Positions 1-62,068 of a stretch of 62,068 bases of DNA are shown here, in pieces. A model generated the notes under the pieces. That model was not told the origin of the DNA. It made no database searches and saw only the letters and a list, made by a program, of their open reading frames with translations. A program made the translations under genes and the position numbers. The stretch is from a virus, in the IMG/VR virus record IMGVR_UViG_3300025073_000026; one strand, written 5' to 3'. How positions within the stretch are numbered: the first letter of the stretch is position 1; every line of letters begins with the position of its first letter.

Positions 1-1
1 G

Positions 2-382
2 GGGGGGGGGGGGACGGTTGTGAGTAATACTCTAGAGTGGTCTACAGGCGGGCTGAATGTGGATGGATGCAGGGTAATGACAACTAATCGATTGTGCAAC
101 ACCCCTAGACGTGCGGCATCCGCTCCTATTGGTACTTTCGTTAGGAGTAACCCAAGTTCACCTACAGACACATCTAATGGCAGGTGGCCAGCCAATGTGG
201 TTCTTAGCAATGTGTCAGGATATTTCCCTAAAACTGTGAGTATGGGACATCTACCACGAACAGGGAAGACAGCATCTTGTTTTGGTCCGAATAGACACGC
301 TTGTGGGGATGCCAACAACGGCTATAACGACTCTGGCTCCGCGTCTCGTTTCTTCAAATCCTTTCCACAAGTGGATGACTGA
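2..382 (+). CDS. MTase-insert cassette A1 (5'-truncated by window edge, starts in a G13 tract)
   Basis: Frame open from position 2: GGGG-TVVSNTLEWSTGGLNVDGCR...GRWPANVVL...DSGSASRFFK; same three motifs as the other cassettes. Confidence 0.8.
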   Translation, partial: GGGGTVVSNTLEWSTGGLNVDGCRVMTTNRLCNTPRRAASAPIGTFVRSNPSSPTDTSNGRWPANVVLSNVSGYFPKTVSMGHLPRTGKTASCFGPNRHACGDANNGYNDSGSASRFFKSFPQVDD

Positions 383-1053
383 TGCGTCTTATTTCCCTAG
401 CTAGGCGCCCTTTGTCTGAGGGGAGCGTCACGGGCAATGTGGCCCGATGGGGGTGTGGCGGGTTTGATATTGACAGCAATCGGATAAGTTGCGCTGAAGG
501 GCACAGTCCAGCGGCTGATAGAAGAAACACTGCAAGGAAGTCCGGGAATTTCAGTATCTCTGGACGTAAGGCGGCTGAGTCGGTTTCCATCGGGAGATTA
601 GACTACAGGGGATCCTTTGAAACCAGAGCCGCTTTCCGGCCATCTGAACTCTTAGGGCGCTGGCCTGCCAACTTACTTCTTCAGCATGATCTAACCTGTC
701 AAAACCGTGGCATTAAGATTGTCAAAGGAAGCCCCTCTTCGTCCATTCTGCACAATGCTTATGAAGGAACATCCACTACAGGCTTCATTCGAGGTGTTTC
801 ACACTCTGGCAATCAACACGGGGATTCCACCGGAAAAGAGGCCGTGGCCGTTTGGAACTGCGATAAAATGTGCCCTATTTCGGTTCTTGATAGTCAAAGT
901 GGAGTATCCTTCTCAGGGGGGGTTCGGGTCCAGCCAGCAAGGGTTGGAAGAGCAATGGAGATACAGTCAGTGGGTCTTGTAGGAGTACAGGTGGTTTCAA
1001 AGACATTGGAACGGCTTCCCGTTTTTTCAAGCAAGTGCAGGAGACGGATATGA
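382..1053 (+). CDS. MTase-insert cassette A2, frameshifted at G7 (916-922)
   Basis: MRLISLARRP...GRWPANLLLQH..C...WNCDKMCP. The conserved end TASRFFKQVQE lies in another frame after G7, and that frame is the frame of the downstream ORF. Confidence 0.8.
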   Translation: MRLISLARRPLSEGSVTGNVARWGCGGFDIDSNRISCAEGHSPAADRRNTARKSGNFSISGRKAAESVSIGRLDYRGSFETRAAFRPSELLGRWPANLLLQHDLTCQNRGIKIVKGSPSSSILHNAYEGTSTTGFIRGVSHSGNQHGDSTGKEAVAVWNCDKMCPISVLDSQSGVSFSGGVRVQPARVGRAMEIQSVGLVGVQVVSKTLERLPVFSSKCRRRI

Positions 1054-2696
1054 CCACAGCAAACAAGAAGATGCCAAAGGAGATGCTGGAGTATCTTCAC
1101 ACCATGATCATCCCTGATGGGGGTGAGTGTCTCATCCTTTTCAATGGTGAACTGGAGATTACAGACTTTGCGGCTCTCCCCGAAAACCATTATCACGGTA
1201 TCATTGCCCAAGGAACCCCCACACCGGAACAGTCAGAATTGATGCTCAGGTGCTTACGTCCGGGTGGGCATTGCTTGTTGGTCGCCCCGGACATTCAGCC
1301 TACAGGTCATACGGGGGTCTGTAATCTTGAGGATGCTGGCTTTGAAATCCGGGATTCTATCTGCTGGTTGAGACCACCTGTTGATCCTGAGAACCCCAAA
1401 TTCAAGTATTGCGCCAAGGCATCAACGTCTGAGCGCAATGCAGGTATCCATGACCTCCCCACCGGGCAAAAGACCAAGTGCAAATGGACCGGAAAGGATG
1501 TGGAAGAGATACAGGATGTCTACGAGGCATTGCTAGGCGAATTGGACGGAGATGAGAAGGAAACCTTAGCAATGCTTAAAGGTGGGATCAGTAGGGACCA
1601 GATCCCCGATGAACTCATTGACAAGTTTGAGGAGTTCACGGAGTTTGAAGTGCTTGAACGCTGTACCCACCCTTGCTTGCATCCGGATGCCCGGGTAAGA
1701 ACTGAGACGGGATGGCGTCCTATCAAGGAGATCAAAGTTGGGGACAAAGTCCTGTCAGAGGATGGTCAGTACCATTTAGTGACTCACGTATCACAGCATC
1801 CCTACACCAGCCCAAACCTTTTTGAGATACATGTGTTGGGGGTACTAGAGCCTACATTGGCGTCCGACAATCATCCGTTCCTTGTATTACGAGTAGCAGC
1901 AGGTGGTTGGGGAACGAAAGAAGTCTGGGTGCAAGCTTCGGATTTGAGAGAGGGCGATGAAATCCTTTCACTAGAACAAACTGATAACCCACTAGCAATG
2001 TCTCTACTTCATCACAGAGAGAATGGACAAACGCTCATTTGCAACAAGGTCCAAAAAGTCACTCTAGTCCCGTATGTGGGTGATGTGTGGAACCTTTCAG
2101 TAGATGGCTCGCCCACATTCCAAACCATTGTTGGAATGTCTCACAACACGGTCAAACCTATTGAGATAGACGAATTTCTCCTTCAAGGCATCCCTACGGA
2201 TCAGGGTCCGATCCTCGACCCGTTTATCGGGTCTGGGACTACCGGGATAGCATGTTTGAAGACGGGGCATGACTTCATCGGCATTGAGAAGGATGACACC
2301 TACGCACGAATAGCAGATGCTAGATTGAGGCATTGGAACCGTGAGATAGGTAAGTGGAATCCGGCTACGTTAGTATCGGATGTTGTGCCTATCGAGAAGC
2401 CGCAGGATACCCTTGGAATTGACTTCCTTGAGGGGCCGGAAGAGCCTGTGGTCAGAGGGGTATGCACGGCAAAGGTAGAGTCTGTCCCAGAATTGACCAT
2501 CGAATCCGCTAAGATGATGGGAAAGGCTCTGGCGGGATTGGCCCAAATTGTTCTGGACGCTACTGGAGGAGTGGCATCCAAACCATTGGCCCCCCTTAGT
2601 CTGGAGGCCCTCTTTGGTCTTGACGATGAGGGTAAACCGACTACTGTAAAGGAACCTGAGGCTCCTATGAGCCTGGATGACCTGTTGGATAAGTGA
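1050..2696 (+). CDS. N4/N6 DNA methyltransferase-like 'body' protein with mini-intein; lacks DPPY and the ARKP..RFF segment
   Basis: LRCLRPGGH, EDAGFEIRD, YCAKAS, HP|TVKP, DPFIGSGTTG, FIGIE motifs; AGGAG upstream of ATG 1050. Confidence 0.8.
   Translation: MTTANKKMPKEMLEYLHTMIIPDGGECLILFNGELEITDFAALPENHYHGIIAQGTPTPEQSELMLRCLRPGGHCLLVAPDIQPTGHTGVCNLEDAGFEIRDSICWLRPPVDPENPKFKYCAKASTSERNAGIHDLPTGQKTKCKWTGKDVEEIQDVYEALLGELDGDEKETLAMLKGGISRDQIPDELIDKFEEFTEFEVLERCTHPCLHPDARVRTETGWRPIKEIKVGDKVLSEDGQYHLVTHVSQHPYTSPNLFEIHVLGVLEPTLASDNHPFLVLRVAAGGWGTKEVWVQASDLREGDEILSLEQTDNPLAMSLLHHRENGQTLICNKVQKVTLVPYVGDVWNLSVDGSPTFQTIVGMSHNTVKPIEIDEFLLQGIPTDQGPILDPFIGSGTTGIACLKTGHDFIGIEKDDTYARIADARLRHWNREIGKWNPATLVSDVVPIEKPQDTLGIDFLEGPEEPVVRGVCTAKVESVPELTIESAKMMGKALAGLAQIVLDATGGVASKPLAPLSLEALFGLDDEGKPTTVKEPEAPMSLDDLLDK
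1674..2147 (+). mobile_element. Mini-intein (158 aa) in the MTase-like gene
   Basis: Starts CLHPD, has ASDNHPF block B, ends VWNLSV...SHN followed by T; excision restores HPTVKP. Confidence 0.9.
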
Positions 2697-2706
2697 GGTA
2701 GGTGCC

Positions 2707-2907
2707 GTGCCCTTCTACGAGTTCAGTTGCACTAAGTGCAAGCACAGATTTGATACCCTACAGAAGTCCAGTGACCCGCCGCCTCCGTGTCCCAAGTGTG
2801 CTGCTCTGACCAAGAAACTAGTATCCTTGACGACCTTTCACCTAAAAGGTGGTGGGTGGTCAGAGGATGGCTACAGCACGACTGGGAAAAAAGTTACTAC
2901 AGAGTAA
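2707..2907 (+). CDS. FmdB-family zinc-ribbon protein
   Basis: PFYEFSCTKC...F...CPKC....KKLVS...F.LKGGGW. Confidence 0.85.
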   Translation: MPFYEFSCTKCKHRFDTLQKSSDPPPPCPKCAALTKKLVSLTTFHLKGGGWSEDGYSTTGKKVTTE

Positions 2908-2934
2908 GTTAGCTTCGCTACGGTTAGAGTAGTA
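2908..2934 (+). promoter_or_regulatory. Phage promoter motif GTTAG-N16-GTAGTA
   Basis: Exact match to a motif repeated 15 times in the window, intergenic. Confidence 0.75.
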
Positions 2935-2971
2935 ATATGTGGTGTGGCAGCTTTGGGTGGAGGCACCTCAG

Positions 2972-3190
2972 ATGTCTGATAGGTACAATGGCTTCACAGT
3001 AATCCTTGATGAACGTGTCACTGATGAGGAGGCTCAGAGGATCGCAGCTGCCCTCAGTATGGTCAAAGGTGTCTTGGAGGTGAGGCCTCAGACAGCAGAT
3101 GTAGCCGCAGATACTATTATAGAGGCCCGGGTCAGGAGGGAATTGGGGGAGCTATTGTATGCTGTACTGTATCCCCCAAAGAAGCCATGA
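2972..3190 (+). CDS. hypothetical protein
   Basis: GGAGG RBS, stop overlaps next start. Confidence 0.7.
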   Translation: MSDRYNGFTVILDERVTDEEAQRIAAALSMVKGVLEVRPQTADVAADTIIEARVRRELGELLYAVLYPPKKP

Positions 3191-3915
3191 GAATTCTTGT
3201 TCTTTCAGACATTCACTCAGAGTTTCATGTGGACAGTGGCAAGCAATTTGTCTCATCTCTGGATCCCACTGGAATTGATGTTGTTGTCTTAGCAGGTGAC
3301 GCTGGCAATTCGGAGACCTTTGAGAGTTGCCTCCGTTTTACCTGCGAACGTTTCAAGCATGTCATCTTCGTGCCCGGAAATCACGAATATTACTTCTCGG
3401 GATTCGATGTAGTCAACGCAAAACTCAAACGACTTGCAAAAGAAATCCCAAACCTTACCGTTCTCAACAATGCCGTGACAACTATCTCTGGGCAACGATT
3501 TGTGGGGTCCACCATGTGGTTCACGCCGGACCCCATGAGTTTAGTTTATGCCGATGGATTGGCTGATTTCTCCGAAATAGTCAAGTTCCCCCAGAGATTC
3601 GAGGAGATCAATAGGACGGCAGTCAAGTTCCTAAAAGAGAACATTCAGCACGGGGACATTGTGGTCACACATCATTTGCCCACACCGCTGTCCGTGGCGG
3701 GTAGATACAAGAGCAGCAACCTCACTCGCTACTACCTCTGTGACATGTCAGAATTGATCCTACGCGTGGTTCCGTTCCTTTGGATCCATGGGCACGCCCA
3801 CGAACCTGTCGACTATTTCTTCGGGGACACTCGTATCCTGTGCAATCCAGCTGGCTATCCAAGGGAACAAGCTAAAAGACCTTTCAACCCATTAAGGGGT
3901 ATCGTAGAGGTGTAG
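3187..3915 (+). CDS. Calcineurin-like metallophosphoesterase
   Basis: SDIH, AGD, GNHE, THH, HGHAH motifs. Confidence 0.92.
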   Translation: MRILVLSDIHSEFHVDSGKQFVSSLDPTGIDVVVLAGDAGNSETFESCLRFTCERFKHVIFVPGNHEYYFSGFDVVNAKLKRLAKEIPNLTVLNNAVTTISGQRFVGSTMWFTPDPMSLVYADGLADFSEIVKFPQRFEEINRTAVKFLKENIQHGDIVVTHHLPTPLSVAGRYKSSNLTRYYLCDMSELILRVVPFLWIHGHAHEPVDYFFGDTRILCNPAGYPREQAKRPFNPLRGIVEV

Positions 3916-3930
3916 GGGGGTCTACACTGA

Positions 3931-4623
3931 TTGTCACCTAAAAGACACAAGTCACATCGTAGGATTGGCGGTACCAAGAAAAATCCGATTTCCTTGGCAG
4001 TACTGGAGAGGTCCATTGAAATGTCCCTATGGGGTGACTTGATCCCACAATCCAACCCACAAATGTCTATAGAGCATGAAAGGAATGGAGGACGAGTACA
4101 AGTATCCCTGTCCCTCAATTTCACCAATGGGAATACTTTCCATTGTAAGGTAGCTTGGGTCGAGAGTGACTTAGATGATATGGTGATAACATCGATACGG
4201 AACGGCTTGGTGGGATTTCTTCATGATAGCTTGGTGTACACTTTCTTGGGGGTGATCCGTAGCAGCATCTACGATTGGGATCCTAGAATCGGGTGGAAAT
4301 CCACATGGACTAAATACCTGGACATGCGTCCGTTACCAGAATGTCCATTGTTTGATCCGCCCAAAGGCCCAATACCACCAGTTCCAGGACAGGATGGAGA
4401 GGTATCCATGGTAGACCCTTTGGTTACCATGAGGTTGCGGACTTTGGCACAGAAGAGACTTGTTCCGACTCTTTCAGATATCTGCCCCCTGTGTGGGAAG
4501 GCAATGTCCGGGATGACACGGTGGGGTGGTGGCAATCTGCTGTGGGTACACGACGATTGTTTTCTTCGGGTTTTCGGGGAAGGGCGAGAACCCACCTGTG
4601 AGGTGAGACATGAGTCGGACTAG
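3931..4623 (+). CDS. hypothetical protein (C-terminal CxxC...HxxC)
   Basis: Long ORF packed in operon. Confidence 0.6.
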   Translation: MSPKRHKSHRRIGGTKKNPISLAVLERSIEMSLWGDLIPQSNPQMSIEHERNGGRVQVSLSLNFTNGNTFHCKVAWVESDLDDMVITSIRNGLVGFLHDSLVYTFLGVIRSSIYDWDPRIGWKSTWTKYLDMRPLPECPLFDPPKGPIPPVPGQDGEVSMVDPLVTMRLRTLAQKRLVPTLSDICPLCGKAMSGMTRWGGGNLLWVHDDCFLRVFGEGREPTCEVRHESD

Positions 4624-5266
4624 GAAGAGGGCGGATCGAATACGCAGGGAAGTTCCAATAGTCCGAGTTCTCTACGATCTGGGCTATCAAGTACGGCCCG
4701 ATGGGGATGACCGGGAACAACAGTTTGCATGCGATCTCCATGGTGATGGGCATGATGGGAAACCTTCTGCACGATGCTACCCATCCACTAATCTGGCTTC
4801 ATGCTTTGCTTGTTCGGCCACGAGAGATGCCATCACTCTGACCATGATCAAACGAAATATGACAATTTCCAATGCGTTGTCCTATCTGGAGAAGTCATAC
4901 GGCCTCCCACCATTAGCTTGGGATGAAGAGGACGAATCGATTTCCAAGCCGGACCAGATACAGGAGTCCCTCAGGGAACACGTCCACTTGGGCCCTCTAG
5001 TCAAACGAGTTCACTCTATTTTGGATGCACAGAGGAACGATAGGGTATTGTCTCTTAGAGAGGTGCTTGGATTTTGGGAAGTCTCCGACATGATAGAGTG
5101 GCACTTTGATAATGAAGAGTGGCAGGAAGACAAAGCCATCCAAGAGATGTCCAAACTGTTGGACAAGTTGAAGGCACTGATCCATGGAAAATTATCTGGT
5201 CAAGTCGATCATATCAGGAACGATCTGGGGGGCAGTACCGATTCTCAGAGCAATCCCCAAGGGTGA
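4610..5266 (+). CDS. CHC2 zinc-finger (primase Zn-binding-like) protein
   Basis: CDLH...D.KPS......CFAC....DAI; no TOPRIM domain. Confidence 0.75.
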   Translation: MSRTRKRADRIRREVPIVRVLYDLGYQVRPDGDDREQQFACDLHGDGHDGKPSARCYPSTNLASCFACSATRDAITLTMIKRNMTISNALSYLEKSYGLPPLAWDEEDESISKPDQIQESLREHVHLGPLVKRVHSILDAQRNDRVLSLREVLGFWEVSDMIEWHFDNEEWQEDKAIQEMSKLLDKLKALIHGKLSGQVDHIRNDLGGSTDSQSNPQG

Positions 5267-5630
5267 TGACTTTTGGGGGGTCCTAGCGCCACTTCGAGGA
5301 ACCTCTTGGGGTGACCAGATACTAGTGGTATCAGGACATATGCTTTCCGATGCCTTACATGGCTGGACAAAGCCCCTAGTTGAATTTCTGGGCCGTCCAC
5401 CGCACATAAGGGCGGGGAAGGTATCGGATGCTGAGAGTAAATGCGTCCTGGCGTCAGCCAGCACTTGTGCAATGGCATCCCCGAAATGCCGTCCGTGCAG
5501 GGATGTACCTGATTGCTATGAGGCACCTGGCAAGACACCTGAATTTCGGGAAGCGGCTACTCGTGTCGCTATGGCCTGGAAAGAGGGTAGATACGTGATC
5601 GTAATCGAAGGTGGGGAATTCTCCCTCTAA
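5184..5630 (+). CDS. hypothetical Cys-rich protein
   Basis: ORF between CHC2 gene and polymerase. Confidence 0.6.
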   Translation: MENYLVKSIISGTIWGAVPILRAIPKGDDFWGVLAPLRGTSWGDQILVVSGHMLSDALHGWTKPLVEFLGRPPHIRAGKVSDAESKCVLASASTCAMASPKCRPCRDVPDCYEAPGKTPEFREAATRVAMAWKEGRYVIVIEGGEFSL

Positions 5631-5650
5631 GGGCACCACGGGAGACGCCG

Positions 5651-8600
5651 ATGGATCTTGCAGACATTCTGGACAGCAGTAATCAGCACGCTCCTATAGA
5701 GAAACTTCCATGGATGAAGAAGAAAAACTTCATCCTCGTGGATTGGACCAAGCCAGATGGACTCGCTATCCTCAAGCAAGCCATGGATGCATGTATTGCA
5801 TCCAAGCTGTACGCTTTGGACATTGAATGCACAGGCCTGGATAATCGTGTCTTCAATGGGAAGACAGTCAAAGACATTGTAGGCATCTGTCTTTCTCCTG
5901 ATGGGGTCACGGGCTACTACATCCCGCTCAGGCATATCCAGAGAATCGAGTCCACTGGGGCAACAAACCTATTGCCTTGCAATGTCCCGCTTCCTGAGTT
6001 TGAGACGGAATTCGTTCGACTCCTGGATAGTCCTGCAGTAGCCATCTTTCACAACGGAAAGTTTGACCAAGAGTTCCTCACCTTCAATGGGCGAGATAGG
6101 CCGTGGGGCGACTGGGATCTACCTGGGAAATGGGAAGACACCCTCATCCTGGCCTATCTGGAGAATTCCAGGGCAAGACGCTTTGGGCTGAAACCTTTGG
6201 CCGATACGATCCTTGGCCAGAAGATGATTGAGTTGAAGGATCTCTTCCCATTAAAGTACAAAGGTCCCCTGGATTTCTCTCTGCTCAATCCGTCCGATGA
6301 TGATGCAGTCGTTTGGTATGGTGCCTCCGATGCGGTGTGTACCTACCAGCTGTACGAGCATTTCCTACCATTGGTGGTGACCTGTGAGGATTCCCAAAGC
6401 ACTATCTACAAGATCGAGAAGTCTTGTGTGGGGGCTACTCGATGGATGGAAAGGAATCGAGTCTATGTTGATAAAGCCAAAGTTGCAGAACTCATACAGA
6501 TTGGACAGAAAGAATGCTTTGAGTCCATGCAAGAGGTCTACCGTTTAGCCTCTGAGATCATCGGTAGGGACATTACCCCACTGCATTTCTACCTCGTTGA
6601 ACGGGAATTCCAGAAGACCAACCCCACCTTCAGTATCGACAAGGGTGGGAATATGGCCTTGATCGAGGCACTAAAGGATGCCCGTGCGGAGTGCAACAAC
6701 AAGGTACGAATTGCGACGGACTCCTTCTTGTACGAGAAGTCCCGACGATTGCCCATCACCAAGAAAAAGAAGGATGGTGGGGAAAGGACATATCCAGCTG
6801 AGTACGATATCATGTCGCCTCAGCAGTTCGGGCTGATGCTGGAAGAACTGGAAGTTCCAGGTTTAGCTTACACAGAGAAATCTGGGCAAGTACAGACATC
6901 TGCTGATGTATTGGATGAAATTCTGACCAAGGCAGCTGGTAAACTCCCTTGGGTCGCTAAAGTCATTCGTTTCAGGGAAACACAAAAGGCACTCTCGACT
7001 TTTCTACTACCGCTGTGGAATGATACGTGCCCTGTAGACGATACGGTGCGAATTGGTTTCAATGGACTCAAAACAGACACGGGAAGATTCTCTACGTCCA
7101 AACCGAAGAACCCAACCGAAGATGGCGGCACTTCTTACTTCATGCAGGGGACTCCTGCCACGTATGACCCCAATCGACCCGCCTGTATGACTCGCATCAG
7201 AGAATGTTTCACCCCACGGAAGAAGGATAGCTTCATTGTCGCGATCGACTTTAGTGGCGAAGAACTTCGAATTGTAACCAACCTGAGTCGTGAACCAAAG
7301 TGGCTCTCGGAATTCTTTCACTGTGCTGGTTGCAACCGGATGTTCGATCGGGATGTTCCACCCCCCAGATATTGCCCCGATTGTGGCTCTGACAAGATTG
7401 GCGACCTGCACACTTTGACTGCGTTGGGTATCTATGGGGCAGATGCACAGAAGAGAGACGATTGGAAGGCATTGAGAGGATACGGGAAGTGTCTTCACTT
7501 GGATACACTCATAGTCAGGGATGGTGTTCTGCAAACTCTCGGGACACTACCAACAGGGCCGGAAGATACTTTCATGCCTCTCCTAGGGGTGGTCCGGGGG
7601 GAGACAGGACCAGTCCCCTTAGTGGAGGTCTACAATGGGGGCTTGCAAGACCTCTTCTACATCGTGACTAATCGTGGGATTGTAGCCTGCACTGAGAGAC
7701 ATACGTTCAAGGTGGGTGATGGAACCCTTCAATCGCTGGCAGGGGATCTTGATGTCGCATGGGTAATACAGACAGCTGGCATCCCAACCCTTATAGATGC
7801 CCCCTACCAACGGATCAGTGCGCATGAAATGGCTGCGTTCCATGACCCAGACCATGAAACTAGTTACCTTGCAGGCGCCTATCAAGGAGACGCTAATGGT
7901 GGTGCTCTAGATCGAGTAGAAATGCCAATGGCTGGTCTCATCGGCGTCTTACCATTCCTCCGAGGCAATAAATCACGAGTCCCAGCCTTCGTTCTTTCAG
8001 CTGGTAGAGAAGCAATGCTTCACTACATGGCAGGGCTTTGGGATATCATGGGGGAAGTATCAGACACTGATGGGGTGGGTAGGTGGGCAACTTTTGATAT
8101 TGGGTTTGCGTCCCAAGTAGCAACAGTAGCCTCTGCACTAGGTATGGAACCGTGGGTAGAAGTCGAGTGGGAGACTACTCTCACACGACTGAAATTCCGG
8201 GTAACGTTGCCAGCCGATACGATGTGGCAAATTGGACCATATATGAGGTACCCAGTTAATGCGGCTCGACTACAGGATTCACGGGAAAGGCACCCCAGAG
8301 GCCCCAACAGAATTCTAGGCATATATCCGGCTGGCAAACATCCTTGTCTGGACCTTCATGTTGATGACCCATCCCATCTATACTGGGCCAATGGGCTCGT
8401 CTCCCATAACAGTACGAACTTCGCCCTCTGTTACGGCGGTGGGGGCCATGCGGTATGTGCGGCAACAGGTGTGGACGAGAATGAAGGGTGGAGAATCAAA
8501 CGGACGTTCGATGCTACATACAAAGGGCTCCAGGATTGGTGGAAGCGTACACAGGACTTTGGTCGTAAGACAGGGTACGTAAAGACTGCTTTTGGTAGGC

Positions 8601-9508
8601 ACTATCCTGTCCCAGATATCCAGCTCCCGAAATTTGGTAAGGACGCAAAAGGTGCCCCCCGGAATAATATGGCCTTCATTGCTAAAGCCGAACGCAATGC
8701 AGTTAATGGCCCCGTACAATCATCTGGAGCAGATATTGTTAAGCTAGCTATGACGATGATCCATCGACACTGCAAAAAGAAGGGGTGGCTGGACAAGGCA
8801 CGCATGATCATCACCATGCACGATGAATTGGTTTTCGACATGGATGCAGATATTATGGAGGATGCCATTCAAGACTTCACCCACCTTATGACCAACAACC
8901 CTCTAATCGGAAAGTTAGGTTGGCCCATCCCCCTGTTAGTTGATGTAGATGTGGGGCATGACTGGACTGTACCTTGGAGCCTCACTGAGATCGCCCATAC
9001 AGGGAAATGGCCTGAAGAGTTGAAGCCCTGGTTCCCAAAGATGGTGGCAGCTCAGGAGCCCAAAGTTCTTACCATAGAACCCCCGTCCAAAGAATTGCCG
9101 CCACAGGGGGGAGACCTACCCCCCCAAGAGGGACTACCCGTTGCCCCTGAATCCACCCCCATTTCCGTTGTTGTCCAAGACGTGCCCTCTGATAAGGGAT
9201 TGGGTTTCGAACTAAGTGACAAGATCGACGAGACATCCAAACCCGTCCCGGAAAAGAAGTCGTCTAGTACTTCGGGCAAGAAGAAGGGGGCATTCAAATT
9301 TGTGATCAAACAGCCCTTAACTTTAGGGACCCTTGAGCGACTAGCTTACGTTATTGCCCGGACACATAATAAGGGCAACCACATACTTCAACTAGAAACT
9401 CCTTCCGGGGATGTGTTATCATGGACAGACGGGCTACCGGATGACCTGAAAGATGTCCGGGTCAATCCACAGCTTTTCGAACTCCTAGCAAAGGAAGTGG
9501 GTCTATGA
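5651..9508 (+). CDS. polA: DNA polymerase family A with 3'-5' exonuclease, intein-containing
   Basis: ExoI DIECTG, FHNGKFD, TGRFS, motif A DFSGEELR, motif B R...K|STNFALCYG, NGPVQSSGAD, motif C MHDEL. Confidence 0.95.
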   Translation: MDLADILDSSNQHAPIEKLPWMKKKNFILVDWTKPDGLAILKQAMDACIASKLYALDIECTGLDNRVFNGKTVKDIVGICLSPDGVTGYYIPLRHIQRIESTGATNLLPCNVPLPEFETEFVRLLDSPAVAIFHNGKFDQEFLTFNGRDRPWGDWDLPGKWEDTLILAYLENSRARRFGLKPLADTILGQKMIELKDLFPLKYKGPLDFSLLNPSDDDAVVWYGASDAVCTYQLYEHFLPLVVTCEDSQSTIYKIEKSCVGATRWMERNRVYVDKAKVAELIQIGQKECFESMQEVYRLASEIIGRDITPLHFYLVEREFQKTNPTFSIDKGGNMALIEALKDARAECNNKVRIATDSFLYEKSRRLPITKKKKDGGERTYPAEYDIMSPQQFGLMLEELEVPGLAYTEKSGQVQTSADVLDEILTKAAGKLPWVAKVIRFRETQKALSTFLLPLWNDTCPVDDTVRIGFNGLKTDTGRFSTSKPKNPTEDGGTSYFMQGTPATYDPNRPACMTRIRECFTPRKKDSFIVAIDFSGEELRIVTNLSREPKWLSEFFHCAGCNRMFDRDVPPPRYCPDCGSDKIGDLHTLTALGIYGADAQKRDDWKALRGYGKCLHLDTLIVRDGVLQTLGTLPTGPEDTFMPLLGVVRGETGPVPLVEVYNGGLQDLFYIVTNRGIVACTERHTFKVGDGTLQSLAGDLDVAWVIQTAGIPTLIDAPYQRISAHEMAAFHDPDHETSYLAGAYQGDANGGALDRVEMPMAGLIGVLPFLRGNKSRVPAFVLSAGREAMLHYMAGLWDIMGEVSDTDGVGRWATFDIGFASQVATVASALGMEPWVEVEWETTLTRLKFRVTLPADTMWQIGPYMRYPVNAARLQDSRERHPRGPNRILGIYPAGKHPCLDLHVDDPSHLYWANGLVSHNSTNFALCYGGGGHAVCAATGVDENEGWRIKRTFDATYKGLQDWWKRTQDFGRKTGYVKTAFGRHYPVPDIQLPKFGKDAKGAPRNNMAFIAKAERNAVNGPVQSSGADIVKLAMTMIHRHCKKKGWLDKARMIITMHDELVFDMDADIMEDAIQDFTHLMTNNPLIGKLGWPIPLLVDVDVGHDWTVPWSLTEIAHTGKWPEELKPWFPKMVAAQEPKVLTIEPPSKELPPQGGDLPPQEGLPVAPESTPISVVVQDVPSDKGLGFELSDKIDETSKPVPEKKSSSTSGKKKGAFKFVIKQPLTLGTLERLAYVIARTHNKGNHILQLETPSGDVLSWTDGLPDDLKDVRVNPQLFELLAKEVGL
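7490..8410 (+). mobile_element. Intein (307 aa) in polymerase motif B with degenerate LAGLIDADG endonuclease
   Basis: CLHLDT...CTERHTF...YMAGLWD...LDLHV...GLVSHN followed by S. Confidence 0.9.
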
Positions 9509-10146
9509 AACGTGCAAATCCGAAACAAGATCTGTTAGCCACATGCAACGATAGGGGAACACCCCCAGCAGAATTCAAGGGATTTTTCTGTTCCCGATGC
9601 AGGAATCCAAGTTGTATCAATGCAGGTTGGGGAGAGTCACTTTGGACTAACAGGATGTCTACTCAAGAGGATAGGTTGTTCAACCCCACTTTTGCAGACA
9701 CCAATGACCCCAGATTCGAGCGATTCAAGGATATGGACTTTCCGTCTATGTTCCACGAAGCCATGCGCCTGGAGATTGCAGACCAGAGGAATGATTGGGA
9801 AATTCCTGAGATACCGATTCTAGATGGGGTCAGCAAGGTTTCTGAACCGGAAACTACTGCCACAGTAGAAGCTGCTGTCCAGGCTATGGCAGGGTCGCAG
9901 GGGAAGCCTAAAACACCTATTGTTGCTCCAGTGCCACCTCCTAGTAGTCCCCCTGTGATGGTCGAAGCCGTCACCCCTGGAACAGTCCAGATAAATACAG
10001 ATGCCCCCACAGGTGGGATAATGTTGGATGGTAGTGATGTTCAACCCAGAAAGGCTGAGCCCAAAACGGATCCGTGGGAAGTACCCAAGGAGACGAAAGT
10101 TGCTGTGGGGGCTACCGTGAAGATCGGGGGACCAAAATCCAAATGA
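9505..10146 (+). CDS. hypothetical protein
   Basis: ATGA-coupled to polA; CxxCxxxxC motif. Confidence 0.7.
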   Translation: MKRANPKQDLLATCNDRGTPPAEFKGFFCSRCRNPSCINAGWGESLWTNRMSTQEDRLFNPTFADTNDPRFERFKDMDFPSMFHEAMRLEIADQRNDWEIPEIPILDGVSKVSEPETTATVEAAVQAMAGSQGKPKTPIVAPVPPPSSPPVMVEAVTPGTVQINTDAPTGGIMLDGSDVQPRKAEPKTDPWEVPKETKVAVGATVKIGGPKSK

Positions 10147-11180
10147 CAGACACAAAACTACAGTTGGGGCAAACTCTGACTAAGATGCTGGACATGTTGA
10201 AGGATGTAGCTCCAGAAGCCATCGAGATCATGGCCCAACTCAAGGCTCAGGAGATATCCGAAGTTGATGCCATGACCCAACTCATGCTCTGGGCCAAAGA
10301 TCACCCTGATATCATGGAGACGCTTCAGCACTCAATCACCAAATCCAATGCTCTGGCAAACATCGCTAAGACTGAACTCACACCTTTCTTTGAGGACAGG
10401 CGGGATGATGGTAAGCTTCCCAGACTCAACCCCATTTTCGAAGCAGCCCTCACGGAACGGTTGCAATTCGATGGAGATGCCCCTGAATTGCGGTCAGGGC
10501 CACTTCCTCTAGGAGCCATGCCTGCGGTCCCCATCAGTACTAATGCTCGGAATCCTGTGTCTATAGGAAAGGGTCTCGACATGGCATCTAGAAATACGAT
10601 GGAGGCCATAGAAGCCCATAGGGAAGAGAAGGCTCGGGCATTGGGTCTGATTCCCCCATCTGAATCAATTGGTACTGCCTTGGTTCTATCTGAGGAGAAG
10701 CAGAGAGCCGCAATGGCCCTTTGGGAAAGTCCCGATATGGACTTGCCTGCATACAAAAGAGGGGAAGCTGCAGCCCCCGTAGCAGTTGACACACTTTCGG
10801 GTTCCTATTTGGCTGAGATACCACCAGAGGATGCACAGCATTACACCTGGAAATTCCTCTCCACTACACAAGGGCGGCGCTCTGTAGTCCCTACGATTCT
10901 AGAGATGGTGATTCAAAGGCTCGAAAAAGCGGGGGTCATGGTGTCTCTAGGAACAAAAGATGAGACCCCGGTTGCGTTTGAACGGTGGACATTCAAATTG
11001 GATGGTACTGCGAACACACAACCCAAGTTTGCTTATGTGGATACAGCGGCTAAAGTGTTGGGGGAATCCCTGGTCAGACAGTTGAAAGAGAAACATGTGG
11101 AAGGCTGTCTCTTCCATTTGGATGAGTGCAAAAACATTGCCGATCGAGAAGTCGGGTGGCTTGCTAGGTGTTTCGTATGA
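10143..11180 (+). CDS. hypothetical protein
   Basis: Long ORF, ATGA-coupled. Confidence 0.7.
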   Translation: MTDTKLQLGQTLTKMLDMLKDVAPEAIEIMAQLKAQEISEVDAMTQLMLWAKDHPDIMETLQHSITKSNALANIAKTELTPFFEDRRDDGKLPRLNPIFEAALTERLQFDGDAPELRSGPLPLGAMPAVPISTNARNPVSIGKGLDMASRNTMEAIEAHREEKARALGLIPPSESIGTALVLSEEKQRAAMALWESPDMDLPAYKRGEAAAPVAVDTLSGSYLAEIPPEDAQHYTWKFLSTTQGRRSVVPTILEMVIQRLEKAGVMVSLGTKDETPVAFERWTFKLDGTANTQPKFAYVDTAAKVLGESLVRQLKEKHVEGCLFHLDECKNIADREVGWLARCFV

Positions 11181-11563
11181 AAACTTGGACGCTTAGGATC
11201 ACTGGGGGGCAAATATTTCAGATGCAACTGCAAGATCACCCCACTTTGCAACACAATGGGGCTGAGACCCTCTGGCAAGCGACTATGGACATGCAACGAG
11301 TCCGAGAGATCGCAGAATCCATTCATGTGAACAGCGGGGCAACGGTTTCTGTTTATGCTACCAATGTTGAAGACACACCCAAGGTACCTAAAATGAATGG
11401 GTGGCCAACTGAACGATGCCCGATCTGTTACTTCTTTGAGATGGACACGTCAAACCACTGTGGGGTGGCAGACTGGCCGGTACCAGTCCTCAAGAGTGCT
11501 ATGCAACGTGGTGGTGACAAAGCCATACAGGACCGCCAAGAATGCCCCAGGAACAAACGATAG
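11177..11563 (+). CDS. hypothetical protein
   Basis: ATGA-coupled ORF. Confidence 0.6.
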   Translation: MKTWTLRITGGQIFQMQLQDHPTLQHNGAETLWQATMDMQRVREIAESIHVNSGATVSVYATNVEDTPKVPKMNGWPTERCPICYFFEMDTSNHCGVADWPVPVLKSAMQRGGDKAIQDRQECPRNKR

Positions 11564-12324
11564 AGTACAACTCTGGCACAATGTATCAATCGGATGCTAT
11601 CGAAGCTCTACGGACGCTTCCTGATAGGTCAGTCGATTTAATCCTAACGGATCCGCCCTACTCTTCCTTAGAGAAGTGGCGGGCCATAGGAACGACGACT
11701 CGCCTGAAAGTGTCTGATGCTTCATCTAATGAATGGTTTCCAGTAGTTGAGAACAGTTACTTCGTGGATTTCTTCAAAGAATGCTACCGAATTCTCAGGA
11801 ATAATTCTCACATCTATGTTTTCTGTGACTTTGAGACTGCTCTAGCGATTGACCCCATGGTGACCGGCGCCGGGTTCACTCGAAAGAAGCCTGTCATCTG
11901 GAACAAGGTGGGCACCCTGGTGGAAGAATGCTGCCCCAATTGCAAACGTCCAGTGGGTGCTAGACGGAAACCTGGGTCTCCAGGCATGGGATATCCCTAC
12001 AGGTCATGCTATGAATTGATATATTTCGGTTCCAAAGGGGACCGTCCAGTAACTGGATCAAGGAACGTCCGGGATGTGTTGGAGTGCGAGCGAATAAAGG
12101 GGGACGGGGCTTACCCTACAGAGAAACCCATCGAACTACTCCAAGTTCTTTTAGGTCAGTCCTCAGTGCCAGATAGTCTGATCGTGGACCCCTTTGCTGG
12201 GAGTGGGTCAACAATCCTGGCCGCTACAGGACTCGGCAGACGGGCTTTCGGTTTTGACATACAACAAGCCACAGTGGATCGTTTCAACAATCGGCCCATC
12301 GATGTGATCAATCTTTCTGCCTAA
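11542..12324 (+). CDS. N6/N4 DNA methyltransferase (beta class)
   Basis: TDPPY, YPTEKP, DPFAGSG. Confidence 0.92.
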   Translation: MPQEQTIEYNSGTMYQSDAIEALRTLPDRSVDLILTDPPYSSLEKWRAIGTTTRLKVSDASSNEWFPVVENSYFVDFFKECYRILRNNSHIYVFCDFETALAIDPMVTGAGFTRKKPVIWNKVGTLVEECCPNCKRPVGARRKPGSPGMGYPYRSCYELIYFGSKGDRPVTGSRNVRDVLECERIKGDGAYPTEKPIELLQVLLGQSSVPDSLIVDPFAGSGSTILAATGLGRRAFGFDIQQATVDRFNNRPIDVINLSA

Positions 12325-12387
12325 TCTCTCTATCAGATTCAGTCTCAGTGTGTTGTATTGGTTCCCACAGGACAGGAGCACATCATA

Positions 12388-13248
12388 ATGACCCTCGAAG
12401 CCAAACTCCGAAAGATCGCCAAAGAGAACCCTGAAATGAGACGGTATCTGGTGCCGCTCCTAAAGAATGCAGCAACGCCTAAGGTCGCTGTCTCAAAGGA
12501 TACTCAGGACTTCGTGGATTGGGTGTTCACTACACGGCATGGAAACCCCATTGGGGTTGGTGAGGTAGAGGCGGAATTGAAGAAGATGGGGTGCCCCCTA
12601 CTAGCATCTAAAGGTGGGGTGAAAGGGCCCCGATTCAAGAAGGGGGACACTCTTTGGATCGATTTCAAGTTATCAAAGGCAAACCCCGATGTTTATCAAG
12701 GACAGGAGGTGCACTCTGGAGTGCCGGTAAGCCTTCTGGACTACGATTGCACCAAAGTCGATTGCATAGACGCTACAGGAACGTCTGTCACTATCAGAAC
12801 GAAAGACAAAACAGAGCTGCTTTGCCCCTGGGGCCAGAAGCCAAAGGGCATTCCACTCTACAAGTATTTCGAACCATCGTTGATTCAGGCCAAGACACCA
12901 CCTCTGGAGATTGTTTACCTGGCTGGCTTGGAAGCGGATGATGAACAGAAGGTTGTTGCTCAAAATTACATCGCCCGTGGGGAAGCAAAGGGTGAGAAGC
13001 GTTCTCTGAATTACTACTCGGGATTCTCTTACGGATATAGGTTCGGACAGAACGGGATGTACTTTGAAGTACTTGCACAGCAAAGATTCCAGATGGACGG
13101 AACCACTTGTGGTAAGCGTCCATCCTATGGGGTCAGATCCTTCAACCCGTCACTAGGGCAGGTGCTCTACATTGGGACTATCGGGAAGCGTCCTCATGAG
13201 TGGAAGGATGAGCTGGAGGCGCTGAAGAACCCCCCGATCCAGCCTTGA
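12388..13248 (+). CDS. hypothetical protein with N-terminal L..(I/L)A..NP..R....PLLK motif
   Basis: AGGAG RBS; N-terminus shared with 29514..29975. Confidence 0.75.
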   Translation: MTLEAKLRKIAKENPEMRRYLVPLLKNAATPKVAVSKDTQDFVDWVFTTRHGNPIGVGEVEAELKKMGCPLLASKGGVKGPRFKKGDTLWIDFKLSKANPDVYQGQEVHSGVPVSLLDYDCTKVDCIDATGTSVTIRTKDKTELLCPWGQKPKGIPLYKYFEPSLIQAKTPPLEIVYLAGLEADDEQKVVAQNYIARGEAKGEKRSLNYYSGFSYGYRFGQNGMYFEVLAQQRFQMDGTTCGKRPSYGVRSFNPSLGQVLYIGTIGKRPHEWKDELEALKNPPIQP

Positions 13249-13377
13249 AGTAAGGCTTGCAGCCTTCATATTCGGAACAAGACTTGCACAGCCGAAAGTT
13301 TCCTTCCTTGAAGGAAGTGCAGAACGTCCTTGGGTCGATTGGCTTACTGCTCTTCTTGATCTCTTTGACCGGCTTCA

Positions 13378-13704
13378 TCATTTGGGCTCCTTGTGATATG
13401 TCCCACTTCGTATCTGTTGGGAGATTTCGTGGACTAGAAAGTCCATTTCCATCGGAGAAAAGGTCTTCCGTAGCTTACGAGTCATCTGCTGTTTTGCTGT
13501 GAGCAGGCTGTCTTCCCACTTCTCGGCGGGGAGTGCCACAGGATTCTGAGCAATTGCAGAGAGAACCTTTTCGGTTTCCTCTTTGGATATCCGGGCAAAG
13601 ACAGCTTCCCAAAGGGCGGCTACCGTCTGGCAGTAGAGGCGTTCTATCAGGTCATCCGATTCAGGTGTCAATCCGATCATGTGTGGTCTCACTTGAAATG
13701 CCAC
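13378..13704 (-). CDS. hypothetical protein
   Basis: RBS, part of minus-strand block. Confidence 0.6.
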   Translation of the reverse strand: MAFQVRPHMIGLTPESDDLIERLYCQTVAALWEAVFARISKEETEKVLSAIAQNPVALPAEKWEDSLLTAKQQMTRKLRKTFSPMEMDFLVHEISQQIRSGTYHKEPK

Positions 13705-13734
13705 GCGATTCCTTTTCTCCCCATAGACGGCCCC

Positions 13735-14502
13735 TTAGTCCTTGATTTCAGTCAGGAGGTCATCCAGGACTGCCGTCTCAGGAGCTGCCTTGTCAGTTCT
13801 TTCCAGATTCATCCGACTTACCACACGCCCTCCAGCCCGAAGGATAAAGTTCGTATCAAGCTTATAGGAAGTGAATCTGCTTACAGGCAGCTTAGCCCTG
13901 ATCAAGTCCTTTACCTGAGTCTTGAGTGCGGACTTGGTTTCCCACTTGCCTGCAGATGCATCCTTCAGGGTTTTTTCAGCAACTTTCAGGCCATAGACGT
14001 ATATAACTCCTACATCATCCGGCTTTCCGGCTCCCTGATAGACCCTCACACCGGGGATCACCTTCCCATCTACCACGAGCGGACCCATGGCAGGGATCAC
14101 CTCAGAGGTCTCCTTGCTTACCTCATCTGAGAGGGACTTGGCATAAGATTCGTGCAGTTCCTGAAAAGCATGCTGAACGACTTCCAAATCTGCCACTGCC
14201 TTCGTCTTGGGGTCGACCAGCCGCTTCTGCGTGCATTCTGCCAACACATCCGCCATGGAAAGGCCATTGAGGATGTCCTGGGACTTCTTTACGAGGGTCC
14301 CGTAGTCGAACCCGGAGATCAGGGTTACCCTGACAGTTTCGTTGCCGAAGATGGTCTCCTTTTTCGTCACTGGATCGATTCGAGTCTTACCGATCTTCCT
14401 GAGAGTAATCCCGATGAAAGAGCCCGGACGGTTCCCAACCAAAGCCTTTGCAAGATCATAATCCCTAGCATTCGTTTTCATCTCACCCATCCTCCTTAAC
14501 AA
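13735..14502 (-). CDS. hypothetical protein
   Basis: Long ORF in minus block. Confidence 0.7.
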   Translation of the reverse strand: MLRRMGEMKTNARDYDLAKALVGNRPGSFIGITLRKIGKTRIDPVTKKETIFGNETVRVTLISGFDYGTLVKKSQDILNGLSMADVLAECTQKRLVDPKTKAVADLEVVQHAFQELHESYAKSLSDEVSKETSEVIPAMGPLVVDGKVIPGVRVYQGAGKPDDVGVIYVYGLKVAEKTLKDASAGKWETKSALKTQVKDLIRAKLPVSRFTSYKLDTNFILRAGGRVVSRMNLERTDKAAPETAVLDDLLTEIKD

Positions 14503-15511
14503 TCAGAAAACCACAGATTGAGCAGAATCCATCTCCAGCATCCTGGCAACCAGGGTGCCACTTTTCCTGTTCATCAAATTTCCCACTACAGCGGTGTGGG
14601 GCATCCGGGAGGAACTCTTTGCCATCCCCATAGAAGAATTTGACCTTCAAGGCGAGATTGACAAGGGCATCTTCCATGTCCCTACCACTCGTTTCCAAAA
14701 CCTCCGAACCACTGTGTCCCCATTTGTTCCATTTGTCCCAACCCTTGTCAGGTACCAACTCATTCTTTTCCTGTGAACGGTCATACCAGAGAAGGGGTTC
14801 CAGCCAGACCCGGAAAGCGGTGTTCCTGGTTTCGTCATCGTCTATCTGTTCTGTGGTGGGGTCCACGTAGACGAACATTTCGTCAAGGCACTCATAGATA
14901 GAGCTATCATCAACGACCCGATCCTCAAAGTTAGGCCCATCACTGTTCATGGTGCTGGAGGTACTACCGGGGATGGGCGTGAACAGTTCATCATCATGCC
15001 CTTCCTTGGGCATCCTGACTGTAGTGGGATATGTCCAGATCCGATGCTCTAGAAGCCAATTGACTAGTGCTTTACGTTCGATTGTGCCTGTAGGGGGTGA
15101 AGATATATCCCTGTGGATTCTGTTCGTGACTCGACTCCAAGCTTCGAGCAACTTGGGGTATGGGTTGATGTAATCACCCCTGGACTCTAATGCTCCAAGA
15201 GCGATACCGAACAGACCGATACTGAGCCATCCGATCTTCTGGCCCCGTTTGACAAGAGCACCCTTCTCCACATCAATAATGGCCTGCGTATGCAAGTAAC
15301 GCACGAGACCCGAATCGCCTCGGATGATAAGAGGCGTGAGGCTTTCTACCACACCATCTTCTACAGCATGTACAAAGTGCTGAAAGGGGGCAGCAAAAAG
15401 AATGGTTCCAGGTTTAATCTTGACTCTGGGGTCGGGGTGTTCGACACCTACAGAGGTGTCCTTGAGTATCCAAGGAATGAAACCAGGTAAGGGCCAAGAC
15501 CACATAGACAT
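14483..15511 (-). CDS. hypothetical protein, N-terminus weakly M23-peptidase-like
   Basis: VHAVEDGVV...YLH....V.KG..VKRGQKIG...INPYP; metal ligands incomplete. Confidence 0.55.
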   Translation of the reverse strand: MSMWSWPLPGFIPWILKDTSVGVEHPDPRVKIKPGTILFAAPFQHFVHAVEDGVVESLTPLIIRGDSGLVRYLHTQAIIDVEKGALVKRGQKIGWLSIGLFGIALGALESRGDYINPYPKLLEAWSRVTNRIHRDISSPPTGTIERKALVNWLLEHRIWTYPTTVRMPKEGHDDELFTPIPGSTSSTMNSDGPNFEDRVVDDSSIYECLDEMFVYVDPTTEQIDDDETRNTAFRVWLEPLLWYDRSQEKNELVPDKGWDKWNKWGHSGSEVLETSGRDMEDALVNLALKVKFFYGDGKEFLPDAPHRCSGKFDEQEKWHPGCQDAGDGFCSICGFLIVKEDG

Positions 15512-15531
15512 TCACCTCGCACTACATCCCG

Positions 15532-15558
15532 TACTACTCTAATCCGAGCAATCCTAAC
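15532..15558 (-). promoter_or_regulatory. Phage promoter motif GTTAG-N16-GTAGTA
   Basis: Exact motif match. Confidence 0.75.
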
Positions 15559-15850
15559 TGATTTTCTTCCAGGGACAGTGATTTTCTTTGCCCCAGACCC
15601 CGCAATCGGAAACCTTGACCATGGTGACAATATCGGAATCTTCAACATCAACCATGTAGGGCTCTCCATCGGGACGAGAATAGCACTCAGGGGGGTTCAT
15701 CCCACTGTATCCCTGTTCTGCCTCAGCGTCGCGCATCCGCTGGAGAAAGGTTTGGATATCCTTCTTCCTGAGATGAATTGTGTGGCCATCGGGGCGCACG
15801 CCCCAACCTCTTTCCGATTCTTCCCATTCCTGGATCCAAACTGTCGTCAT
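15554..15850 (-). CDS. hypothetical phage protein
   Basis: WEESERGWGVRPDG; RBS. Confidence 0.7.
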   Translation of the reverse strand: MTTVWIQEWEESERGWGVRPDGHTIHLRKKDIQTFLQRMRDAEAEQGYSGMNPPECYSRPDGEPYMVDVEDSDIVTMVKVSDCGVWGKENHCPWKKIS

Positions 15851-15856
15851 AGGTTT

Positions 15857-16228
15857 CTACCTCGTTTTCACTGAATAAAGGATCGCTACCTGCTCCTTGG
15901 GAGTCAGTTTGGAGAGGGCATTCTCCAGATTCTGAGTCCACCGCATGACCACTCCAAGAGGTATCCGATAATCGGAGTTTCCCCTGATGATGTCTGGAGT
16001 AATGTCCTTCGGACACTTTCCGGAACCCACGTACAGCAAAGGGGCAATGTTATCGTGCAACCAAGTCCACCCGGCGACTACTCCCACATGGAAGGGTTCG
16101 TCTTCGTTGGACTTGCTGATCACCTTTGCACCTGAGAAGCTGGAGATGAAATGGCGTTGTTTGGAGGACGTACTTTCTGGGAGAATGGGGGTTATCGGCA
16201 ATGAAATCCGACTCTGCAACGGTCCCAT
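15857..16228 (-). CDS. hypothetical protein
   Basis: ORF in minus block, overlaps tnpB end. Confidence 0.5.
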   Translation of the reverse strand: MGPLQSRISLPITPILPESTSSKQRHFISSFSGAKVISKSNEDEPFHVGVVAGWTWLHDNIAPLLYVGSGKCPKDITPDIIRGNSDYRIPLGVVMRWTQNLENALSKLTPKEQVAILYSVKTR

Positions 16229-17376
16229 TCTATTGGGATCTTTGCCAACCGTACCCCACGGTTGAGTACCTCATTTGCTGAATTCACATCCCTATGGACC
16301 ACATACCCGCACGCACAACGATGCTCGCGCTCATGCAGTTTCTTGGGAACATCAGCCCCACACTTTGCACATACCTGAGACGTCCCCCTAGGATTGACGG
16401 GCACCGTCCATTTACCAGCCTCTTCCGCTTTGTAAATGACCATGCTGGTCAACATCCCCCAAGACGCATCCCCAATGTTCCTGTGTATGCCCTTTGCCTT
16501 CCCCGTTGGGGACGGCAACTGCATCAACCCTTTAATGTTCAAATCCTCAAAGCAAATGTAGTCAAACCTCTCCACGATGTCCTTAGAGACAACGTGGAGA
16601 AATTCCCTACGTTGATTAGCCACTCGTTCATGCAATTTGTTGAGTGCTGCCTTAGCTTTGGCCCTACGTCTAGATCGCTTGTTGGTCTTCAGGGAGAGCC
16701 GATGCTGCGCTTCTTTGAGCCTAGCAAGGCTGTCCCTTAACCATCTGGGATTCCCGACTATTGTACCATCATCAAAGGTAAGGAGGGTTTCGAGTCCGAA
16801 ATCCATCCCTACGGGATGTTTTGCGACAGGAACTTTGGCAGGTGCTTCACCTATGTCAGAGGTAATGGCGACGAACCATTTTCTACCTGTCCGTTTGATG
16901 GAGAAACCTATGGGTTGCCCATGAAAGGGACGATGGAAGTTGACTTTGATACTGACTTTACCGATTTTGATGATGGATTTGTCAGTATCGATGCTCCAGC
17001 CCGTACCGGGCGGGGCGGCGATGCTGAAGGAATCATACCGGTTAGCACTCTTGAACCTTGGATACCCAGGCTCTTCGACATTCTTTTTGACTCTACGGAA
17101 GAAGCCTTTGAATGCCCGGTCCAACCGGACGAGGCAGTCAACGGCGATACGACGTGGGAGTTCGGCAAATTCGGGGTGTTCAGAACGAATTTGAGTCAAG
17201 GAGATCTGTTGATCATTACAGGAGATCGAAATACGTTTGCGTTTCCAGTGAGTACGTCGCTCTTCCAGAGCGGCGTTGTACAGGGAACGGCAGAGGTTGA
17301 GGGTGTGGTTGAGCCAGCGGAAGGATTGGTCATTGGGTTTGAGTTGGTATTTGAAGGTTCGGATGAGCCTTTTCAT
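16192..17376 (-). CDS. tnpB: TnpB-family RNA-guided endonuclease (IS200/IS605-type), no TnpA
   Basis: N-terminal TFKYQLKP..CRSLYN; RuvC GMDFG, FEDL, HRDVNSA; CAKC/CACG zinc ribbon. Confidence 0.92.
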   Translation of the reverse strand: MKRLIRTFKYQLKPNDQSFRWLNHTLNLCRSLYNAALEERRTHWKRKRISISCNDQQISLTQIRSEHPEFAELPRRIAVDCLVRLDRAFKGFFRRVKKNVEEPGYPRFKSANRYDSFSIAAPPGTGWSIDTDKSIIKIGKVSIKVNFHRPFHGQPIGFSIKRTGRKWFVAITSDIGEAPAKVPVAKHPVGMDFGLETLLTFDDGTIVGNPRWLRDSLARLKEAQHRLSLKTNKRSRRRAKAKAALNKLHERVANQRREFLHVVSKDIVERFDYICFEDLNIKGLMQLPSPTGKAKGIHRNIGDASWGMLTSMVIYKAEEAGKWTVPVNPRGTSQVCAKCGADVPKKLHEREHRCACGYVVHRDVNSANEVLNRGVRLAKIPIEWDRCRVGFHCR

Positions 17377-17383
17377 GGGGCGG

Positions 17384-17412
17384 ATCGTAACATTCAATTG
17401 GAAAAAGGTCAA
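17384..17412 (-). promoter_or_regulatory. sigma70-like promoter of tnpB (TTGACC-N17-TACGAT, extended TG)
   Basis: Near-consensus with 17-bp spacer; predicted start at or near the ATG (leaderless). Confidence 0.5.
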
Positions 17413-17452
17413 GGGTGTTTGGTCTATAAAGTTGTATTGAATGAAAGTGCTT

Positions 17453-17701
17453 TCATTTCAAGGAGTTGGAAATGCCGATTAGGCTCAGAATGTTCCAGCA
17501 GTTGCCCCCCACGTCCCAGACATGGACGAACTCTCCAGCGACTACCCAAGACGACCACCAATGACTCTTGGTCAAGGTACGGAGGAGTATCGGCCGTTTA
17601 GCAGCGAAGCTATGGATGAGCTTGATCGCGTCATCAACAGCATCGAATGTTCCTAAAGGACTCAAAGTTTCAGGATGTATAAGATCATAACGAATTTTCA
17701 T
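17453..17701 (-). CDS. hypothetical protein
   Basis: Coupled to upstream ORF. Confidence 0.55.
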   Translation of the reverse strand: MKIRYDLIHPETLSPLGTFDAVDDAIKLIHSFAAKRPILLRTLTKSHWWSSWVVAGEFVHVWDVGGNCWNILSLIGISNSLK

Positions 17702-17898
17702 TTCGCCACCTTGTAGCCAAGCAACCTGAGCCGTCGAACGACATTGGTACGATCCCCCTTGAGAGACATTGCGCCATTGCCCTTCGGGACGATCACTTCA
17801 AAGGAATCAACTCCCTTGGGAATGGACACGGGCAACTGCTGCACCCGAACATCAAATCCGACGTCAATGGACAACAATGAGATCACATAAGGATTCAT
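17698..17898 (-). CDS. hypothetical protein
   Basis: First ORF after promoter motif. Confidence 0.6.
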   Translation of the reverse strand: MNPYVISLLSIDVGFDVRVQQLPVSIPKGVDSFEVIVPKGNGAMSLKGDRTNVVRRLRLLGYKVAK

Positions 17899-17923
17899 GC
17901 CTACAACCCCCTTTTCACACCTA

Positions 17924-17950
17924 TACTACCCACTTACCTTAAAGTCTAAC
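17924..17950 (-). promoter_or_regulatory. Phage promoter motif (leftward of divergent pair)
   Basis: GTTAG-N16-GTAGTA. Confidence 0.75.
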
Positions 17951-17974
17951 AAGCGAACGCACAATAATTTTTGT

Positions 17975-18001
17975 GTTAGGATTTGTGGAGGTAGGGTAGT
18001 A
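17975..18001 (+). promoter_or_regulatory. Phage promoter motif (rightward of divergent pair)
   Basis: GTTAG-N16-GTAGTA. Confidence 0.75.
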
Positions 18002-18023
18002 AGAGTGTGAAAGGGGGCCGGAC

Positions 18024-18377
18024 ATGGCTAACTTAGTGCCGTCTTACCACGAGAAGGTTTTTGTTGCCGTGCCGGGATTCAAGCACCCCCACTACCGGGT
18101 GTGGTTCACTTCCCGTAAGGCCTTCCAGGACTACACTGCCGGTCGCCCGGGGATAGTTCTGCCCGGTACGACTTTGCAGGGATTCGTCCGGGTCATGAAA
18201 AGCCCAACTGGCTGTTCTCCCAAGTGGTTCCTCTTTGATACTGAAAATGGAACGCTTAATGGTCGTAGGTACCTGTGGGAGTTTGGAACCCGGCGAGAAG
18301 CACGGGAGCACAAGAAATTGCAGAATAGCGATCCGAATAATGTGAAGTTGGTTGGGCCCTTCCAGTACATCGGGTGA
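18024..18377 (+). CDS. hypothetical protein
   Basis: RBS, after promoter. Confidence 0.65.
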   Translation: MANLVPSYHEKVFVAVPGFKHPHYRVWFTSRKAFQDYTAGRPGIVLPGTTLQGFVRVMKSPTGCSPKWFLFDTENGTLNGRRYLWEFGTRREAREHKKLQNSDPNNVKLVGPFQYIG

Positions 18378-18384
18378 TGCAGAA

Positions 18385-19056
18385 GTGACTAGAACCCAAG
18401 GTGGCATTTCAACAACGAACCTAGTGCTATCCGCCCACGTTGGTGGCAATGCAGATGTGTTCCCCAACATCCTGCAACTTCATGTGCCGGATGGGGCTAC
18501 TATAGCCGATGTAACCTATGGTAAAGGAGTGTTCTGGCGGAACGTCAATAGGCTCAGATACAAGTTGCTGGCAACGGACATCCAGTCAGGAGTCGATTGC
18601 AGGCACCTTCCCTACAAGGATGCCACCATTGATGCCGTGGTCATAGACCCGCCCTATATGGAAGGGAGTGCCCGGAATACCGCTTACCAGACAGGGCAGC
18701 AGGCGTTCTCTGAGTACTATGGGCTACAGGCGATACAGCAAACCGGGGACAGGTACTCAGGAGCGATCCTACAGCTTTACAAGGATGCCTGTAAAGAGGC
18801 TGACCGGGTGCTGAGATCATCCGGTGTCCTTATCCTAAAGTGTCAGGACGAGGTGTGCGCTAATAAGCAACGATTGACCCATGTAGATATCATCAACCAC
18901 ATGACCGACCTTGGGTGGTTCTGCAAAGACCTATTCGTGGTTGTGCGGAGTAATAGACCTGTAGTGAGCCGGATGAAGAAACAGGTGCATGCCCGCAAAA
19001 ACCACAGTTACTTTCTGGTATTCACTCGACGGAAGTTCCATAGAACAGAGGATTGA
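18385..19056 (+). CDS. DNA amino-methyltransferase (short)
   Basis: DVTYGKGVFW SAM-binding-like motif, IDPPY. Confidence 0.85.
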   Translation: MTRTQGGISTTNLVLSAHVGGNADVFPNILQLHVPDGATIADVTYGKGVFWRNVNRLRYKLLATDIQSGVDCRHLPYKDATIDAVVIDPPYMEGSARNTAYQTGQQAFSEYYGLQAIQQTGDRYSGAILQLYKDACKEADRVLRSSGVLILKCQDEVCANKQRLTHVDIINHMTDLGWFCKDLFVVVRSNRPVVSRMKKQVHARKNHSYFLVFTRRKFHRTED

Positions 19057-19060
19057 AGCC

Positions 19061-19309
19061 ATGCCTTATGGACCATGCTGTATCTGTGGAGCCACCAATT
19101 ACGCTATGAGCATGGGTGGCACATTCATTTGTCCTAGATGCGATTGCGGGCTTCCTCCCGTTGCTAAGGCCATGGAGTTCCATGAGAAGGACACCTGGGA
19201 TGGTAGGGATGCTCGGATTGTTGACCTTGAGAGGCAGCTTGCAGAACTCCAAGCGAAGTACGGTGCTCTAGTCAATCTCAAAGGAGATGATGATGAAGAG
19301 AGGAACTGA
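19061..19309 (+). CDS. small zinc-finger hypothetical protein
   Basis: CCIC...CPRC plus coiled-coil-like tail. Confidence 0.55.
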   Translation: MPYGPCCICGATNYAMSMGGTFICPRCDCGLPPVAKAMEFHEKDTWDGRDARIVDLERQLAELQAKYGALVNLKGDDDEERN

Positions 19310-19556
19310 TGATGAAGAACGACCTACACTGGGATCTGACCAGAAGTTACGGATAGAAGCCAGCCAAGACCCAACCAATGGCGAATACACCTTCTTGATC
19401 TGTCGGAAGTGCAGGAATAAGGTTACAGATCCCATGGGACAGTGGGAAAATGCGACGGTGACGGCTAACTGCCCTAAATGTACTCCAGTCAACTACACGG
19501 GAGCATGGACGGTTGCATTGAAAAGGATGGGGGAAATTCCAATCCCTACCGAGTAG
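19287..19556 (+). CDS. small zinc-ribbon hypothetical protein
   Basis: CRKC...CPKC. Confidence 0.55.
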   Translation: MMMKRGTDDEERPTLGSDQKLRIEASQDPTNGEYTFLICRKCRNKVTDPMGQWENATVTANCPKCTPVNYTGAWTVALKRMGEIPIPTE

Positions 19557-19574
19557 AATAGAGTAAAGTCCCTT

Positions 19575-20789
19575 GTGCAGGGTATTGCTATGCACAAGGG
19601 GGCATACGCTTTGTTCTCTTTACCTTTCAAGACAACTATATACGTTGGGGATGCTCTCCAACGGCTAAAGGCACTACCTGATAACTCCGTCCATTGCTGT
19701 GTGACTAGCCCGCCCTATTGGGGATTGCGGTCGTATTTACCGGAGGGGCATCCTGACAAGGGGCTGGAGCAGGGGCTGGAGGAATCCCCGGATGCCTATG
19801 TGGAAAGAATGGTAGGAGTATTCCGAGAAGTACACCGGGTACTGAGAAAAAACGGAACCTGTTGGCTCAATATCGGGGATAGTTATGCCAGTGCTTGGGC
19901 TTGTAATCGTCGCAACATGATTGGCAATGGATCACTTGATGACGGTAAGCGAGATTCACGTCCAAACAGATTGGTGGGGGATTTGAAGGAAAAGGATCTC
20001 GTAGGAATCCCATGGATGTTAGCCTTTGCTCTTCGTAAAGATGGATGGTGCTTACGTCAAGACATCATCTGGTCCAAAAGAAATTGCATGCCAGAATCAG
20101 TTTCTGATCGCTGCACCAAAGCACATGAGTTGATCTTCCTACTGGCAAAGTCGGTAAAGTATTTCTACGATGCCGAAGCCATCAAGGAAGCAGCCAGTGA
20201 TGAGAGCCACGGTGCCCTAGAGGGTGGGTGTGGAGTAAAAGCACAAACTACAGGGAACCATAGTGGCCCGTTAGGACTTGTGCCCTCTAATGGGAAACGT
20301 AATGCCCGTTCCGTCTGGGATATCCCGACTTCTCCCTTCTCCGGGGCACATTTTGCTACGATGCCCGTTCAACTGGCTACCCGTTGTATCAAGGCTGGAA
20401 CATCTGAGAAAGGGTGCTGCTCAGTCTGTGGCTCCCCTTGGACACGTATCCTTGACAAAGAACCCGGCCGATGTGACCGGCCTAATCATCCCTATGACCC
20501 CAATCGACCAGATGGAATGTCCCTAAGAGGCGGGAGATTATCACCAGGAAAAGTGCTATCTACAGAATGGGTGCCTACTTGTAAATGTACCTCTGATAGT
20601 ATCCCTATCCCCTGCACTGTCCTAGATCCTTTCTTTGGAGCAGGGACCACTGGTCTTGCTGCTATGCAGCTTGGCCGGTCTGCAATAGGCATCGAGTTGA
20701 ACCAAGACTATGCCGAGATCGCCTGCAAACGATTGACTGATAACTTTGGAGTCATTGGCGATGATAGCCTCGTGGAGGTAGCCCATTGA
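19575..20789 (+). CDS. N4/N6 DNA methyltransferase (SPPY)
   Basis: TSPPY, HFATMP, CCSVC..CKC insert, DPFFGAGTTG. Confidence 0.93.
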   Translation: MQGIAMHKGAYALFSLPFKTTIYVGDALQRLKALPDNSVHCCVTSPPYWGLRSYLPEGHPDKGLEQGLEESPDAYVERMVGVFREVHRVLRKNGTCWLNIGDSYASAWACNRRNMIGNGSLDDGKRDSRPNRLVGDLKEKDLVGIPWMLAFALRKDGWCLRQDIIWSKRNCMPESVSDRCTKAHELIFLLAKSVKYFYDAEAIKEAASDESHGALEGGCGVKAQTTGNHSGPLGLVPSNGKRNARSVWDIPTSPFSGAHFATMPVQLATRCIKAGTSEKGCCSVCGSPWTRILDKEPGRCDRPNHPYDPNRPDGMSLRGGRLSPGKVLSTEWVPTCKCTSDSIPIPCTVLDPFFGAGTTGLAAMQLGRSAIGIELNQDYAEIACKRLTDNFGVIGDDSLVEVAH

Positions 20790-22006
20790 TCAGCATACCG
20801 AACAAAGTGATGATCCATACAGGCAACTGCCTATCCGTGTTGAAGTCCCTACCGGCAGAATCAATCCACTGTGTTGTCACTTCACCTCCGTACTTTGGCC
20901 TCCGCAACTATGGCAACCCCGATCAAATAGGGCTTGAATCATCCCCACAGGAATATGTGGCCCATCTTGTAGAGGTCTTCCGACAGATCAAACGAGTCTT
21001 GCGCCCAGACGGGACTGTATGGCTCAATATTGGAGATAGCTATGCAACCCAACCTGGTAAAGGTTCCAATGTGCCTCAGACCAAATGGCAGGCTAACTCC
21101 TACCCGGATAGTGCACCACATCGTTCCATTTCAATGCCCGGACTCAAACCCAAGGACTTGATCGGTATCCCGTGGAGACTCGCTCTAGCCCTCCAGGAAG
21201 ATGGGTGGTGGTTGCGATCGGAGATCATATGGGAGAAGTTCAACGGCCTTCCTGAATCAGTAACAGATAGAGTAACTCGCTCTCACGAGCACGTTTTCAT
21301 GCTGACCAAATCATCCAAGTATTTCTACGATGCAACTGCTATCCTGGAAGAGCCCCAAAGTGGGCCTTCCGACGTCAAAAAGATGTTAGAAAAGAAAGAA
21401 CGGATAGGAGGTAAGCACAAAACCCTGGTGGACTCACTATCCAAGGCATCCGCAACAACCAATGTGGGGACTCATCGAGGTGTGGGTGACCCATTCTTCA
21501 GGAACAAACGATCAGTGTGGACGATAGGACTGCAACCCTTCCATGGGGGCCATTTTGCCGTCATGCCATCTAAATTGGCCGAACCCTGTATTCTGGCTGG
21601 GACTTCCGAGAAGGGTTGCTGCCCAACCTGTGGTGCTCCTTGGGTACGACTAGTCAAGAAATGGGAGGCTCCATCTGAGAAGGAATACCATCCGGTCAAT
21701 ACAGAGATGGATTGGCTATCTCAGGATGATGACCTGACCGGACCAGTTTTGCATACCGAGCAAACTATTGCTGATCGTACTCTTGGGTGGGAACCTACCT
21801 GTAAATGCTCGGACAATACGTCCCCTACCCCCTGCACTGTCCTAGACCCATTTTTTGGAGTAGGAACTACAGCTCTCGTCTCTATGCTCCATGGCCGTTC
21901 TTGTGTGGGGATAGAATTGAACCCCGAATATGTGAAGATGGCTGTGAAGCGACTGGAGGATGAATTTGGGGTAATAGGGATGAATGCAGTTGAGGTAGCA
22001 GGATGA
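20786..22006 (+). CDS. N4/N6 DNA methyltransferase (SPPY)
   Basis: TSPPY, HFAVMP, CCPTC..CKC insert, DPFFGVGTT. Confidence 0.93.
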   Translation: MISIPNKVMIHTGNCLSVLKSLPAESIHCVVTSPPYFGLRNYGNPDQIGLESSPQEYVAHLVEVFRQIKRVLRPDGTVWLNIGDSYATQPGKGSNVPQTKWQANSYPDSAPHRSISMPGLKPKDLIGIPWRLALALQEDGWWLRSEIIWEKFNGLPESVTDRVTRSHEHVFMLTKSSKYFYDATAILEEPQSGPSDVKKMLEKKERIGGKHKTLVDSLSKASATTNVGTHRGVGDPFFRNKRSVWTIGLQPFHGGHFAVMPSKLAEPCILAGTSEKGCCPTCGAPWVRLVKKWEAPSEKEYHPVNTEMDWLSQDDDLTGPVLHTEQTIADRTLGWEPTCKCSDNTSPTPCTVLDPFFGVGTTALVSMLHGRSCVGIELNPEYVKMAVKRLEDEFGVIGMNAVEVAG

Positions 22007-22200
22007 CAGAAGAGAAACGAATTGGCTACTCTATCTGGGAGACTGTTGGCTTCACCATTGCTAATATGGACTTAAAACCTGCTGAGTCCTTGGATGAAGC
22101 AAAAGCCCTTGTGGCTACGGGGGAGTATGCTTTCGTTATGGATGGTGGAGTGTTAAGGTTGTCACCTGTAATCGGGCATGTCACAGATGAGGGCTTCTGA
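22003..22200 (+). CDS. hypothetical protein
   Basis: ATGA-coupled. Confidence 0.55.
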   Translation: MTEEKRIGYSIWETVGFTIANMDLKPAESLDEAKALVATGEYAFVMDGGVLRLSPVIGHVTDEGF

Positions 22201-22558
22201 TATGCTGGTCTGGGATACCGACAGTGATGCTAAGAGTATCTTTGATGTGCTGGACCCTACGGTGCAAGGGAAATTGGAAAGGGATATCTCCGGATGCCCG
22301 GTCTGCCATGCAGACTTGACCACTCCCATTAGTGGGGATTTCCTCTACTTTCCGAATAGGATCACGTTCGGGAGACTTTTGAGTTGTGGCTGTGACGTCA
22401 AGGTGAGGGTACGTATGATGCTCAAGCCCTGTCCTCAGCCGGAGAGACCACTACGGGAGAACAGTGATACTTGGTTTGAGCAAGACTGTTATGGAAATGC
22501 TTTGAGATATTGGCGGGCACATTACGGGGTCCAGACATACGAGTTGATCGACTCATGA
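22178..22558 (+). CDS. hypothetical protein
   Basis: Stop overlaps first cassette start. Confidence 0.55.
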   Translation: MSQMRASDMLVWDTDSDAKSIFDVLDPTVQGKLERDISGCPVCHADLTTPISGDFLYFPNRITFGRLLSCGCDVKVRVRMMLKPCPQPERPLRENSDTWFEQDCYGNALRYWRAHYGVQTYELIDS

Positions 22559-22917
22559 CATTGCTGATCTCCATAGCTAGGAAACCCTTGAGTGAGGCCA
22601 CAGTAGCCCGTAACGTCCTCAATACAGGGGGGGGGGCATTGAACATAGATAGGTGTAGGCACCAAAGGCAGGATACCTATTGTTACCCAAATGGCCCCGG
22701 AGGTAAAGCCTATGGGTTTGGTACTCTGAGATCAATTATGGTACGTCCAAATCCCACGGGATCTAACTCCATGGGGGCGTGGCCGACCAATGTTGTTCTA
22801 GGTGGTACCATTAGCACCTTATTCCCTGATGCCCTATTCCGTAAAGCAAGTGTTTCTAATGATGTGAATCTGGCGAACCGCTCGGCGGCAAGGTACTTCA
22901 AACAGGTCCAGGAATGA
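22555..22917 (+). CDS. MTase-insert cassette B1 (short class; G10 in frame)
   Basis: MTLLISIARKP...GGGALNIDRCR...GAWPTNVVL...SAARYFKQ. Confidence 0.85.
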   Translation: MTLLISIARKPLSEATVARNVLNTGGGALNIDRCRHQRQDTYCYPNGPGGKAYGFGTLRSIMVRPNPTGSNSMGAWPTNVVLGGTISTLFPDALFRKASVSNDVNLANRSAARYFKQVQE

Positions 22918-23553
22918 ACCTTCTGATCTCCATAGCTAGGAAACCTGTATCTGAAAGCAGCATCACCCGTAATGTGGCGGCATACGAAAGCGGCGGGCTT
23001 AATGTAGACGCCGCAAGACTGTTTTGCGGTACAGAGCATATGCGTGGGATTGTCAAAGGAATGACAGATGGGGGCATGACTGCAGCAGACGGAAGAACAG
23101 GAAAATCCCTTGGCAGATTTGAACCCGGCAAGGTATTCCAAGCCACGGATTCTCCCCTCGGTCGTTGGCCCGCTAACGCGCTCTTAGAGCATAGACCCGA
23201 TTGCAAGGAAACAGGTACTATGAAGGTAACCCGGAAGGAATGGTCTCGGTTCGCTGGTTCTTCCGGACCCGATAAGGTGTACGGGGGGGGGGGGGGTGGC
23301 GGCAGACAGACAGACAGACAGACAGTCAGTGGAAGAGCATCGGGCTATCTGGCAATGTGCTGAAGGTTGCCCTGTGAAAGAAATGGACAGGCAAAGCGGT
23401 ACTCTACATTCGAATGGCAACATTGAGTTGACTACATCTTCTAACAAAGATGTGATCTACACAGGAGGGTGGCTTCCCCGGACTCGGATTATCAGAACCT
23501 TTGATAATGGGGGTGGTGCCTCCAGGTTCTTCAAACAGGTGCAGCAAGAATGA
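22914..23553 (+). pseudogene. MTase-insert cassette B2, frameshifted at G14 + (CAGA)5
   Basis: N-half in frame 22914..; C-half (WQCAEGCP...GGASRFFKQ) in the +1 frame ending 23553. Confidence 0.8.
23283..23330 (+). repeat. Simple sequence repeats G14 and (CAGA)5(CAGT)2
   Basis: Read directly: G 23283-23296; CAGA x5 23303-23322. Confidence 0.95.
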
Positions 23554-23992
23554 CGTTATTGATAGCTATAGCTAGGAAGCCTTTGGGTGAAGGTCACACA
23601 GTAGCACTTAACGTCCTTAGTACAGGGGGGGGGCGTTGAATATAGATAGGTGTAGAGTTGGTGCTGAGTGTACCACGACGAGGCATTCCTCCTCCTCCTC
23701 CTTTTTCAGTGGGAAGATAGGCGAAATCCAACCCATCGTTGAGAAATACTCAACGGGCAGTGATTTGGGCAGATGGCCAGCCAACCTACTTCTTGTGATA
23801 GATCGCCAGATAACGAAGTCGTTCCCGAGAGTGCACGGGGCAGGTTCCTCTAGGGCTGCGTGGTGTCATGGTAAATCTGACACCAGTGTATATGGAAGAT
23901 ATGGTGGGGATGACGTGGGGGGCCATAGGTTTGGTGACTCTGGCTCTTCATTTCGCTTCTTTAAATCCTTTTCGTCTAAGGACGCTGAATGA
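23550..23992 (+). pseudogene. MTase-insert cassette B3, frameshifted at G9 (23625-23633)
   Basis: MTLLIAIARKP...LSTGGG then stop; one extra G restores ALNIDRCR...GRWPAN...RFFK. Confidence 0.85.
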
Positions 23993-24462
23993 CCCTACTG
24001 ATAGCCATAGCTAGGAAACCAATCACAGGAAGAACGATAACAGAGAACGTCCTTAAGTGGAGAGGGGGCGGGATAAATGTAGATGCCAGTCGGGTGGCAA
24101 CAACCCAAGGGGATCGCCAACAAATGCTAGAAATGTCCCGCGGATTCGTTGGAAGGAGATTTGGTAAGCCAGAGTCAATGAACTATGGTTATGAAGGAAG
24201 CATGCCAGTTAAAACTTTGAGCGAACCTTCTCCACTCGGTAGGTGGCCAGCCAACATCGTACTTGAAAAAGACGTGAGCGTGATTGATGGCTTTCCCGTG
24301 ACGTCTAGCGGAAATTTGCTTACGACTCATTTCCTCAAAGCTTCTGAGAACACATCAATGTCTGGCCCAAATCAGGGACGCAACCCCCGTCAAAATTGGG
24401 GTGGCAATATTGGCTCTGCTGCTAGACTGTTCCAGCAGTTCCCATTTGAGGATGTGGAATGA
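23989..24462 (+). CDS. MTase-insert cassette B4
   Basis: MTLLIAIARKP...GRWPAN...SAARLFQ. Confidence 0.85.
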   Translation: MTLLIAIARKPITGRTITENVLKWRGGGINVDASRVATTQGDRQQMLEMSRGFVGRRFGKPESMNYGYEGSMPVKTLSEPSPLGRWPANIVLEKDVSVIDGFPVTSSGNLLTTHFLKASENTSMSGPNQGRNPRQNWGGNIGSAARLFQQFPFEDVE

Positions 24463-25091
24463 CCCTCCTGATAGCCATAGCTAGGAAACCCATAGTTGGG
24501 GCTGTGGTGCTGAATGCCATCAAGCATGGCTGTGGTGGGATCAGTGTAGATGGGTGCAGGATTGATTCAGACGGCACACATGAAAGTGCTGCCAGAGCCG
24601 GACATGGCAAAGGCTACGAGAATACCCCCAACAAGGGGACTTTCGGTGCTGGTCTAGGGGGTCGGATATCTGCACCCCATTTCGACGGTAGATGGCCCGC
24701 TAATGTGCTTCTACAGCATAATGTTGATTGTAGACAGAATGGCATAGTCACGATAGGGCATGGAGAGCGCCATAAAGCCAAACCCGGACAAAAACCATTT
24801 ACGGATGCTCGCGGCTGGAATGAACACGAGATGACACGAGACGGGGCACACGCTCCTGATAACTATGGGGTAGAAAGCATTCCCAATTGGTGTTGCTCAG
24901 ACAGTTGCCCAATCCCAATCTTAGATCGATCCGAAACTCACGAAGCAGGCAATCGTGGCAAAATGACTAATCATGTGACCCCTAACCGGATATACTGTGG
25001 ATCCTGGACCCCAATGGGGAATAACCCGAAGTACCATGAGGACAGAGACCCATCAAAACCATCACGATTCTTTAAGCAGGTAAGAGAGTGA
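24459..25091 (+). CDS. MTase-insert cassette B5 (long class, H..C/WxCxxxCP)
   Basis: MTLLIAIARKP...GRWPAN...PSRFFKQ. Confidence 0.85.
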   Translation: MTLLIAIARKPIVGAVVLNAIKHGCGGISVDGCRIDSDGTHESAARAGHGKGYENTPNKGTFGAGLGGRISAPHFDGRWPANVLLQHNVDCRQNGIVTIGHGERHKAKPGQKPFTDARGWNEHEMTRDGAHAPDNYGVESIPNWCCSDSCPIPILDRSETHEAGNRGKMTNHVTPNRIYCGSWTPMGNNPKYHEDRDPSKPSRFFKQVRE

Positions 25092-25708
25092 CTCTCTTGA
25101 TAGCCATAGCCCGCAAACCTACAGTGGAACCCAACATTGTGGCTAATGCCCTAGAGTGGGGGACAAGTGGGATCAATGTAGATGGATGCAGGATCAGGGG
25201 CCATGTCTCCGATGTCCCCAAAAAGCGTGGAACAAACACCTTCGGTCTGTTAAATGACGACGGGTGGGTTCCGCATCCATCCGATTTTTACCCCCATGCA
25301 TCAGGACGATGGCCAGCCAATTTGCTCCTGCAGCATCTTCCTACCTGTACCCACATCGGGACAACAGAGGAACCCGGATATGTTATCAACCGATGGAAAG
25401 ATGGCTCTAAGCCCTTCGGCGGGGGTGCGGGACACCCTTATGAGGGATCCCAAACCAAAGCCAGTTCAACGGATGTTTGGGAGTGCCAACATGGGTGCCC
25501 GGTAGGAACCCTGGATGAACAGGTTGGCCCACTGACAAGTGGCTCCGGCTGCTTCATGCGGAAGTCCAGTAAAGATGGATGGGGTAACCGGAGTGCTGCC
25601 TACGGAAAAGAAAGCAGGCCCGCAGGGGCAGAGCAGATTTCCTATGGAGATACAGGATATGCCTCACGGTTTTTCAAGCAATTCAAAGCCGATAATGGAG
25701 TAGAGTAA
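25088..25708 (+). CDS. MTase-insert cassette B6 (long class)
   Basis: MTLLIAIARKP...GRWPAN...WECQHGCP...ASRFFKQ. Confidence 0.85.
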   Translation: MTLLIAIARKPTVEPNIVANALEWGTSGINVDGCRIRGHVSDVPKKRGTNTFGLLNDDGWVPHPSDFYPHASGRWPANLLLQHLPTCTHIGTTEEPGYVINRWKDGSKPFGGGAGHPYEGSQTKASSTDVWECQHGCPVGTLDEQVGPLTSGSGCFMRKSSKDGWGNRSAAYGKESRPAGAEQISYGDTGYASRFFKQFKADNGVE

Positions 25709-25736
25709 CGTAGCATCATTGGAGGATACCCCAGCC

Positions 25737-26324
25737 ATGCCCAAGAACAAGAACAAGCACAATCAGGAAAAGCACAGACAGAAGGTCAAAGAAAAGCAGC
25801 AGAGAAAGAGGGACGTCCGAGCCGTCCAGGTAAAGAGAGCCAATAGAGCGGCTCTCTCAGCTCACCGTATGATGGCTCTTGATATGGCAAAGTTTGAGAA
25901 AGATGATTTCGTGTGGTGGATGGCACATGCCATTAACTACATGGTTTCTGACTACGCACAGGCCATCTGGAATCCACTCTTTGATCTCTACACTATAAAC
26001 ACCCCGGCCCCCAATATAGCTGAGATCGTAACTAAGGTCACAGATATCTTTGGAACATCCGAGCAGGCCGATGATGTGCTTTCCCTATTGGGCCTGAAAG
26101 CAGACACCTACTACAAACTCAGGAACCTTGTTCTCGCCAAATACAAGGTCGCCCACCCTGATGACCCCAACTCATCCGAAGCTATCAGGGGGCCTCATGT
26201 CTCGGAAGTCTGGGAGTACTTTGACATGCTGAAAAAAACAGCTAGCAAGAACAAACCGCCCCTGGCTATTAGCACAGAAATGGCCCCCATTGTGGCCGGA
26301 ATCCCTTTTGAGCCTAGCGTCTAA
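25737..26324 (+). CDS. hypothetical protein, basic N-terminus
   Basis: GGAGG RBS. Confidence 0.7.
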   Translation: MPKNKNKHNQEKHRQKVKEKQQRKRDVRAVQVKRANRAALSAHRMMALDMAKFEKDDFVWWMAHAINYMVSDYAQAIWNPLFDLYTINTPAPNIAEIVTKVTDIFGTSEQADDVLSLLGLKADTYYKLRNLVLAKYKVAHPDDPNSSEAIRGPHVSEVWEYFDMLKKTASKNKPPLAISTEMAPIVAGIPFEPSV

Positions 26325-26340
26325 TCGGAGGTAACCAATT

Positions 26341-27603
26341 ATGGTGAAATACATTCCTGTAGATGAACAGACACGTACCAACTTGCTGGAGTCAATCCTT
26401 CTGTCCGATGAGAGTGGGGCACCCATCTCAACCTTCCTCTCTGCATTGTCCTCAGTGCAGAAGCGGATGGATAAGCTTAGATGCATCCTTAAAGAGCGGA
26501 GTACAAAGAACTTGTGCTACCAGCTCGTAGAGGAACACCTTTCGAATATCAACAATCTCCTAACCAAGGGTGTACTAGGGTTGTCCCCAACAGGAGATCT
26601 AGTTCTAGCCTACGATGCTCCTTCGGAGTCCTCACAGGAGCCCAAACAAGAGGTATGGTTCTATCAGATGACGGAAGTAGGCCTGTCAGTCTATATGACT
26701 AGATTCCGGACAAAAGAGGAACGCCTTGACTTCTCTCTAGGGAATGGCGCACAGGGGCAGGTATGGTGCCAAACAGCAGACGCTTGGGCACCCTTCGACG
26801 AACAGATCGATATGTTGAGTAAACTTGAGATTGGGGCCATTCTAGATGAGACTACGGAATCTCCCATGAATGGGCCCAATCCCATCCCCACTCCGATGAA
26901 TGTGTTCGCACAAATGGAGGGGCCTCTAAGTAAAGACAAACTCCCCAAGATAGAAGAACTCAGGGCACGAGCCGCATCTCTTGGGGCAGATATCTCTACC
27001 TTCGACGGCCGAAACCGTAAAGGCATCCTGGCCTTCCTGGATGACATCGAAAAGACTCGGACTTCCGACCCCAAACCATCAACCATCAAGTTTGACACAC
27101 CCCCATTAGCAACCATCAAAGAAATCATGAGTGGGGCACCCAAATCACAAGATGAGTGGAACGCTTTGGTTACGGCCCCTGTCCCCAAACCCACACCTGT
27201 AGATGGACTCCCCGCAGTAGAGCCCGGGATTGATCTCTCTGATCTTGAAGAGACCCCACCGCAAAGAGGGTTCCATAAAACCGCCCCTGCTGTTGGGAAA
27301 CCTGAAGTGATCGATGTAGATGACTTACTGGGTATTGCACCAACCCAGACTACCGCCCCAGAAGAACCCTTCGTGGATGACGACTCTGAAAAGACTGTTA
27401 TCCCCGGTTCTGAGCCCATAGCGGAACCCCCTAGGGGCAAGGGTGGAGACTTCAAGCAAGAGAAGCCAACGGGTCTCCTGGCTGAGGTTCTGGTGGAGTC
27501 GAATCAAATCGATCTGGATAGACTGCTTGAGGATCCAGACGCCGACAACACCCCAAAGCCCACGGATTCGGATTCCATTTTCGAAGAAGACGAAGTGTCC
27601 TGA
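26341..27603 (+). CDS. hypothetical protein, acidic/Pro-rich C-terminus
   Basis: GGAGG RBS, 420 aa. Confidence 0.75.
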   Translation: MVKYIPVDEQTRTNLLESILLSDESGAPISTFLSALSSVQKRMDKLRCILKERSTKNLCYQLVEEHLSNINNLLTKGVLGLSPTGDLVLAYDAPSESSQEPKQEVWFYQMTEVGLSVYMTRFRTKEERLDFSLGNGAQGQVWCQTADAWAPFDEQIDMLSKLEIGAILDETTESPMNGPNPIPTPMNVFAQMEGPLSKDKLPKIEELRARAASLGADISTFDGRNRKGILAFLDDIEKTRTSDPKPSTIKFDTPPLATIKEIMSGAPKSQDEWNALVTAPVPKPTPVDGLPAVEPGIDLSDLEETPPQRGFHKTAPAVGKPEVIDVDDLLGIAPTQTTAPEEPFVDDDSEKTVIPGSEPIAEPPRGKGGDFKQEKPTGLLAEVLVESNQIDLDRLLEDPDADNTPKPTDSDSIFEEDEVS

Positions 27604-27666
27604 CTCCCCTAATTTCCCTATAGCCCCCGTCTTTTTGGTAGTTCTGTCTCAGGTGGGGGTCTACCC

Positions 27667-27987
27667 TTGGGAACAACATCACCATGGTGGTACGACGGGG
27701 ACGTAAACATGCTCAAAGGTGTGGAGGGGTCTGAAACCAACCCGCCTCGCCTCAAAATGGAATATATCGTCCTCTTCGTTCGAGAGATACCTAATGCTCG
27801 TTTGTCCTTCAATGACCTTTATCCGTTGCTGTTGCCAGAGGAACAGACTCGACTTCTACCTGTCTTTCGAACTGCCTACTACACAATGCCAGACTACCTC
27901 CAGGTAGAGGACAACTTTCAACATCGGATCAACACCCAATCGGTGCGAACGGTAGGTAAATACGGGGGCACTCGGTTAGGTAAATGA
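27667..27987 (+). CDS. hypothetical protein
   Basis: ORF; start uncertain. Confidence 0.5.
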   Translation: MGTTSPWWYDGDVNMLKGVEGSETNPPRLKMEYIVLFVREIPNARLSFNDLYPLLLPEEQTRLLPVFRTAYYTMPDYLQVEDNFQHRINTQSVRTVGKYGGTRLGK

Positions 27988-28092
27988 AAGCGGTGCCCAT
28001 CGACGTTGAGCGATATTCCCCACTTGCACGGTACAGTGTACCAGAAGGGTGGGTGCTGGTAGTTTCACAAGACACGTAAGGAGATATGAGCC

Positions 28093-28368
28093 ATGACGTA
28101 TTACCCACCTTTCATGCGAGCTAGGAATCTGAAGGTCATTCGTCCTCAGGGGGTTCCTGTTGCAACCGTCCTGAAGGAAGAACCCATTAACGTAACAGCA
28201 GCCCTACAGGAAGTTGAAGTGAGCATTCCAGTAGAGGAAGTGGCTGCAAAACCCATTGTCCAGGAGACACAGCCTGTAAATGCTAAGGTCACCAAACCTG
28301 CGTCCAAGAAGACAGAACAGCCCAAAACGAAACCTGTCCCTTGGAACAAGGGGAAGGGGAAGAAGTAA
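28093..28368 (+). CDS. hypothetical protein
   Basis: GGAG RBS. Confidence 0.55.
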   Translation: MTYYPPFMRARNLKVIRPQGVPVATVLKEEPINVTAALQEVEVSIPVEEVAAKPIVQETQPVNAKVTKPASKKTEQPKTKPVPWNKGKGKK

Positions 28369-28371
28369 CTC

Positions 28372-28839
28372 GTGTCCGCTCGATCTTGTGCTGCCGATTC
28401 ATCTCCCCCCGAGGAGATGGCAATATGTAAATACATCCCCCAGAAGCTCTATGGCTTTGCCCTCTCCAAGTCTGGACAAGAAGTCTTTTTCCACTTGGGG
28501 GCGTTTCAGCCCGGAGACTATGGGTTTGACCCGCCCCCGCCCCCGATTCTTGGAGAGCGGGTTTTAGTCACCTTCACAGAAACGACTACAGGCAAATCAA
28601 CCTTAAGAGCAAATCGGGTTGTTCGAACACAACGGCCACTGCCTCTGAAAGGAACCATCGAGTCTTTCGACCCCACTCGTGGATACGGGTTCATTCGGGG
28701 GGATGACGGGATAGCCTATCATCTGCATCGTTCCGAGGTGATGAATGGCAGGTTGCCCCTAGCGAATCAGAAAGTACAATTCTATGCCGGGACCAGGCAG
28801 GAACGGCCCCGAGCATGCCATGTGAAGGTCTTGAACTAA
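28372..28839 (+). CDS. Tandem cold-shock-domain (OB-fold) protein
   Basis: KLYGF...EVFFH and RGYGFI...YHLH: two RNP1/RNP2 pairs. Confidence 0.85.
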   Translation: MSARSCAADSSPPEEMAICKYIPQKLYGFALSKSGQEVFFHLGAFQPGDYGFDPPPPPILGERVLVTFTETTTGKSTLRANRVVRTQRPLPLKGTIESFDPTRGYGFIRGDDGIAYHLHRSEVMNGRLPLANQKVQFYAGTRQERPRACHVKVLN

Positions 28840-28855
28840 ATTGGAGGTTATCTCA

Positions 28856-29449
28856 ATGACTCAAGAGACCAATCCCTTTGGAGGGAAGAACCCAAACTCC
28901 CTATACGTCCCAATGTCTGAGACAGAACAGGAAGTGTTGGATCGGCTGGTAACAGCCGATGACATCGAAGTCCACATCATCGGTTGGGGAGTCCTTCATA
29001 CCCCGAAGATACGCTTTGGAGACAAGAGGGTATCCATTCGCTTTCAGTTGAGCTTCAATGCCCCTGCGATACCCACCCCTGTGTACTACTTCGATCTAGA
29101 GCTGCGAACCCGTGCAGGGCTCGTTTTGTTCGCTGAGAGACATTCAGCCATGTATGACCAGAAGCCCATTTCAGTCTCGGCCGGAATGCACCTGGATATG
29201 ATCTGGGACATTGCTATCCACAAGATGTCCGAAGATGTAGTCAAGATGATCAAACCAGGTGCGGTGGGGCTTACATCCCGGGTAGACAACATGCATCTGA
29301 AACCTGAGACGCAGGCTATCCTGAAGACACTCCATGACGGGGAGGCGTCAATCAAAGCATCGGACGCTAGAAGAGTTGCTTTCGCTGAGAAGAAAGAGGA
29401 TGCCGCAGTCAAAGCAGGTGAAGTCAAGAAACTCATCGTGACGCCCTAA
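28856..29449 (+). CDS. hypothetical protein
   Basis: GGAGG RBS. Confidence 0.7.
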   Translation: MTQETNPFGGKNPNSLYVPMSETEQEVLDRLVTADDIEVHIIGWGVLHTPKIRFGDKRVSIRFQLSFNAPAIPTPVYYFDLELRTRAGLVLFAERHSAMYDQKPISVSAGMHLDMIWDIAIHKMSEDVVKMIKPGAVGLTSRVDNMHLKPETQAILKTLHDGEASIKASDARRVAFAEKKEDAAVKAGEVKKLIVTP

Positions 29450-29513
29450 ATTCCCTATCAGGATATCTCCTGTAGCAACCCTGTGGGTTTCACAGGGAAA
29501 GGAGAGCATTTTC

Positions 29514-29975
29514 ATGAACCTTAGAAGAGCACTCATCAAACTTGCTTACCAGAACCCAACCATTCGTCCTGATATCATCCCCTTGCTCAAACAGGCTATG
29601 GTAACTCAACTGCACCCGACCATTGAGCCTTCCTACGGGACGCCTCTTGATGGGATGACTAAGCAAAAGGCAGCCAGAGTGATCAATAGCATCCTGTCAA
29701 AGTACACCAAAGGATACTTCACGGATCAGAGCTGGAAACCTGTCCATGATATCATGAGAGAGATGAACCAAAAGGAACTGCCGTTCTACCTGCGGGATGC
29801 TGAGTACACCCACAGCTCCACAGGGGTGCCCAACGGCAAAGTGTGGGTTGCGGAAGTCCCGTTCATCAACGATAAGAATCGGCCCACATGGCTGTTCGGT
29901 CGGGTCACTGCGTCTGGTGCTGGATCCGTCGAGGATCCATTGGAGAAGTACGATTTGATGGCGTATGTCAGCTGA
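29514..29975 (+). CDS. hypothetical protein with N-terminal LIKLAYQNP.IR....PLLK motif
   Basis: AGGAG RBS; motif shared with 12388..13248. Confidence 0.75.
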   Translation: MNLRRALIKLAYQNPTIRPDIIPLLKQAMVTQLHPTIEPSYGTPLDGMTKQKAARVINSILSKYTKGYFTDQSWKPVHDIMREMNQKELPFYLRDAEYTHSSTGVPNGKVWVAEVPFINDKNRPTWLFGRVTASGAGSVEDPLEKYDLMAYVS

Positions 29976-30248
29976 AAACATCTTTTTGCACCTTTGCAAA
30001 ATCCAGTGATTACAGTAGGTTACGGCGTACCCCATGGGACACCACTTCAAGGGGACTATCCTGCCCAATACTTAAAGTGATGACTAACAGGTACGATTAC
30101 AACTGCCTGGATTCGTTGCACATTTCAACCTTGGTGGACGTGTATCCAACTCTATTTATCCTAGATGCGGGCCGAAATTGGGGATAGGCAACTGTCAGAT
30201 GGAACCACGATAAGCAGCCACAGAAAAGCCTAAAAACCCCCCACAACT

Positions 30249-31565
30249 CTAGGGACGTGCCTTCCTGATGGAGACTTCATAGCCCAGATCAGTAAGGATT
30301 GACAAGGCTTTGAGCATATCGGGGGATTCTTTGGTGTTAATGCCAGTAGACACCTTGGAGAGCCCTTCCAGCTTTGCAACACGCAGAGACATACTGTCCA
30401 GATCGGAACTCATCCTTTCGACCAACTTCGCCAGGCTATCCAGACGGATCAGCAGGGGAGTTGACACAGCCACGATCGGCTTCTTGGTGGTGGGCTCCTC
30501 CATTACAGGGGGGGCTTTTCTGGCTGCAGCGATCTTAGTGAGGTAATCGTCCACCCATTCCTTTCTGGTATACCAGGGGGTGGATGCAGTGGTACCAAAC
30601 TTGTGACCCTTCAGCTTACCAGCTGCGACCGCCTGCCGGATAGCAGAGTTGGAGGCCCCCATATCCAAGCCCAGTGTCCGTACCTTTTCCTTGAAGTACT
30701 CCCCAATGTTGAGGAGAAGGATGAAGCCTTCGGGAACTACCGGGGCATGGGTAGTCGCTGTTCCTGCCAGGATGGCTTTCACATTGACATCTCCGAGGGC
30801 AACTCCGAACACATCTTTAGTCAGGTTCTTGAGCGAATTGACACTCTGGGGACTAACCCCACGAGATTTCATTTCCGAGAGCTTCTTTCTGAGCCATGCT
30901 TCCCGGATCCGAGTGAAGCGTACCCACTCGACATGAGGCTTCTCATTGACATTCTTGACCCGGAAGGAGTTCCAGTCTGCGGCAACCGCTGCAGCTGATT
31001 CGTTACAGAGGGTGGTGAGATCGCTGTCTCCAGGCATAGGATTGGTACCCTCACCTGCAAGGAACTCTTTCAGCTTGGGCAGCATGACTGAAGGGCCAGA
31101 CTCGGATGCCACAAGCTTTCCTTCGGGGTTCCGGGTCAGAAACTTCTCGGGGTCTTCCTCGATAAGCAAAACTGCCCATTCTTTCACAACATCTGAGATC
31201 ACGGCTCTAGGGGTACTGGTCTTTGTCGGTGTCACTGTAACTACCTCCTGTTTGATACATTCCGGTTTGGGTTGAATGATCCCAGACGCCAAAAGGGCCG
31301 GGATCGCTTTTGAGAACTTTCGTGGGATTCGAGCATACGGCAGATTCTCTTTCTTGGCTAGATGAGCCGTAGTCCCATCCTCTCGATGAGCGATCATATC
31401 CTTGATGATCAGAACACAGGTACAGTGTTTTGGGACATGCTCTACGATCTTCCCCCATGGGGAATGCGCCCCCACATCGACTCCAAAATCGGCCAGTTTG
31501 CGCTTCAGATTTCCATAGACTAGAGATGGCTCCCCACCAACTATGAATGCTGTGTGCCTAGCCAT
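30249..31565 (-). CDS. hypothetical protein (possible DNA-binding)
   Basis: 438 aa; IRQAVAAGKLKG...WY...WVDDYL resembles excisionase-type HTH. Confidence 0.65.
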   Translation of the reverse strand: MARHTAFIVGGEPSLVYGNLKRKLADFGVDVGAHSPWGKIVEHVPKHCTCVLIIKDMIAHREDGTTAHLAKKENLPYARIPRKFSKAIPALLASGIIQPKPECIKQEVVTVTPTKTSTPRAVISDVVKEWAVLLIEEDPEKFLTRNPEGKLVASESGPSVMLPKLKEFLAGEGTNPMPGDSDLTTLCNESAAAVAADWNSFRVKNVNEKPHVEWVRFTRIREAWLRKKLSEMKSRGVSPQSVNSLKNLTKDVFGVALGDVNVKAILAGTATTHAPVVPEGFILLLNIGEYFKEKVRTLGLDMGASNSAIRQAVAAGKLKGHKFGTTASTPWYTRKEWVDDYLTKIAAARKAPPVMEEPTTKKPIVAVSTPLLIRLDSLAKLVERMSSDLDSMSLRVAKLEGLSKVSTGINTKESPDMLKALSILTDLGYEVSIRKARP

Positions 31566-31932
31566 TTTGCTTCTCCCGCCATTCTCGGTACCATCGTTGA
31601 TATCGAATCAGAGATTTTTCCATCCGCCCCCGAACCTCTGTATATGTCTTAGAGTGTTCTTGATATGTCGCTGTCTCATGCCAGAGCAGTGCCACTCTAT
31701 AGGTCCGAGACCCGATTACTCCCGTGGGGATCTCAAGGGCGATGTCAGACGGGAGATTCCATTCCGTTTGGGTGCCAGTTTGGACCAGTATTACAGCCAT
31801 TTCATAGGGTGCCATGGGATTCTGTCTCGTGATACGAGTCTGCACCTGGAAGGTGCCCACATGGGCATTAACATCCAGGATACCCTTGAATCGAATCCTA
31901 TTGACGGCAGAACTATGAATCACGGCAAACAC
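31558..31932 (-). CDS. hypothetical protein
   Basis: After promoter motif. Confidence 0.55.
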   Translation of the reverse strand: MFAVIHSSAVNRIRFKGILDVNAHVGTFQVQTRITRQNPMAPYEMAVILVQTGTQTEWNLPSDIALEIPTGVIGSRTYRVALLWHETATYQEHSKTYTEVRGRMEKSLIRYQRWYREWREKQNG

Positions 31933-31949
31933 CCCCTGTTCACACTATC

Positions 31950-31976
31950 TACTACTCTAATCAAAACGGACCTAAC
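31950..31976 (-). promoter_or_regulatory. Phage promoter motif
   Basis: GTTAG-N16-GTAGTA. Confidence 0.75.
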
Positions 31977-31986
31977 AGATTTACTG

Positions 31987-32334
31987 CTAGAATTCTCGGA
32001 TCTTGACCCTGTCATGGATGACATTGGCAAAAATGCCGCTGTGTTCCATGAGATCTCCGTGGAACTCCATGATGTAGACTTCGGAGGGTGATTGGTCGAT
32101 TATCTTACCGATGAAATCTATTGTGCGTTTGAGAGCCGCTTCACGGTCTGTTTCCTGCAAGAACAGGTCAAGTATGTCTACCATACTAACCAGACGTTTG
32201 CGTGCCTCTACGGCCTCAAGGATCTCTCTACAGACGGCATCCCTATCCGGATGAGCATCTAATTTGAAGATACATTTGACATCATCTACTGTTCTGGGAG
32301 TGGACTCGATGCTGATGATGAATTTGCTTCCCAT
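31987..32334 (-). CDS. hypothetical protein
   Basis: Packed ORF. Confidence 0.6.
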   Translation of the reverse strand: MGSKFIISIESTPRTVDDVKCIFKLDAHPDRDAVCREILEAVEARKRLVSMVDILDLFLQETDREAALKRTIDFIGKIIDQSPSEVYIMEFHGDLMEHSGIFANVIHDRVKIREF

Positions 32335-32347
32335 CTTGGGCCTCGAC

Positions 32348-32590
32348 CTAGGCGGCGACTTCTATGTCGGTATCTGTTCCGTAGGCCTTGCTGACGGATA
32401 AGGCAGCTAGGATGTCTCCTTCCCCCTGGATTCTCAACGCCTCTATTCTCTCCAGGGTTATGCCTTTTCGCCACTCTTTGAACATTGTGAAAGCAACACC
32501 AGGTATCTCTACCCGAACTATAGTCCAGTCTTTATGCTGATCGTCATAGCAGTCTTCAAGTTTCGCTACTGCTCGCTTGAACTCCTTCAT
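32348..32590 (-). CDS. hypothetical protein
   Basis: Packed ORF. Confidence 0.6.
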   Translation of the reverse strand: MKEFKRAVAKLEDCYDDQHKDWTIVRVEIPGVAFTMFKEWRKGITLERIEALRIQGEGDILAALSVSKAYGTDTDIEVAA

Positions 32591-33018
32591 GTTTTGCTCC
32601 CGCTTAGTTTACGGATTTCCAGGTGGGCGTCACTCAACGCCTTCAGAAGGTTCCTAATAGTGATGACCGTGCACCTACATGTCCCATCGTACCAAGTGGG
32701 ACACGAATCCCCTTTTTTATGAAGTGGCTCTAGATGAAGGGAGTCTACGATCCCGCTATAGTAGTCCCGATCTGCTTCTGTTGCAGAGAGTTCGTCCTCC
32801 AATTCTCCGATGCGGCAATTCTTGGTCCTACGAATGGTTTTGATTGCTAAGGAGAGACGACTTCCACAAGCCAAAAGAACGGTTTCGTCATCCAGCCAAA
32901 CAATTTCGGTGCCAAAGGCATCCACACAATAGGGGCAATACTTTGGCCCGTCCTTTACAAGAGCCAAAAGATGGCTTGGTATCCTGATCTCTTTGTCCTC
33001 TTCGAACATATCGGGCAC
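32587..33018 (-). CDS. hypothetical protein
   Basis: After promoter motif. Confidence 0.6.
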   Translation of the reverse strand: MPDMFEEDKEIRIPSHLLALVKDGPKYCPYCVDAFGTEIVWLDDETVLLACGSRLSLAIKTIRRTKNCRIGELEDELSATEADRDYYSGIVDSLHLEPLHKKGDSCPTWYDGTCRCTVITIRNLLKALSDAHLEIRKLSGSKT

Positions 33019-33052
33019 CTTCCTGTGGAGTCTTTTGCTATCCCCACACCCA

Positions 33053-33079
33053 TACTACTCAAAGGGGGGGAAACCTAAC
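33053..33079 (-). promoter_or_regulatory. Phage promoter motif with a 7-nt homopolymer in the spacer
   Basis: GTTAG-N16-GTAGTA; G7 at 33064-33070 on + strand. Confidence 0.7.
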
Positions 33080-33101
33080 AAGGAAAAAGTGATCGGATGG
33101 T

Positions 33102-33326
33102 TTATGTCTTCTCGGGTGTACCACGTTCCTGGAGGGCTACTTTCTTGAGAGGCTCCCGTCGTTCCACTTCTCTTTCTTTGCAGAGTCGTTTGGGGAATTT
33201 ACGAGAACAGCTGGGACGGAAACGACAGGTCCAACATTGACAAGTGGCTTCATGTTCCTTGCATTGGGCTACACTGGTCAGAGCCACGGAACAAAAGTCG
33301 CAATGGTAGTACAGTTTTTCTTTCAT
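33102..33326 (-). CDS. small Cys/His-rich protein
   Basis: CDFC...C..HE..C; GGAGG RBS. Confidence 0.55.
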   Translation of the reverse strand: MKEKLYYHCDFCSVALTSVAQCKEHEATCQCWTCRFRPSCSRKFPKRLCKEREVERREPLKKVALQERGTPEKT

Positions 33327-33366
33327 CGCTACCTCCTGTCAACTATTGTACCGTGGGATAGGCTTT

Positions 33367-34935
33367 TCAGGCAATGTCCCAGTACACAGAGAGTACCCGT
33401 TCGTATCTGTTGCCCCCGATGATGCAGCCTCTAGTACGACCAGCCAGTACTGCATGAAGGTTATCAGCATCTTCTTGGGTTTTGATCTCAGGGGAACAGA
33501 TCGCCCTCTGAGGCGATGTAGAGTCATTCACAAACGTGTATGTGGGGGTAATTCGATTCCGTTTGCCATCCTCATAGAAGATGAAGAGGTCCGGGAGGGT
33601 TACTGTAGTAACGGGTCCCAAGCAAACATGTGCGTGAGTACGACCCCACTGTCTACCCTTCATGAAAATCTGCTGAAGTTTAGGGTCTGTTGGGGACAGG
33701 GGTTCAGGTGTAGTCTCTTCCAACCTTGCCAGTCCTTTCTGCACGAGACCCCCGAAGAAGGATCTTAGATCAAAGGGAATCTCTTCATGGCACTTTCCCG
33801 TCAACTTGTTGTAGAGGTCTACGCTGCTTGCATGAGAGTGGGTGGAGATGTGCTTCACGGTGAGTTTCCGGAGGAGCCCAAAGTCCGTACACAACCCGAT
33901 CTGCGATTTGATTGTCTCCTGCTCCTTGATGGCCGCGTCTATCTCTTCCTCTGACAGATCCATGAAGGTTATGGCCTTGTCTTCGACCGCTTGGTCACAG
34001 ACAGATTTACCCAGGAGCAGACTGGCCAACTCAATTGCTTTTCTAGCCTTTACCAGAATAGGCTCGGGAATAGGGATACTACAAGCGGCAACCCCGCCCT
34101 GCTCTTGCCCTTTAGTTGCCGAAGAGCCGTCTGCCTTGGGCACGCATCCTTTGAGATTCGCCTTGGGTGCCTGCTTGATATATCTGTCGAGAATCGCAGT
34201 ATCATACTCGATTCTATTCGTTCCGAACGACTGGTATGGGTAGTAGACAAAGCCGCTTGGGCAGGAATCCCGCCAAATGTCATTGTTTTGATTTGAGGTC
34301 CCTGCTCCTGATGTAACTGTCACTACAGTCCTGTCAGTACTGGGTGTGGCCCAGTCTATTCCCATACGAGTTCCAGAAGGGGTTTGAGACACGAACATCT
34401 CAGGGATAGGTGTCGATATTAACCCCTTCCAAATCTCAGCCTTCGCCTCTTCGGTCAAAGACGGCTCCTGATGGACAACTCTTTTCATGGCGTCTCCTAT
34501 AGCGACGGTCAGTTTATTGAGGGACTTATCGGACTTGACGGCACCTATATATTGTGATGCTACATCTTGTAGAGTTCGCTCTGCCATCTCCTGGGTACGG
34601 CTTGATTGACTTTTGATGACCCATGAATAGAACGTCTCCGGGGTTTGGCGATTTGTTATCACCAACTTGATTGTCCCGTTGATTACATCGGATGCCTTGA
34701 TGTAATCGGCACCCCATAGAAGGTTACGGGTACTCCCGTGTCGGACCACATAGTTATCTAAGGCTGGAGATACGTCAGCAGGATTAACGTAGACAGCGAC
34801 TGCCTTCATGGCCAGTGCCTCTACCCGCCCAAAAGCCATCAAAAGGTTGGTGGGGCTGATAGGGAAGCTAGTGTACCAGTCAGGCGGTAGAACTGGAATA
34901 GGATTGTTCACTTTGTACAAGTCGACATAGCCCAT
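33367..34935 (-). CDS. mosaic hypothetical protein, paralogous C-terminal domain with upstream gene
   Basis: C-terminal LRSFFGGLVQKGLA...VTLPDL...IGGNRYERVLSVYWD. Confidence 0.75.
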   Translation of the reverse strand: MGYVDLYKVNNPIPVLPPDWYTSFPISPTNLLMAFGRVEALAMKAVAVYVNPADVSPALDNYVVRHGSTRNLLWGADYIKASDVINGTIKLVITNRQTPETFYSWVIKSQSSRTQEMAERTLQDVASQYIGAVKSDKSLNKLTVAIGDAMKRVVHQEPSLTEEAKAEIWKGLISTPIPEMFVSQTPSGTRMGIDWATPSTDRTVVTVTSGAGTSNQNNDIWRDSCPSGFVYYPYQSFGTNRIEYDTAILDRYIKQAPKANLKGCVPKADGSSATKGQEQGGVAACSIPIPEPILVKARKAIELASLLLGKSVCDQAVEDKAITFMDLSEEEIDAAIKEQETIKSQIGLCTDFGLLRKLTVKHISTHSHASSVDLYNKLTGKCHEEIPFDLRSFFGGLVQKGLARLEETTPEPLSPTDPKLQQIFMKGRQWGRTHAHVCLGPVTTVTLPDLFIFYEDGKRNRITPTYTFVNDSTSPQRAICSPEIKTQEDADNLHAVLAGRTRGCIIGGNRYERVLSVYWDIA

Positions 34936-34945
34936 GAATGCCCTC

Positions 34946-37444
34946 TCAGTCGATATCCCAATGCAACGAAAGCACCCTACGATACAGTACACCACCGATC
35001 TTACAAGTTTCCGTATCTCCACGCAACATCTTATAGAGTGTTTCCATATCTGTCTCTGTCGTCAGGCTAGGGGTACGTTCAGCACCTACCAAGCGGTAAT
35101 TCTGATCAGGCCGGAAGGTGTACTTGGGAGTGTAAGTGGTGACCTTGCCAACCTTGTCTGTAGCGCGCAACTCCGGGAGAGTTACACGGACAAAAGCACC
35201 TGAGATCCGCCCGGTCGTTGTCATGTCCGGCCCCTCTTCTAGATATGCCAACCCTTCCTGCACCAGCTTGCCAAAGAAATCCCGAAGAGCCGGATGACCA
35301 TAATCCCACCCACCACAGCGAATAGGGGCAACCATGGATTCTGCAAGGGTCTTCCGCCCATCAGGGGTCTTGCACATCTCTTTGCAGGCGTCCGAAAGTT
35401 GGAAAGACTGATCTGGTGTACTTTCTGTCATGGCACTTAAAGCCTTTAGTGTTGGACCGAATTCCTTATCGATCACCTTCCTAATGTTCGGCAATGCTTG
35501 TGCATCTATCGTTTCTGCCATTTGATGGGCATACCTATCTGCTGCTTCCGTGGGGAAATTGGATGGTTCTGAACCGTAGGCTATCCTAAAGGATGCCGCT
35601 GATGCCTGCTTACGAGCCTGCGCCAGCCTATCGCAAGTCTCGGGTCCAAAGAAAACCAACACATCGTTCTGAATGATTCCAGTGAGAATCTCCTTGAAGG
35701 GTATGTTGCCCCAGTGATCCCTCGTGTATGCCTCCCCGTAGTAAGCACCCAAAGCAGCCTTAGCCATCTGGATAGTTGCAGGTGTACCTACAAGGGTGTC
35801 TACAGATTGGTGATCTCTGGTGCACAACTCCAGAGCCCAACCCATCCACCGGTCAAGGAGCATCCCATTAGACTTGAGGGCATTCGGGGATTCATCTGGC
35901 TTGTATGCGGGTAACCTCACGTATACCAGATTCATGTCACGATCAAAGTGAGCACCTTCCTTACCATCAGATATGCTCTGATAGGTGTTCACGTTGATGT
36001 TCTTACGGTCTACAGGAATGAACAGGACTTCCCAAGGTTTCACACAGTACTTGTTCGTGAGGGGGATACCCCGCCACTGAACTTCTCCAACGTTGACGGG
36101 TGACGATTTGATCGTAAGCAAGAACTTTCTCAAATGCTCTATGGTTGTCTGGTCGCAAGCGATCTTGCCAAGTTTACCACCAAGCCGTTTGACTTCGCTG
36201 CAACCCATTTCCAGACAGGATTCCAACCATTCCCGGAATGCCATACAATCGTTTGGAACCGTGTGGAGATCGGAAAGCTTCAAAGTCGGTAGATGTGTGA
36301 CTTTGTCGGTGTATACCGTAGCCTCATAGGGAGGTGATGCGGAGTCAGCAGGCCAAGACAGGGGCGGGAGTGCAGATGTTCTTGCTGTAATTGTGATTGA
36401 CTCAGATTTTCGGTCATCCGACAGCATCATTATCGCCCTGTCCCGCTGTGCTGGAGGCATAGAGAAGTCCATGAACTTGGCCCGAGATCGATACTTCGCA
36501 TCAGCGTACTTATTCCCTTCCAGCATTTCTTTGGAAATACCCATACCTGCACAAATCTTTTGCTGGATGTACTCCAACTCCTGTGTGGTATTCAGCAGCC
36601 CAGGCATGTGGTGCAATACTCCCCACGCCGGATCCTTCTGCATAGCATCCAGTTCTTTCTTCAAGAGATCCTTGCCAATCGACGTGGACGCAAGAGAGAT
36701 TGCCGGTGTGACTTCCCGTATGATCGTATGGATGGCAGTTGATCCTAGTGCCGCTGCAAAAGCATCCTGCACAGGTTTGGACTGTGCATCAATGTAAAGT
36801 GGTTTCGATGTAAGTACCTTGTCCAGTATTTCCCGTAGACTCTCAATAGGGATATCCAATTCCTTTGCTGTTTGATAACCCTGTGATACATCCACGTCCA
36901 TGATGCTCAACTTGATAGCACTCACAGGTGCCAACAACCGATAGTGGGTTATTCGTTCATCCGTCCCTGCGGATCCAGCAAAACCGGCTATCGGAATGTC
37001 GATATGCGGTTCTATAGCCATGGTGAGTGCCTGTAGTGCACCTGATTTGGCACCCCTCTGGAAAACATTCCTGATGATAGGCTGCAAGAGACTGAGGGTT
37101 AGTTTGCCAGATAACTTACCATCCGAAGATGGTTCGCAAATGACTTGGGTCACACCTGTCTCTAAAAGAGTGTGTATCGCCTCTTTTGGGATAGGTGTAC
37201 CAGAATGTGCAGCACTACCGGTGCCACCATACGCACCAAAGAACATATCTTCCGGATGGGTTGTCCCGAACTGGAAATAGCCCATTTCCGCAACAGCATC
37301 CTCTTGGATCCAAACGGGGCAACAGGTCACATGGGTTACCCGAGACCATGGCACACCCTCTTTCAGAAGAGCAGTGCTCGGTGTTGGGGTTGCCCGCACA
37401 CATATGGGGCCAAAAATGGCTTCAATCTTTTTGACGATACTCAT
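34946..37444 (-). CDS. mosaic hypothetical protein, paralogous C-terminal domain with downstream gene
   Basis: C-terminal LRDFFGKLVQEGLA...VTLPEL...IGGVLYRRVLSLHWD. Confidence 0.75.
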   Translation of the reverse strand: MSIVKKIEAIFGPICVRATPTPSTALLKEGVPWSRVTHVTCCPVWIQEDAVAEMGYFQFGTTHPEDMFFGAYGGTGSAAHSGTPIPKEAIHTLLETGVTQVICEPSSDGKLSGKLTLSLLQPIIRNVFQRGAKSGALQALTMAIEPHIDIPIAGFAGSAGTDERITHYRLLAPVSAIKLSIMDVDVSQGYQTAKELDIPIESLREILDKVLTSKPLYIDAQSKPVQDAFAAALGSTAIHTIIREVTPAISLASTSIGKDLLKKELDAMQKDPAWGVLHHMPGLLNTTQELEYIQQKICAGMGISKEMLEGNKYADAKYRSRAKFMDFSMPPAQRDRAIMMLSDDRKSESITITARTSALPPLSWPADSASPPYEATVYTDKVTHLPTLKLSDLHTVPNDCMAFREWLESCLEMGCSEVKRLGGKLGKIACDQTTIEHLRKFLLTIKSSPVNVGEVQWRGIPLTNKYCVKPWEVLFIPVDRKNINVNTYQSISDGKEGAHFDRDMNLVYVRLPAYKPDESPNALKSNGMLLDRWMGWALELCTRDHQSVDTLVGTPATIQMAKAALGAYYGEAYTRDHWGNIPFKEILTGIIQNDVLVFFGPETCDRLAQARKQASAASFRIAYGSEPSNFPTEAADRYAHQMAETIDAQALPNIRKVIDKEFGPTLKALSAMTESTPDQSFQLSDACKEMCKTPDGRKTLAESMVAPIRCGGWDYGHPALRDFFGKLVQEGLAYLEEGPDMTTTGRISGAFVRVTLPELRATDKVGKVTTYTPKYTFRPDQNYRLVGAERTPSLTTETDMETLYKMLRGDTETCKIGGVLYRRVLSLHWDID

Positions 37445-37451
37445 GTGCTGT

Positions 37452-37703
37452 CTACCTCTTAGTGAGAACGTCACGGGAATACTGCAATTCAACCAGCACT
37501 GCCTGAGCCGTTAACGGCTTGGCCACTGCTCTACCTCCGGGGGATACGACCATCACGTTCGGATCGTCCCGGACCCAGTTCTCCAGCCTGAAGAACTCCC
37601 ACATGACCCGCTTCCTGAGGGTGGCACGTCCAGCCTCATAGCTCCCCACCGCAACTATTGCCAGCACCAATAACAGGCAAAGACTGACAATGATCTCGAT
37701 CAT
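37452..37703 (-). CDS. small membrane protein
   Basis: N-terminal hydrophobic helix. Confidence 0.65.
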   Translation of the reverse strand: MIEIIVSLCLLLVLAIVAVGSYEAGRATLRKRVMWEFFRLENWVRDDPNVMVVSPGGRAVAKPLTAQAVLVELQYSRDVLTKR

Positions 37704-37726
37704 CTAGGCGCCCCCAACCTACAATT

Positions 37727-38818
37727 CTACTCCACAGTATCCTTTTTTAACTCTACCGGAGGTGGCTCTTCCGGCAAAGTCTTATCAATGCAGGCATCCA
37801 CCAGATCCTGCACTCTAATCCAATGGACAGTTCCGACTTGATCGATCCCGCTATCCCGTTTTTCCACTTCGATACGAGCCGCCCAGACCCCTTCAGTGGG
37901 GGGTGGGTTGTCCCGGCAAGTCCGATAGACTGCCCCATCCACTACGGAAGCATCCGGTCTGGTGAAGAACGGTTCAAGTTTGGTGTCCTTCTGTACCCCC
38001 TCTGGGGTTAGAGTGGCACCGTCCAGAGGCCCTAACTTCCTTTGCACACACACCACAACCACATTCTCATAGATGCCCATTTCCACAACCTCACTTTCAC
38101 TATTACTCTTTTCTGGCCTCTCTGCAACCCACTTTTTGTATTGCTCTGTCAATTCCCCGAACCGTTTGATGTGTCTCCTGTACGATTTGCATCCATTCCA
38201 GGAGCCTACCCATTGCATTTCTGGGATGTATGGGCTTCTACACTTGAACCGTGGATGTTCCATCATGTACTTGACAGCTTCTACCATAGCTGCATTGGAG
38301 CAATTGAAGTCATAAGCACAGTCGGCCCCTTCTTTGCGTCCTGTAACCTTGTTGAAGTATCGAATCCATGACGAGCCCCCCAGCTTCAACGGGGCGTGCC
38401 TCAACTGCCATCTGCCTAGATCGGTACCCATCCGTCGAATGTCAGCCGCTGAGTACCGTTTCCGTTTGATCTTGGCCCCTTTCCCCCAACAGTTCTGGCA
38501 TGAGTACTGAGTCTTACACTTCCATCGCCAAACCCACACCCGCTTACCCTTCTTTTTGACCCACTTCTTGTATTTGCCCCACTCGACACAGAAGTTGGTG
38601 CATAATGGGTCACCACCCCCTGATTCTCGTTCAAGGATGGAAACAAGAATTAAAGGGTCCACGTTAGTGCCTTTGGCAACTGCTACAAGAGCGAGGACAG
38701 CTTCCTCATTATAGAGGAGATTGGACTCCCGGATGAACTCAATCTTAGAGTTGAAATCACTCTGTGAAACAGTAACCGTGGATACAGACAAAATCACAGG
38801 GATCAGGGCGTGCAGCAT
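37727..38818 (-). CDS. secreted lysozyme/lytic-transglycosylase-like protein
   Basis: Signal-peptide-like N-terminus; ILERESGG, DLGRWQL, GSWNG resemble SLT motifs. Confidence 0.55.
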   Translation of the reverse strand: MLHALIPVILSVSTVTVSQSDFNSKIEFIRESNLLYNEEAVLALVAVAKGTNVDPLILVSILERESGGGDPLCTNFCVEWGKYKKWVKKKGKRVWVWRWKCKTQYSCQNCWGKGAKIKRKRYSAADIRRMGTDLGRWQLRHAPLKLGGSSWIRYFNKVTGRKEGADCAYDFNCSNAAMVEAVKYMMEHPRFKCRSPYIPEMQWVGSWNGCKSYRRHIKRFGELTEQYKKWVAERPEKSNSESEVVEMGIYENVVVVCVQRKLGPLDGATLTPEGVQKDTKLEPFFTRPDASVVDGAVYRTCRDNPPPTEGVWAARIEVEKRDSGIDQVGTVHWIRVQDLVDACIDKTLPEEPPPVELKKDTVE

Positions 38819-38896
38819 GAAAACCTCCAAATTTGGTTGTTCTTGCCTTGCACGCTTTTCACCCCCTTTGCACAAAAGGATTCACAGCACGTTTGA

Positions 38897-38923
38897 TACT
38901 ACTCTAGTTGGAATGGATCTAAC
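38897..38923 (-). promoter_or_regulatory. Phage promoter motif
   Basis: GTTAG-N16-GTAGTA. Confidence 0.75.
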
Positions 38924-39263
38924 AGGTTTTGAAAGGAATGTCCACTATTCGCTTCTTGGGATCATACTGATTCAGGTCCACTTGGACAGGAATCGGTTTG
39001 GAGTCGGCGGATACCCGGACCAGGAAGGTTCCAGGGTACCCCTCCTGTAGGTACTTCAGGCTAGACATCATGAGAGACCAGTGGTAGGCAGCCTCTTTAT
39101 TCGTGCTGGCTTTCTCCCTTGGGTAAACATGGACACGATTCTTGCTCCACACGTATTCATTATGACTTCTGGGTGGCAGAGCGGTAGCATAGCCGTACAC
39201 CACACCGTCAACAATCCTGAAAAAGCCGTACCATTTCTGCCGTGGCTTACTCATCCTTTTCAC
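38919..39263 (-). CDS. hypothetical protein
   Basis: ORF in minus block. Confidence 0.55.
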   Translation of the reverse strand: MKRMSKPRQKWYGFFRIVDGVVYGYATALPPRSHNEYVWSKNRVHVYPREKASTNKEAAYHWSLMMSSLKYLQEGYPGTFLVRVSADSKPIPVQVDLNQYDPKKRIVDIPFKTC

Positions 39264-39275
39264 CTAAAAAAAATC

Positions 39276-39561
39276 TGGTCCCCCGTCGTGGAATCGAACC
39301 ACGGAAAGCATGAGGTCTTTGAATAATCCACCTTCCTGTTGCCTCAAAGGTTGCGGGATCATGCCTTGAAGCCCGCAGTTGGGCAAATCACTTCAGCCGC
39401 TTCGCCCTTTCATCTGGTCCCGCCCAGATCGCTAGAGGCTACTTCGGCTGGGGCTACCCTTACAAGTCCACCTGTGTAAGTGGACTTGTTCCTAGCCCTT
39501 GGGGCTTCGTCAATTACATGAAAATGTCACCACTCTCATGTACACAATCCAGACCGGGAGA
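39276..39561 (-). ncRNA. ~285-nt tRNA-ended structured RNA (tmRNA-like)
   Basis: 3' T-arm CGUGG-UUCGAUU-CCACG, acceptor-like pairing UCUCCCG/CGGGGGA, encoded CCA, several internal hairpins, own promoter motif. Confidence 0.6.
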
Positions 39562-39594
39562 TATTCAAGTTGTCAAAGCAACTTGCACACAACA

Positions 39595-39621
39595 TACTAC
39601 TCTGAACTTCGGACTCCTAAC
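39595..39621 (-). promoter_or_regulatory. Phage promoter motif
   Basis: GTTAG-N16-GTAGTA ~35 nt upstream of the RNA. Confidence 0.75.
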
Positions 39622-39643
39622 GAATTATTTGCAGATATGGCTC

Positions 39644-40207
39644 TCAAGGATCCTCACTGAAAAGTCTCCGACAGTCTTTCTTCAGGGTCACGAGTGCAAT
39701 CTCTATCATCGCCACAGCACTTCTTTTTGCATCCCACCCCTGTTGAAACCAATCTATACTGAGTTCCCCATGAGTGTCATCCAGGAACTTGATCACGTTA
39801 GGGCTAGCCGATTGACCTACATCCCCACCCTTGAACTGGATGTCAACAACCCCGTCATTGACATTGATATGGGCGTTGTAGCCAGGCAATGGGATATGAG
39901 CATGGTTTCCCTGTTCTGCAGCTGCGGTTAGAACAGCATTTGCTAGATCACGGGGATCGTCCTTACGTTCCTGCCAAAAAAGCTCAATCCGACCATTTGC
40001 GCTAACTTCCGTCAATCGCCAGGATGCTCCTTTCATAGCTGCCAGAATGGCAGTGGCGTGCTCGGATCCAGGCTGTGCCTGCAGAGCCACCAATTGCTCT
40101 TGGAGTTGGCCTACTCTAGCGTATGCGTCATTCGCTTCTTGATTCAGCCGCTCAATAGTCGCAACTAACTCAGATTCAGTCATTGGTGGCCCGATGGAAT
40201 TGGTCAT
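39644..40207 (-). CDS. hypothetical protein
   Basis: Coupled to rpoZ. Confidence 0.65.
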
Positions 40208-40428
40208 TTCTTGGCCGCCTTGGTTTCCGGGGTATTGTCCACTATGACTCGCCCCGCTGCTATCTCTCTCAGGGCAATCACGGCTTCTTTGTTCAGCCGT
40301 ACCCGGGGGTCATTTATCAGGGGGCCCGCCCCGTCTCTCAACTGGCGACAGCGCATTGTCGCCAGTCTGATCAGAACGAAGCGATTACCAACCATATCCA
40401 AGGCATCGTCCACAGTCACTCTAGCCAT
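40204..40428 (-). CDS. rpoZ: RNA polymerase omega subunit
   Basis: MARVTVDD...NRF.L...A..R.RQL..GA.P.....[12 protein letters not shown]. Confidence 0.92.
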
Positions 40429-40448
40429 CTACATCCTCCACAAGTGGA

Positions 40449-40523
40449 TCGGCCCAGTCGGATTTGAACCGAACGTCGCACGCTTATAAGGCGTGAACTC
40501 TGACCAGGCTGAGCTATGGGCCG
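40449..40523 (-). tRNA. tRNA-Ile(UAU)
   Basis: Cloverleaf; anticodon arm CACGC-CUUAUAA-GCGUG. Confidence 0.85.
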
Positions 40524-40597
40524 ATGTCATGCCCTCTTGGGCTAATCCCTTGACCTGAGTTAACTCAAATAGCGAGTTTTCAAGCCAAACTCTGGGA

Positions 40598-41131
40598 TTA
40601 CTTATCCAACTTCTTCTCTTCATCCAAATCGTCCATCATTTCCTTGAAGTGATCCCTTGCAGTTTTTGACAAGTACGTGATCGTCAATGTCCCCGGGGAA
40701 ACGTTCATAGTGATCGCCGTCTTGTCGGACTGGAGTTCCCAAGTTGCATCCGTTGGATTGTCAGATGTAACTAGAGGGTCCCCATATTTGGCAATTATCT
40801 TGGTTAAGACATGTTTGGGGAATCCCACCAGCAAAGTGATCTCGGTGGGCGCAAGACGGATGAAGGTGCTGCCACCTTCCAGCTTGGAATCAATCGACAG
40901 GAAGGTCATGGTGGCCTGTCTATCAAGGAAAGCGCCCCCACTACAGGTGTGTACCTTTACAGGATCAGATACTTTACTGGTCTCTGTACAAGACAAGCCT
41001 TTCGCTGTTTGCGTTGCAATGGCGTCCACAACGGGGGTACCAAAAGTCCTATCCTGATACTTCCCCGTGGGAATGTCTGCCGTGGAAATTCCAACTGTGA
41101 GAATAGCAGCAAGAATTAGAGTATGTACCAT
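40598..41131 (-). CDS. secreted hypothetical protein
   Basis: Signal-peptide-like N-terminus. Confidence 0.65.
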   Translation of the reverse strand: MVHTLILAAILTVGISTADIPTGKYQDRTFGTPVVDAIATQTAKGLSCTETSKVSDPVKVHTCSGGAFLDRQATMTFLSIDSKLEGGSTFIRLAPTEITLLVGFPKHVLTKIIAKYGDPLVTSDNPTDATWELQSDKTAITMNVSPGTLTITYLSKTARDHFKEMMDDLDEEKKLDK

Positions 41132-41138
41132 GTGATCC

Positions 41139-42089
41139 TCATGCCCCCGCTTCAGTTTCGTTCAGCGGGTTTCCTACGGACTGATTGGAGATGGCCCCAA
41201 GGGTTTCCGTTTCTTTCAACAGAGTTTCCCGCCACAGGCTAATGGGAAGCGCCCTCTTGAATGCCGATCTCAAATGCCGATGAATGACCGGATTTCTCTC
41301 GACAGGCATTTTCTGTGCGCTGGCTACCGGATCCTTCGTGTATGCTGCCAGCAGGTCATCCACTTCAGCGTAAGCACTTCTAGTAGTAGCATGCCGACTC
41401 TTCCAAGCGGGCATGATCTGGTCGATATCTGTCTTGGACACCCCAAGTCCGTCCGTGGCACTAGCATCGATGCACACCTGAAGGGCTTCAGCCTGTAGAC
41501 CCGTCATGGTGCCGACAAGATAGTCTGCAATGGCATAGACTTCGGTCTTCCAGAGTCCATGAATGACATTGTAGTCAAAGTCGTCTCCATGGCGGGTCCA
41601 GAATGAGAGCAAGTACTCAGTGAGATTGTCAGTACCCAGGACCATCCCCTGGCGTTTACCCGCCAAATCGTACAAGTAGATCATCCTGAGTCTGGCCTTG
41701 ATGTTCCCGAGACTGATCTTAGTGGAATCACCATTCCTTCCTGTCACCTTCTTGAGTGCCCGAAAGGGCTTCTCCAAGTCTGTACTGTGCCAGAATTCGG
41801 AGCAGAAGGCATTCCCTACCAGTTCCGACCGGTTGATCTCATCCGGCTTATTGCTGGTGATAGTCAGGCTCACTCCAATCAGAGGAATGCCCAACTCGTC
41901 GCATACGGGGCGAGCCAGAACTGCTGTAAGGGCAGAATCTACACCTCCAGAGACACCCAACACCAGAGACTTCAAGGCGGGGTTCTTGAGCATGTAGTCC
42001 TTGAGGCTAGTACGAATGTTGGCTACAATCTGCTTACACTGTTCGGATGAGAGCTGTCTAATCATCGTTTTCTTCCTCTCTAGGTTCAT
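41139..42089 (-). CDS. nadE: NH3-dependent NAD+ synthetase
   Basis: SGGVDS, NIKARLRM, GTDNLTE, HGD, KTEVY. Confidence 0.93.
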   Translation of the reverse strand: MNLERKKTMIRQLSSEQCKQIVANIRTSLKDYMLKNPALKSLVLGVSGGVDSALTAVLARPVCDELGIPLIGVSLTITSNKPDEINRSELVGNAFCSEFWHSTDLEKPFRALKKVTGRNGDSTKISLGNIKARLRMIYLYDLAGKRQGMVLGTDNLTEYLLSFWTRHGDDFDYNVIHGLWKTEVYAIADYLVGTMTGLQAEALQVCIDASATDGLGVSKTDIDQIMPAWKSRHATTRSAYAEVDDLLAAYTKDPVASAQKMPVERNPVIHRHLRSAFKRALPISLWRETLLKETETLGAISNQSVGNPLNETEAGA

Positions 42090-42092
42090 GGT

Positions 42093-43343
42093 TCAACAGC
42101 AGCAAATCTTCCTCAAGTACGTCATGTAATCAGCGTCTCTGCACATTTCCTTTCCGGGGGAATCACTCAGTTTTGCCACAGGCTGGCCATTGCACTCAAT
42201 CATCTTGATCACATTCTGTGCTGCTACGATCCCCGGGATATCGTTTGTAAGGTTTGTTCCGATCCCACACGAGGGCAACAGCCGCCCCGAGAACCTATTG
42301 CAAAGAGCAATAGCTTTGGGGAAGGTCAGATTGTCCGAGAATACGGCCACCTTGTGGTGAGATGGGATGCCCAACTTCTCGTAGTGGGCGATCAGTGCCT
42401 CCCCCCAGGCTTCAGGGTCCCCGCTGTCCTGCCTTGCCCCGTCATAGACTTTAGCCAGGTACAGGTCAAAGTCACGAAGGAAAGCATTCATACCAATGAT
42501 GTCAGATAGGGCATATCCGACTTCCCCACGGAAATGATCGATCCAGTCCATGAAGAACTGCTTCTGGAATGTCTGGAGCCGCACTAGAGCCTGATAGGCT
42601 GACAGGCACTCGTGAGCCATAGTCCCTCTGGGGATGATGCCGTATTTCTTTGCTAGGTACATATTGGATGTCCCAACAAAGACGGACTTTGGGAGGCTTG
42701 CGGTGAGTCGCCTGATCACATAGTCATGCCAGTCAGTACAGAAAGCACGCCGAAGTCCGAAGTCCGAGAATCGGAATGTCTCAGACGCACCTCGGGCCAA
42801 TTCAATCTTGGTTTCTAGGGCAGCGATCGCTGGACCTAATGACTGGATTGCACTCGTGGATTCCGTGAAGTTCCCTACCGGGGGGCAGTCAGGGAGACTC
42901 AGCATGACTGCACCATTGTACTCATTCGGATGGTAGTACCTTGCGATCTCTTCTGAGACGATAGGGAGAATCAATGTCTCGAATGGGGAGACATGCAGCC
43001 ATGGGCCGTCAATATCACCTACCAGATCTGGACCATCAGTATCCAACTTCTTGATGAACCGCTTTTGGAGCCGGAAGACTCTGAGGAAGTCCAAATATGA
43101 TGGGTGGAGGTACTTCATCGAAGTAGCCATGAACTCAATCTCATCATCCATGAAGGTCAAGTCGAACAGGTTGTTCACGGACCTACGGATAGGGGTGATG
43201 ATGTCCCTGTAGTCTACCCCAGCCGCTTCACGATTGCGGCATCGAAAAGCCCACCGAGAAGTGACCCCGGGGTGTCTATGGAGGATGAAATCCCCCATGG
43301 ATGCCTTGTAGGCGTCATTCCAGAGAAGTGAAGTAATGCTCAT
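42093..43343 (-). CDS. pncB: Nicotinate phosphoribosyltransferase
   Basis: DAYKASM, DFGLRR, GTSN, GTMAHE, RQDSGDP, FSDNL, GIGTNL, KLSDSPGK. Confidence 0.95.
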   Translation of the reverse strand: MSITSLLWNDAYKASMGDFILHRHPGVTSRWAFRCRNREAAGVDYRDIITPIRRSVNNLFDLTFMDDEIEFMATSMKYLHPSYLDFLRVFRLQKRFIKKLDTDGPDLVGDIDGPWLHVSPFETLILPIVSEEIARYYHPNEYNGAVMLSLPDCPPVGNFTESTSAIQSLGPAIAALETKIELARGASETFRFSDFGLRRAFCTDWHDYVIRRLTASLPKSVFVGTSNMYLAKKYGIIPRGTMAHECLSAYQALVRLQTFQKQFFMDWIDHFRGEVGYALSDIIGMNAFLRDFDLYLAKVYDGARQDSGDPEAWGEALIAHYEKLGIPSHHKVAVFSDNLTFPKAIALCNRFSGRLLPSCGIGTNLTNDIPGIVAAQNVIKMIECNGQPVAKLSDSPGKEMCRDADYMTYLRKICCC

Positions 43344-43369
43344 TACACCGACCCCCGCATACACCTTTG

Positions 43370-43396
43370 TACTACTCTACTTTCAGGTAACCTAAC
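43370..43396 (-). promoter_or_regulatory. Phage promoter motif upstream of pncB-nadE
   Basis: GTTAG-N16-GTAGTA. Confidence 0.75.
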
Positions 43397-43648
43397 AGAT
43401 CAGACGGAGATTTTCTTTTCCAGGCATGCCTGGAAAGCGTCAACCATCCTAAGAAACGCACAAGACTGATAGGGCATGATCTGTCCCGGCCTGCAGGTGG
43501 CGTTGTGTTGCGCCCGGATACGATTCTCAGCGGATTCAATCCGGGACTCCCAGACTAATGACTCCAACAGGCTTTGAGTGGTCATTTGGAGCGTCCTCCA
43601 CAGCAGCGGGGCTTTCTGCACATCACTGCGGCTATTTGATACAGAGCG

Positions 43649-44239
43649 TCAGACACTTTCTTCCTCTGTCTGCAATGTCTGTTTGGTCAATCTGAATCCG
43701 AGGATGGTCTTAGGAACGTCACCCCCACATGGGGCGGTCAGGTACGAGAGAGCCCGCTGCTTCATGGTCTCTAGGATCTTCTTAGGCGGTTTCATGTCCA
43801 GATTAATAGCCACACTCAGGTAAGCCGGGGCATACCAAGGGCCACTCTTTTCAGCAGCGGCCAACTCGTTTTTCGTGGGCTTGTCCTTTCTGATCGATGC
43901 AAGGTACTTCCTGCGAACCACTCTAGGGTCTGTGCCATCAGGCCAGTGGTTCCCGTTACCGTCATTGAAGTAGCCTGGGGTTGGGTATATCTCTACAGGT
44001 TTTGAGCAGCCGTGCTCATCACTAACGAATGCTATATGATCACAGAACCAATTAAATGCTTTCTGGGTAAGATGGCCATCTCCGTAAAGTGCCGCACTGG
44101 CCTCTTCCAATCCATGGCTGCATTCACCGAAACGTCCGGTAATCCAGGCACACATTTCCCGCTCGAAATTGCCTGCATAGGTGTCCGTGTCGATTACAAA
44201 GAGGAAGGGCGCAAAGTTGCTAGACATCGAACACCTCAT
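43649..44239 (-). CDS. hypothetical phage protein
   Basis: FVIDTDTYAGNFEREMCA; RBS. Confidence 0.7.
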   Translation of the reverse strand: MRCSMSSNFAPFLFVIDTDTYAGNFEREMCAWITGRFGECSHGLEEASAALYGDGHLTQKAFNWFCDHIAFVSDEHGCSKPVEIYPTPGYFNDGNGNHWPDGTDPRVVRRKYLASIRKDKPTKNELAAAEKSGPWYAPAYLSVAINLDMKPPKKILETMKQRALSYLTAPCGGDVPKTILGFRLTKQTLQTEEESV

Positions 44240-44261
44240 CGTTCATTATGCGAAGCTTAGT

Positions 44262-44597
44262 TCACTTCCGTGGCTTTGGCTGGGTTTTCTCCACCACACT
44301 GTAGCCCAGCTTGTCAGCCCACAACTTCAGGGCATCCACATGGGATGTGTCAAAAGGAGTGGAGAACAGGATCTCCCCATCATTAGCCCCGACTGCTACA
44401 GCAACCACTGTATCCACATGGTGTGTTTCTATAACTCGGGCAGCAGTGGCATGATGTCCCGCTCGGATAGGACCTGGATGCGGGTATGTTCCCGCTAGAG
44501 AGATTGCCTTTACGAGTCCAGCACAAAATTCCCCTGGATTGTTACGAATTTCTTCAAGGGCGTCGTTGATCACGATAACTGTTGTAATGAGACCCAT
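44262..44597 (-). CDS. hypothetical phage protein
   Basis: GAGG RBS. Confidence 0.65.
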   Translation of the reverse strand: MGLITTVIVINDALEEIRNNPGEFCAGLVKAISLAGTYPHPGPIRAGHHATAARVIETHHVDTVVAVAVGANDGEILFSTPFDTSHVDALKLWADKLGYSVVEKTQPKPRK

Positions 44598-44629
44598 CTT
44601 GTCACCTCTTCATCAAATCAAACAAACAG

Positions 44630-44698
44630 TGGGGCGGTAGGATTCGAACCTACGTTTCCGGCATACGATCCGGTGCTTTCCTCAAAGCTACTCTCCCC
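44630..44698 (-). tRNA. degenerate tRNA-like gene (irregular anticodon arm)
   Basis: Perfect T-arm GUAGG-UUCGAAU-CCUAC, short D-arm, 4-bp anticodon stem with 8-nt loop. Confidence 0.5.
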
Positions 44699-44700
44699 AA

Positions 44701-44774
44701 AGCTCCCGGAGGGATTCGAACCCCCGCCCCGCTGATTACAAATCAGCAGCTCTGGCCAACTGAGCTACGGGAGC
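44701..44774 (-). tRNA. tRNA-Thr(UGU)
   Basis: Cloverleaf; GCUGA-UUUGUAA-UCAGC. Confidence 0.92.
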
Positions 44775-44814
44775 ACATCAAAGTATCACTCCTTCTTACA
44801 AGCCACACTTTCAG

Positions 44815-44888
44815 AGTCGGAGATGGGAATTGAACCCATATAATCGGGATTAGAAATCCCGTGCCCTATCCAATTGGGCTACTCCGAC
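44815..44888 (-). tRNA. tRNA-Arg(UCU)
   Basis: Cloverleaf; CGGGA-UUUCUAA-UCCCG. Confidence 0.92.
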
Positions 44889-45309
44889 CAAATAACTGCA
44901 TTGGGTCTGCAAAGTCGCCAGCTAACTTGACCCCTTTGCATTGATGATTCTTGGAAGGTTGCATCCGTAAACAAATGCCCCAGCTAACTGCATCATTTGG
45001 GATATAATAGCAACAATCCGTTGTTGGACAATAGATAGCTGTTGCAGCATAACTTGATTTGTTGTGCTTCTTTATATGTACCCCATGCCGATCCGCCCAG
45101 CAACTTTTCAGAGGGACCATGATGGTCCCTCGTGCAACGGCCCGATATTTGACGGATAGGCGTAAAAGCTGGTTAGTCTCCGAGATAGCAATGCAATCAA
45201 AGGACAGGTGTTCGCTGATGGGTAGTGCCACTTGGATACCTTTTGATAGCAGATCGGCAATCACAAAACCCAAACCAGCATCCCCTTTGTCCTTTGTATG
45301 GTGCCTCAT
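44866..45309 (-). CDS. PD-(D/E)XK endonuclease (group I intron-associated type), free-standing
   Basis: TKDKGD....VIADL...G..V..P...H..FD......RLSVKY...YCP....Y; GGAGG RBS. Confidence 0.75.
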   Translation of the reverse strand: MRHHTKDKGDAGLGFVIADLLSKGIQVALPISEHLSFDCIAISETNQLLRLSVKYRAVARGTIMVPLKSCWADRHGVHIKKHNKSSYAATAIYCPTTDCCYYIPNDAVSWGICLRMQPSKNHQCKGVKLAGDFADPMQLFGRSSPIG

Positions 45310-45413
45310 TTGTCCTCCCAAGGTCGTCACTATATTAAGCCGTACATTCTTGTCAATGAATCTATCCATTCTCAGCCTAACGGGGATGTGCAAAGACCCA
45401 TACCTGCACCATC

Positions 45414-45440
45414 TACTACTCTAATCCAACGCTACCTAAC
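45414..45440 (-). promoter_or_regulatory. Phage promoter motif
   Basis: GTTAG-N16-GTAGTA. Confidence 0.75.
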
Positions 45441-45448
45441 AGAAGAAA

Positions 45449-45685
45449 TTACAGGATGACGATTTTGGTGTGCTTGTCTTCCTTACCTCTGGCGATAGCC
45501 ACAAAAATCGTCTGAAGGGCTTGGTGGGTGTAGCCGCCCTTTCCGATAATTCTTCCTCGGTCGGACTCATCAACGGAGATCTCAAATACGTCTGTCCGTG
45601 TACCGTTCAGGTGATTGATTTTCACGCTTTCCGGGAACTCACAGATAGCTTGAACGATGTGTGTAAGAAGTTCTGCTGATGTCAT
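45449..45685 (-). CDS. khpA: KH-domain RNA-binding protein, KhpA-like
   Basis: ELL..IV.A....PE.V........V...D.GRIIGKGG...AL. Confidence 0.88.
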   Translation of the reverse strand: MTSAELLTHIVQAICEFPESVKINHLNGTRTDVFEISVDESDRGRIIGKGGYTHQALQTIFVAIARGKEDKHTKIVIL

Positions 45686-45884
45686 GATCTGGCTCCCGTC
45701 TCAACAAACGGTTTGTCACAGGAGACACTGTACCACTGAGTTGCGAGTAAACGTAACATCGGAAAGGCAGTTCTGCATCCCCTCGGATGGCCCGCCGAAT
45801 GATCTCATCTATTGGGATGGAAATGATCAGTGGCCCGGCAAACAAAGGCCGCTGCCAATTGTATCTCTTGACTCGCTCGTACAT
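45639..45884 (-). CDS. hypothetical protein
   Basis: AAGGAA RBS. Confidence 0.45.
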   Translation of the reverse strand: MYERVKRYNWQRPLFAGPLIISIPIDEIIRRAIRGDAELPFRCYVYSQLSGTVSPVTNRLLRREPDHDISRTSYTHRSSYL

Positions 45885-45899
45885 GACTGTAATTCCTTC

Positions 45900-46510
45900 A
45901 GGAAGAATGAAATCGGGGTCGGACTCAAACCGACTACGGGAACGTGCCTCAGACCGTAAGGACTACGGATTTGACAGTTCACTTTGGTGCTTCCAAGGTT
46001 ACTATGCCTGTGTCCTTTGGTACTTTTCCCACCGATTATCATCTGGTCTCATCATCATATTAAAAGTTGACTCCAAGTAGAGTTGGCCAGCAAACTCTAC
46101 CGGTACTCCCATCGTGGACCGCACGAGTATTAGAGTCGATATCTCAGGTTTCGTAGGGAGTGACAACCCTGAGTACCCAAGTCCCGCCTGCCTCAGCCCC
46201 ATCGGGACACGACCTAACACGTCTGAGGACACATAGGTTCTCTGGCTATCCTAGTTGCTTAGTACCCCGCAACCACAGCAAGCCAGTCTCACCCTATGGG
46301 GTGTTGACCCTAAGTATAACGATTGGCCGGGAATCCGGTCAGGAGTCGCAAGTGAATCCAAAATGCGTCTCCCCTGCGGGAGTTCGTTCGACCGCTGCAA
46401 GCACTCAAGGCAAGGCTCGTTACCCTGACAGCCTCAATGGGTACAGGGACAGTTCACTAGCAGACTTGCTTTGGTACCAGAAGTAGTATCCACATAGTTA
46501 CTCTACTGTC
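45900..46510 (-). ncRNA. candidate ~600-nt structured non-coding RNA downstream of tRNA-Ser
   Basis: No convincing ORF; multiple hairpins and a T-arm-like element near the 3' end. Confidence 0.4.
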
Positions 46511-46517
46511 CTAGTAG

Positions 46518-46605
46518 CGGAGCAGGAGGGATTTGAACCCCCGGACGGGTATTAGCCGTCACTAGTTTTCAAGACTAGCATCATAAGCCACTCGATCACC
46601 GCTCC
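46518..46605 (-). tRNA. tRNA-Ser(UGA)
   Basis: Class II cloverleaf; CUAGU-CUUGAAA-ACUAG, G73. Confidence 0.93.
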
Positions 46606-46820
46606 GTTTGTAAAGGGGGGTAGACGTTTTGCGCGGCACCGTGGCGCGTCTACCTGGGATGTCTAGTCTCAACAAGCCGCCCCAAGATAGACTCATTCCA
46701 CAGGCAAGGCTAGATCCGAGTCCTGTATTACGAGTGCTTCCATCGTGCAGAAGGGGGGGCAATATCCCTTTTCCCCTTGTGAGACACTGACAAGAAATGC
46801 ATCCTTGCCAGTGAAGCACC

Positions 46821-46836
46821 AAACTGTCAAAGAACC
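46821..46836 (-). promoter_or_regulatory. boxA-like antitermination element GGTTCTTTGACAGTTT
   Basis: Identical 16-mer also at 59305-59320; both lie between a promoter and RNA genes. Confidence 0.6.
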
Positions 46837-46849
46837 GCCCTACACTTCA

Positions 46850-46876
46850 TACTACCCTACCACAAGGATTCCTAAC
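46850..46876 (-). promoter_or_regulatory. Phage promoter motif
   Basis: GTTAG-N16-GTAGTA. Confidence 0.75.
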
Positions 46877-46890
46877 AAGAAAAAAGTGGG

Positions 46891-49443
46891 TTAGTCCAAC
46901 TTACACGTCCCAAGGAACTTCACCGGCTGACAAAGTGCCTTGCATTGGATGCACCATATTCCCCGGCAGGTCACGCTGCTGATAAGGCAGGACAACCGAG
47001 CCTTCTGTAGCCGAAAGAGACTGGTTGGCTCCAACTCCTCATGTCCACATTCTAGGAGCCACCGCAAAGCACGGTAGTGCGGCTGCCTTGAAGGATTCTT
47101 CTTCAGGAAGAGGGACATGACCTATACCTTCTTCCTACTATCAAAGCCTTTGCAAGAAACGTCCGGTCTGCTTTGGTCAAAGGGGACTCGACAATCACCT
47201 TCTTCCCATCAACTTCCTGCAAAGTACATTTGGAGATAACACGGCCAAGGTCATCTAAGAGCCACACAAACTCGTCCCTGTGTAGAGCCTCTTCAGCAGC
47301 TACACAGTCACGTTCGTTTACTATGAAGAGGCTCTGCTGGTCTCGTCTCAGAAGGATTCCTTCCGACCACGCCATCAGGTGGCTCTTCATAACCCTTACT
47401 AAGGGCTTGTCCTTATCTGGCATGTCCACTCCTTGTCATACAGTGCGGGCACCAGCCTGTAGTCCCACGGGCTAGTGCTAGAGCGTGATCTCTCGTCTCA
47501 GCGGAGACTGTTTGGTCGTGGTCAACGCATCGGGCGTACCACGGATATATGGATGACCGGGTCATGGGTTGGATTTCAACCCGAATACCGGCCCGGTTAG
47601 TTCCGACCTTGCCATTGTCTGAACAGGGTTCCACTTTCACCATACCATCCAGTACTTTGCTGTTCGCCCTCATGTATCTCCATACTAGCAGGAGTTAGCT
47701 CCGGCCGTATTCCTCTTCTAGAGCCCTCATCTGTCTGACACTGTATATTGCCATGTTCAGCCGTTCAGTGACACTGACCCGGTCTTCCGCGGGAGACCCT
47801 TTTGGGATCGCCAAACCAAGCCAGACAGTCTCCTGATTACCAGCTGGGAACTCAACCCTTGGGGGAGTCGTCAATTTCACCCCGAACTCAATGCTAGCAT
47901 GGTTGAACCCGTCGTTGTCATCAAGGAACCGATGTTGAACCTTGACAATGGATGGCAATGGGCCACTTCGAATAGCCTTGTCCAAGAAAGCTATGAGAGT
48001 TGCGTCATCCAATGTGAAGGGGTTCATCGCTCACCTCCGTGTTCCTTGTCAGGCGAGTAATGCCCACACCGGGGAGTACCCAACTCAATGTCAGCAATTC
48101 CACAGCACTCCGGGGTATCCACTCCTCGATAGCCACCATAGCCGTCAGCGGCGTCATTACCCCAGATGTGGTTACGGCACTTGGCACACTTCCGGGTAAG
48201 CCATTCATCATTAGTTGGTTTGCGACGACTCATGCATCACCTCTCTTGGCACCCAACGTTCCACTATGTCTGCCCACTGGAATGCGTTTCTTGATTGTCT
48301 CAAGCAACTGCACGGCACTAGTAGGTTTGGCTTTCTGCTTACTGGACATCAAAGCACCACTTTCTTAGGGTCATAGAACACAAGACCAGTAGTTACATCA
48401 GACAGGTCTGGGACTTCAGGTAGGGTTGCGGGCATCCACTTGCCTAGGGCGTCAAACATGAAGTAAGACCCCCCGGCTGGCACTATCAACGTTTTCTTGT
48501 TTGCAATGATCTTGACTTCTACAAGAAGAAGTTGCTTGGATGACTCCGTGGTGTCACCCATTACCCCATCGGGGTAGCCATAGAACCAATACCAGCCTTT
48601 CTTCGTTGGTGTTTTCTTTGTCCACTTTGGAGCTACCATGCAATTAACCTCCCACAACACACCTTACTACTCGGTTCTCCAAGTTCCTACTGGATCGGGA
48701 GCAACTTCACCCTGACAGTATCCAACAGCTTCCAAAGATACACCCACCCCGCATCTGCATCAGTCTGGAGGTTCCTGTCATGGTTTGCCATGCTATCCAT
48801 AATGCATTGGATACGATGGATCTCTTTCCGCATCCCTTTTATGTCTAATTGCACGGGATTATAACCGTGGTCTCCTGCGCCCTTCCAGATATCTGCTAGG
48901 ATACGTTCTACTGGTTTCTGAAAAGCCATCTGCATCTCCTCAGCTGATAGTGACACTAGCTTTCATTGTCACAGTGAACAATCTCACCTCGTATCGATGC
49001 CCCTGGACGCGTACGACGACTGTCCGGGGAGTGACCAGAAGTGACGTGACATCCACGGAGAAGGATACCGTGCCCCCAACGACATTGGAGACGATCTCCT
49101 TCTCGCCGGAGAGCCCATTCAAGAGACCAGCAATCTCAGCGGTTTCTGACGCATAGAAGGTGTAGGTTCCTCCGTGTTCTCCATGATATCCGTCCAGGAT
49201 CTCCATCTCAGTCCATGTCTGTGAGTACCCGGGACGGCCGTCCATGGCCCGATCCCCCACTCCATTGGTGAAGGTACGAGTCTCCAGGTCCATCAACTGG
49301 GCGTCGAGGAACTCTTCCAACAGATAGATAGAGCCATCAGGAATGATTTGGAGCTGCTCCTTTAGGGCCATTGTCAGTGCATCGGCGGGGACGTTCCCCC
49401 AGTGAGAACAGCTCTGATTCCACAAACTGACTGTTTTCTTCAT
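46891..49443 (-). other. Run of about 8 small hypothetical ORFs (46891-47118, 47103-47429, 47413-47673, 47695-48027, 48024-48233, 48349-48660, 48687-48956, 48940-49443)
   Basis: Tightly packed, co-oriented, mostly with RBS; typical phage early-type region. Confidence 0.6.
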
Positions 49444-49473
49444 CTGTTAGTGCCTCCATCAACTGCACACCCA

Positions 49474-49500
49474 TACTACCCGGATAGTCGAAAGCCTAAC
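49474..49500 (-). promoter_or_regulatory. Phage promoter motif
   Basis: GTTAG-N16-GTAGTA. Confidence 0.75.
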
Positions 49501-49513
49501 AGTCTTTTGCGCC

Positions 49514-50296
49514 CTATTTCAAAGAACAGAAAAACGCTCGTATCGATATCGCCACGATTTCCTTTAATTCCTGTATGCTAGGGATGGGTGTTCCATAATG
49601 GAGCATCCGATGGCAATTGGCACAGACCAGGATCAAATCATTCAATGTGGTGGGACGCCCATCATCGGATTCTGAGAGGGGCACTATATGGTGACACTCA
49701 ATGTACCTCTCCCCCACATCCCCATATCGGTCCTTGAAATCAAACCCACATATCTCGCAAGGAACAGTTTCTTGCTGTTCAAAAGCTAGGGCCTTCTTCT
49801 GTAGGACGATGCCATCATTGCGTTCACGTTCTTTGTGGACACGAAACCTCGCTGTGCCCTCCATGACTCCATCGGTGATCCCAAACACCTCCATGATGGA
49901 GCTGCTGGTGGTCTCTCCGGTGACAGCATCCATGTCTGCCGGAGGGGGCGTGAGCCCCACTTTCTGGTAGCCACCATGATTCTTCGCCAGATAGGCCAGA
50001 AAAGAACACCACTCACGCCAGGCACGTTGCTGGTCATTAGGCCTCCGATCCTCCGGGTTGATATGCCTTCCCTTCCATTCTTTTTTGAGGAAATGAATGA
50101 CAGACGCATGGTCAAGAGATTGGCCATACCGAAGTACCTTGCCAACAGGCCCGCCCCACCATTTCTTTGTCTTAGCCCCCGGTTCCTTCTGGGGTCCAGC
50201 ATGCCTGACAGGAAATGTAGCTGTCTGAATGTGAAGGCTTAGTATCTCCAGAAGCTGCTCTCGATTGAAACCACAGAGGGTGTCTATTACATCCAT
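49514..50296 (-). CDS. HNH endonuclease, McrA-like C-terminal domain
   Basis: CEICGFDF...YIECHH..PLSE....LNDL..VCANCHRMLH. Confidence 0.88.
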   Translation of the reverse strand: MDVIDTLCGFNREQLLEILSLHIQTATFPVRHAGPQKEPGAKTKKWWGGPVGKVLRYGQSLDHASVIHFLKKEWKGRHINPEDRRPNDQQRAWREWCSFLAYLAKNHGGYQKVGLTPPPADMDAVTGETTSSSIMEVFGITDGVMEGTARFRVHKERERNDGIVLQKKALAFEQQETVPCEICGFDFKDRYGDVGERYIECHHIVPLSESDDGRPTTLNDLILVCANCHRMLHYGTPIPSIQELKEIVAISIRAFFCSLK

Positions 50297-50304
50297 AGGT
50301 CAAG

Positions 50305-51699
50305 TCACTCCATAGATAGGATGTCTAAGAGACTGCCTTCTTCATACCCCAAGATTCGTTCTTTTGCTAAAGACAGGTATCCCTCATTCAAATCGATTCC
50401 AATGTAGTTCCTACCAAGTTGGAATGCTACGTGTCCTGTGGTACCACTCCCACTAAAAGGGTCCAGGACAGTGCAAGGCATGGTTTTGGTACAAGGACAC
50501 CTGCAAGTCTTTTCCCAGCCCTTAGTGACCCGTTTCTGCACGTCGTTGAGAGGTTCCCTGGAACGGCCTCTCTTGTAAGGGCCCTCTCCGGATAACTCCC
50601 CCGGGATTCCAATGGTTACCATCTCGTCTTCACGCCAGTCTCTTCCACCTATTTTCTCGATGATCCTGCGATAAGGCGTTCCACATTCAGCACAGCATCC
50701 TACCTCAGAAGTTCCTGAGAGAATCATCGGTTCAACTAGAGCCTGAGGCCATGTCGCAAAATGGGCCCCACGGAATGGCTGAGTGGATAACGTCCAAACA
50801 GACCGTTTGAACCGTTTCTCCTGAGGTAGGTACATTCGTCCATTGTCCTGTCGTAGAGTCCCTGCTGCATGATCCTTAGCGTCTCTGAAAGCTCGGGGCT
50901 TTCCTGGGTTTTCTACGAGTTCCGAGACAGCATCGCAGTCGAAATAGTAACGTGCCTTCTTGGAGAGCATGAAGATGTATTCATGGCTAGACACAAAGCG
51001 ATCATAAGCTGGGGATGGCATACCATTGGTTTTCTGCCAGATGCAATCTTGCCGGAGAAACCACCCGGCATCCCGTAAGGCAAAAGCCACCATCCAGGGG
51101 ACACCGATCAAGTCTTTGACTTTGAGTCTGGGGTGCGCTCTTGGTTTGATTGGACGGTCTGCCTGACCTTCTGTGTAGACACCCCCTAGAGTAGACTTCT
51201 CAGAGAAGTTTCGGGGATCTTGGCCATAAGTTGTAGTGGACCCTCCACCCCAATAGGTATCCCCCAGATTGAGGTAGACAAGACCGTCATCCCGTAGCAC
51301 TCTGCCTATCTCTTGAAAGACTTCCACTAGATGCTGGACGTATTCCTCTGGGGTAGGTTCCAAACCAATTTGGCTATCTACCCGTATGGCACCACACTTA
51401 CTACACACGCCTTTGGTCAGGGCAATGGCTCCGTCCCGATTGCGTTGTCCTCTTTCATCTACCTGCCCATCTGCACGACCACACCCATCTCTGCCTTGTT
51501 CGTGGTCACAGGAGATATCACCGCCGACCCATTCTCCGGTTAAGTAGTCTCGTAGTCCCCAATAGGGTGGAGACGTGCAGACTAGGTGGATGGACTTATC
51601 AGGAAAACTCCTGAGTGTAGTTCTGACATCATCCCCATAGTACAGGGAGGCAGTCAGATCGTGTTGGTCTGTCTTGCGATGTAGAATAGTAGGAGTCAT
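50305..51699 (-). CDS. N4/N6 DNA methyltransferase (SPPY)
   Basis: TSPPY, HFATWP, CCAEC..CRC insert, DPFSGSGTTG. Confidence 0.93.
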   Translation of the reverse strand: MTPTILHRKTDQHDLTASLYYGDDVRTTLRSFPDKSIHLVCTSPPYWGLRDYLTGEWVGGDISCDHEQGRDGCGRADGQVDERGQRNRDGAIALTKGVCSKCGAIRVDSQIGLEPTPEEYVQHLVEVFQEIGRVLRDDGLVYLNLGDTYWGGGSTTTYGQDPRNFSEKSTLGGVYTEGQADRPIKPRAHPRLKVKDLIGVPWMVAFALRDAGWFLRQDCIWQKTNGMPSPAYDRFVSSHEYIFMLSKKARYYFDCDAVSELVENPGKPRAFRDAKDHAAGTLRQDNGRMYLPQEKRFKRSVWTLSTQPFRGAHFATWPQALVEPMILSGTSEVGCCAECGTPYRRIIEKIGGRDWREDEMVTIGIPGELSGEGPYKRGRSREPLNDVQKRVTKGWEKTCRCPCTKTMPCTVLDPFSGSGTTGHVAFQLGRNYIGIDLNEGYLSLAKERILGYEEGSLLDILSME

Positions 51700-51896
51700 T
51701 CGGGCTGTATCCCCGATAAGCTATCCCCGAATCGGGCTACTTCTTTCCTTTCTTCATCAGTTAGGTGCTCCCAAACGATATCCATACAGTCCAGGTGGTC
51801 GTCTTCCTCTTGAGAATCTTCTTCATTGTGGCGAGCACGAATCTTGAACAGGTCCAGGATCATCTGCTTGTACTGACTTAGGAATTCTCCAGGCAT
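51696..51896 (-). CDS. hypothetical protein
   Basis: Coupled to MTase. Confidence 0.55.
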   Translation of the reverse strand: MPGEFLSQYKQMILDLFKIRARHNEEDSQEEDDHLDCMDIVWEHLTDEERKEVARFGDSLSGIQPE

Positions 51897-51912
51897 ATTT
51901 CCTTAGACCCCC

Positions 51913-52506
51913 CTATCCTTTCTTGTCAAAGCGTTCTCTGAAGTATTCTGCTACGGTCTCAAAGGTTCGCATCACTGGATTGAGATGCCCGTCATGTATA
52001 GAGACAGAGGCGTATCCCTTATGCGGGATACCTGTCAGGATGCCACTTACCTTACGTTGCAGTTCGCTAATGTCCAACTTGGACCTGAGAAACAAGTAGA
52101 TGTCAGACCCGGGGAAGGCGTAATCATGCAGTGCATCAATCCGGTACTCTGCCAGCCGATCTAGGATGTTATCTTCCAATGTAGACAACAGACGGGATTC
52201 AGCCGATGAAGGCCAGTCGTTCAACTGCTCTTTGGTCATTCTGGATTCAACTTCGCTGATCGTCCCAAAAGAGAAGATGGGACGGACAACGAGGCGATAG
52301 TACTTCACCTGTTTGTGCGATTCTTGGTACATTTTTTCACACAACGAACAAACAAGGTTCCGCTTTTGCCCCACTACTAGTGCCTTAACTTCATGCGGGA
52401 GCTTCTTCCCGCAGCGAGTCGTCCAGGCACCTTGGGGATTGGCCCGGTGCCAAACCTTACCCTGGGGGAAGCAAATGATGTCCGTATCCAACCTGGATTC
52501 TTTCAT
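51913..52506 (-). CDS. hypothetical protein
   Basis: GGAGG RBS. Confidence 0.65.
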   Translation of the reverse strand: MKESRLDTDIICFPQGKVWHRANPQGAWTTRCGKKLPHEVKALVVGQKRNLVCSLCEKMYQESHKQVKYYRLVVRPIFSFGTISEVESRMTKEQLNDWPSSAESRLLSTLEDNILDRLAEYRIDALHDYAFPGSDIYLFLRSKLDISELQRKVSGILTGIPHKGYASVSIHDGHLNPVMRTFETVAEYFRERFDKKG

Positions 52507-52544
52507 GTCACTTCACCTCCACAGCACGTATTACTCCATTTCAA

Positions 52545-52635
52545 TGGCGGAAGGAGAGGGATTCGAACCCCCGGTGGTTGTTTGGGCCACGCCTGCTTTC
52601 GAAACAGGTGCCTTAAGCCGCTCGGCCATCCTTCC
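52545..52635 (-). tRNA. tRNA-Ser(CGA)
   Basis: Class II cloverleaf; CCUGU-UUCGAAA-GCAGG; G73-CCA encoded. Confidence 0.93.
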
Positions 52636-52654
52636 TTCCTTCAAACCATCTTTG

Positions 52655-52939
52655 CTACTTCTCCACCATCTCATGTACTAATCGATTTTTCCGTCGTCCA
52701 TAAGCCCTCTTTGGTGGTGGGATAAACGAACTGTCTTCTACCGGGATATAGGGCTCCCCAGGATGTATCTCAGGACAGTCATTCCTCCCAATTACAAGGA
52801 CCATTTCATACTTTTGATGCATCCTCTGCGCTTCCCACATGGCTGGGAGTTCCGATACATTGAACTCCATTGGAAGAATGAATGCCGGAAAATAATCTTG
52901 GAAGTACTCGACCAACAGAGGTTTGGATTTGGGTAGCAT
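52655..52939 (-). CDS. hypothetical protein
   Basis: ORF in minus block. Confidence 0.5.
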   Translation of the reverse strand: MLPKSKPLLVEYFQDYFPAFILPMEFNVSELPAMWEAQRMHQKYEMVLVIGRNDCPEIHPGEPYIPVEDSSFIPPPKRAYGRRKNRLVHEMVEK

Positions 52940-52998
52940 GAGTTATCGGGAGCCCCACCATGAAGTACAACCCCACCTTACCACAAAGCCTGGGTTTT

Positions 52999-53580
52999 CT
53001 AGAAGGCTTTCAATGACCATGGGGTGATATTGAAGTTGTGTTTCCTACCGTTATCCAGGAATTCTCTGGCAGTCAAGACGAGATAGGACGTCACCAATGA
53101 GTAGAATGCCACCCGGTCTTCATTCTCACAGGTAGGGATGTTGGGGTCAACATCATCAGCCTTGAAGTTCTCTGACCACACCACTCTACCAAATTTGCCG
53201 TCCGCTGACAGGCACCCGTGCAGACAAGGGATGTTCTCTTTCCTGCAATGTCCCTGAATCAAGTTCCGTGCTTCCGGATTGTCCGTGCAGTCAATGACCA
53301 GTCTGGGATGGTCCAAGATTGATGATACGTTATCCGGCACCAACTTGTGCGGGATCGAATCGACTTTGACTCCAAAGAGTCCATTGAGAATTGTCTGGAG
53401 TGCTACGGATTTCTTCTTTCCGATACCCATCTTGGTGTGGAATTGTGATCGCATGTTTTTGACTTCGATCGAATCGAAGTCCGCACCCTGTAAGGTCTCA
53501 GGCCAATTGCGAGCCAGGAGCATCAGGTGTGACCCTAGTGCCCCCAGCCCAACGATGATGACTCGTCCAGTTCCAGTCAT
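52999..53580 (-). CDS. ThiF/MoeB/E1-like adenylyltransferase
   Basis: GLGALG, DFDSIEVKNMRSQ, DCTDN..R, candidate catalytic Cys in PTCE. Confidence 0.88.
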   Translation of the reverse strand: MTGTGRVIIVGLGALGSHLMLLARNWPETLQGADFDSIEVKNMRSQFHTKMGIGKKKSVALQTILNGLFGVKVDSIPHKLVPDNVSSILDHPRLVIDCTDNPEARNLIQGHCRKENIPCLHGCLSADGKFGRVVWSENFKADDVDPNIPTCENEDRVAFYSLVTSYLVLTAREFLDNGRKHNFNITPWSLKAF

Positions 53581-53617
53581 GCCCCATATCCACTCTTGTT
53601 TCAATCCACTCTCTTTA

Positions 53618-53890
53618 TCAGAGAGAACTCTTGCCGTATGCACTCTTCGGACGGAGCATGATCACGTTCTCGACCCGCCCCGCTTCAGGATTGATCGGGA
53701 AACGCTCAACCACGTAGCCCTCCAGGTCAACATCTGTCTGAGCCGGGATGCCTACCACCGTGTTGCTTTCGATGGACTCCTCAGCAACTTTGAGCACTTC
53801 GGTATCCGAGATGTCATAAGGGACCGGATCTGTCAGGTCTCCAATGCAGCCATCGTAAGTTACGTTAACTCTCGCCATTCTCTCTTCCAT
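53618..53890 (-). CDS. putative ubiquitin-like (beta-grasp) protein
   Basis: ~90 aa between JAB and E1; strand-strand-helix start; ends IMLRPKSAYG+KSSL; strong AAGGAG RBS. Confidence 0.6.
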   Translation of the reverse strand: MEERMARVNVTYDGCIGDLTDPVPYDISDTEVLKVAEESIESNTVVGIPAQTDVDLEGYVVERFPINPEAGRVENVIMLRPKSAYGKSSL

Positions 53891-53894
53891 GTTT

Positions 53895-55154
53895 TTACTC
53901 CTTTCCAGTTGGGGTTCCAACGACCGGAACTTTTGATCGTTGTCTCAACTCATCAATGTCTACTACTCTAAACTCTGGGCACCTAACAGGTTTGTAGTCA
54001 AATTTCCCCGGACCTACCCACTCGAACACCTGTACGTCTGTGAAAGTGACTACAGGCCACAGAAGTCGTCTGCCTAAGGCACGCTCATTAGCAGACCATG
54101 TAGTCACATCCTCTTGGGAATACCATGCATCGCCATTCCATGGGTGGGTATGCGCCACACCACCAAGTCTTTCACGGTGCTCCCAAAGGATATCCCAATG
54201 AGACTTGGTGTCAGGAATACTGATCCCTGTTCTGCCTGAAGGGTCATGCCATGCCAGTGTGCAACCGTCATGGTCAAAAACAAGTGCTACTTCCACCACT
54301 CCGTTTTCCATCATACACCTGCTGTTGATCCGACCAACCTCACCAGTGTTCTCAAGCCTACCGTCACAGGATGCCTTGGGGCATCTTGTATCCCGGACCA
54401 AGGCATCCCGGGTAATGTTAAAGGTGTTCCTGCACTTATCGCACTTCCACACTTCTGGCGGGATGTCCCGAGCCCTACTTTCCTGAGCCATGACAATATC
54501 CATGTTAGGTGTCCATTTGGCCCCCTTCGGAGCCTTACCCGCCAGTTTGGCACCCAATGCTTCTGCTACCACCTCTGGAGAGATAGCCCTTTCCTTCTTC
54601 CCCGTTGCCCGGATTACCTTGGGAGTCCTAGACTTTCCAACCTCCTTGTGCACGTTATCTTGCAGAGCACCTACAAGGGTTTCCGGCTTGGGTGGGTCAT
54701 AGACAGGTTCAGTCACCTTCTTTATCAGGGGGTAAATAGAAAGGACGGCCTTCTGTTCTTGCGAGAGGCAATTGCAGTTTTTCACAGTCCAATATGGAGA
54801 GTTGGCACAATCATCCACAGTCCATGAAGGAAACCTAAGAGTCTTGGGTGGACGATTGGGGTTGGGGTCGGGATCAATGTCCTCACCAAGAACTACTGGA
54901 CCCCCGTGCTTCCTACCAGTCAGCAACTCCCAATCGACCCACAATCGCCCTAAAGCCATCCCACTCCATTCCACTCGTGGAGTAGCCCACCAACCACCCC
55001 ACGTAACCTTTAGTTCCGAACCAGATACAGCCGTAGGATGACCCGCAACCTTTCTGCATAAAGACACAAAAGGAAATCCCGAGCGATCCTTACCAGCCTC
55101 CAGTAGAAACCGGCATGGTAGCTTGAGTGACAGTGCAATCTTGTAACCAGCCAT
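53895..55154 (-). CDS. protein with C-terminal JAB/JAMM metalloprotease domain
   Basis: VEVALV...AHTHPW.....SQED matches E..HxH-x7-S-x2-D; JAB may start internally near 54314. Confidence 0.75.
   Translation of the reverse strand: MAGYKIALSLKLPCRFLLEAGKDRSGFPFVSLCRKVAGHPTAVSGSELKVTWGGWWATPRVEWSGMALGRLWVDWELLTGRKHGGPVVLGEDIDPDPNPNRPPKTLRFPSWTVDDCANSPYWTVKNCNCLSQEQKAVLSIYPLIKKVTEPVYDPPKPETLVGALQDNVHKEVGKSRTPKVIRATGKKERAISPEVVAEALGAKLAGKAPKGAKWTPNMDIVMAQESRARDIPPEVWKCDKCRNTFNITRDALVRDTRCPKASCDGRLENTGEVGRINSRCMMENGVVEVALVFDHDGCTLAWHDPSGRTGISIPDTKSHWDILWEHRERLGGVAHTHPWNGDAWYSQEDVTTWSANERALGRRLLWPVVTFTDVQVFEWVGPGKFDYKPVRCPEFRVVDIDELRQRSKVPVVGTPTGKE
53961..53987 (-). promoter_or_regulatory. Phage promoter motif inside JAB gene, upstream of Ubl-E1
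   Basis: GTTAG-N16-GTAGTA. Confidence 0.7.
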
Positions 55155-55163
55155 GGCCCCCCC

Positions 55164-56117
55164 TCAATCCACATTACGCCAAACGTGTAGGACACCATCA
55201 GCAATAGCCGTTGCAACGACTGCGGGGAGTGTCTCCAACGAATACGTATCGTCCCATGCTTTCCCGGTATCATGGTCCGTCAAACAAATGCCAGCCTCGA
55301 CGATCCGTAAAGTCAACTTATTGCAGACACATTCAAACCGTCTACCCTTGAGCCGATACCGTACCACCATCTCATTACGCCTAGTATGGGGTCTAGCGTC
55401 CAAGAATTCGGCCCCCGTCATGGCAAGGGCATACTTTGCAGCCGTATTGAAATCCCGTGCCGCCACAGCCCTTCTACCTACCGCAGAACCGATACTCTTA
55501 ACCAGCTCCTGTCTCTTCTCCTCTTCAACCCTCTGACGTTCCTCTTCATCAGCCCGTCGTTGACGCTCAATCTCCTGACGCTCCTGCTCTGCTCGTTCCC
55601 AAGTGAGATACCGAAAGGCAAGGTCAAGAGCCGGAGTCACCCCCTTGATTCCATCTACCGTAGACGCCCTATCCTCAAAAGCATGGAGCACTTCCGTTTC
55701 TGCACCCTGTGGAAACTCCTGCCCGATGTAGATCAGGGTACTGCCGTGATCCCCTACCTTAGCTACCATGGCCCTACTAAATCGCTCCAAACCGGGTTCA
55801 ACCAGATGCACCATTTGAGTTTGGTGAATCAACTTAGCAGGATCAGGGTCCACTCGGGCATCATCGGGGATCAACCGTTCCCCAACAATGTACCCCTTGA
55901 CCGTAGGGTTCCGCCCCCCAAAACCGGCCTCTATCTCCGCTGGACCCGCTATGCGAGTCTTGCGAGAACCTGAGATTAGAAAGGTGTACCAACCATGCTC
56001 CGGAGGAAGCGCACCCTCAATAGACCACTCCCTACTATGATCATAAACGGTGCGTCCCCCCGTCCACGGGAGGACCAACCTGTCAGGTTCATCCTTTATG
56101 TAATCCCGCCAGCCCAC
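55164..56117 (-). CDS. hypothetical protein with candidate E2/UBC-like C-terminal domain
   Basis: Coiled coil followed by beta-rich domain with AGICL then helix; context of E1/JAB/Ubl. Confidence 0.5.
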   Translation of the reverse strand: MGWRDYIKDEPDRLVLPWTGGRTVYDHSREWSIEGALPPEHGWYTFLISGSRKTRIAGPAEIEAGFGGRNPTVKGYIVGERLIPDDARVDPDPAKLIHQTQMVHLVEPGLERFSRAMVAKVGDHGSTLIYIGQEFPQGAETEVLHAFEDRASTVDGIKGVTPALDLAFRYLTWERAEQERQEIERQRRADEEERQRVEEEKRQELVKSIGSAVGRRAVAARDFNTAAKYALAMTGAEFLDARPHTRRNEMVVRYRLKGRRFECVCNKLTLRIVEAGICLTDHDTGKAWDDTYSLETLPAVVATAIADGVLHVWRNVD

Positions 56118-56120
56118 GTT

Positions 56121-56561
56121 CTATACCTTCACAGCCAAGGTCCAACTCCCGTCCCTGGCTGATGCTACAGAAATTTCCACGGGTAGGATGCCTATCGCTT
56201 CTGCAAGCATACCTAGTGCATGTCCAGTCCCAGCAATATTACTGCTCTTCAGTGCACACAATTGGCTCCTGACCTTACACTTCTCTAGGGCAGTCAACTG
56301 CTTTTTGATCTTTTCCACGGTGGGCATCCATCGATCCTGTATCGAGCGGGCGTACCCTTTGCAGTGCAGATTGCCCAGATAATCTTGCAAGCAATCTAAT
56401 GCCTGCAATCCATCGGCTTTCAAAAGATGCTCGTGGGCTTGTCTGAGTGGGGCCACCTCATAGATTCCCCCTGTCTTGAAAAGACTCTCAGCCATACGGA
56501 TTGTTTCGACCCGGTACTGATACTCAGAGAAAGTAGCCATCCTGCACCCCCATTTGTTCAC
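56121..56561 (-). CDS. hypothetical protein
   Basis: Packed in operon. Confidence 0.55.
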   Translation of the reverse strand: MNKWGCRMATFSEYQYRVETIRMAESLFKTGGIYEVAPLRQAHEHLLKADGLQALDCLQDYLGNLHCKGYARSIQDRWMPTVEKIKKQLTALEKCKVRSQLCALKSSNIAGTGHALGMLAEAIGILPVEISVASARDGSWTLAVKV

Positions 56562-56563
56562 TC

Positions 56564-56604
56564 CTGAAAGGCGGGTGCATTAAAAACCTGCACCCGCCTT
56601 TCAG
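56564..56604. repeat. Perfect 16-bp inverted repeat downstream of the Ro60-like gene
   Basis: ctgaaaggcgggtgca-N9-tgcacccgcctttcag; no U-tract on the coding strand. Confidence 0.85.
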
Positions 56605-56613
56605 AAACCATGC

Positions 56614-58494
56614 TTATGCTGCCCAGTGGGGCTTGGCCAACAACTTTGTGTCCAAGATCTCCTGAATAAGAGTCTTCCGCTGGTAAGCCGGAGTCCTATC
56701 AACCCTTGTTCCTACCGGGGTGGACTTGATCAGGTTCGTCAGCGTGCGGTTCACGCTGTACGGATCGTTGAACATCTCCGGGTTGATCATGAAGCACGGA
56801 ATACCCAACTCTCTTGCGGTATCCTGCACGATGGTTCCGTCCTGACCCATTGAGCTCTTGACCTTCAGCAATCCGAATGCAACCGGATTGAGCCCACTCC
56901 GTCTGATTTCCCTTACCAGGGCGGCATAGTCATCCTGACCCTCATCTCCGACGAAAATGAACACGGCATCCTCATCAGGACCGGGCTTGTACTTGGCCAA
57001 CACTGCCACACCTTCCTGATAGCAGGTTCCCCCTCCAGCACAGAACGGCCGGAAAGCATGTTCGACACCGGCAGCTGTGGGGGCTTTCAGCGTAACTTCC
57101 CGACCCATGGTGTTGAAAACCGAAATCCGCACCCGTTCGACCGGGAACCCACCGAGGAATTTGGTCAGGCAACTCTTTGCCAACTCGATGGCTACCTCCA
57201 TGGAACCAGAAATGTCCACCATGACGTAGACTCTCATGTTACGAGTGGCCTCTTCCATGACCTTAGCCACATTAGCATCAGCCCCAGCCTTCAGGACATC
57301 AGCCGTCTCGGCTTTCTTCACATTCCGGGCGATGTTGGCAGCCCTCTGGTTCTCAGCCTTCTCTACAGCGGACTTCCACCGCTTGGAAACATCAGGATCA
57401 TTCAGCAACCCCAACTCTTCCAACGTGGGGGCAAGAATGATGAGGTCTGCATCTGACAGGGATCCGGATTCAATGGCCGCTGCCATGATAGCCTGTGTCA
57501 TACCGGGATCGGAAGGCAGCATACCCACGAGCCTCTTGTACCCGGGCTTATCCTTCATGATCCGATTGCAAATCTGCCTCTCGGTCAGACCGACCCAGGA
57601 CTCAGCCTTCTTGACCTTCTTGCCGATGGAGATGGTACGCCGACCATCCTTGGCCTGTACCTGTTTCCACCTGAGCAGATCGAAGAAAGCCAGTCCAGTG
57701 GGCTTGTATCCAGACCACCGACTCAGCTTCATGATCGAATTTCTCCAACCACTCTTGACCAAAGCCTCCAGAGCTTTGGGATTCTGGTCACGATAGTCCA
57801 GCCACTTTCTCACAGCGACCATGAAGCGGCCAAAGTGGGGTTCTCTGGCAGACTTGCCAAACCCCAGATCATGGTTGATCTTGGCAACTCCAGGAACTTT
57901 GAGCACCTCCCCAATGCGGATCAGATGCTTTGCAGTGAAGCAGTCCTTCTGCCCGTAGATGAGGCACATGGCCTCCCCTACCGCCCGGAAGTCATCGTCA
58001 AAGAACTCCACCTTTCCGTTGGGATCCTTGACAGGCTCGCCAAATCGGGACTGACAGAGCATGAATGCGGCCAGGATGACTTTCAGGTCACGGTGATCCC
58101 GCCCATATGACCAGGATGCAAGGTGAGCAGCGAAGTCGTTATCCATCTTCCAGATGTCCGCGATCTGCCTGTACATCCAGGTCACGACTTCCGGGAAGAT
58201 ACCTGGAACACGATACTCGCCCACCGTGGTACGATCGTTCTTGACTGTGTTATCAGCCTCCAGGGTGCCAACTCGTTCCTTGGGACGTTTGAACGGAGTC
58301 CGGTAGACTACCTTGGTCCCTTCCTCGTCCTTAACAGATACAGGTTCCCATTTGACTCCCACGGGATTGAGTGTGTCCTTTGTGACCATACCGGGCCTAC
58401 CATGCCAGCAGTGATCGGCATATGAGGTCAACATGCTGATAATGCGTTCAGCCGGGCCGAGAGTTTCAAGACGAACAACAGTCTGATCTACCAT
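56614..58494 (-). CDS. TROVE/Ro60-like protein with C-terminal vWA (MIDAS) domain
   Basis: Helical domain with AVRKWL...GWR.S..KL.R..GYKP; vWA DISGSM, GGT, FVGDE. Confidence 0.72.
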   Translation of the reverse strand: MVDQTVVRLETLGPAERIISMLTSYADHCWHGRPGMVTKDTLNPVGVKWEPVSVKDEEGTKVVYRTPFKRPKERVGTLEADNTVKNDRTTVGEYRVPGIFPEVVTWMYRQIADIWKMDNDFAAHLASWSYGRDHRDLKVILAAFMLCQSRFGEPVKDPNGKVEFFDDDFRAVGEAMCLIYGQKDCFTAKHLIRIGEVLKVPGVAKINHDLGFGKSAREPHFGRFMVAVRKWLDYRDQNPKALEALVKSGWRNSIMKLSRWSGYKPTGLAFFDLLRWKQVQAKDGRRTISIGKKVKKAESWVGLTERQICNRIMKDKPGYKRLVGMLPSDPGMTQAIMAAAIESGSLSDADLIILAPTLEELGLLNDPDVSKRWKSAVEKAENQRAANIARNVKKAETADVLKAGADANVAKVMEEATRNMRVYVMVDISGSMEVAIELAKSCLTKFLGGFPVERVRISVFNTMGREVTLKAPTAAGVEHAFRPFCAGGGTCYQEGVAVLAKYKPGPDEDAVFIFVGDEGQDDYAALVREIRRSGLNPVAFGLLKVKSSMGQDGTIVQDTARELGIPCFMINPEMFNDPYSVNRTLTNLIKSTPVGTRVDRTPAYQRKTLIQEILDTKLLAKPHWAA

Positions 58495-58552
58495 GGGGAC
58501 ACCTCCGATTACATCGTGTTTGGGAGTCTTACGACTCCCGAGTTACACAATC

Positions 58553-58579
58553 TACTACTCTGATCGAAACGTACCTAAC
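58553..58579 (-). promoter_or_regulatory. Phage promoter motif upstream of Ro60-like gene
   Basis: GTTAG-N16-GTAGTA; GNRA hairpin GGGAGUC-GUAA-GACUCCC in the leader. Confidence 0.75.
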
Positions 58580-58598
58580 AGATTTTCTTTCTACAACT

Positions 58599-58686
58599 TG
58601 GTTGCAGGTGTAGGAGTCGAACCCATGATGGGTAATGACCCTTGGCACGATGTGCGCCAATCCAAGACCGCTTGGGATAACCTGCA
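58599..58686 (-). tRNA. atypical class II tRNA-like RNA, loop CACAUCG (CAU at anticodon position)
   Basis: 7-bp acceptor UGCAGGU/ACCUGCA, A73-CCA, T-loop UUCGACU, long variable arm; lacks U33 and purine 37. Confidence 0.65.
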
Positions 58687-58703
58687 ATGAGGGGGAATAT
58701 TGG

Positions 58704-58802
58704 GCCTCCCGAGTGAGGGAACTTAATCAAGAAGCACGCCATAAATGGTAGACGTGGATCCTTCGCAGAATCCGCCTTGTGGGTTCCGCTCGATTAGGAG
58801 GC
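58704..58802 (-). ncRNA. Y-RNA-like RNA 1 (shared helix, non-tRNA core)
   Basis: GCCUCCU-AAUC-GAG-C-GGAAC...GUUCC-CUC-ACUC-GGGAGGC. Confidence 0.75.
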
Positions 58803-58848
58803 TGGGATTATCAAATCTGCCCTTTGTCAAGAGCAGGTGGTGTACGAT

Positions 58849-58985
58849 ATGGGGCTCGCGAGTGGGTGAGTCGCATTATGCCTTTCGGCATGGAGCCGGA
58901 TTTGAACCAGCGACCCACAGTTTATCAGACTGTTGCTCAACCAACTGAGCTATCCTTGTGGACTCAGCCCGGTTGCGAACCCCAT
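58849..58985 (-). ncRNA. Y-RNA-like RNA 2 (shared helix enclosing tRNA-Ile(GAU)-like D/anticodon/T arms)
   Basis: GGGGUUCGC-AACC-GGG-C-UGAGUC...GACUCA-CCC-ACUC-GCGAGCCCC; acceptor stem reduced to ~3 bp. Confidence 0.8.
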
Positions 58986-59031
58986 TTCTAGTTTTCAAGC
59001 ACCACTCAGATTGGCACGAAACAAATGTGTC

Positions 59032-59160
59032 AGGCTTCCGAGTGGAGGAATCATTCAATGTTGGCAAAAGCTGGATTTGAACCAGCGACCTAAAGAACCG
59101 AACTCTTTCGCTCTACCACTGAGCAACTTCGCCTTGTAGATTCCTTCCGATTGGAAGCCT
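59032..59160 (-). ncRNA. Y-RNA-like RNA 3 (shared helix enclosing a tRNA-like cloverleaf with degenerate anticodon loop)
   Basis: AGGCUUCC-AAUC-GGA-A-GGAAUC...GAUUCC-UCC-ACUC-GGAAGCCU. Confidence 0.8.
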
Positions 59161-59163
59161 TAG

Positions 59164-59301
59164 TGGGGGACCGAGGACTCGAACCTCGAATTTCTTGTGA
59201 GTTTGTGCCGATTGGGGGCCTTGCGGCTCCCGAGTGACCAAACTGGATTTACGAAAGCTTGATTTATAGTCAAGTGCCTTTACCAATTCGGCCAATCCCC
59301 C
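59164..59301 (-). ncRNA. tRNA-Tyr(AUA)-like RNA with the shared helix inserted, permuted, in the variable arm
   Basis: Acceptor GGGGGAU/GUCCCCC, CUUGA-CUAUAAA-UCAAG, ~70-nt variable region, T-arm CGAGG-UUCGAGU-CCUCG. Confidence 0.8.
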
Positions 59302-59304
59302 ATC

Positions 59305-59320
59305 AAACTGTCAAAGAACC
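59305..59320 (-). promoter_or_regulatory. boxA-like element
   Basis: Identical to 46821-46836. Confidence 0.6.
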
Positions 59321-59327
59321 AACTATC

Positions 59328-59356
59328 ACCTTACCAACTGCTCAGCAACCTGTCAA
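59328..59356 (-). promoter_or_regulatory. sigma70-type promoter TTGACA-N17-TAAGGT (extended TG) for the RNA cluster
   Basis: Consensus -35, 17-bp spacer, directly upstream of boxA and RNA genes. Confidence 0.65.
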
Positions 59357-59398
59357 CCCCCTTTCCTTGCATCGGAGGTTCTACCTGCCAACAATCTA

Positions 59399-59425
59399 TA
59401 CTACTCTACTTTTCGGGAGACTAAC
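59399..59425 (-). promoter_or_regulatory. Phage promoter motif
   Basis: GTTAG-N16-GTAGTA. Confidence 0.75.
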
Positions 59426-59727
59426 AGAATTATTTTCATCAACCCCCCAAAATTCTGTTATGAGGCCTATCACGCCCTCCGCTCATCCAACAAACCGATC
59501 AGCTTGTCAGCCAACCACTCCAATTCTTCCCCCACCAACTTATCTACCAGAGCATCGGTCATGTCGCAAGACTGTGCGTTTAGGGATTCCTGGATGTTTT
59601 GCCTTACTCGCTGTTCAATGGTTTCACAGAAACGACACATATTTACCGCCCCCCCTCCTATCATCCTTGACCTTGCCCAACGTATAGACACCATAACAGA
59701 GTGGTGAGATGCCACCCCGTTATGATC

Positions 59728-60255
59728 TTAAGCCGTTGCAGTCTTAGGAAAGTACTCCTTCCAGTCTTCGGGCATAGATTCGTGCCAACCCATATGGTCA
59801 AGACTCACTCCAGGGAGTGATTTGGGCCGAGTTGGAATGACCAGCAGCTTCATCCCAGCCTGCTTGGGGGTTCTAGCCCCTTTTTCCCGATTGCAGGTGA
59901 CACAACATGTAACCACATTCCCCCATTCCGTCTCGCCACCAGTGGCACGGGGCACAATATGATCAAGAGTCATATCACTACAGGGGACTTTCTCCCCACA
60001 GTAGGCACATCTCCCATTGTCACGAATCCAAACGTTCCTACGAGAGAACCGAACACCCTTGCGAAAGAAGCCGGGGGAGTGGCGGGCAAACTTGACCACA
60101 GAGGGGGTTGGGAATTCCTTTGTCGATGACCGAATCACTTGGTCAGCATACTCCTCTAGAACCACAACCCTACCCGTGAGAGCCCAACTGATAGCCTTGA
60201 ACCAATCAATTCTCTTCACAGGCACATAGCCGTTCGACAATAAGAGCACTTCCAT
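59728..60255 (-). CDS. HNH endonuclease
   Basis: VLLL...Y.P...W..A, RDNGRCAYCG, TLDHIVPR..GG...W.NVV.CC..CN..KG..TP. Confidence 0.9.
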   Translation of the reverse strand: MEVLLLSNGYVPVKRIDWFKAISWALTGRVVVLEEYADQVIRSSTKEFPTPSVVKFARHSPGFFRKGVRFSRRNVWIRDNGRCAYCGEKVPCSDMTLDHIVPRATGGETEWGNVVTCCVTCNREKGARTPKQAGMKLLVIPTRPKSLPGVSLDHMGWHESMPEDWKEYFPKTATA

Positions 60256-60315
60256 GGTGCATCCCCCTTCATCTCCTGTTTTGTGATAGTATCGGACACT
60301 CAAAGAAAATAGATG

Positions 60316-61110
60316 CTAGAACAGCAATTTCACTCTACCAGCCAGACACTCAGGAAGCTTTGCTGCTACTTCCTTGATCTGGTCATCCGAGTACCGACCG
60401 GAGAAGTGGGTCAAGTAGATTTCATCGTTCTTAAAGTGGTCAGCCCGCTCGATGATCTCTTTCAGGTGAATGTGGCCCTTGTCATGCGCCTCTTCCACTG
60501 GAACGTCATCCTCAGCGAATGTGCACTCCATGATCAGGGTCTTAGCCGTGTAGACCACGGGATGAGCGTCAAGGGCGGCAATCCGAGTATCCCCCGTGTA
60601 GACGACTTCAAGGGTATCCCGGCTCTCCTGCACTTCCACACCCTGATCCACTTTGAGCCTACGAATCTCCTCACCGGGAAGTCCTGCGAACTCAGCCTTC
60701 AACTTCCTGACCGTCCTGTATATCTCGTACCCTCGACTTTCGATTCTGTGATCGGCCTTGAAAGTACGGAACCACACCCCCTTACCAAGACAGGTATCAA
60801 AGCCATCAGGAACTGACGCTACATAGTAGTTGAAGCCCCCCTGCATCTTGATCCACTTTGTGAACATGTCTCGCAAGTCATCCCCAAGAAACTCAGGGAC
60901 GAAGAAGTGACTCGTGGGCATCCCGACCAACGACCTGTAGGAAGCATGGTGAATGACACCCGCCATGTGGTCGATGTGTGCATGAGTGATCAATACGTCT
61001 CTGTATCGGGCTGCCTCCAATGGACAGAGTCCCATGTCCAAAACCAACTTCAGTTCCGGAAGCATGATGCATGTTCCGATCCCACTCTTGGATGTTCCAG
61101 TAACCTTCAT
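60316..61110 (-). CDS. MBL-fold metallo-hydrolase, RNase Z (tRNase Z)-like
   Basis: THAHIDH, YTGDT, MECTF, GHIH, THFSGRY, exosite-like KLKAEF.GL.GEEI. Confidence 0.85.
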   Translation of the reverse strand: MKVTGTSKSGIGTCIMLPELKLVLDMGLCPLEAARYRDVLITHAHIDHMAGVIHHASYRSLVGMPTSHFFVPEFLGDDLRDMFTKWIKMQGGFNYYVASVPDGFDTCLGKGVWFRTFKADHRIESRGYEIYRTVRKLKAEFAGLPGEEIRRLKVDQGVEVQESRDTLEVVYTGDTRIAALDAHPVVYTAKTLIMECTFAEDDVPVEEAHDKGHIHLKEIIERADHFKNDEIYLTHFSGRYSDDQIKEVAAKLPECLAGRVKLLF

Positions 61111-61121
61111 GTGGCGATCTC

Positions 61122-61472
61122 CTAAAGATCCTCGATAGCTCTGATGAAATGCCCCTTTGACACGAACCCATCCCGCTTGAACTGCACCGTCACCAGCACA
61201 TGCCTTCCGTCCAGTATGTTGTGCCCGTCTGAATCAAACCCGATTATCTCAGCGGGCTGCATCGTCGTCTTGAGCGGTGTCTTCACGTCATCCACATACA
61301 ACCGGGGGTCAAAGCACTTTATCTGCTTACCAACCCACACCTTGTTGCACATGCAGAACCGCTCATCCACAGTGTCATGGCCGGAACGAATCAGGTCAGG
61401 CCATGCATCGGGATCAACGAAAAACCCGTTCCCCTTGAGGGAACCAAGTAAGGCGTCTCTGTGCTTGTTCAT
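61122..61472 (-). CDS. hypothetical protein
   Basis: GGAG RBS. Confidence 0.6.
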   Translation of the reverse strand: MNKHRDALLGSLKGNGFFVDPDAWPDLIRSGHDTVDERFCMCNKVWVGKQIKCFDPRLYVDDVKTPLKTTMQPAEIIGFDSDGHNILDGRHVLVTVQFKRDGFVSKGHFIRAIEDL

Positions 61473-61826
61473 GTGCTACTCCTCAAACGTTGTCAGAGTC
61501 AGATCATGCAACTCCACGCCACGGTAACCAGAGAACCACAGATCAACCTGCCTTGAAAAGAAGCCCTTTGCGAATGACTGGTGACCAGCATGCCGGAAAG
61601 CCATGTACAACTTGTAGATCAGTGCCCGTCTCATCACAACACCCCTAGTAGTCGCCCGTCATCAGGACGTAGAAGTTGTCACTATCGTCCTGTACTTCGA
61701 CTGTCACACCCTGCCGTACACATTCGGCAAGGTAGGACGCCATCAACTTGACTCCATCTTCGGTCTTGGCAAAAGGGACTCTTGCATTCATGGTTTCACT
61801 CTCCATCGGATTGTCACCTACGCTTA

Positions 61827-61853
61827 TACTACCCGACTAGAGGAAACCCTAAC
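61827..61853 (-). promoter_or_regulatory. Phage promoter motif
   Basis: GTTAG-N16-GTAGTA. Confidence 0.75.
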
Positions 61854-62068
61854 AGAGAAATTTGGTGGGAATGCGCCTACATGGATTCGGGATACCGTGC
61901 GTTAGTAACCATCCACCCATAGACAGTTACCTTGATAGCCTTATACACTGTGCCTAGCTTGATGTTAGGAAGATCGGGCACTCGTACCTTCTCACCAGCC
62001 CGGACCCGAGGTGCCAACCTTGTCTGTTCCTCTACGATGGGCATGATGGAAGGGGCAAGATCTTCTTT

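What the first reader, a model, noticed from the sequence alone, without database searches (positions are those of the whole stretch)
1050..2696. MTase-like 'body' missing the segment the cassettes encode, and lacking DPPY
Seen: the protein goes EDAGFEIRDSICWL, a ~10-aa linker, then FKYCAKAS. In canonical family members (recalled), a long stretch including ARKP...RFF lies between these points; the cassettes stop at RFF, about where the body resumes. The expected D/SPPY position reads HGIIAQGTP, while the SAM-binding DPFIGSGTTG and HPTVKP (after intein splicing) are intact. The N-terminus MPKEMLEYLHTMIIPDGG looks like a second, degenerate copy of the KP..LM.YL..L..P.GG motif. Inference: a SAM-binding scaffold with altered or lost catalysis that is complemented in trans. 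An apparently intact intein is consistent with the gene still being expressed.
Basis: partly seen in the sequence, partly recalled or inferred. Interest (0 to 1): 0.75.

Follow-up and report, generated by a model that had tools for sequence, protein, structure and literature searches.

The report
Shared core of modular phage methylase
This phage gene encodes the cofactor-binding core of a DNA methylase whose catalytic half and DNA-reading parts are encoded as separate, multiplied modules, a build-your-own-enzyme layout that could let one phage mark many DNA sequences.

Summary
ORF 1050-2696 has intact motifs X and I once a 158-aa mini-intein is removed. It has no DPPY, and it goes from EDAGFEIRDSICWL through a 10-aa linker to FKYCAKAS.

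This is not decay. 137 of 243 fetched metagenomic proteins share the layout: a degenerate motif X/I remnant, a pseudo N-half with eroded motif IV, and an intact C-half. 105 of them carry the cassette-type DNA-reading module (TRD) fused at the N-terminus; 32 are body-only, like this one.

AlphaFold models suggest the DPPY half packs onto the body's C-half to form a canonical beta-class fold (Z about 22). The body alone does not form that fold.

Best reading (0.55): the body is the shared SAM-binding subunit of a three-part combinatorial methylase.

Two gaps remain. No DPPY N-half lies in this window, which begins inside the cassette array. Assembly in trans and methylation are untested.

One extra G in the G7 run at 916-922 would fuse the upstream cassette to the body.

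An earlier scan note (e1-5618274) already called this locus a split methylase.

The parts
1050..2696 (+). Body ORF, 548 aa plus stop: X'/I' remnant, pseudo N-half, helical insert, intein, C-half, acidic tail
   Evidence: P0001 is identical over 548 aa. AGGAG at 1039-1043. ATG 1050 overlaps the TGA (1051-1053) of the upstream cassette's current frame.
1071..1145 (+). Degenerate copy of motif X helix plus beta1 (MPKEMLEYLHTMIIPDGGECLILFN); no GSG loop
   Evidence: The HMM of this stretch hits directly before DPFxGSG in 69 of 71 canonical methylases.
1068..1448 (+). PSN module: X'/I' remnant plus pseudo N-half, ending in FKYCAKASTSERNAG
   Evidence: Module HMM E 1.8e-52. hhalign to DPPY N-halves gives probability 99.4%.
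1194..1220 (+). Eroded motif IV position (HGIIAQGTP)
   Evidence: alignment. No residue here is at least 90% conserved in 108 sequences.
1329..1424 (+). EDAGFEIRDSICWL, 10-aa linker RPPVDPENPK, FKYCAKAS: the junction where canonical enzymes carry the rest of the N-half and the TRD
   Evidence: E94, D95, G97, E99, R101, D102, Y120 and K123 are conserved.
1674..2147 (+). Mini-intein, 158 aa: Cys1, SDNHPF block, terminal HN, +1 Thr; inserted in HP|TVKP (motif X)
   Evidence: Pfam Hint_2 35.1 bits against a cut-off of 28.4. Boundaries. Larger inteins sit at the same site in P0009, P0010, P0019 and P0022.
2148..2363 (+). C-half: motifs X, I (DPFIGSG at 2217-2237), II and III
   Evidence: Pfam N6_N4_Mtase 53.5 bits, model positions 139-219. 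PDB sequence hits to M.BceJIV, M1.HpyAVI (DpnA) and CcrM. Module HMM E 1.7e-36.
2364..2693 (+). Low-complexity acidic tail with two SL[ED].L[FL] peptides; the family ends in L.DLFG
   Evidence: consensus. Function unknown.
382..1053 (+). Cassette (TRD module) directly upstream. Its last 42 codons, which end in ASRFFKQVQETD, lie in the body's frame.
   Evidence: TRD HMM E 9e-36 for 382-927. The tail in the body frame matches TRD HMM positions 168-194, E 4e-8.
916..922 (+). G7 run. G5, G8 or G11 would give a 770-772 aa cassette-body fusion; G7 gives 223 aa ending at the ATGA.
   Evidence: Length variation in reads was not testable.
2..382 (+). Cassette cut at its 5' end by the start of the window (poly-G at 1-13)
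   Evidence: TRD HMM E 2.1e-13.
22555..25708 (+). Second array of six cassettes, about 20 kb from the body, with overlapping stop and start codons

Best explanation
After intein splicing, the ORF gives a protein of two units. The first is a pseudo half-domain: a degenerate motif X/beta1 remnant packed on an N-half that has lost motif IV. The second is an intact SAM-binding C-half (motifs X, I, II, III).

This protein is the single, shared subunit of a modular beta-class N6-adenine/N4-cytosine DNA methylase. Its other parts are encoded separately and in several copies:
- target-recognition modules (the cassettes, at least 8 in this window);
- DPPY-bearing catalytic N-halves that have no C-half of their own.

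A DPPY N-half docks on the body's C-half to complete the catalytic cleft, and a TRD module sets the target sequence. One body could therefore serve many specificities, which would protect phage DNA from many host restriction systems.

Shown: the module anatomy, the conservation, the fusion patterns and the gene neighbourhoods.

Inferred: assembly in trans, which N-half pairs with which TRD, methylation itself, and the presence of N-half modules in this phage outside the window.
For: 1. Family. 137 of 243 fetched proteins carry the full pseudo N-half module: 92 TRD-PSN-CH, 31 PSN-CH, 8 with two or three TRDs, 3 NH-TRD-PSN-CH, 1 PSN-CH-NH, 1 TRD-PSN-CH-NH and 1 TRD-PSN. These fusions in several orders link the three module types.

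2. Neighbourhood. All 6 related loci with context hold free DPPY N-halves that end at '..EP....K(P)' without any C-half, plus free TRD ORFs:
- L003: 6 NH and 6 TRD
- L161 (closest, 61% identity in the best segment): 5 NH and 5 free TRD
- L080: 1 NH and 5 free TRD
- L002: 1 NH and 1 free TRD
- L001: 2 free NH plus one fused
- L160: at least 2 NH
Whole records G001-G003 hold one body each, against 3, 1 and 6 N-halves.

3. Structure.
- The model of the four-module protein P0223 has pLDDT 88.5 and pTM 0.89. Whole canonical methylases superpose on model residues 1 to about 480, that is N-half plus C-half. M.BceJIV 9c3s_A gives Z 22.9, rmsd 4.2, 218 aligned. M1.HpyAVI 5hfj_A gives Z 21.3, rmsd 2.5, 190 of 201 aligned.
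- The model of the body-only relative P0170 (56% identical to this protein) has pLDDT 89.5 and pTM 0.75. Beta-class methylases align only to residues 110-273: CcrM Z 6.9, and EcoP15I Mod Z 6.8 with rmsd 2.1 and 97 aligned. Residues 1-111 match only generic Rossmann methylases, Z at most 8.3.

4. Conservation. Motif I and HPTVKP are at least 90% conserved, while the motif IV position is not. The intein sits in motif X and looks splice-competent.

5. PHROGs already holds half-enzyme families. phrog_6025 covers the N-half. phrog_3008 covers TRD plus C-half: the cassettes match its positions 2-91 and the body's C part matches 152-212.
Against: - No free DPPY N-half lies in the 62 kb window (tblastn; HMM scan). 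The window starts inside the cassette array, and I could not fetch the DNA upstream.
- The alignment used for the P0223 model contained 19 canonical methylases, whose N-half to C-half covariation could bias that model toward the canonical packing.
- No coordinates or contact maps could be inspected. Only the first and last aligned residues are reported.
- The family sample was ranked with a profile that included TRD columns, so the share of fused forms is inflated.
- Most relatives have the TRD in cis. Here one extra G would also give a cis fusion, so trans assembly of cassettes is not required for the adjacent one.
- The role of the pseudo half-domain is unexplained.
Confidence: 0.55

Rival explanations
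1. The body, joined to a TRD in cis (G8 fusion) or in trans, is a self-sufficient methylase that uses an unconventional catalytic loop in place of DPPY. The free N-halves in related loci belong to other enzymes.
For: TRD-PSN-CH without any N-half is the commonest polypeptide, 92 of 137. G8 would recreate it here. EDxGFEIRD and YxxKAS..ERxAG are strongly conserved.
Against: - The motif IV position is not conserved at 90% or more and has no aromatic residue.
- The body-only model does not form a canonical cleft.
- The free N-halves in 6 of 6 loci have no C-half other than the body's.
Confidence: 0.15
2. Body plus TRD is a non-catalytic protein that binds SAM and specific DNA sequences, for example a site-occluding anti-restriction factor or a regulator. 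In that case the pseudo-enzyme state is the function.
For: The eroded motif IV is family-wide. Inactive partners with eroded motif IV are known in this class, namely MettL14 and MTA9 (PMC7544214, passages seen).
Against: It does not explain the free N-halves that accompany the body in 6 of 6 loci. It also does not explain the N-half plus C-half packing in the P0223 model.
Confidence: 0.12
3. The cassettes are mainly a donor library. Recombination at the conserved flanks (about 30 nt encoding MTLLIAIARKP, and the SRFFKQ end) moves one cassette at a time into the slot in front of the body. There the G-run sets whether it is fused.
For: The cassettes have conserved 5' and 3' flanks at the DNA level. 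The slot next to the body is one G from an in-frame fusion. The arrays lie at two places in the window.
Against: - Each cassette has its own start codon overlapping the previous stop, and most are open.
- Relatives have free TRD ORFs and multi-TRD fusions, which argues for expression rather than silent storage.
- No recombinase was linked to the arrays.
- No variant arrangement was seen: P0001 is one 548-aa form on 17 contigs.
Confidence: 0.1
4. The body is a decaying remnant of a canonical methylase.
For: It lacks DPPY and a TRD. The neighbouring cassette is frameshifted.
Against: - 137 relatives share the same layout at 31-56% identity.
- 14 columns are invariant and 19 nearly invariant in 108 sequences.
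- The ORF is open for 548 aa with an intact-looking intein.
Confidence: 0.03

Closest known systems
Canonical beta-class amino-methyltransferases (Pfam PF01555: M.BceJIV, CcrM, M.RsrI, M1.HpyAVI)
   Same: The C-half is a clear member by sequence. The pseudo N-half is homologous to their N-half. In the four-module relative, N-half plus C-half superpose on them at Z 21-23.
   Different: They are one polypeptide in the order IV-V-VI-VII-VIII-TRD-X-I-II-III. The body has no motif IV, no motif VIII strand and no TRD. It has an extra X/beta1 remnant and does not form the canonical fold alone.
Active/inactive beta-class pairs: MettL3-MettL14, ciliate MTA1-MTA9, and the division of labour in the M.EcoP15I Mod dimer (PMC7544214, passages seen)
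   Same: A unit with an eroded motif IV is kept as a structural partner of an active unit.
   Different: In those pairs each protomer is a full fold. I recall that the eroded partner does not use SAM. Here the eroded half is fused to the only SAM-binding half, and the active half is a separate small protein.
Natural two-polypeptide cytosine-5 methylases M.AquI and M.EcoHK31I (named in PMC3404938 and PMC2836561; search listing only)
   Same: A DNA methylase assembled from separately encoded pieces.
   Different: They belong to another class (C5), have two pieces, and have one specificity. They have no arrays and no pseudo-domain.
Multispecific cytosine-5 methylases of Bacillus phages (SPR, phi3T, rho11s, H2; recalled, not read here)
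   Same: One catalytic core serves several target-recognising domains in a phage. 8 of 137 relatives carry two or three TRDs in tandem in one polypeptide.
   Different: There the TRDs are inside one protein of class C5. Here most are separate ORFs, and the catalytic half is multiplied as well.
Type I HsdM/HsdS, and phase-variable Type I and Type III systems
   Same: A separate specificity subunit, and simple-repeat switches in specificity genes.
   Different: They belong to the gamma class, are linked to restriction, and are host-encoded.
PHROG half-enzyme families phrog_6025 (N-half) and phrog_3008 (TRD plus C-half)
   Same: Free N-halves match phrog_6025. The cassettes and the body's C part match the two ends of phrog_3008. 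A simpler two-piece split therefore already exists among catalogued phage proteins.
   Different: The body's N part (208 aa) matches no PHROG, NCBIfam or Pfam model at E up to 0.01. The pseudo half-domain and the three-way split are not catalogued there.

Membership tests
Beta-class N6A/N4C DNA methyltransferase (PF01555) | Pfam model matched above the gathering score | tested here: met
   53.5 bits against 26.7, but only model positions 139-219. The intein-free relative P0170 matches positions 40-219, skipping the DPPY start.
Beta-class N6A/N4C DNA methyltransferase (PF01555) | Motif IV (D/N/S)PP(Y/F/W) at the end of beta4 | tested here: not met
   The position reads HGIIAQGTP. The PPYG loop is deleted in the profile alignment. 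The motif is absent from the PSN module of all 137 relatives.
Beta-class N6A/N4C DNA methyltransferase (PF01555) | Motif I (FxGxG, here DPFxGSG) and motif X (HPTVKP) | tested here: met
   DPFIGSG at 2217-2237. HP|TVKP is restored by splicing. At least 90% conserved.
Beta-class N6A/N4C DNA methyltransferase (PF01555) | TRD between the catalytic half and the SAM-binding half in the same polypeptide | tested here: not met
   There is a 10-aa linker where canonical P0025, P0026 and P0028 have about 190 aa.
Beta-class N6A/N4C DNA methyltransferase (PF01555) | A single seven-stranded class I fold made by both halves | tested here: not met
   Body-only model: beta-class enzymes align only to residues 110-273 (Z 6.6-6.9). 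Residues 1-111 match separately. This is a model of a 56%-identical relative, not of the window protein itself.
Beta-class N6A/N4C DNA methyltransferase (PF01555) | Methyl transfer to DNA | not testable with these tools
   Needs an assay or a methylome.
Intein (Hint superfamily) | Hint domain; N-terminal Cys; block B (T/S)xxH; C-terminal HN; +1 Cys/Ser/Thr | tested here: met
   Hint_2 35.1 bits against 28.4. CLHPDARV..SDNHPF..GMSHN|T. The block names are recalled. Splicing itself was not tested.
Three-part modular methylase family defined here (NH, TRD, PSN-CH) | Body with X'/I' remnant, pseudo N-half and C-half | tested here: met
   PSN HMM E 1.8e-52 and CH HMM E 1.7e-36. X'/I' test.
Three-part modular methylase family defined here (NH, TRD, PSN-CH) | Free or fused TRD modules next to the body | tested here: met
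   Two cassettes directly upstream and six at 22.5-25.7 kb.
Three-part modular methylase family defined here (NH, TRD, PSN-CH) | Free DPPY N-half modules without a C-half in the locus | tested here: not met
   None in the window. Present in 6 of 6 related loci. The window is cut inside the array, so absence from the phage is not shown.
Inactive partner of the MettL14/MTA9 type | Eroded motif IV together with loss of SAM binding | tested here: not met
   Motif IV is eroded, but motif I is intact and conserved. The loss-of-SAM-binding criterion is recalled.

The most novel reading that the evidence does not exclude
Large uncultured phages run a combinatorial DNA methylase. One SAM-binding body accepts, in trans, any of several catalytic DPPY half-subunits and any of many DNA-reading subunits. 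A dozen small genes could then yield tens of specificities. The body's pseudo half-domain would be the remnant of a domain-swapped tandem dimer and would now serve as the docking platform.
Probability: 0.3. Interest if true: 0.85.

Novelty: new variant of a known kind. Interest (0 to 1): 0.66.

Why it matters
Phage methylases are a main route of escape from restriction. The known ways to gain breadth are many whole genes, non-specific enzymes, or tandem reading domains in C5 enzymes.

A three-way split amino-methylase with a shared cofactor core and arrays of exchangeable catalytic and reading modules would be a new solution. It would also give a natural set of parts for programmable adenine or cytosine-N4 methylation, and it is a clear case of a pseudo-enzyme domain kept under selection.

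It bears on annotation too. Bodies, free N-halves and cassettes are currently called 'DNA methylase' or 'hypothetical' one by one, and none of them can work alone.

The family is not small. At least 137 clusters were seen here, all from metagenomes. No cultured phage in the GenBank collection searched has it: the best tblastn hit covers 25% of the N part.

Tried and rejected
- Whole genome of the window: not held.
- Exact 55-nt match to the window start, to fetch upstream DNA: 0 hits in viral contigs and 0 in metagenome contigs.
Trans binding therefore has no model-based test.
- hhalign of the whole PSN against the C-half: no match (probability 0.2%). The X'/I' likeness showed only with the short dedicated HMM.
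- My first N-half alignment was contaminated by proteins with PSN-like parts. It was rebuilt.
- Of 239 fetched loci, only L001, L002, L003, L080, L160 and L161 hold a true body. The rest are canonical methylases; L097 is canonical despite a weak PSN hit.
- BFVD: no viral protein model shares the body's overall architecture (best TMq 0.39).
- ESM Atlas: scores of 0.87 or less, leads only.
- Promoter and terminator scan of 1-3300: fewer sites than in shuffles, uninformative.
- Literature: four searches found no paper describing this layout. This covers only the held library.
Full report
WHAT IS THERE

The window looks like part of a large uncultured phage genome. It encodes a family A DNA polymerase with an intein, a primase-like ORF and many methylase genes. 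An earlier scan note places tRNA genes about 24 kb beyond the window's end.

The flagged ORF runs from 1050 to 2696 on the + strand.
- The ORF listing starts it at GTG 1035. ATG 1050 is the more likely start: it has AGGAG at 1039-1043, and the database protein P0001 (548 aa, seen on 17 contigs, longest 140.6 kb) is identical from that ATG.
- A 158-aa mini-intein occupies aa 209-366 (nt 1674-2147). It has Cys1, an SDNHPF block and a terminal HN followed by Thr. It splits HP|TVKP, so splicing would restore motif X in front of an intact DPFIGSGTTG.
- Pfam N6_N4_Mtase matches only the C part, model positions 139-219.
- The 208-aa N part matches no model in Pfam (E up to 0.01, whole ORF), PHROGs (E up to 0.01) or NCBIfam (E up to 0.01).

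A word-indexed search with the N part found 104 proteins. A profile search of 1.84 billion representatives listed 150. I built four module HMMs:
- NH: the DPPY N-half.
- TRD: the cassette type of DNA-reading module.
- PSN: the body's N part.
- CH: the C-half.

Of the 243 proteins, 137 carry a full PSN:
- 92 TRD-PSN-CH
- 31 PSN-CH
- 6 TRD-TRD-PSN-CH
- 2 with three TRDs
- 3 NH-TRD-PSN-CH
- 1 PSN-CH-NH
- 1 TRD-PSN-CH-NH
- 1 TRD-PSN

The ranking profile contained TRD columns, so the share of fused forms is inflated.

None has a catalytic [DNS]PP[YFWH] in its PSN. The motif occurs in 6 of 137 proteins, 5 times in an added NH module and once by chance.

Profile-profile alignment shows that PSN is homologous to the DPPY N-half (probability 99.4%, E 5e-21, 95 columns). 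'svHG.I..' lies on 'svDaiVtD' and the PPYG loop is deleted. PSN covers only N-half columns 17-138 of 227. The body therefore lacks the distal N-half (GFPKSL...ALKPA.EPI) as well as the TRD, which is more than the cassettes could supply.

An HMM of aa 8-32 finds its best hit directly before DPFxGSG in 69 of 71 canonical methylases.

In 108 aligned family members, motif I, HPTVKP, EDxGFEIRD and YxxKAS..ERxAG are invariant or at least 90% conserved. No residue of the eroded motif IV stretch is. Neutral decay is excluded.

THE MISSING THIRD PART

Six related loci with flanking DNA could be read:
- L001-L003 from viral contigs
- L080 from a metagenome
- L160 and L161 from binned contigs

All six hold free ORFs that are DPPY N-halves ending at '...ALKPA.EP....K(P)' with no C-half, together with free TRD ORFs.
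- L003: body, then 6 NH and 6 TRD.
- L161, the closest relative (61% identity in the best segment): NH, NH, TRD-body, then NH TRD NH TRD NH TRD TRD TRD.
- L080: NH, TRD-body, 5 TRD.
- L002: NH, TRD-body, TRD.
- L001: two free NH (one with an intein-like insert) and an NH-TRD-PSN-CH fusion.
- L160: two bodies in tandem, with NH and TRD on both sides.

Across the whole records G001-G003 there is one body each, against 3, 1 and 6 N-halves and 3, 3 and 6 TRDs. N-halves without a C-half, and a single C-half in the locus that lacks a working N-half, fit together.

The window has a body and at least 8 cassettes but no free N-half. It begins inside the cassette array at a poly-G run. I could not obtain the upstream DNA.

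STRUCTURE MODELS

A four-module relative, P0223 (NH-TRD-PSN-CH), folds confidently (pLDDT 88.5, pTM 0.89).
- Whole canonical beta-class enzymes superpose on model residues 1 to about 480. N-half plus C-half therefore make one canonical fold.
- M.BceJIV gives Z 22.9, rmsd 4.2, 218 aligned.
- CcrM gives Z 22.8.
- M1.HpyAVI gives Z 21.3, rmsd 2.5, 190 of 201 aligned.

A body-only relative without an intein, P0170, is 56% identical to the window protein. I used it because a spliced sequence may not be submitted. It also folds confidently (pLDDT 89.5, pTM 0.75).
- Beta-class enzymes match only residues 110-273 (Z 6.6-6.9, about 90 aligned).
- Residues 1-111 match generic Rossmann methylases in the order beta1 then beta4-beta5, with Z at most 8.3.

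So the X'/beta1' remnant packs on the pseudo N-half as a separate half-domain, and the C-half is left without a canonical partner.

Together this points to a domain-swapped relic of a tandem duplication, A-T-[X'b1']-[A']-C. In it the active A pairs with C, and X'b1' pairs with A'.

Caveats:
- The P0223 alignment held 19 canonical sequences.
- Only alignment ranges, not contacts, could be seen.

In P0223 both the N-half's last strand (135-142) and the TRD's first strand (152-159) are modelled as strands. Canonical enzymes have one such strand (EPI.LARKP). This family keeps a copy on each side of the split, and that may be the docking element. This is inference.

THE SLOT NEXT TO THE BODY

The last cassette (382-1053) changes frame at a G7 run (916-922).
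- Its conserved end, ...GTASRFFKQVQETD, lies in the body's frame. It matches TRD HMM positions 168-194, E 4e-8.
- G5, G8 or G11 would give one 770-772 aa TRD-body ORF, the commonest form in the family.
- G7 gives a 223-aa ORF whose TGA overlaps the body's ATG.
- P0001 is recorded as a single 548-aa form on 17 contigs, so assemblies show the unfused state.
- Read-level variation could not be tested.
I checked only their positions and frames.

COMPARISON WITH WHAT IS KNOWN

The C-half is an ordinary PF01555 C-half. As a whole the body fails three defining features of a beta-class methylase: motif IV, an internal TRD, and a single fold.

It works like a subunit, not like an enzyme. The nearest analogies are:
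- Eroded-motif-IV partners: MettL14 and MTA9 (PMC7544214, passages read).
- Two-polypeptide C5 methylases: M.AquI and M.EcoHK31I (search listing only).
- Multispecific Bacillus-phage C5 methylases (recalled).
- Type I HsdS (recalled).

PHROGs holds families for a two-piece split, phrog_6025 and phrog_3008, but nothing for the pseudo half-domain.

Four literature searches, the GenBank phage collection and BFVD gave no described or cultured example.

VERDICT

- This is a new variant of known kinds (split and multispecific methylases).
- Interest is moderate to high.
- The main weaknesses are the missing N-half in this window and the lack of any direct test of assembly or activity.

Noticed in passing
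window 2590-2693; family C-termini in A2/A4: The body ends with two SL[ED].L[FL] peptides (SLEALFG, MSLDDLLDK), and almost all relatives end in L.DLFG after an acidic linker. From memory this resembles the bacterial sliding-clamp-binding motif QL[SD]LF. It might tether the enzyme to the replisome.
   Followed up: no
window 5651-9508 (+): By eye, the DNA polymerase I-like ORF carries an intein-like insert (GKCLHLDTL ... LVSHNS). That makes a second intein in the same phage.
   Followed up: no
window 11542-12324, 18352-19056, 19575-20789, 20786-22006 (+), 50305-51699 (-): Five further complete DNA methylase genes lie in the window, with DPPY or SPPY motifs and PHROG 67 or 24333 matches. The phage is heavily invested in DNA methylation.
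   Followed up: partly
window 1-13: The window starts with 13 G inside a cassette, where the MTLLIAIARKP start is expected. This is either an assembly break at a slippery run or a sequencing artefact. It hides whatever lies upstream of the array.
   Followed up: partly
L160 1122-2667: Two PSN-CH bodies lie in tandem on one short contig. The other records hold one body each.
   Followed up: no
L001 6169-8079: A free DPPY N-half is interrupted after WAYGC by a long insert of about 425 aa ending in VTGNS, by eye an intein. Inteins therefore target several modules of this system.
   Followed up: no
P0105, P0114: Some relatives carry three full TRD modules in tandem in front of one body, in a single polypeptide. 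This is the covalent counterpart of the window's cassette array.
   Followed up: partly
window 16192-17412 (-): By eye this ORF looks like a TnpB/OrfB-type transposon-associated nuclease, with a CxxC...CxxC end. It lies between methylase genes.
   Followed up: no
window 41139-43364 (-): By eye these two ORFs look like NAD synthetase (SGGVDS) and a nicotinate/nicotinamide phosphoribosyltransferase. That would be an NAD salvage pair in the phage.
   Followed up: no

Follow-up and report, generated by a model that had tools for sequence, protein, structure and literature searches.

Putative three-gene beta-class amino-methyltransferase with candidate interchangeable specificity subunits in large phages

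The window analysed here, the whole 62,068-nucleotide stretch of IMG/VR virus record IMGVR_UViG_3300025073_000026, carries two arrays of small genes (cassettes, subunit B) and a larger gene (the body, subunit C) (Table 1). A first-pass annotation made from the letters alone had described the second array as six tandem ORFs with 4-nt overlaps; ATGA or GTGA overlaps were present at all of them, whereas only four of the six ORFs were intact. Its three fixed anchors and two size classes were found as described, as was the absence of DPPY and FxGxG from every window cassette. The putative zinc site it had noticed in the long class (HxxxC...WxCxxxCP) proved conserved in 58 homologues, with the H and first C invariant and the W and following two C retained in at least 90%. 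Just upstream of the window, into which the first array had been said to continue, lie two further cassettes and a separate gene, missing from that annotation, for the catalytic half of a methyltransferase (MTase; subunit A). The phage has at least 10 cassettes, eight in the window and two upstream.

Table 1. Coordinates of the cassettes, the body and the domains of the body in the window
Feature	Position	Strand	Remarks
Cassette C1.2, short class, 140 aa	1..382	+	First array; 5' end lies some 40 nt upstream of the window
Cassette C1.3, long class, frameshifted	382..1053	+	First array; C-terminal anchor in frame with the body
Body, subunit C	1050..2696	+	Degenerate MTase-like domain, YCAKA segment, motif X, SAM motif I
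MTase-like domain of body, without DPPY or FxGxG	about 1068-1400	+	
158-aa mini-intein within motif X of body	1674..2147	+	
Live SAM motif I of body, DPFxGSG	at 2217	+	
Cassette C2.1, short, 120 aa	22555..22917	+	
Cassette C2.2, long, 212 aa when intact	22914..23553	+	Frameshifted here
Cassette C2.3, short, frameshifted	23550..23992	+	
Cassette C2.4, short, 157 aa, intact	23989..24462	+	
Cassette C2.5, long, putative Zn site, 210 aa, intact	24459..25091	+	
Cassette C2.6, long, putative Zn site, 206 aa, intact	25088..25708	+	

Each cassette matched a profile built without window sequences at E values from 2e-12 to 2e-41 (Z=1e9), which excludes a chance resemblance, and four matched the DNA methyltransferase family phrog_3008. 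The proposal that the cassettes represent the internal region of ARKP/GRWPAN beta-class MTases was borne out by profile alignment (HH E 1e-36), which placed B at positions 172-302 of the canonical MTase, between motif VIII and motif X. Searches of Pfam, NCBIfam, PADLOC and PDB sequences with the cassettes gave no match; homology to HsdS was likewise absent in Pfam, NCBIfam and PADLOC, the alignment being instead to the beta-class insert. The predicted cassette model was of low confidence (pLDDT 65), and the absence of solved folds matching it at Z>=2 is not evidence for a new fold. In a BFVD search, the best named matches were phage DNA methylases.

Subunit A aligned to canonical positions 1-181 (E 1e-82) and carries the DPPY catalytic motif rather than the PC motif of C5 enzymes. 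This motif IV was found only in A, being invariant in 39 intact A and present in the A of the window phage too. The SAM-binding motif I, FxGxG, was found only in C, with D, F and G invariant across 58 bodies, none of which (0/58) had a DPPY-like motif IV. Together, A and C match beta-class halves and not an intact gamma-class MTase. Alignment of ORF 1050-2696 with full-length MTases, which had been suggested as a check, placed both a SAM half and a degenerate MTase-like domain. The first helix of the body duplicates the motif X helix of the canonical profile (prob 88, E 3e-6) and did not match the body's own SAM half (prob 0.5); the middle of the body matches A (prob 93). In an AF2 model of the body (pLDDT 84), residues 1-102 resembled class I MTase domains (Z 6.3, rmsd 2.6, 88 aligned) and residues 97-229 aligned to CcrM, M.RsrI and M.BceJIV. 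Because the RFFKQ tail of C1.3 shares its frame with the body, the two constitute an interrupted cassette-body fusion; intact fusions of this kind are present in relatives.

Judged by these alignments, A is the catalytic half, from DPPY to motif VIII; B comprises the last core strand and the region where beta-class enzymes hold their target-recognition domain (TRD); and C is an apparently dead MTase-like domain that lacks exactly B's strand and region and is joined to a live SAM half. The first-pass annotation had envisaged one enzyme scaffold to which the cassettes give many specificities. That part of its proposal was not supported as it stood: the body lacks motif IV and catalysis needs A as a third component, so body and cassette alone should be inactive.

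A, B and C occur together repeatedly, in 77 non-redundant large-phage loci, counted as body loci by HMM and regex rules and thus approximate. Cassette arrays are found in many phages. Among the 48 loci of at least 10 kb, A was present in 46 and B in 46, and none had a canonical full-length gene. Genome records contained up to 10 B and up to 6 A (the latter in L041) with one body each; nine virus records showed a single body, and one of the nine is a complete 436-kb genome in which a cassette sits 135 kb from the body. Natural fusions comprised B-C, multi-B-C and A-B-C. The B-C fusion occurred in 29 of the 48 long loci and no fusion in 19; a single-chain A-B-C was seen in one, and elsewhere the IV-TRD-I order is kept only across three genes. 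No dead domain was found in deposited phage records, and LR745208 (485 kb) has three full-length paralogues instead. In a tree, one branch with support 100/100 parted split A from canonical enzymes. The viruses with this system are bacterial, uncultured and very large, and a literature search returned no earlier description of a three-gene split MTase with cassette arrays. Replication genes form the neighbourhood of the loci looked at. A SNF2-type helicase lies near the locus; the split architecture argues against a Type III Mod assignment.

Purifying selection at the anchors, another check proposed beforehand, was evident (anchor pN/pS 0.32; whole-cassette dN/dS 0.10-0.52). Shuffling at the anchors was also supported: one array contains a mosaic cassette with a clean crossover at GRWPAN, and loop alleles are shared across slots, genomes and canonical enzymes, whereas scaffolds cluster by genome. 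For example, the middle-loop allele of C2.6 is also seen in other cassettes and in canonical MTases, where it occupies the first loop slot. Loop diversity was high, with 565 clusters among 1032 segments. At silent sites, cassette 5' ends were closer to one another (pS 0.53) than the other anchors (0.79-1.0). The 79 free cassettes kept a start codon in 74 cases and the 4-nt overlap in 67, and all 79 stopped 3-13 residues past RFFx. Almost no broken cassettes were seen in relatives.

These observations suggest, with a probability of roughly 0.6, a split pseudo-dimeric beta-class amino-MTase of large phages, encoded by three genes and equipped with interchangeable specificity subunits. It may have originated by tandem duplication of a canonical gene followed by fission. 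The catalytic protomer would consist of A and the SAM half of C, and the recognition protomer of B docked on the dead domain of C, so that the two would reproduce the division of labour of beta-class dimers. A single body would then serve many B and often several A, and the 2-3 Gly-rich loops of each cassette would be specificity elements that can be exchanged and are reshuffled when cassettes recombine at their anchors. This would probably serve to methylate many different sites and so to escape varied host restriction systems. That the cassettes set specificity is suggested by their position and variability. No characterised member of the ARKP/GRWPAN parent family was found, so motif order is the basis for assuming a DNA substrate and a TRD role. 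In CcrM-like enzymes, target recognition is largely performed by the catalytic protomer; because A has variable loops of its own, A may set some or all of the specificity.

It is unlikely that the loops of B, whether B is a subunit or a free protein, have a role other than reading DNA sequence, such as binding host proteins (e.g. as anti-restriction decoys), guiding the methylation of RNA or protein, or serving only to complete the fold, with specificity left to A. The loops are short, Gly-rich and poorly modelled, A is likewise multiplied and variable, and a shared fold does not reveal the substrate (PMC7544214). However, the same alleles occupy the TRD position of single-chain canonical MTases, and B remains fused or translationally coupled to C. 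The mosaic cassettes, the closer 5' ends and the frequency of B-C fusions would also fit free cassettes that are mainly silent donors recombining into the fusion gene as an expression locus. We regard this donor role, offered by the first-pass annotation beside a subunit role, as quite improbable and favour the subunit role, because the free cassettes retain start codons, overlaps and uniform stops, 19 long loci have no fusion, and purifying selection extends over whole cassettes.

Fused and free B occur together in many genomes, and free B could out-titrate the single body; free cassettes might in that case have a regulatory role, reducing methylation by competition with the fused cassette or by occupation of the body. 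An inhibitor would have no need of diverse, conserved loop alleles, and where the body is bare the genome depends on free B, which makes such a role very improbable. The interruptions in the window phage (3/10 cassettes, the cassette-body fusion and the A gene) count against our model, and 3/8 frameshifted window cassettes and an interrupted A might be expected if the arrays were decaying pieces of duplicated MTase genes. This last explanation is largely refuted by the same break points in 77 lineages, by remodelled termini, by dN/dS well below 1 and by the near absence of broken cassettes in relatives.

The favoured model, in which B is a specificity subunit, can be compared with known enzymes. 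In Type I restriction-modification systems, specificity lies with HsdS, a subunit of its own that can be exchanged and whose variable segments, flanked by conserved anchors, are shuffled by recombination; HsdM is an intact gamma-class enzyme. The cassettes would resemble HsdS in its exchangeability, its segments and its shuffling but have no sequence match to it, are phage-encoded and form up to 10 coupled genes. Bacillus phages SPR, phi3T and rho11 encode multispecific C5 MTases with several short modular TRDs in one chain. These too are phage enzymes with short modules, and tandem in-cis inserts also occur in the cassette family; here, the chemistry is not C5 and the modules would be separate subunits. 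M.AquI and M.EcoHK31I are naturally split C5 MTases with two fixed parts and one specificity, and are like the proposed enzyme in the assembly of one MTase from separate polypeptides. Single-chain beta-class N4C/N6A MTases (CcrM, M.RsrI, M.BceJIV, EcoP15I Mod) have motifs IV to VIII, the TRD position, X and I in the same order and a matching fold, and their obligate two-protomer division of labour is the template for the three-part model. The closest sequences are those of the ARKP/GRWPAN phage proteins, an uncharacterised family to which gene 99 of Mycobacterium phage Dumbo belongs. Unlike single-chain enzymes, the system has three genes with motifs IV and I on separate polypeptides, an extra dead domain, and a free-standing, multiplied TRD region. 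Beta-class enzymes show such a division of labour and have disordered TRDs that are hard to define from sequence (PMC7544214). The METTL3-METTL14 and MTA1-MTA9 pairs combine an active partner and one with eroded motif IV (PMC7544214); these are eukaryotic, with whole-domain partners and no library of recognition subunits. In Type III mod genes, TRD alleles move by recombination at conserved flanks and simple repeats switch genes on and off (PMC3467074). Type III mod shares the beta class and TRD movement at flanking motifs; there, however, a whole TRD moves within an intact gene for a single chain that has a large TRD and Res as its partner, whereas here sub-TRD loops change slots, the TRD is its own gene and the architecture is split.

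If correct, the model would describe the first beta-class amino-MTase with a free exchangeable recognition subunit, and the first in which two genes share the two catalytic motifs between them. Since evolution would have cut out the recognition region and left hundreds of loop alleles to choose from, swapping one small gene could test how a loop relates to the methylated motif. One scaffold with many protections is a possible way for large phages to match the diversity of host restriction systems, and might offer a natural platform for programmable methyltransferases. Standard annotation is blind to the system: cassettes appear as 'hypothetical proteins', and A and C resemble pseudogene halves. 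More tentatively, and with less confidence than in the split enzyme itself, we envisage a combinatorial trans-acting epigenetic system in which one pseudo-enzyme scaffold works with any of several A and any of up to ten B, with loops drawn from a global pool; G-tract switching of cassettes and a ribosomal hop just past the catalytic motif would tune its output.

The three frameshifted window cassettes are each interrupted at a G-run. The frameshifts of C1.3 (G7, 916-922) and C2.3 (G9, 23625-33) were present in all 5 and all 8 assemblies, respectively, and C2.2 is frameshifted at a G14 (23283-96) adjoining (CAGA)5 at 23303-22 but intact in assembly L005. For the run at 1-13 in C1.2, three other assemblies had G12, which is in frame; in C2.1, the G10 at 22627-36 is in frame, and two other assemblies had G11 and G12, which are out of frame. 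Phase variation of the window cassettes is possible. Assemblies of one run differ at the longest G tract, so the length differences may be technical. Relatives' cassettes had no G-runs of 9 or more in 80 kb, which means that the system does not generally phase-vary.

The A gene of the window phage is also interrupted. In 23 A genes, chosen by a stop within 3 codons of DPPY, DPPY-X is followed by a stop codon and a short insert with matched codons at both borders. The stop directly followed the take-off codon in 23/23 (TGA 11, TAG 7, TAA 5), and the landing codon matched the take-off at its first two bases in 20/23 (19 scored, and L399 re-read by hand). Three genes had AGC in place of GGY at the landing codon. 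In genes with Glu or Leu as X, the take-off and landing codons are altered in step. Removal of the inserts by bulge-helix-bulge or group I splicing is unlikely, as they are as short as 6 nt and have no common structure. The arrangement makes A a candidate for ribosomal hopping, as in the T4 gene 60 bypass and stop-hopping, where a take-off codon is followed by an immediate stop, a gap and a matched landing codon (10.1101/2022.08.31.505936). The resemblance here is known from sequence, and the gene differs, as do the gaps, which are only 6-40 nt and highly variable. If the hop is real, it would constitute widespread natural short-gap ribosomal bypass. Hairpins over the take-off site occur in many of the genes and are small, weak and of no single form. 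As an indirect hint of a protein that continues across the gap, the L/I-x-F codons upstream of the next Met in interrupted A show synonymous variation.

Aligned with 132 canonical single-chain relatives (uncut β-class methyltransferases, MTases, carrying ARKP and GRWPAN), the catalytic half-gene A mapped to canonical positions 1-181 (E 1e-82), cassette B to 172-302 (E 1e-36), and both include the strand that ends in ARKP. The first-pass annotation had proposed that the cassettes are an excised internal region of such MTases; this held for the cassettes, but ORF 1050-2696, the body C, is not simply the remaining half. At the N-terminus of the body is a duplicate motif X helix (prob 88). A dead domain follows, an eroded duplicate of the catalytic half (prob 93 to A); the ARKP strand and insert are missing after it, and a live half with motif X and motif I closes the protein. 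Motif I was kept in 58/58 bodies, and a DPPY-like motif was found in none of the 58. This part order is what one would expect to remain if a gene had been duplicated in tandem, then eroded and split. An AF2 model of the body (pLDDT 84, pTM 0.65) had an MTase-like N-terminal domain (PrmA match: Z 6.3, 88 aligned, rmsd 2.6), and its C-terminal half resembled CcrM, M.RsrI and M.BceJIV (Z 5.4-5.8), middling Z values that serve only as support for the sequence result. At one locus (L105) A-B-C is one single-chain protein, and body fusions carrying one to three cassettes exist. Inteins occupy the same motif X site in the window body and in the L024 and L038 bodies, with an internal endonuclease in some and none in others. 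Several A genes, with long ORFs (480-640 aa), may carry inserts too. One A subunit (L016:9390-10004) has a weak helix-turn-helix match (HTH_3/HTH_31) inside its variable loop, and some cassettes (L041:10594-11145, P0060, P0061, P0104, P0136) are extended at the C-terminus by a stretch with a CxxC...H/C pattern and a terminal VLCDG motif.

Searches with the dead domain yielded 77 non-redundant loci on contigs of up to 552 kb. Among the 48 loci of at least 10 kb, A was present in 46, B in 46 (34 free, 29 fused) and a canonical gene in none. Each of nine virus records had a single body, with 1-7 matches to the cassette. In a complete 436-kb genome a single body and a single A occurred with about five cassettes, of which one lay 135 kb from the body; at locus L041 one body lay amid six A and six B. 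One branch parted split A genes from canonical enzymes (100/100; unrooted, 127 columns), consistent with a single origin of the split genes. A 485-kb phage (LR745208.1, L414) had three full-length canonical paralogues in place of the split system. Single-chain relatives with two to four tandem insert copies (P0029-P0037, P0076) are possibly a multispecific β-class group.

The six cassettes annotated at 22555-25708 were recovered, each start overlapping the preceding stop by 4 nt, as were their shared anchors, two size classes and lack of DPPY and FxGxG; four of the six were single ORFs as described, and two were broken. A profile built without window sequences matched the cassettes at E 2e-12 to 2e-41, far beyond chance. 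Counting beyond the window gave at least 10 cassettes in this phage, six being 20 kb from the body, and others in relatives' loci. The start codon lay at the anchor in 74 of 79 free cassettes, 67 had the 4-nt overlap, and all 79 stopped 3-13 residues past RFFx. The suggested check on anchor selection gave pN/pS 0.32 in the window phage (silent sites near saturation), and related cassette pairs of other genomes had dN/dS of 0.10-0.52; starts, stops and ratios together indicate that selection maintains the cassettes as proteins.

Across 442 units, segments of 15-45 residues reappeared at 50-85% identity across slots, genomes and canonical enzymes. Cross-slot matches numbered 264 first-to-middle (much of this due to one large allele family), 60 last-to-middle and 12 first-to-last, and cassette pairs mostly had just one slot in common. 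A mosaic cassette in L107 shares its first loop with one neighbor and its last with another, switching at GRWPAN. By these comparisons the variable loops behave as alleles. Scaffolds grouped by genome (14 changes vs 43 shuffled, from few columns), and this clustering together with loop sharing across genomes indicates local expansion of arrays that take their loops from a common pool. Such uptake resembles the way TRDs (target-recognition domains) move in Type III mod genes (PMC3467074).

Four G-runs of at least 9 occurred in 62 kb, all inside cassettes, which make up 6.8% of the window (p ~2e-5, or ~3e-4 once a twofold enrichment of G-runs in Gly-rich cassettes is taken into account). Three tracts varied in length between assemblies, the G9 and G7 tracts were out of frame in all assemblies, and G-runs of 9 or more were absent from relatives' cassettes; phase variation restricted to the window-phage lineage is plausible, if tentative. 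Alternatively, decay and assembly noise lie behind these patterns. The C-terminal anchor of the G7 cassette shares its frame with the body.

A stopped directly after DPPY-X in the window phage and 22 other loci. The insert that follows is 6-40 nt long, in any frame; its last codon matched X in 20/23, also where X was Glu or Leu, and beyond it L/I-x-F-M sequence resumes, with synonymous variation ahead of Met. No canonical relative screened had such a stop-plus-insert. A hop over a stop codon is defined for T4 gene 60 (10.1101/2022.08.31.505936), and these features make a programmed ribosomal hop (bypass) a likely reading of the interruption. In an SPPYW-type MTase of another family (L280:6428), a stop also directly follows motif IV, and the remainder of the gene lies in a different frame.

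Directly observed were the parts with their homologies, joint occurrence and stoichiometry, as well as selection and shuffling; we consider a three-part system acting in trans well supported (probability about 0.85). β-class MTases have the motif order IV-TRD-I and require two protomers; in EcoP15I one protomer recognizes and the other methylates, and when DNA is absent the TRDs of β-class enzymes are frequently disordered (PMC7544214). Here, the catalytic protomer would consist of A and the SAM half of the body, and the recognition protomer of B and the dead domain. The first strand of B would join the dead domain, which has no such strand of its own; for this docking geometry we see an even chance. 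Given the three-part system, B is probably a specificity determinant, and its exchange would change the target. The split system belongs neither to Type I or Type III nor to the C5 MTases, and with its parts on separate genes it differs from ordinary β-class enzymes, which are single chains. Judged from sequence, it appears to work like a β-class MTase with an exchangeable subunit comparable to HsdS of Type I systems. Literature searches found no description of a split A/B/C system.

The window comes from a large phage found in groundwater metagenomes (contigs up to 110-140 kb) encoding DNA polymerase A, primase, DnaB and NAD salvage genes. Overlapping assemblies carried the first array beyond the upstream edge of the window, in the order cassette C1.0, minus-strand gene, half-gene A (spanning DPPY through motif VIII), cassettes C1.1-C1.3 and body. 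Five MTase genes accompany the split system in 62 kb, and two SPPY-type paralogues lie directly 5′ of the second array.

Features of the window and of contigs (L) from other assemblies or relatives
Feature	Location	Remark
Other DNA MTase gene	window 11542-12324	
Other DNA MTase gene	window 18352-19056	
Other DNA MTase gene	window 19575-20789	
Other DNA MTase gene	window 20786-22006	
Other DNA MTase gene	window 50305-51699	
Broken cassette	window 382-1053	G7
Broken cassette	window 22914-23553	G14
Broken cassette	window 23550-23992	G9
Body intein	window 1674-2147	motif X site
IS605-family OrfB/TnpB-like gene	window 16192-17412 (-)	Pfam matches on corresponding L001 gene
NAD synthetase adjoining nicotinamide phosphoribosyltransferase	window 41139-43364 (-)	
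Interrupted A	L008:8958-10026	~1730-660 nt 5′ of the window start
Interrupted A, further examples	L016:9319, L108:12563, L360:2529, L407:11981	

The NAD synthetase and nicotinamide phosphoribosyltransferase genes are a candidate NAD-rebuilding anti-defence pair. Another assembly, L009, differed from window 9256-9960 by ~70 changes, all in the DNA polymerase gene end and the next ORF, reflecting either strain variation or chimeric assembly. Upstream of this stretch, the SNF2 helicase carries a LAGLIDADG insert in L009 that is absent in L008.

What the first reader, a model, noticed from the sequence alone, without database searches (positions are those of the whole stretch)
58704..59301. Four RNAs sharing a covarying helix upstream of a Ro60/TROVE gene: a candidate new Y-RNA / tRNA-mimic family
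Seen on the - strand: each RNA has a 7-9 bp stem, an internal loop AAYC/ACUC, 3 bp, one bulged nucleotide, 5-6 bp, then YACAAG. The paired sequences differ in every copy while the pairing is kept (GAG/CUC, GGG/CCC, GGA/UCC, GGC/GUC; GGAAC/GUUCC, UGAGUC/GACUCA, GGAAUC/GAUUCC, CAAACU/AGUUUG). The loops are almost invariant, which points to a protein-binding module. The cargo differs: two hairpins; a tRNA-Ile(GAU)-like core without a proper acceptor stem plus a GAAA hairpin; a cloverleaf with a degenerate anticodon loop; a tRNA(AUA). Established: bacterial Ro60 genes neighbour Y RNAs whose paired ends form a bulged Ro-binding helix and whose other domain can mimic tRNA (YrlA). Inference: a phage Ro60 RNP displaying several tRNA mimics, perhaps as decoys or tethers for anticodon nucleases or RNA-decay enzymes.
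Basis: partly seen in the sequence, partly recalled or inferred. Interest (0 to 1): 0.92.

Follow-up and report, generated by a model that had tools for sequence, protein, structure and literature searches.

The report
tRNA-shaped partner RNAs of divergent Ro60
A large phage carries four small RNAs that share one conserved protein-docking helix and sit just before a very divergent relative of the RNA-binding ring protein Ro60; they are most likely an undescribed branch of the "Y RNA" family that keeps tRNA anticodon arms, possibly as bait for host enzymes that attack tRNA.

Summary
Four RNAs (59301-58704, minus strand) share a two-helix internal-loop module. They follow a phage promoter and precede a 626-aa gene whose N-terminal domain matches only Ro60 structures (Z 11.4, 9.7, 8.9; next 5.8), although Pfam TROVE misses it.

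In related jumbo-phage and Myxococcota loci I found 348 tRNA-linked copies, all on the gene's strand and none in controls. They come in three wirings: in a tRNA variable arm, closing a D-anticodon-T core, or in YrlA's permuted order. Covariation recovers both helices. A copy lacking the ACA(A/C)G tail sits at the gene's ribosome-binding site (31/152 leaders vs 2/347 controls), which suggests the protein binds the module and represses itself.

The RNAs are not Rfam YrlA (43 bits at best vs cut-off 69; no GNCGAA motif; anticodon arm kept) but are built like it. Binding and function are untested; a decoy role is about 35% likely. This scan found the family before on other genomes; I found no paper on it, but three key reviews were unavailable.

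The parts
59399..59427 (-). Phage promoter motif (CTGTTAG-N15-AGTAGTA) in front of the RNA array
   Evidence: Perfect copy; 17 matches in the window with up to 2 mismatches vs 0.19 expected. Promoter function is inferred.
59164..59301 (-). RNA1: tRNA-shaped RNA (7-bp acceptor, anticodon AUA, no encoded CCA) with the module inserted in the variable arm (wiring A)
   Evidence: Rfam tRNA 48.3 bits with a long variable-region insert; descriptor 21.7; constrained fold
59194..59244 (-). Module inside RNA1: helix, ACUC loop, GCAA-capped stem, AAUC loop, helix, CACAAG
   Evidence: It was in the training set of model R1, so that match is not independent.
59032..59160 (-). RNA2: ends-paired module enclosing a whole cloverleaf (59133-59062, anticodon UCG, G32, no CCA) (wiring B)
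   Evidence: (z -3.3)
58850..58984 (-). RNA3: ends-paired module enclosing a D-anticodon(GAU)-T core without a proper acceptor stem, plus a GAAA hairpin (wiring B)
   Evidence: (z -5.4)
58704..58802 (-). RNA4: ends-paired module with two non-tRNA hairpins (wiring D, YrlB-like)
   Evidence: (z -2.7)
58599..58686 (-). CCA-ended pseudo-tRNA (long D stem, long variable arm, degenerate CAU loop) without the module; probably the last unit of the array
   Evidence: Rfam tRNA-Sec 31.3 bits, below cut-off 47; fold z -4.2
58553..58581 (-). Second copy of the phage promoter motif, in front of the Ro60-like gene
58513..58551 (-). Leader mimic of the module (ACUCG hairpin with a lower helix, no ACAAG tail), 6 nt before the Shine-Dalgarno (58506-58501): candidate autogenous operator
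56614..58494 (-). 626-aa divergent Ro60-like protein: TROVE-fold helical ring with a beta insert at residues about 30-95, then a vWA domain with intact MIDAS
55164..56117 (-). 317-aa conserved protein of unknown fold that almost always follows the Ro60-like gene
   Evidence: 102 of 103 loci; no Pfam or Atlas hit
53895..55154 (-). JAB-domain protein of the conserved downstream cassette
   Evidence: Prok-JAB E 0.006, weak; 87 of 103 loci
53618..53920 (-). Small conserved protein, candidate ubiquitin-like modifier (fold not tested here)
   Evidence: 91 of 103 loci
52999..53643 (-). ThiF/E1-like adenylyltransferase
   Evidence: ThiF E 8e-23; 83 of 103 loci

Best explanation
The four RNAs are Y-RNA-like partners of the adjacent divergent Ro60 protein.

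Shown by computation: each has the same two-helix module with an invariant CUC-G internal loop and an ACA(A/C)G tail. The module is grafted onto tRNA-derived domains in three wirings across this protein family.

Inferred: the array is transcribed from the phage promoter at 59427 and cut into units. The protein docks on the CUC-G loop and displays the tRNA elbow and anticodon arm. Spare protein binds the tail-less mimic at its own ribosome-binding site and so limits its own synthesis.

Most likely job (about 35%): a non-chargeable tRNA display that baits host enzymes which recognise tRNA, such as anticodon nucleases, in a counter-defence or RNA-repair setting, perhaps bringing them to the co-encoded ubiquitin-like enzymes. 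The confidence value is for the Ro60-partner reading, not for the decoy step.
For: Fold: the N-terminal 416 residues alone rank the three Ro60 entries first among 48,161 chains (Z 11.4, rmsd 4.8, 293 aligned; Z 9.7; Z 8.9; next 5.8). The full model has Ro60 at Foldseek ranks 1-12.

Family: 178 A, 110 B and 60 C copies on the gene strand, none on the other strand or in shuffles. Motif-anchored mutual information without a pairing filter recovers both helices. Relaxed motifs return ACA(A/C)G in 162 of about 175 and CUC-R in 162 of about 177.

Linkage: 67 of 89 distinct loci with both flanks carry a copy. Of 32 viral records found by the RNA pattern alone, 28 encode the protein; the other four are 14-31% complete (matched by contig name). 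Fifteen Pfam-TROVE loci with dense tRNA arrays give only three marginal hits. A distant protein subfamily also has the module.

Leader mimic: 31/152 vs 2/347 control leaders; lower helix of 4 bp or more in 22 vs 7.9 expected, mostly touching the Shine-Dalgarno. The bulge is a locus-level trait (35 homogeneous loci vs 19.6 expected).

Decoy step: wiring B keeps canonical anticodon loops (78 of 101) with 35 different anticodons, while only 6 of 87 have a complete acceptor stem.
Against: There is no sequence-level link to TROVE (Pfam none; HHalign probability 10.7%). The known Ro-binding motifs are absent (CGAA in 24 of 348, GGUCCGA in 0). 22 of 89 loci show no copy in the fetched flanks (several have copies further along the contig), and GenBank virus Rctr197k has the protein without module or cassette nearby. 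The leader mimic could be read by another cassette product. Loci are related, and the counts are not corrected for phylogeny. Diverse anticodons also fit drift.
Confidence: 0.78

Rival explanations
1. Same Ro60-RNA particle, but a RYPER-type tether: the RNA links the ring to host PNPase or another exonuclease to tune RNA decay, and the tRNA domain only stabilises it. This shares the binding step with the best explanation and differs in the job.
For: Established for Rsr with Yrn1 or YrlA (PMC4201824) and for the phage phiLo Ro60 with Yrl1/2 (PMC12135203), whose structure is the top Foldseek hit. Non-tRNA cargo like RNA4 is real in the family (39 vs 6 on the other strand).
Against: Does not explain why canonical anticodon loops are kept, which YrlA lacks (10.1101/312249), or the near-constant JAB/Ubl/E1 cassette.
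Confidence: 0.25
2. The module is a processing signal or intron-like insert: it is cut out, or the permuted precursor is circularised and reopened, to give working tRNAs.
For: Wiring A has 7-bp acceptor stems in 168 of 176 and encodes CCA in 48. Many wiring-C RNAs have 7-8-bp acceptor stems, 12 of 41 with CCA in the closing loop. An RNase Z-like gene lies 1 kb upstream here. Such processing was raised for YrlA (10.1101/312249; PMC4201824).
Against: Wiring B mostly lacks an acceptor stem. Only 51 of 127 seven-base loops in wiring A are canonical and D arms are often rebuilt. Wiring D and the mRNA leader have no tRNA to mature. The RNase Z-like gene is not conserved beside the locus.
Confidence: 0.12
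3. The module is bound by another cassette protein, most likely the 317-aa protein, and the Ro60-like protein binds elsewhere or indirectly.
For: The 317-aa gene is in 102 of 103 loci, and a leader operator would control the whole operon. The module has two separable conserved parts (the leader lacks the tail), so two readers are possible.
Against: The Ro60 fold is a known binder of such ends-paired helices, and the module occupies the same place as YrlA's Ro-binding stem in the Rfam consensus (compared by eye).
Confidence: 0.1
4. Degenerate duplicated tRNA genes with a chance resemblance.
For: Phage tRNA arrays hold many pseudogenes, and same-wiring modules within a locus are more alike than between loci (0.66 vs 0.50).
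Against: 348 vs 0 strand bias, unbiased covariation, absence from tRNA arrays beside canonical TROVE genes.
Confidence: 0.02

Closest known systems
YrlA bacterial and phage Y RNA with Rsr/Ro60 (Rfam RF02553; Chen et al. 2014, PMC4201824; Wang et al. 2018, 10.1101/312249)
   Same: tRNA-mimic domain joined to a stem / internal loop / helix module; same strand as and next to a Ro60-fold gene; several RNAs per locus. Wiring C has YrlA's T-acceptor-D order. YrlA's CUAC before the T arm and ACUUG in the 3' loop sit where our YACA(A/C)G and ACUCG sit (by eye).
   Different: Scores of 30-43 bits against a cut-off of 69, driven by the T and D arms; none in the window. No GNCGAA motif. The anticodon arm is kept, and the module leaves from the variable loop or the acceptor side, whereas YrlA's extends the anticodon stem. 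Un-permuted (A) and D-anticodon-T (B) wirings exist. The protein is outside Pfam TROVE. There is a leader mimic and a Ubl/E1/JAB cassette.
Deinococcus Yrn1/Yrn2 and animal Y RNAs (bulged GGUCCGA helix)
   Same: Ends-paired stem as the protein dock; Yrn1 has a T arm and a possible anticodon arm; Yrn1 and Yrn2 are co-transcribed with a tRNA (PMC4201824).
   Different: GGUCCGA in 0 of 348 copies; the bulge is optional; the conserved bases lie in an internal loop on the other strand.
Thermus phage phiLo Ro60 with Yrl1/Yrl2 (PMC12135203; PDB 9KOP, 9L5Y)
   Same: Phage-encoded Ro60 with upstream RNAs; top Foldseek hit.
   Different: 16% identity; its RNAs were identified by CGAA motifs and described as hairpins; our protein is about 160 residues longer than the solved chain and has a beta insert.

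Membership tests
YrlA (RF02553) | Covariance-model score at or above 69 bits | tested here: not met
   No hit at E<=10 in the window; relatives 30.1, 39.3 and 42.7 bits
YrlA (RF02553) | 5' GNCGAAN0-1G Ro-binding motif | tested here: not met
   CGAA within 24 nt before the tail in 24 of 348 copies; not in the four window modules
YrlA (RF02553) | Permuted order T arm, closed acceptor stem, D arm | tested here: not met
   Not in any of the four window RNAs; present in 60 relatives (wiring C)
YrlA (RF02553) | No anticodon loop; Ro module continues the anticodon stem | tested here: not met
   Anticodon arms kept; a few relatives in locus L431 have them shortened
YrlA (RF02553) | YUAY at the start of the variable region before the T arm | tested here: inconclusive
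   YACA(A/C)G occupies that place, but the Rfam model does not align it to YrlA's CUAC
Bacterial Y RNA (general) | Encoded within about 4 kb of a Ro60 ortholog on the same strand | tested here: met
   0.2-0.8 kb upstream here; 348 of 348 copies on the gene strand, either within 2 kb upstream or after the cassette 4-7 kb downstream
Bacterial Y RNA (general) | Long stem formed by the paired ends | tested here: met
   RNA2-4; in RNA1 the same stem is closed by a loop instead
Bacterial Y RNA (general) | Bound by the Ro60 protein | not testable with these tools
   Only indirect evidence: linkage and leader mimic
Animal/Deinococcus Y RNA | GGUCCGA bulged helix | tested here: not met
   0 of 348
Ro60/Rsr protein | TROVE helical-ring fold | tested here: met
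   Predicted N-domain: top three of 48,161 chains are Ro60, Z 11.4/9.7/8.9 vs next 5.8; Foldseek on the domain alone gave probability 0.92-1.0 but E above 0.01
Ro60/Rsr protein | C-terminal vWA domain with MIDAS | tested here: met
   D427, S429, S431, T490 and D517 invariant in 120 sequences; vWA matches
Ro60/Rsr protein | Pfam TROVE (PF05731) sequence match | tested here: not met
   No hit; none precomputed for 120 homologs; HHalign 10.7%
Functional tRNA | 7-bp acceptor stem with a free CCA end and a canonical anticodon loop | tested here: inconclusive
   RNA1: stem and loop present, CCA not encoded, 51-nt module inserted. RNA2: stem present but embedded, G32. RNA3: no acceptor stem. Charging not testable.

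The most novel reading that the evidence does not exclude
The Ro60-like ring displays a panel of tRNA baits with intact, varied anticodon loops. These capture host anticodon nucleases or other tRNA-targeting defence proteins and bring them to the co-encoded ubiquitin-like conjugation enzymes: an RNA-baited protein-tagging counter-defence. The variable-arm form would then be a living intermediate between tRNA and Y RNA.
Probability: 0.15. Interest if true: 0.92.

Novelty: new variant of a known kind. Interest (0 to 1): 0.7.

Why it matters
It adds a large hidden branch to the Ro60/Y-RNA system (more than 1,300 protein clusters, mostly jumbo phages and Myxococcota) that Pfam TROVE and Rfam both miss, and whose RNAs are partly annotated as ordinary tRNAs.

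One docking module appears in normal tRNA order, in YrlA's permuted order and around a tRNA core, often in one locus. That makes the open question of how Y RNAs arose from tRNA testable by direct comparison.

The leader mimic predicts the minimal binding site and an autoregulatory loop, which gives a cheap reporter assay. The fixed link to ubiquitin-like enzymes points to a possible connection between tRNA mimicry and protein tagging in phage-host conflict.

Tried and rejected
Sequence searches for TROVE (Pfam, PHROGs, NCBIfam, PDB) and HHalign against 14 canonical TROVE proteins found only the vWA part; the link to Ro60 rests on predicted structure.

The first viral DNA-pattern scan was mostly chance. 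Tighter patterns plus the structure descriptor were needed. Four records with marginal scores of 15.9 were set aside; none encodes the protein.

Genome-wide searches with model R1 or a pattern in 151 genomes were too insensitive or too noisy to test linkage. Pair counts on alignment A2 (80.8% paired) are biased by selection, so I rely. In one search the automatic class C was contaminated and showed no signal; one search replaced that classification.

Rejected: the bulge as the defining feature; the RNase Z-like gene, the upstream HNH gene and the 146-aa ORF as conserved parts. The ESM Atlas gave nothing for the 317-aa protein. Sequencing-run tools and a whole genome were not available. No complex prediction was run, as it does not take RNA.

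Burroughs and Aravind 2016, Sim and Wolin 2018 and Sim et al. 2020 were not held. Nine paper searches found no description of this family, so prior description is not excluded.

Full report
OBSERVATION. The stretch between a short ORF ending at 59470 and the start codon at 58494 has no called gene. RNA2, RNA3 and RNA4 fold unaided into stem, 4x4 internal loop, 3 bp, bulge, 5-6 bp, with z-scores of -3.3, -5.4 and -2.7. RNA1 is a tRNA (Rfam 48 bits) with the same module, strands in reverse order, in its variable arm. That fold lies 2.8 kcal/mol above a competing fold. A descriptor finds only these four strong copies in the 62-kb window. A phage promoter motif (17 copies vs 0.19 expected) has perfect copies before the array and before the gene. 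A CCA-ended pseudo-tRNA without the module follows RNA4.

THE PROTEIN. Sequence libraries see only a weak vWA domain. The family is large: 1,332 clusters among the candidates scored, on jumbo-phage contigs and mostly Myxococcota genomes. The AlphaFold model (pLDDT 89.6) has Ro60 entries at Foldseek ranks 1-12. The N-terminal 416 residues folded alone rank Xenopus, Deinococcus and phage phiLo Ro60 first among 48,161 chains (Z 11.4, 9.7, 8.9; next 5.8). The MIDAS residues are invariant. It is therefore a Ro60-fold protein outside the Pfam family. Downstream, a 317-aa protein, a JAB protein, a small candidate Ubl and an E1 are conserved in 102, 87, 91 and 83 of 103 loci.

THE RNA FAMILY. In 194 loci the descriptor finds 348 tRNA-linked copies, all on the gene's strand, none on the other strand or in shuffles. 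Wiring A (178) has the module in the variable arm. Wiring B (110) has paired ends around D, anticodon and T arms. Wiring C (60) has paired ends around T arm, closed acceptor stem, D arm and anticodon arm, and is a circular permutation of A. Copies with non-tRNA cargo, like RNA4, are also enriched (39 vs 6). Nineteen loci hold all three wirings. Copies picked by motif alone, with no pairing filter, give mutual-information peaks exactly on the two helices. Unconstrained folding recovers both helices in 117/167 A, 91/105 B and 48/56 C copies. The constant bases are CUC-G and ACA(A/C)G, which persist when the search is relaxed. The bulge occurs in 27% and tends to be shared within a locus; the other side of the loop varies.

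LINKAGE. 67 of 89 distinct loci with both flanks carry a copy. In the reverse test, 32 viral records found by RNA pattern alone had a well-scoring module. 28 encode the protein, and the other four are fragments 14-31% complete (I matched contig names by hand). As a control, 15 Pfam-positive TROVE genes from one class of myxobacterial genomes lie among dense tRNA arrays but give only three marginal hits. Two of three loci of a distant 580-600-aa subfamily of our protein carry strong copies. An exception is virus Rctr197k, which has the protein without module or cassette nearby. The loci are related, and these counts are not corrected for that.

LEADER MIMIC. An ACUCG followed by a hairpin lies in 31 of 152 leaders of the gene vs 2 of 347 other leaders from the same loci. 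In 22 of 55 leaders with such a hairpin a lower helix closes the same internal loop (7.9 expected, maximum 15). That helix mostly touches or covers the Shine-Dalgarno and never has the ACA(A/C)G tail. The window has such a mimic at 58551-58513. By analogy with autogenous control by RNA-binding proteins (general knowledge), this is the best genomic evidence that a product of this operon reads the CUC-G loop, and that the tail has a separate role.

HOW IT LIKELY WORKS. Shown: structure, linkage, fold, leader mimic. Inferred: transcription as one unit, processing, docking of the Ro60-like ring on the loop (about 0.78), self-repression. For the job, wiring B is informative. Its anticodon arms are well formed (78 of 101 loops canonical, 35 anticodons), while only 6 of 87 have a full acceptor stem, so selection keeps the shape that tRNA-attacking or modifying enzymes read, not the ability to be charged. 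I favour a bait or decoy role (about 0.35) over a PNPase tether (0.25) or a pre-tRNA processing element (0.12). Wiring A keeps 7-bp acceptor stems (168 of 176) and sometimes CCA (48), but has irregular loops, so charging of some members is not excluded.

COMPARISON. No Rfam family other than tRNA reaches its cut-off on these RNAs. Wiring-C relatives score 30-43 bits on YrlA (cut-off 69), through their T and D arms. By eye, the YrlA consensus has the same order of stem, internal loop, helix, CUAC and T arm, with ACUUG where we have ACUCG; the model itself does not align these parts. The defining GNCGAA motif (PMC4201824) is absent, and YrlA lacks an anticodon loop (10.1101/312249). These RNAs work like Y RNAs by inference but are not YrlA members.

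NOVELTY. New variant of a known kind. I found no paper describing it, but three key reviews were not held. Earlier agents of this scan reported the same family on other genomes; those notes are unchecked and are not counted as evidence.

Noticed in passing
window 58599-58686 (-); L002:3502-3581: CCA-ended pseudo-tRNA with a 6-bp D stem, long variable arm and degenerate CAU loop. A look-alike with the same acceptor ends and a canonical CAU loop lies upstream of the Ro60-like gene in L002.
   Followed up: partly
window, 17 sites including 59427, 58581, 53989, 45442, 43398, 38925, 31978: Phage promoter motif CTGTTAG-N15-AGTAGTA; one copy lies inside the JAB gene in front of the Ubl-E1 pair.
   Followed up: partly
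window 52999-56117 (-): Conserved cassette of a 317-aa unknown protein, JAB, candidate Ubl and E1 behind the Ro60-like gene; the 317-aa protein has no hit in any library tried.
   Followed up: partly
window 60316-61110 (-): RNase Z-like metallo-beta-lactamase (TIGR02651 E 8e-21, below cut-off) 1 kb upstream of the array; not conserved beside the gene in other loci. A similar gene lies in L340, which also has a module.
   Followed up: partly
L434-L448: Canonical Pfam-TROVE genes in myxobacterial genomes sit inside very dense tRNA arrays (up to 20 T arms in 3.9 kb), with only sub-threshold YrlA hits (33-46 bits).
   Followed up: no
P0001 residues 30-95: A beta-strand insert in the predicted Ro60-like ring, between the first helices and the main helical repeat; role unknown.
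   Followed up: no
window 59164-59301 (-): RNA1 has an alternative fold, 2.8 kcal/mol more stable by calculation, in which the D-arm strand pairs with the module's ACUC strand; possible switch or prediction artefact.
   Followed up: partly
L221, L262, L340, L347: Single modules on incomplete phage contigs where the protein gene was not found; some copies may be dispersed in tRNA regions.
   Followed up: partly
L431:5850-6770: Tandem wiring-C RNAs in a myxobacterial genome, two with a shortened anticodon arm; these are the closest to YrlA (39-43 bits) and may bridge the families.
   Followed up: partly
window 44630-44697 (-): tRNA-like gene found by Rfam (36 bits) but not by ARAGORN, directly behind tRNA-Thr.
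   Followed up: no
L042:11907-11999; L034:11865-12243: Related phages carry an SRP RNA and a tmRNA close behind the cassette and RNA array.
   Followed up: no
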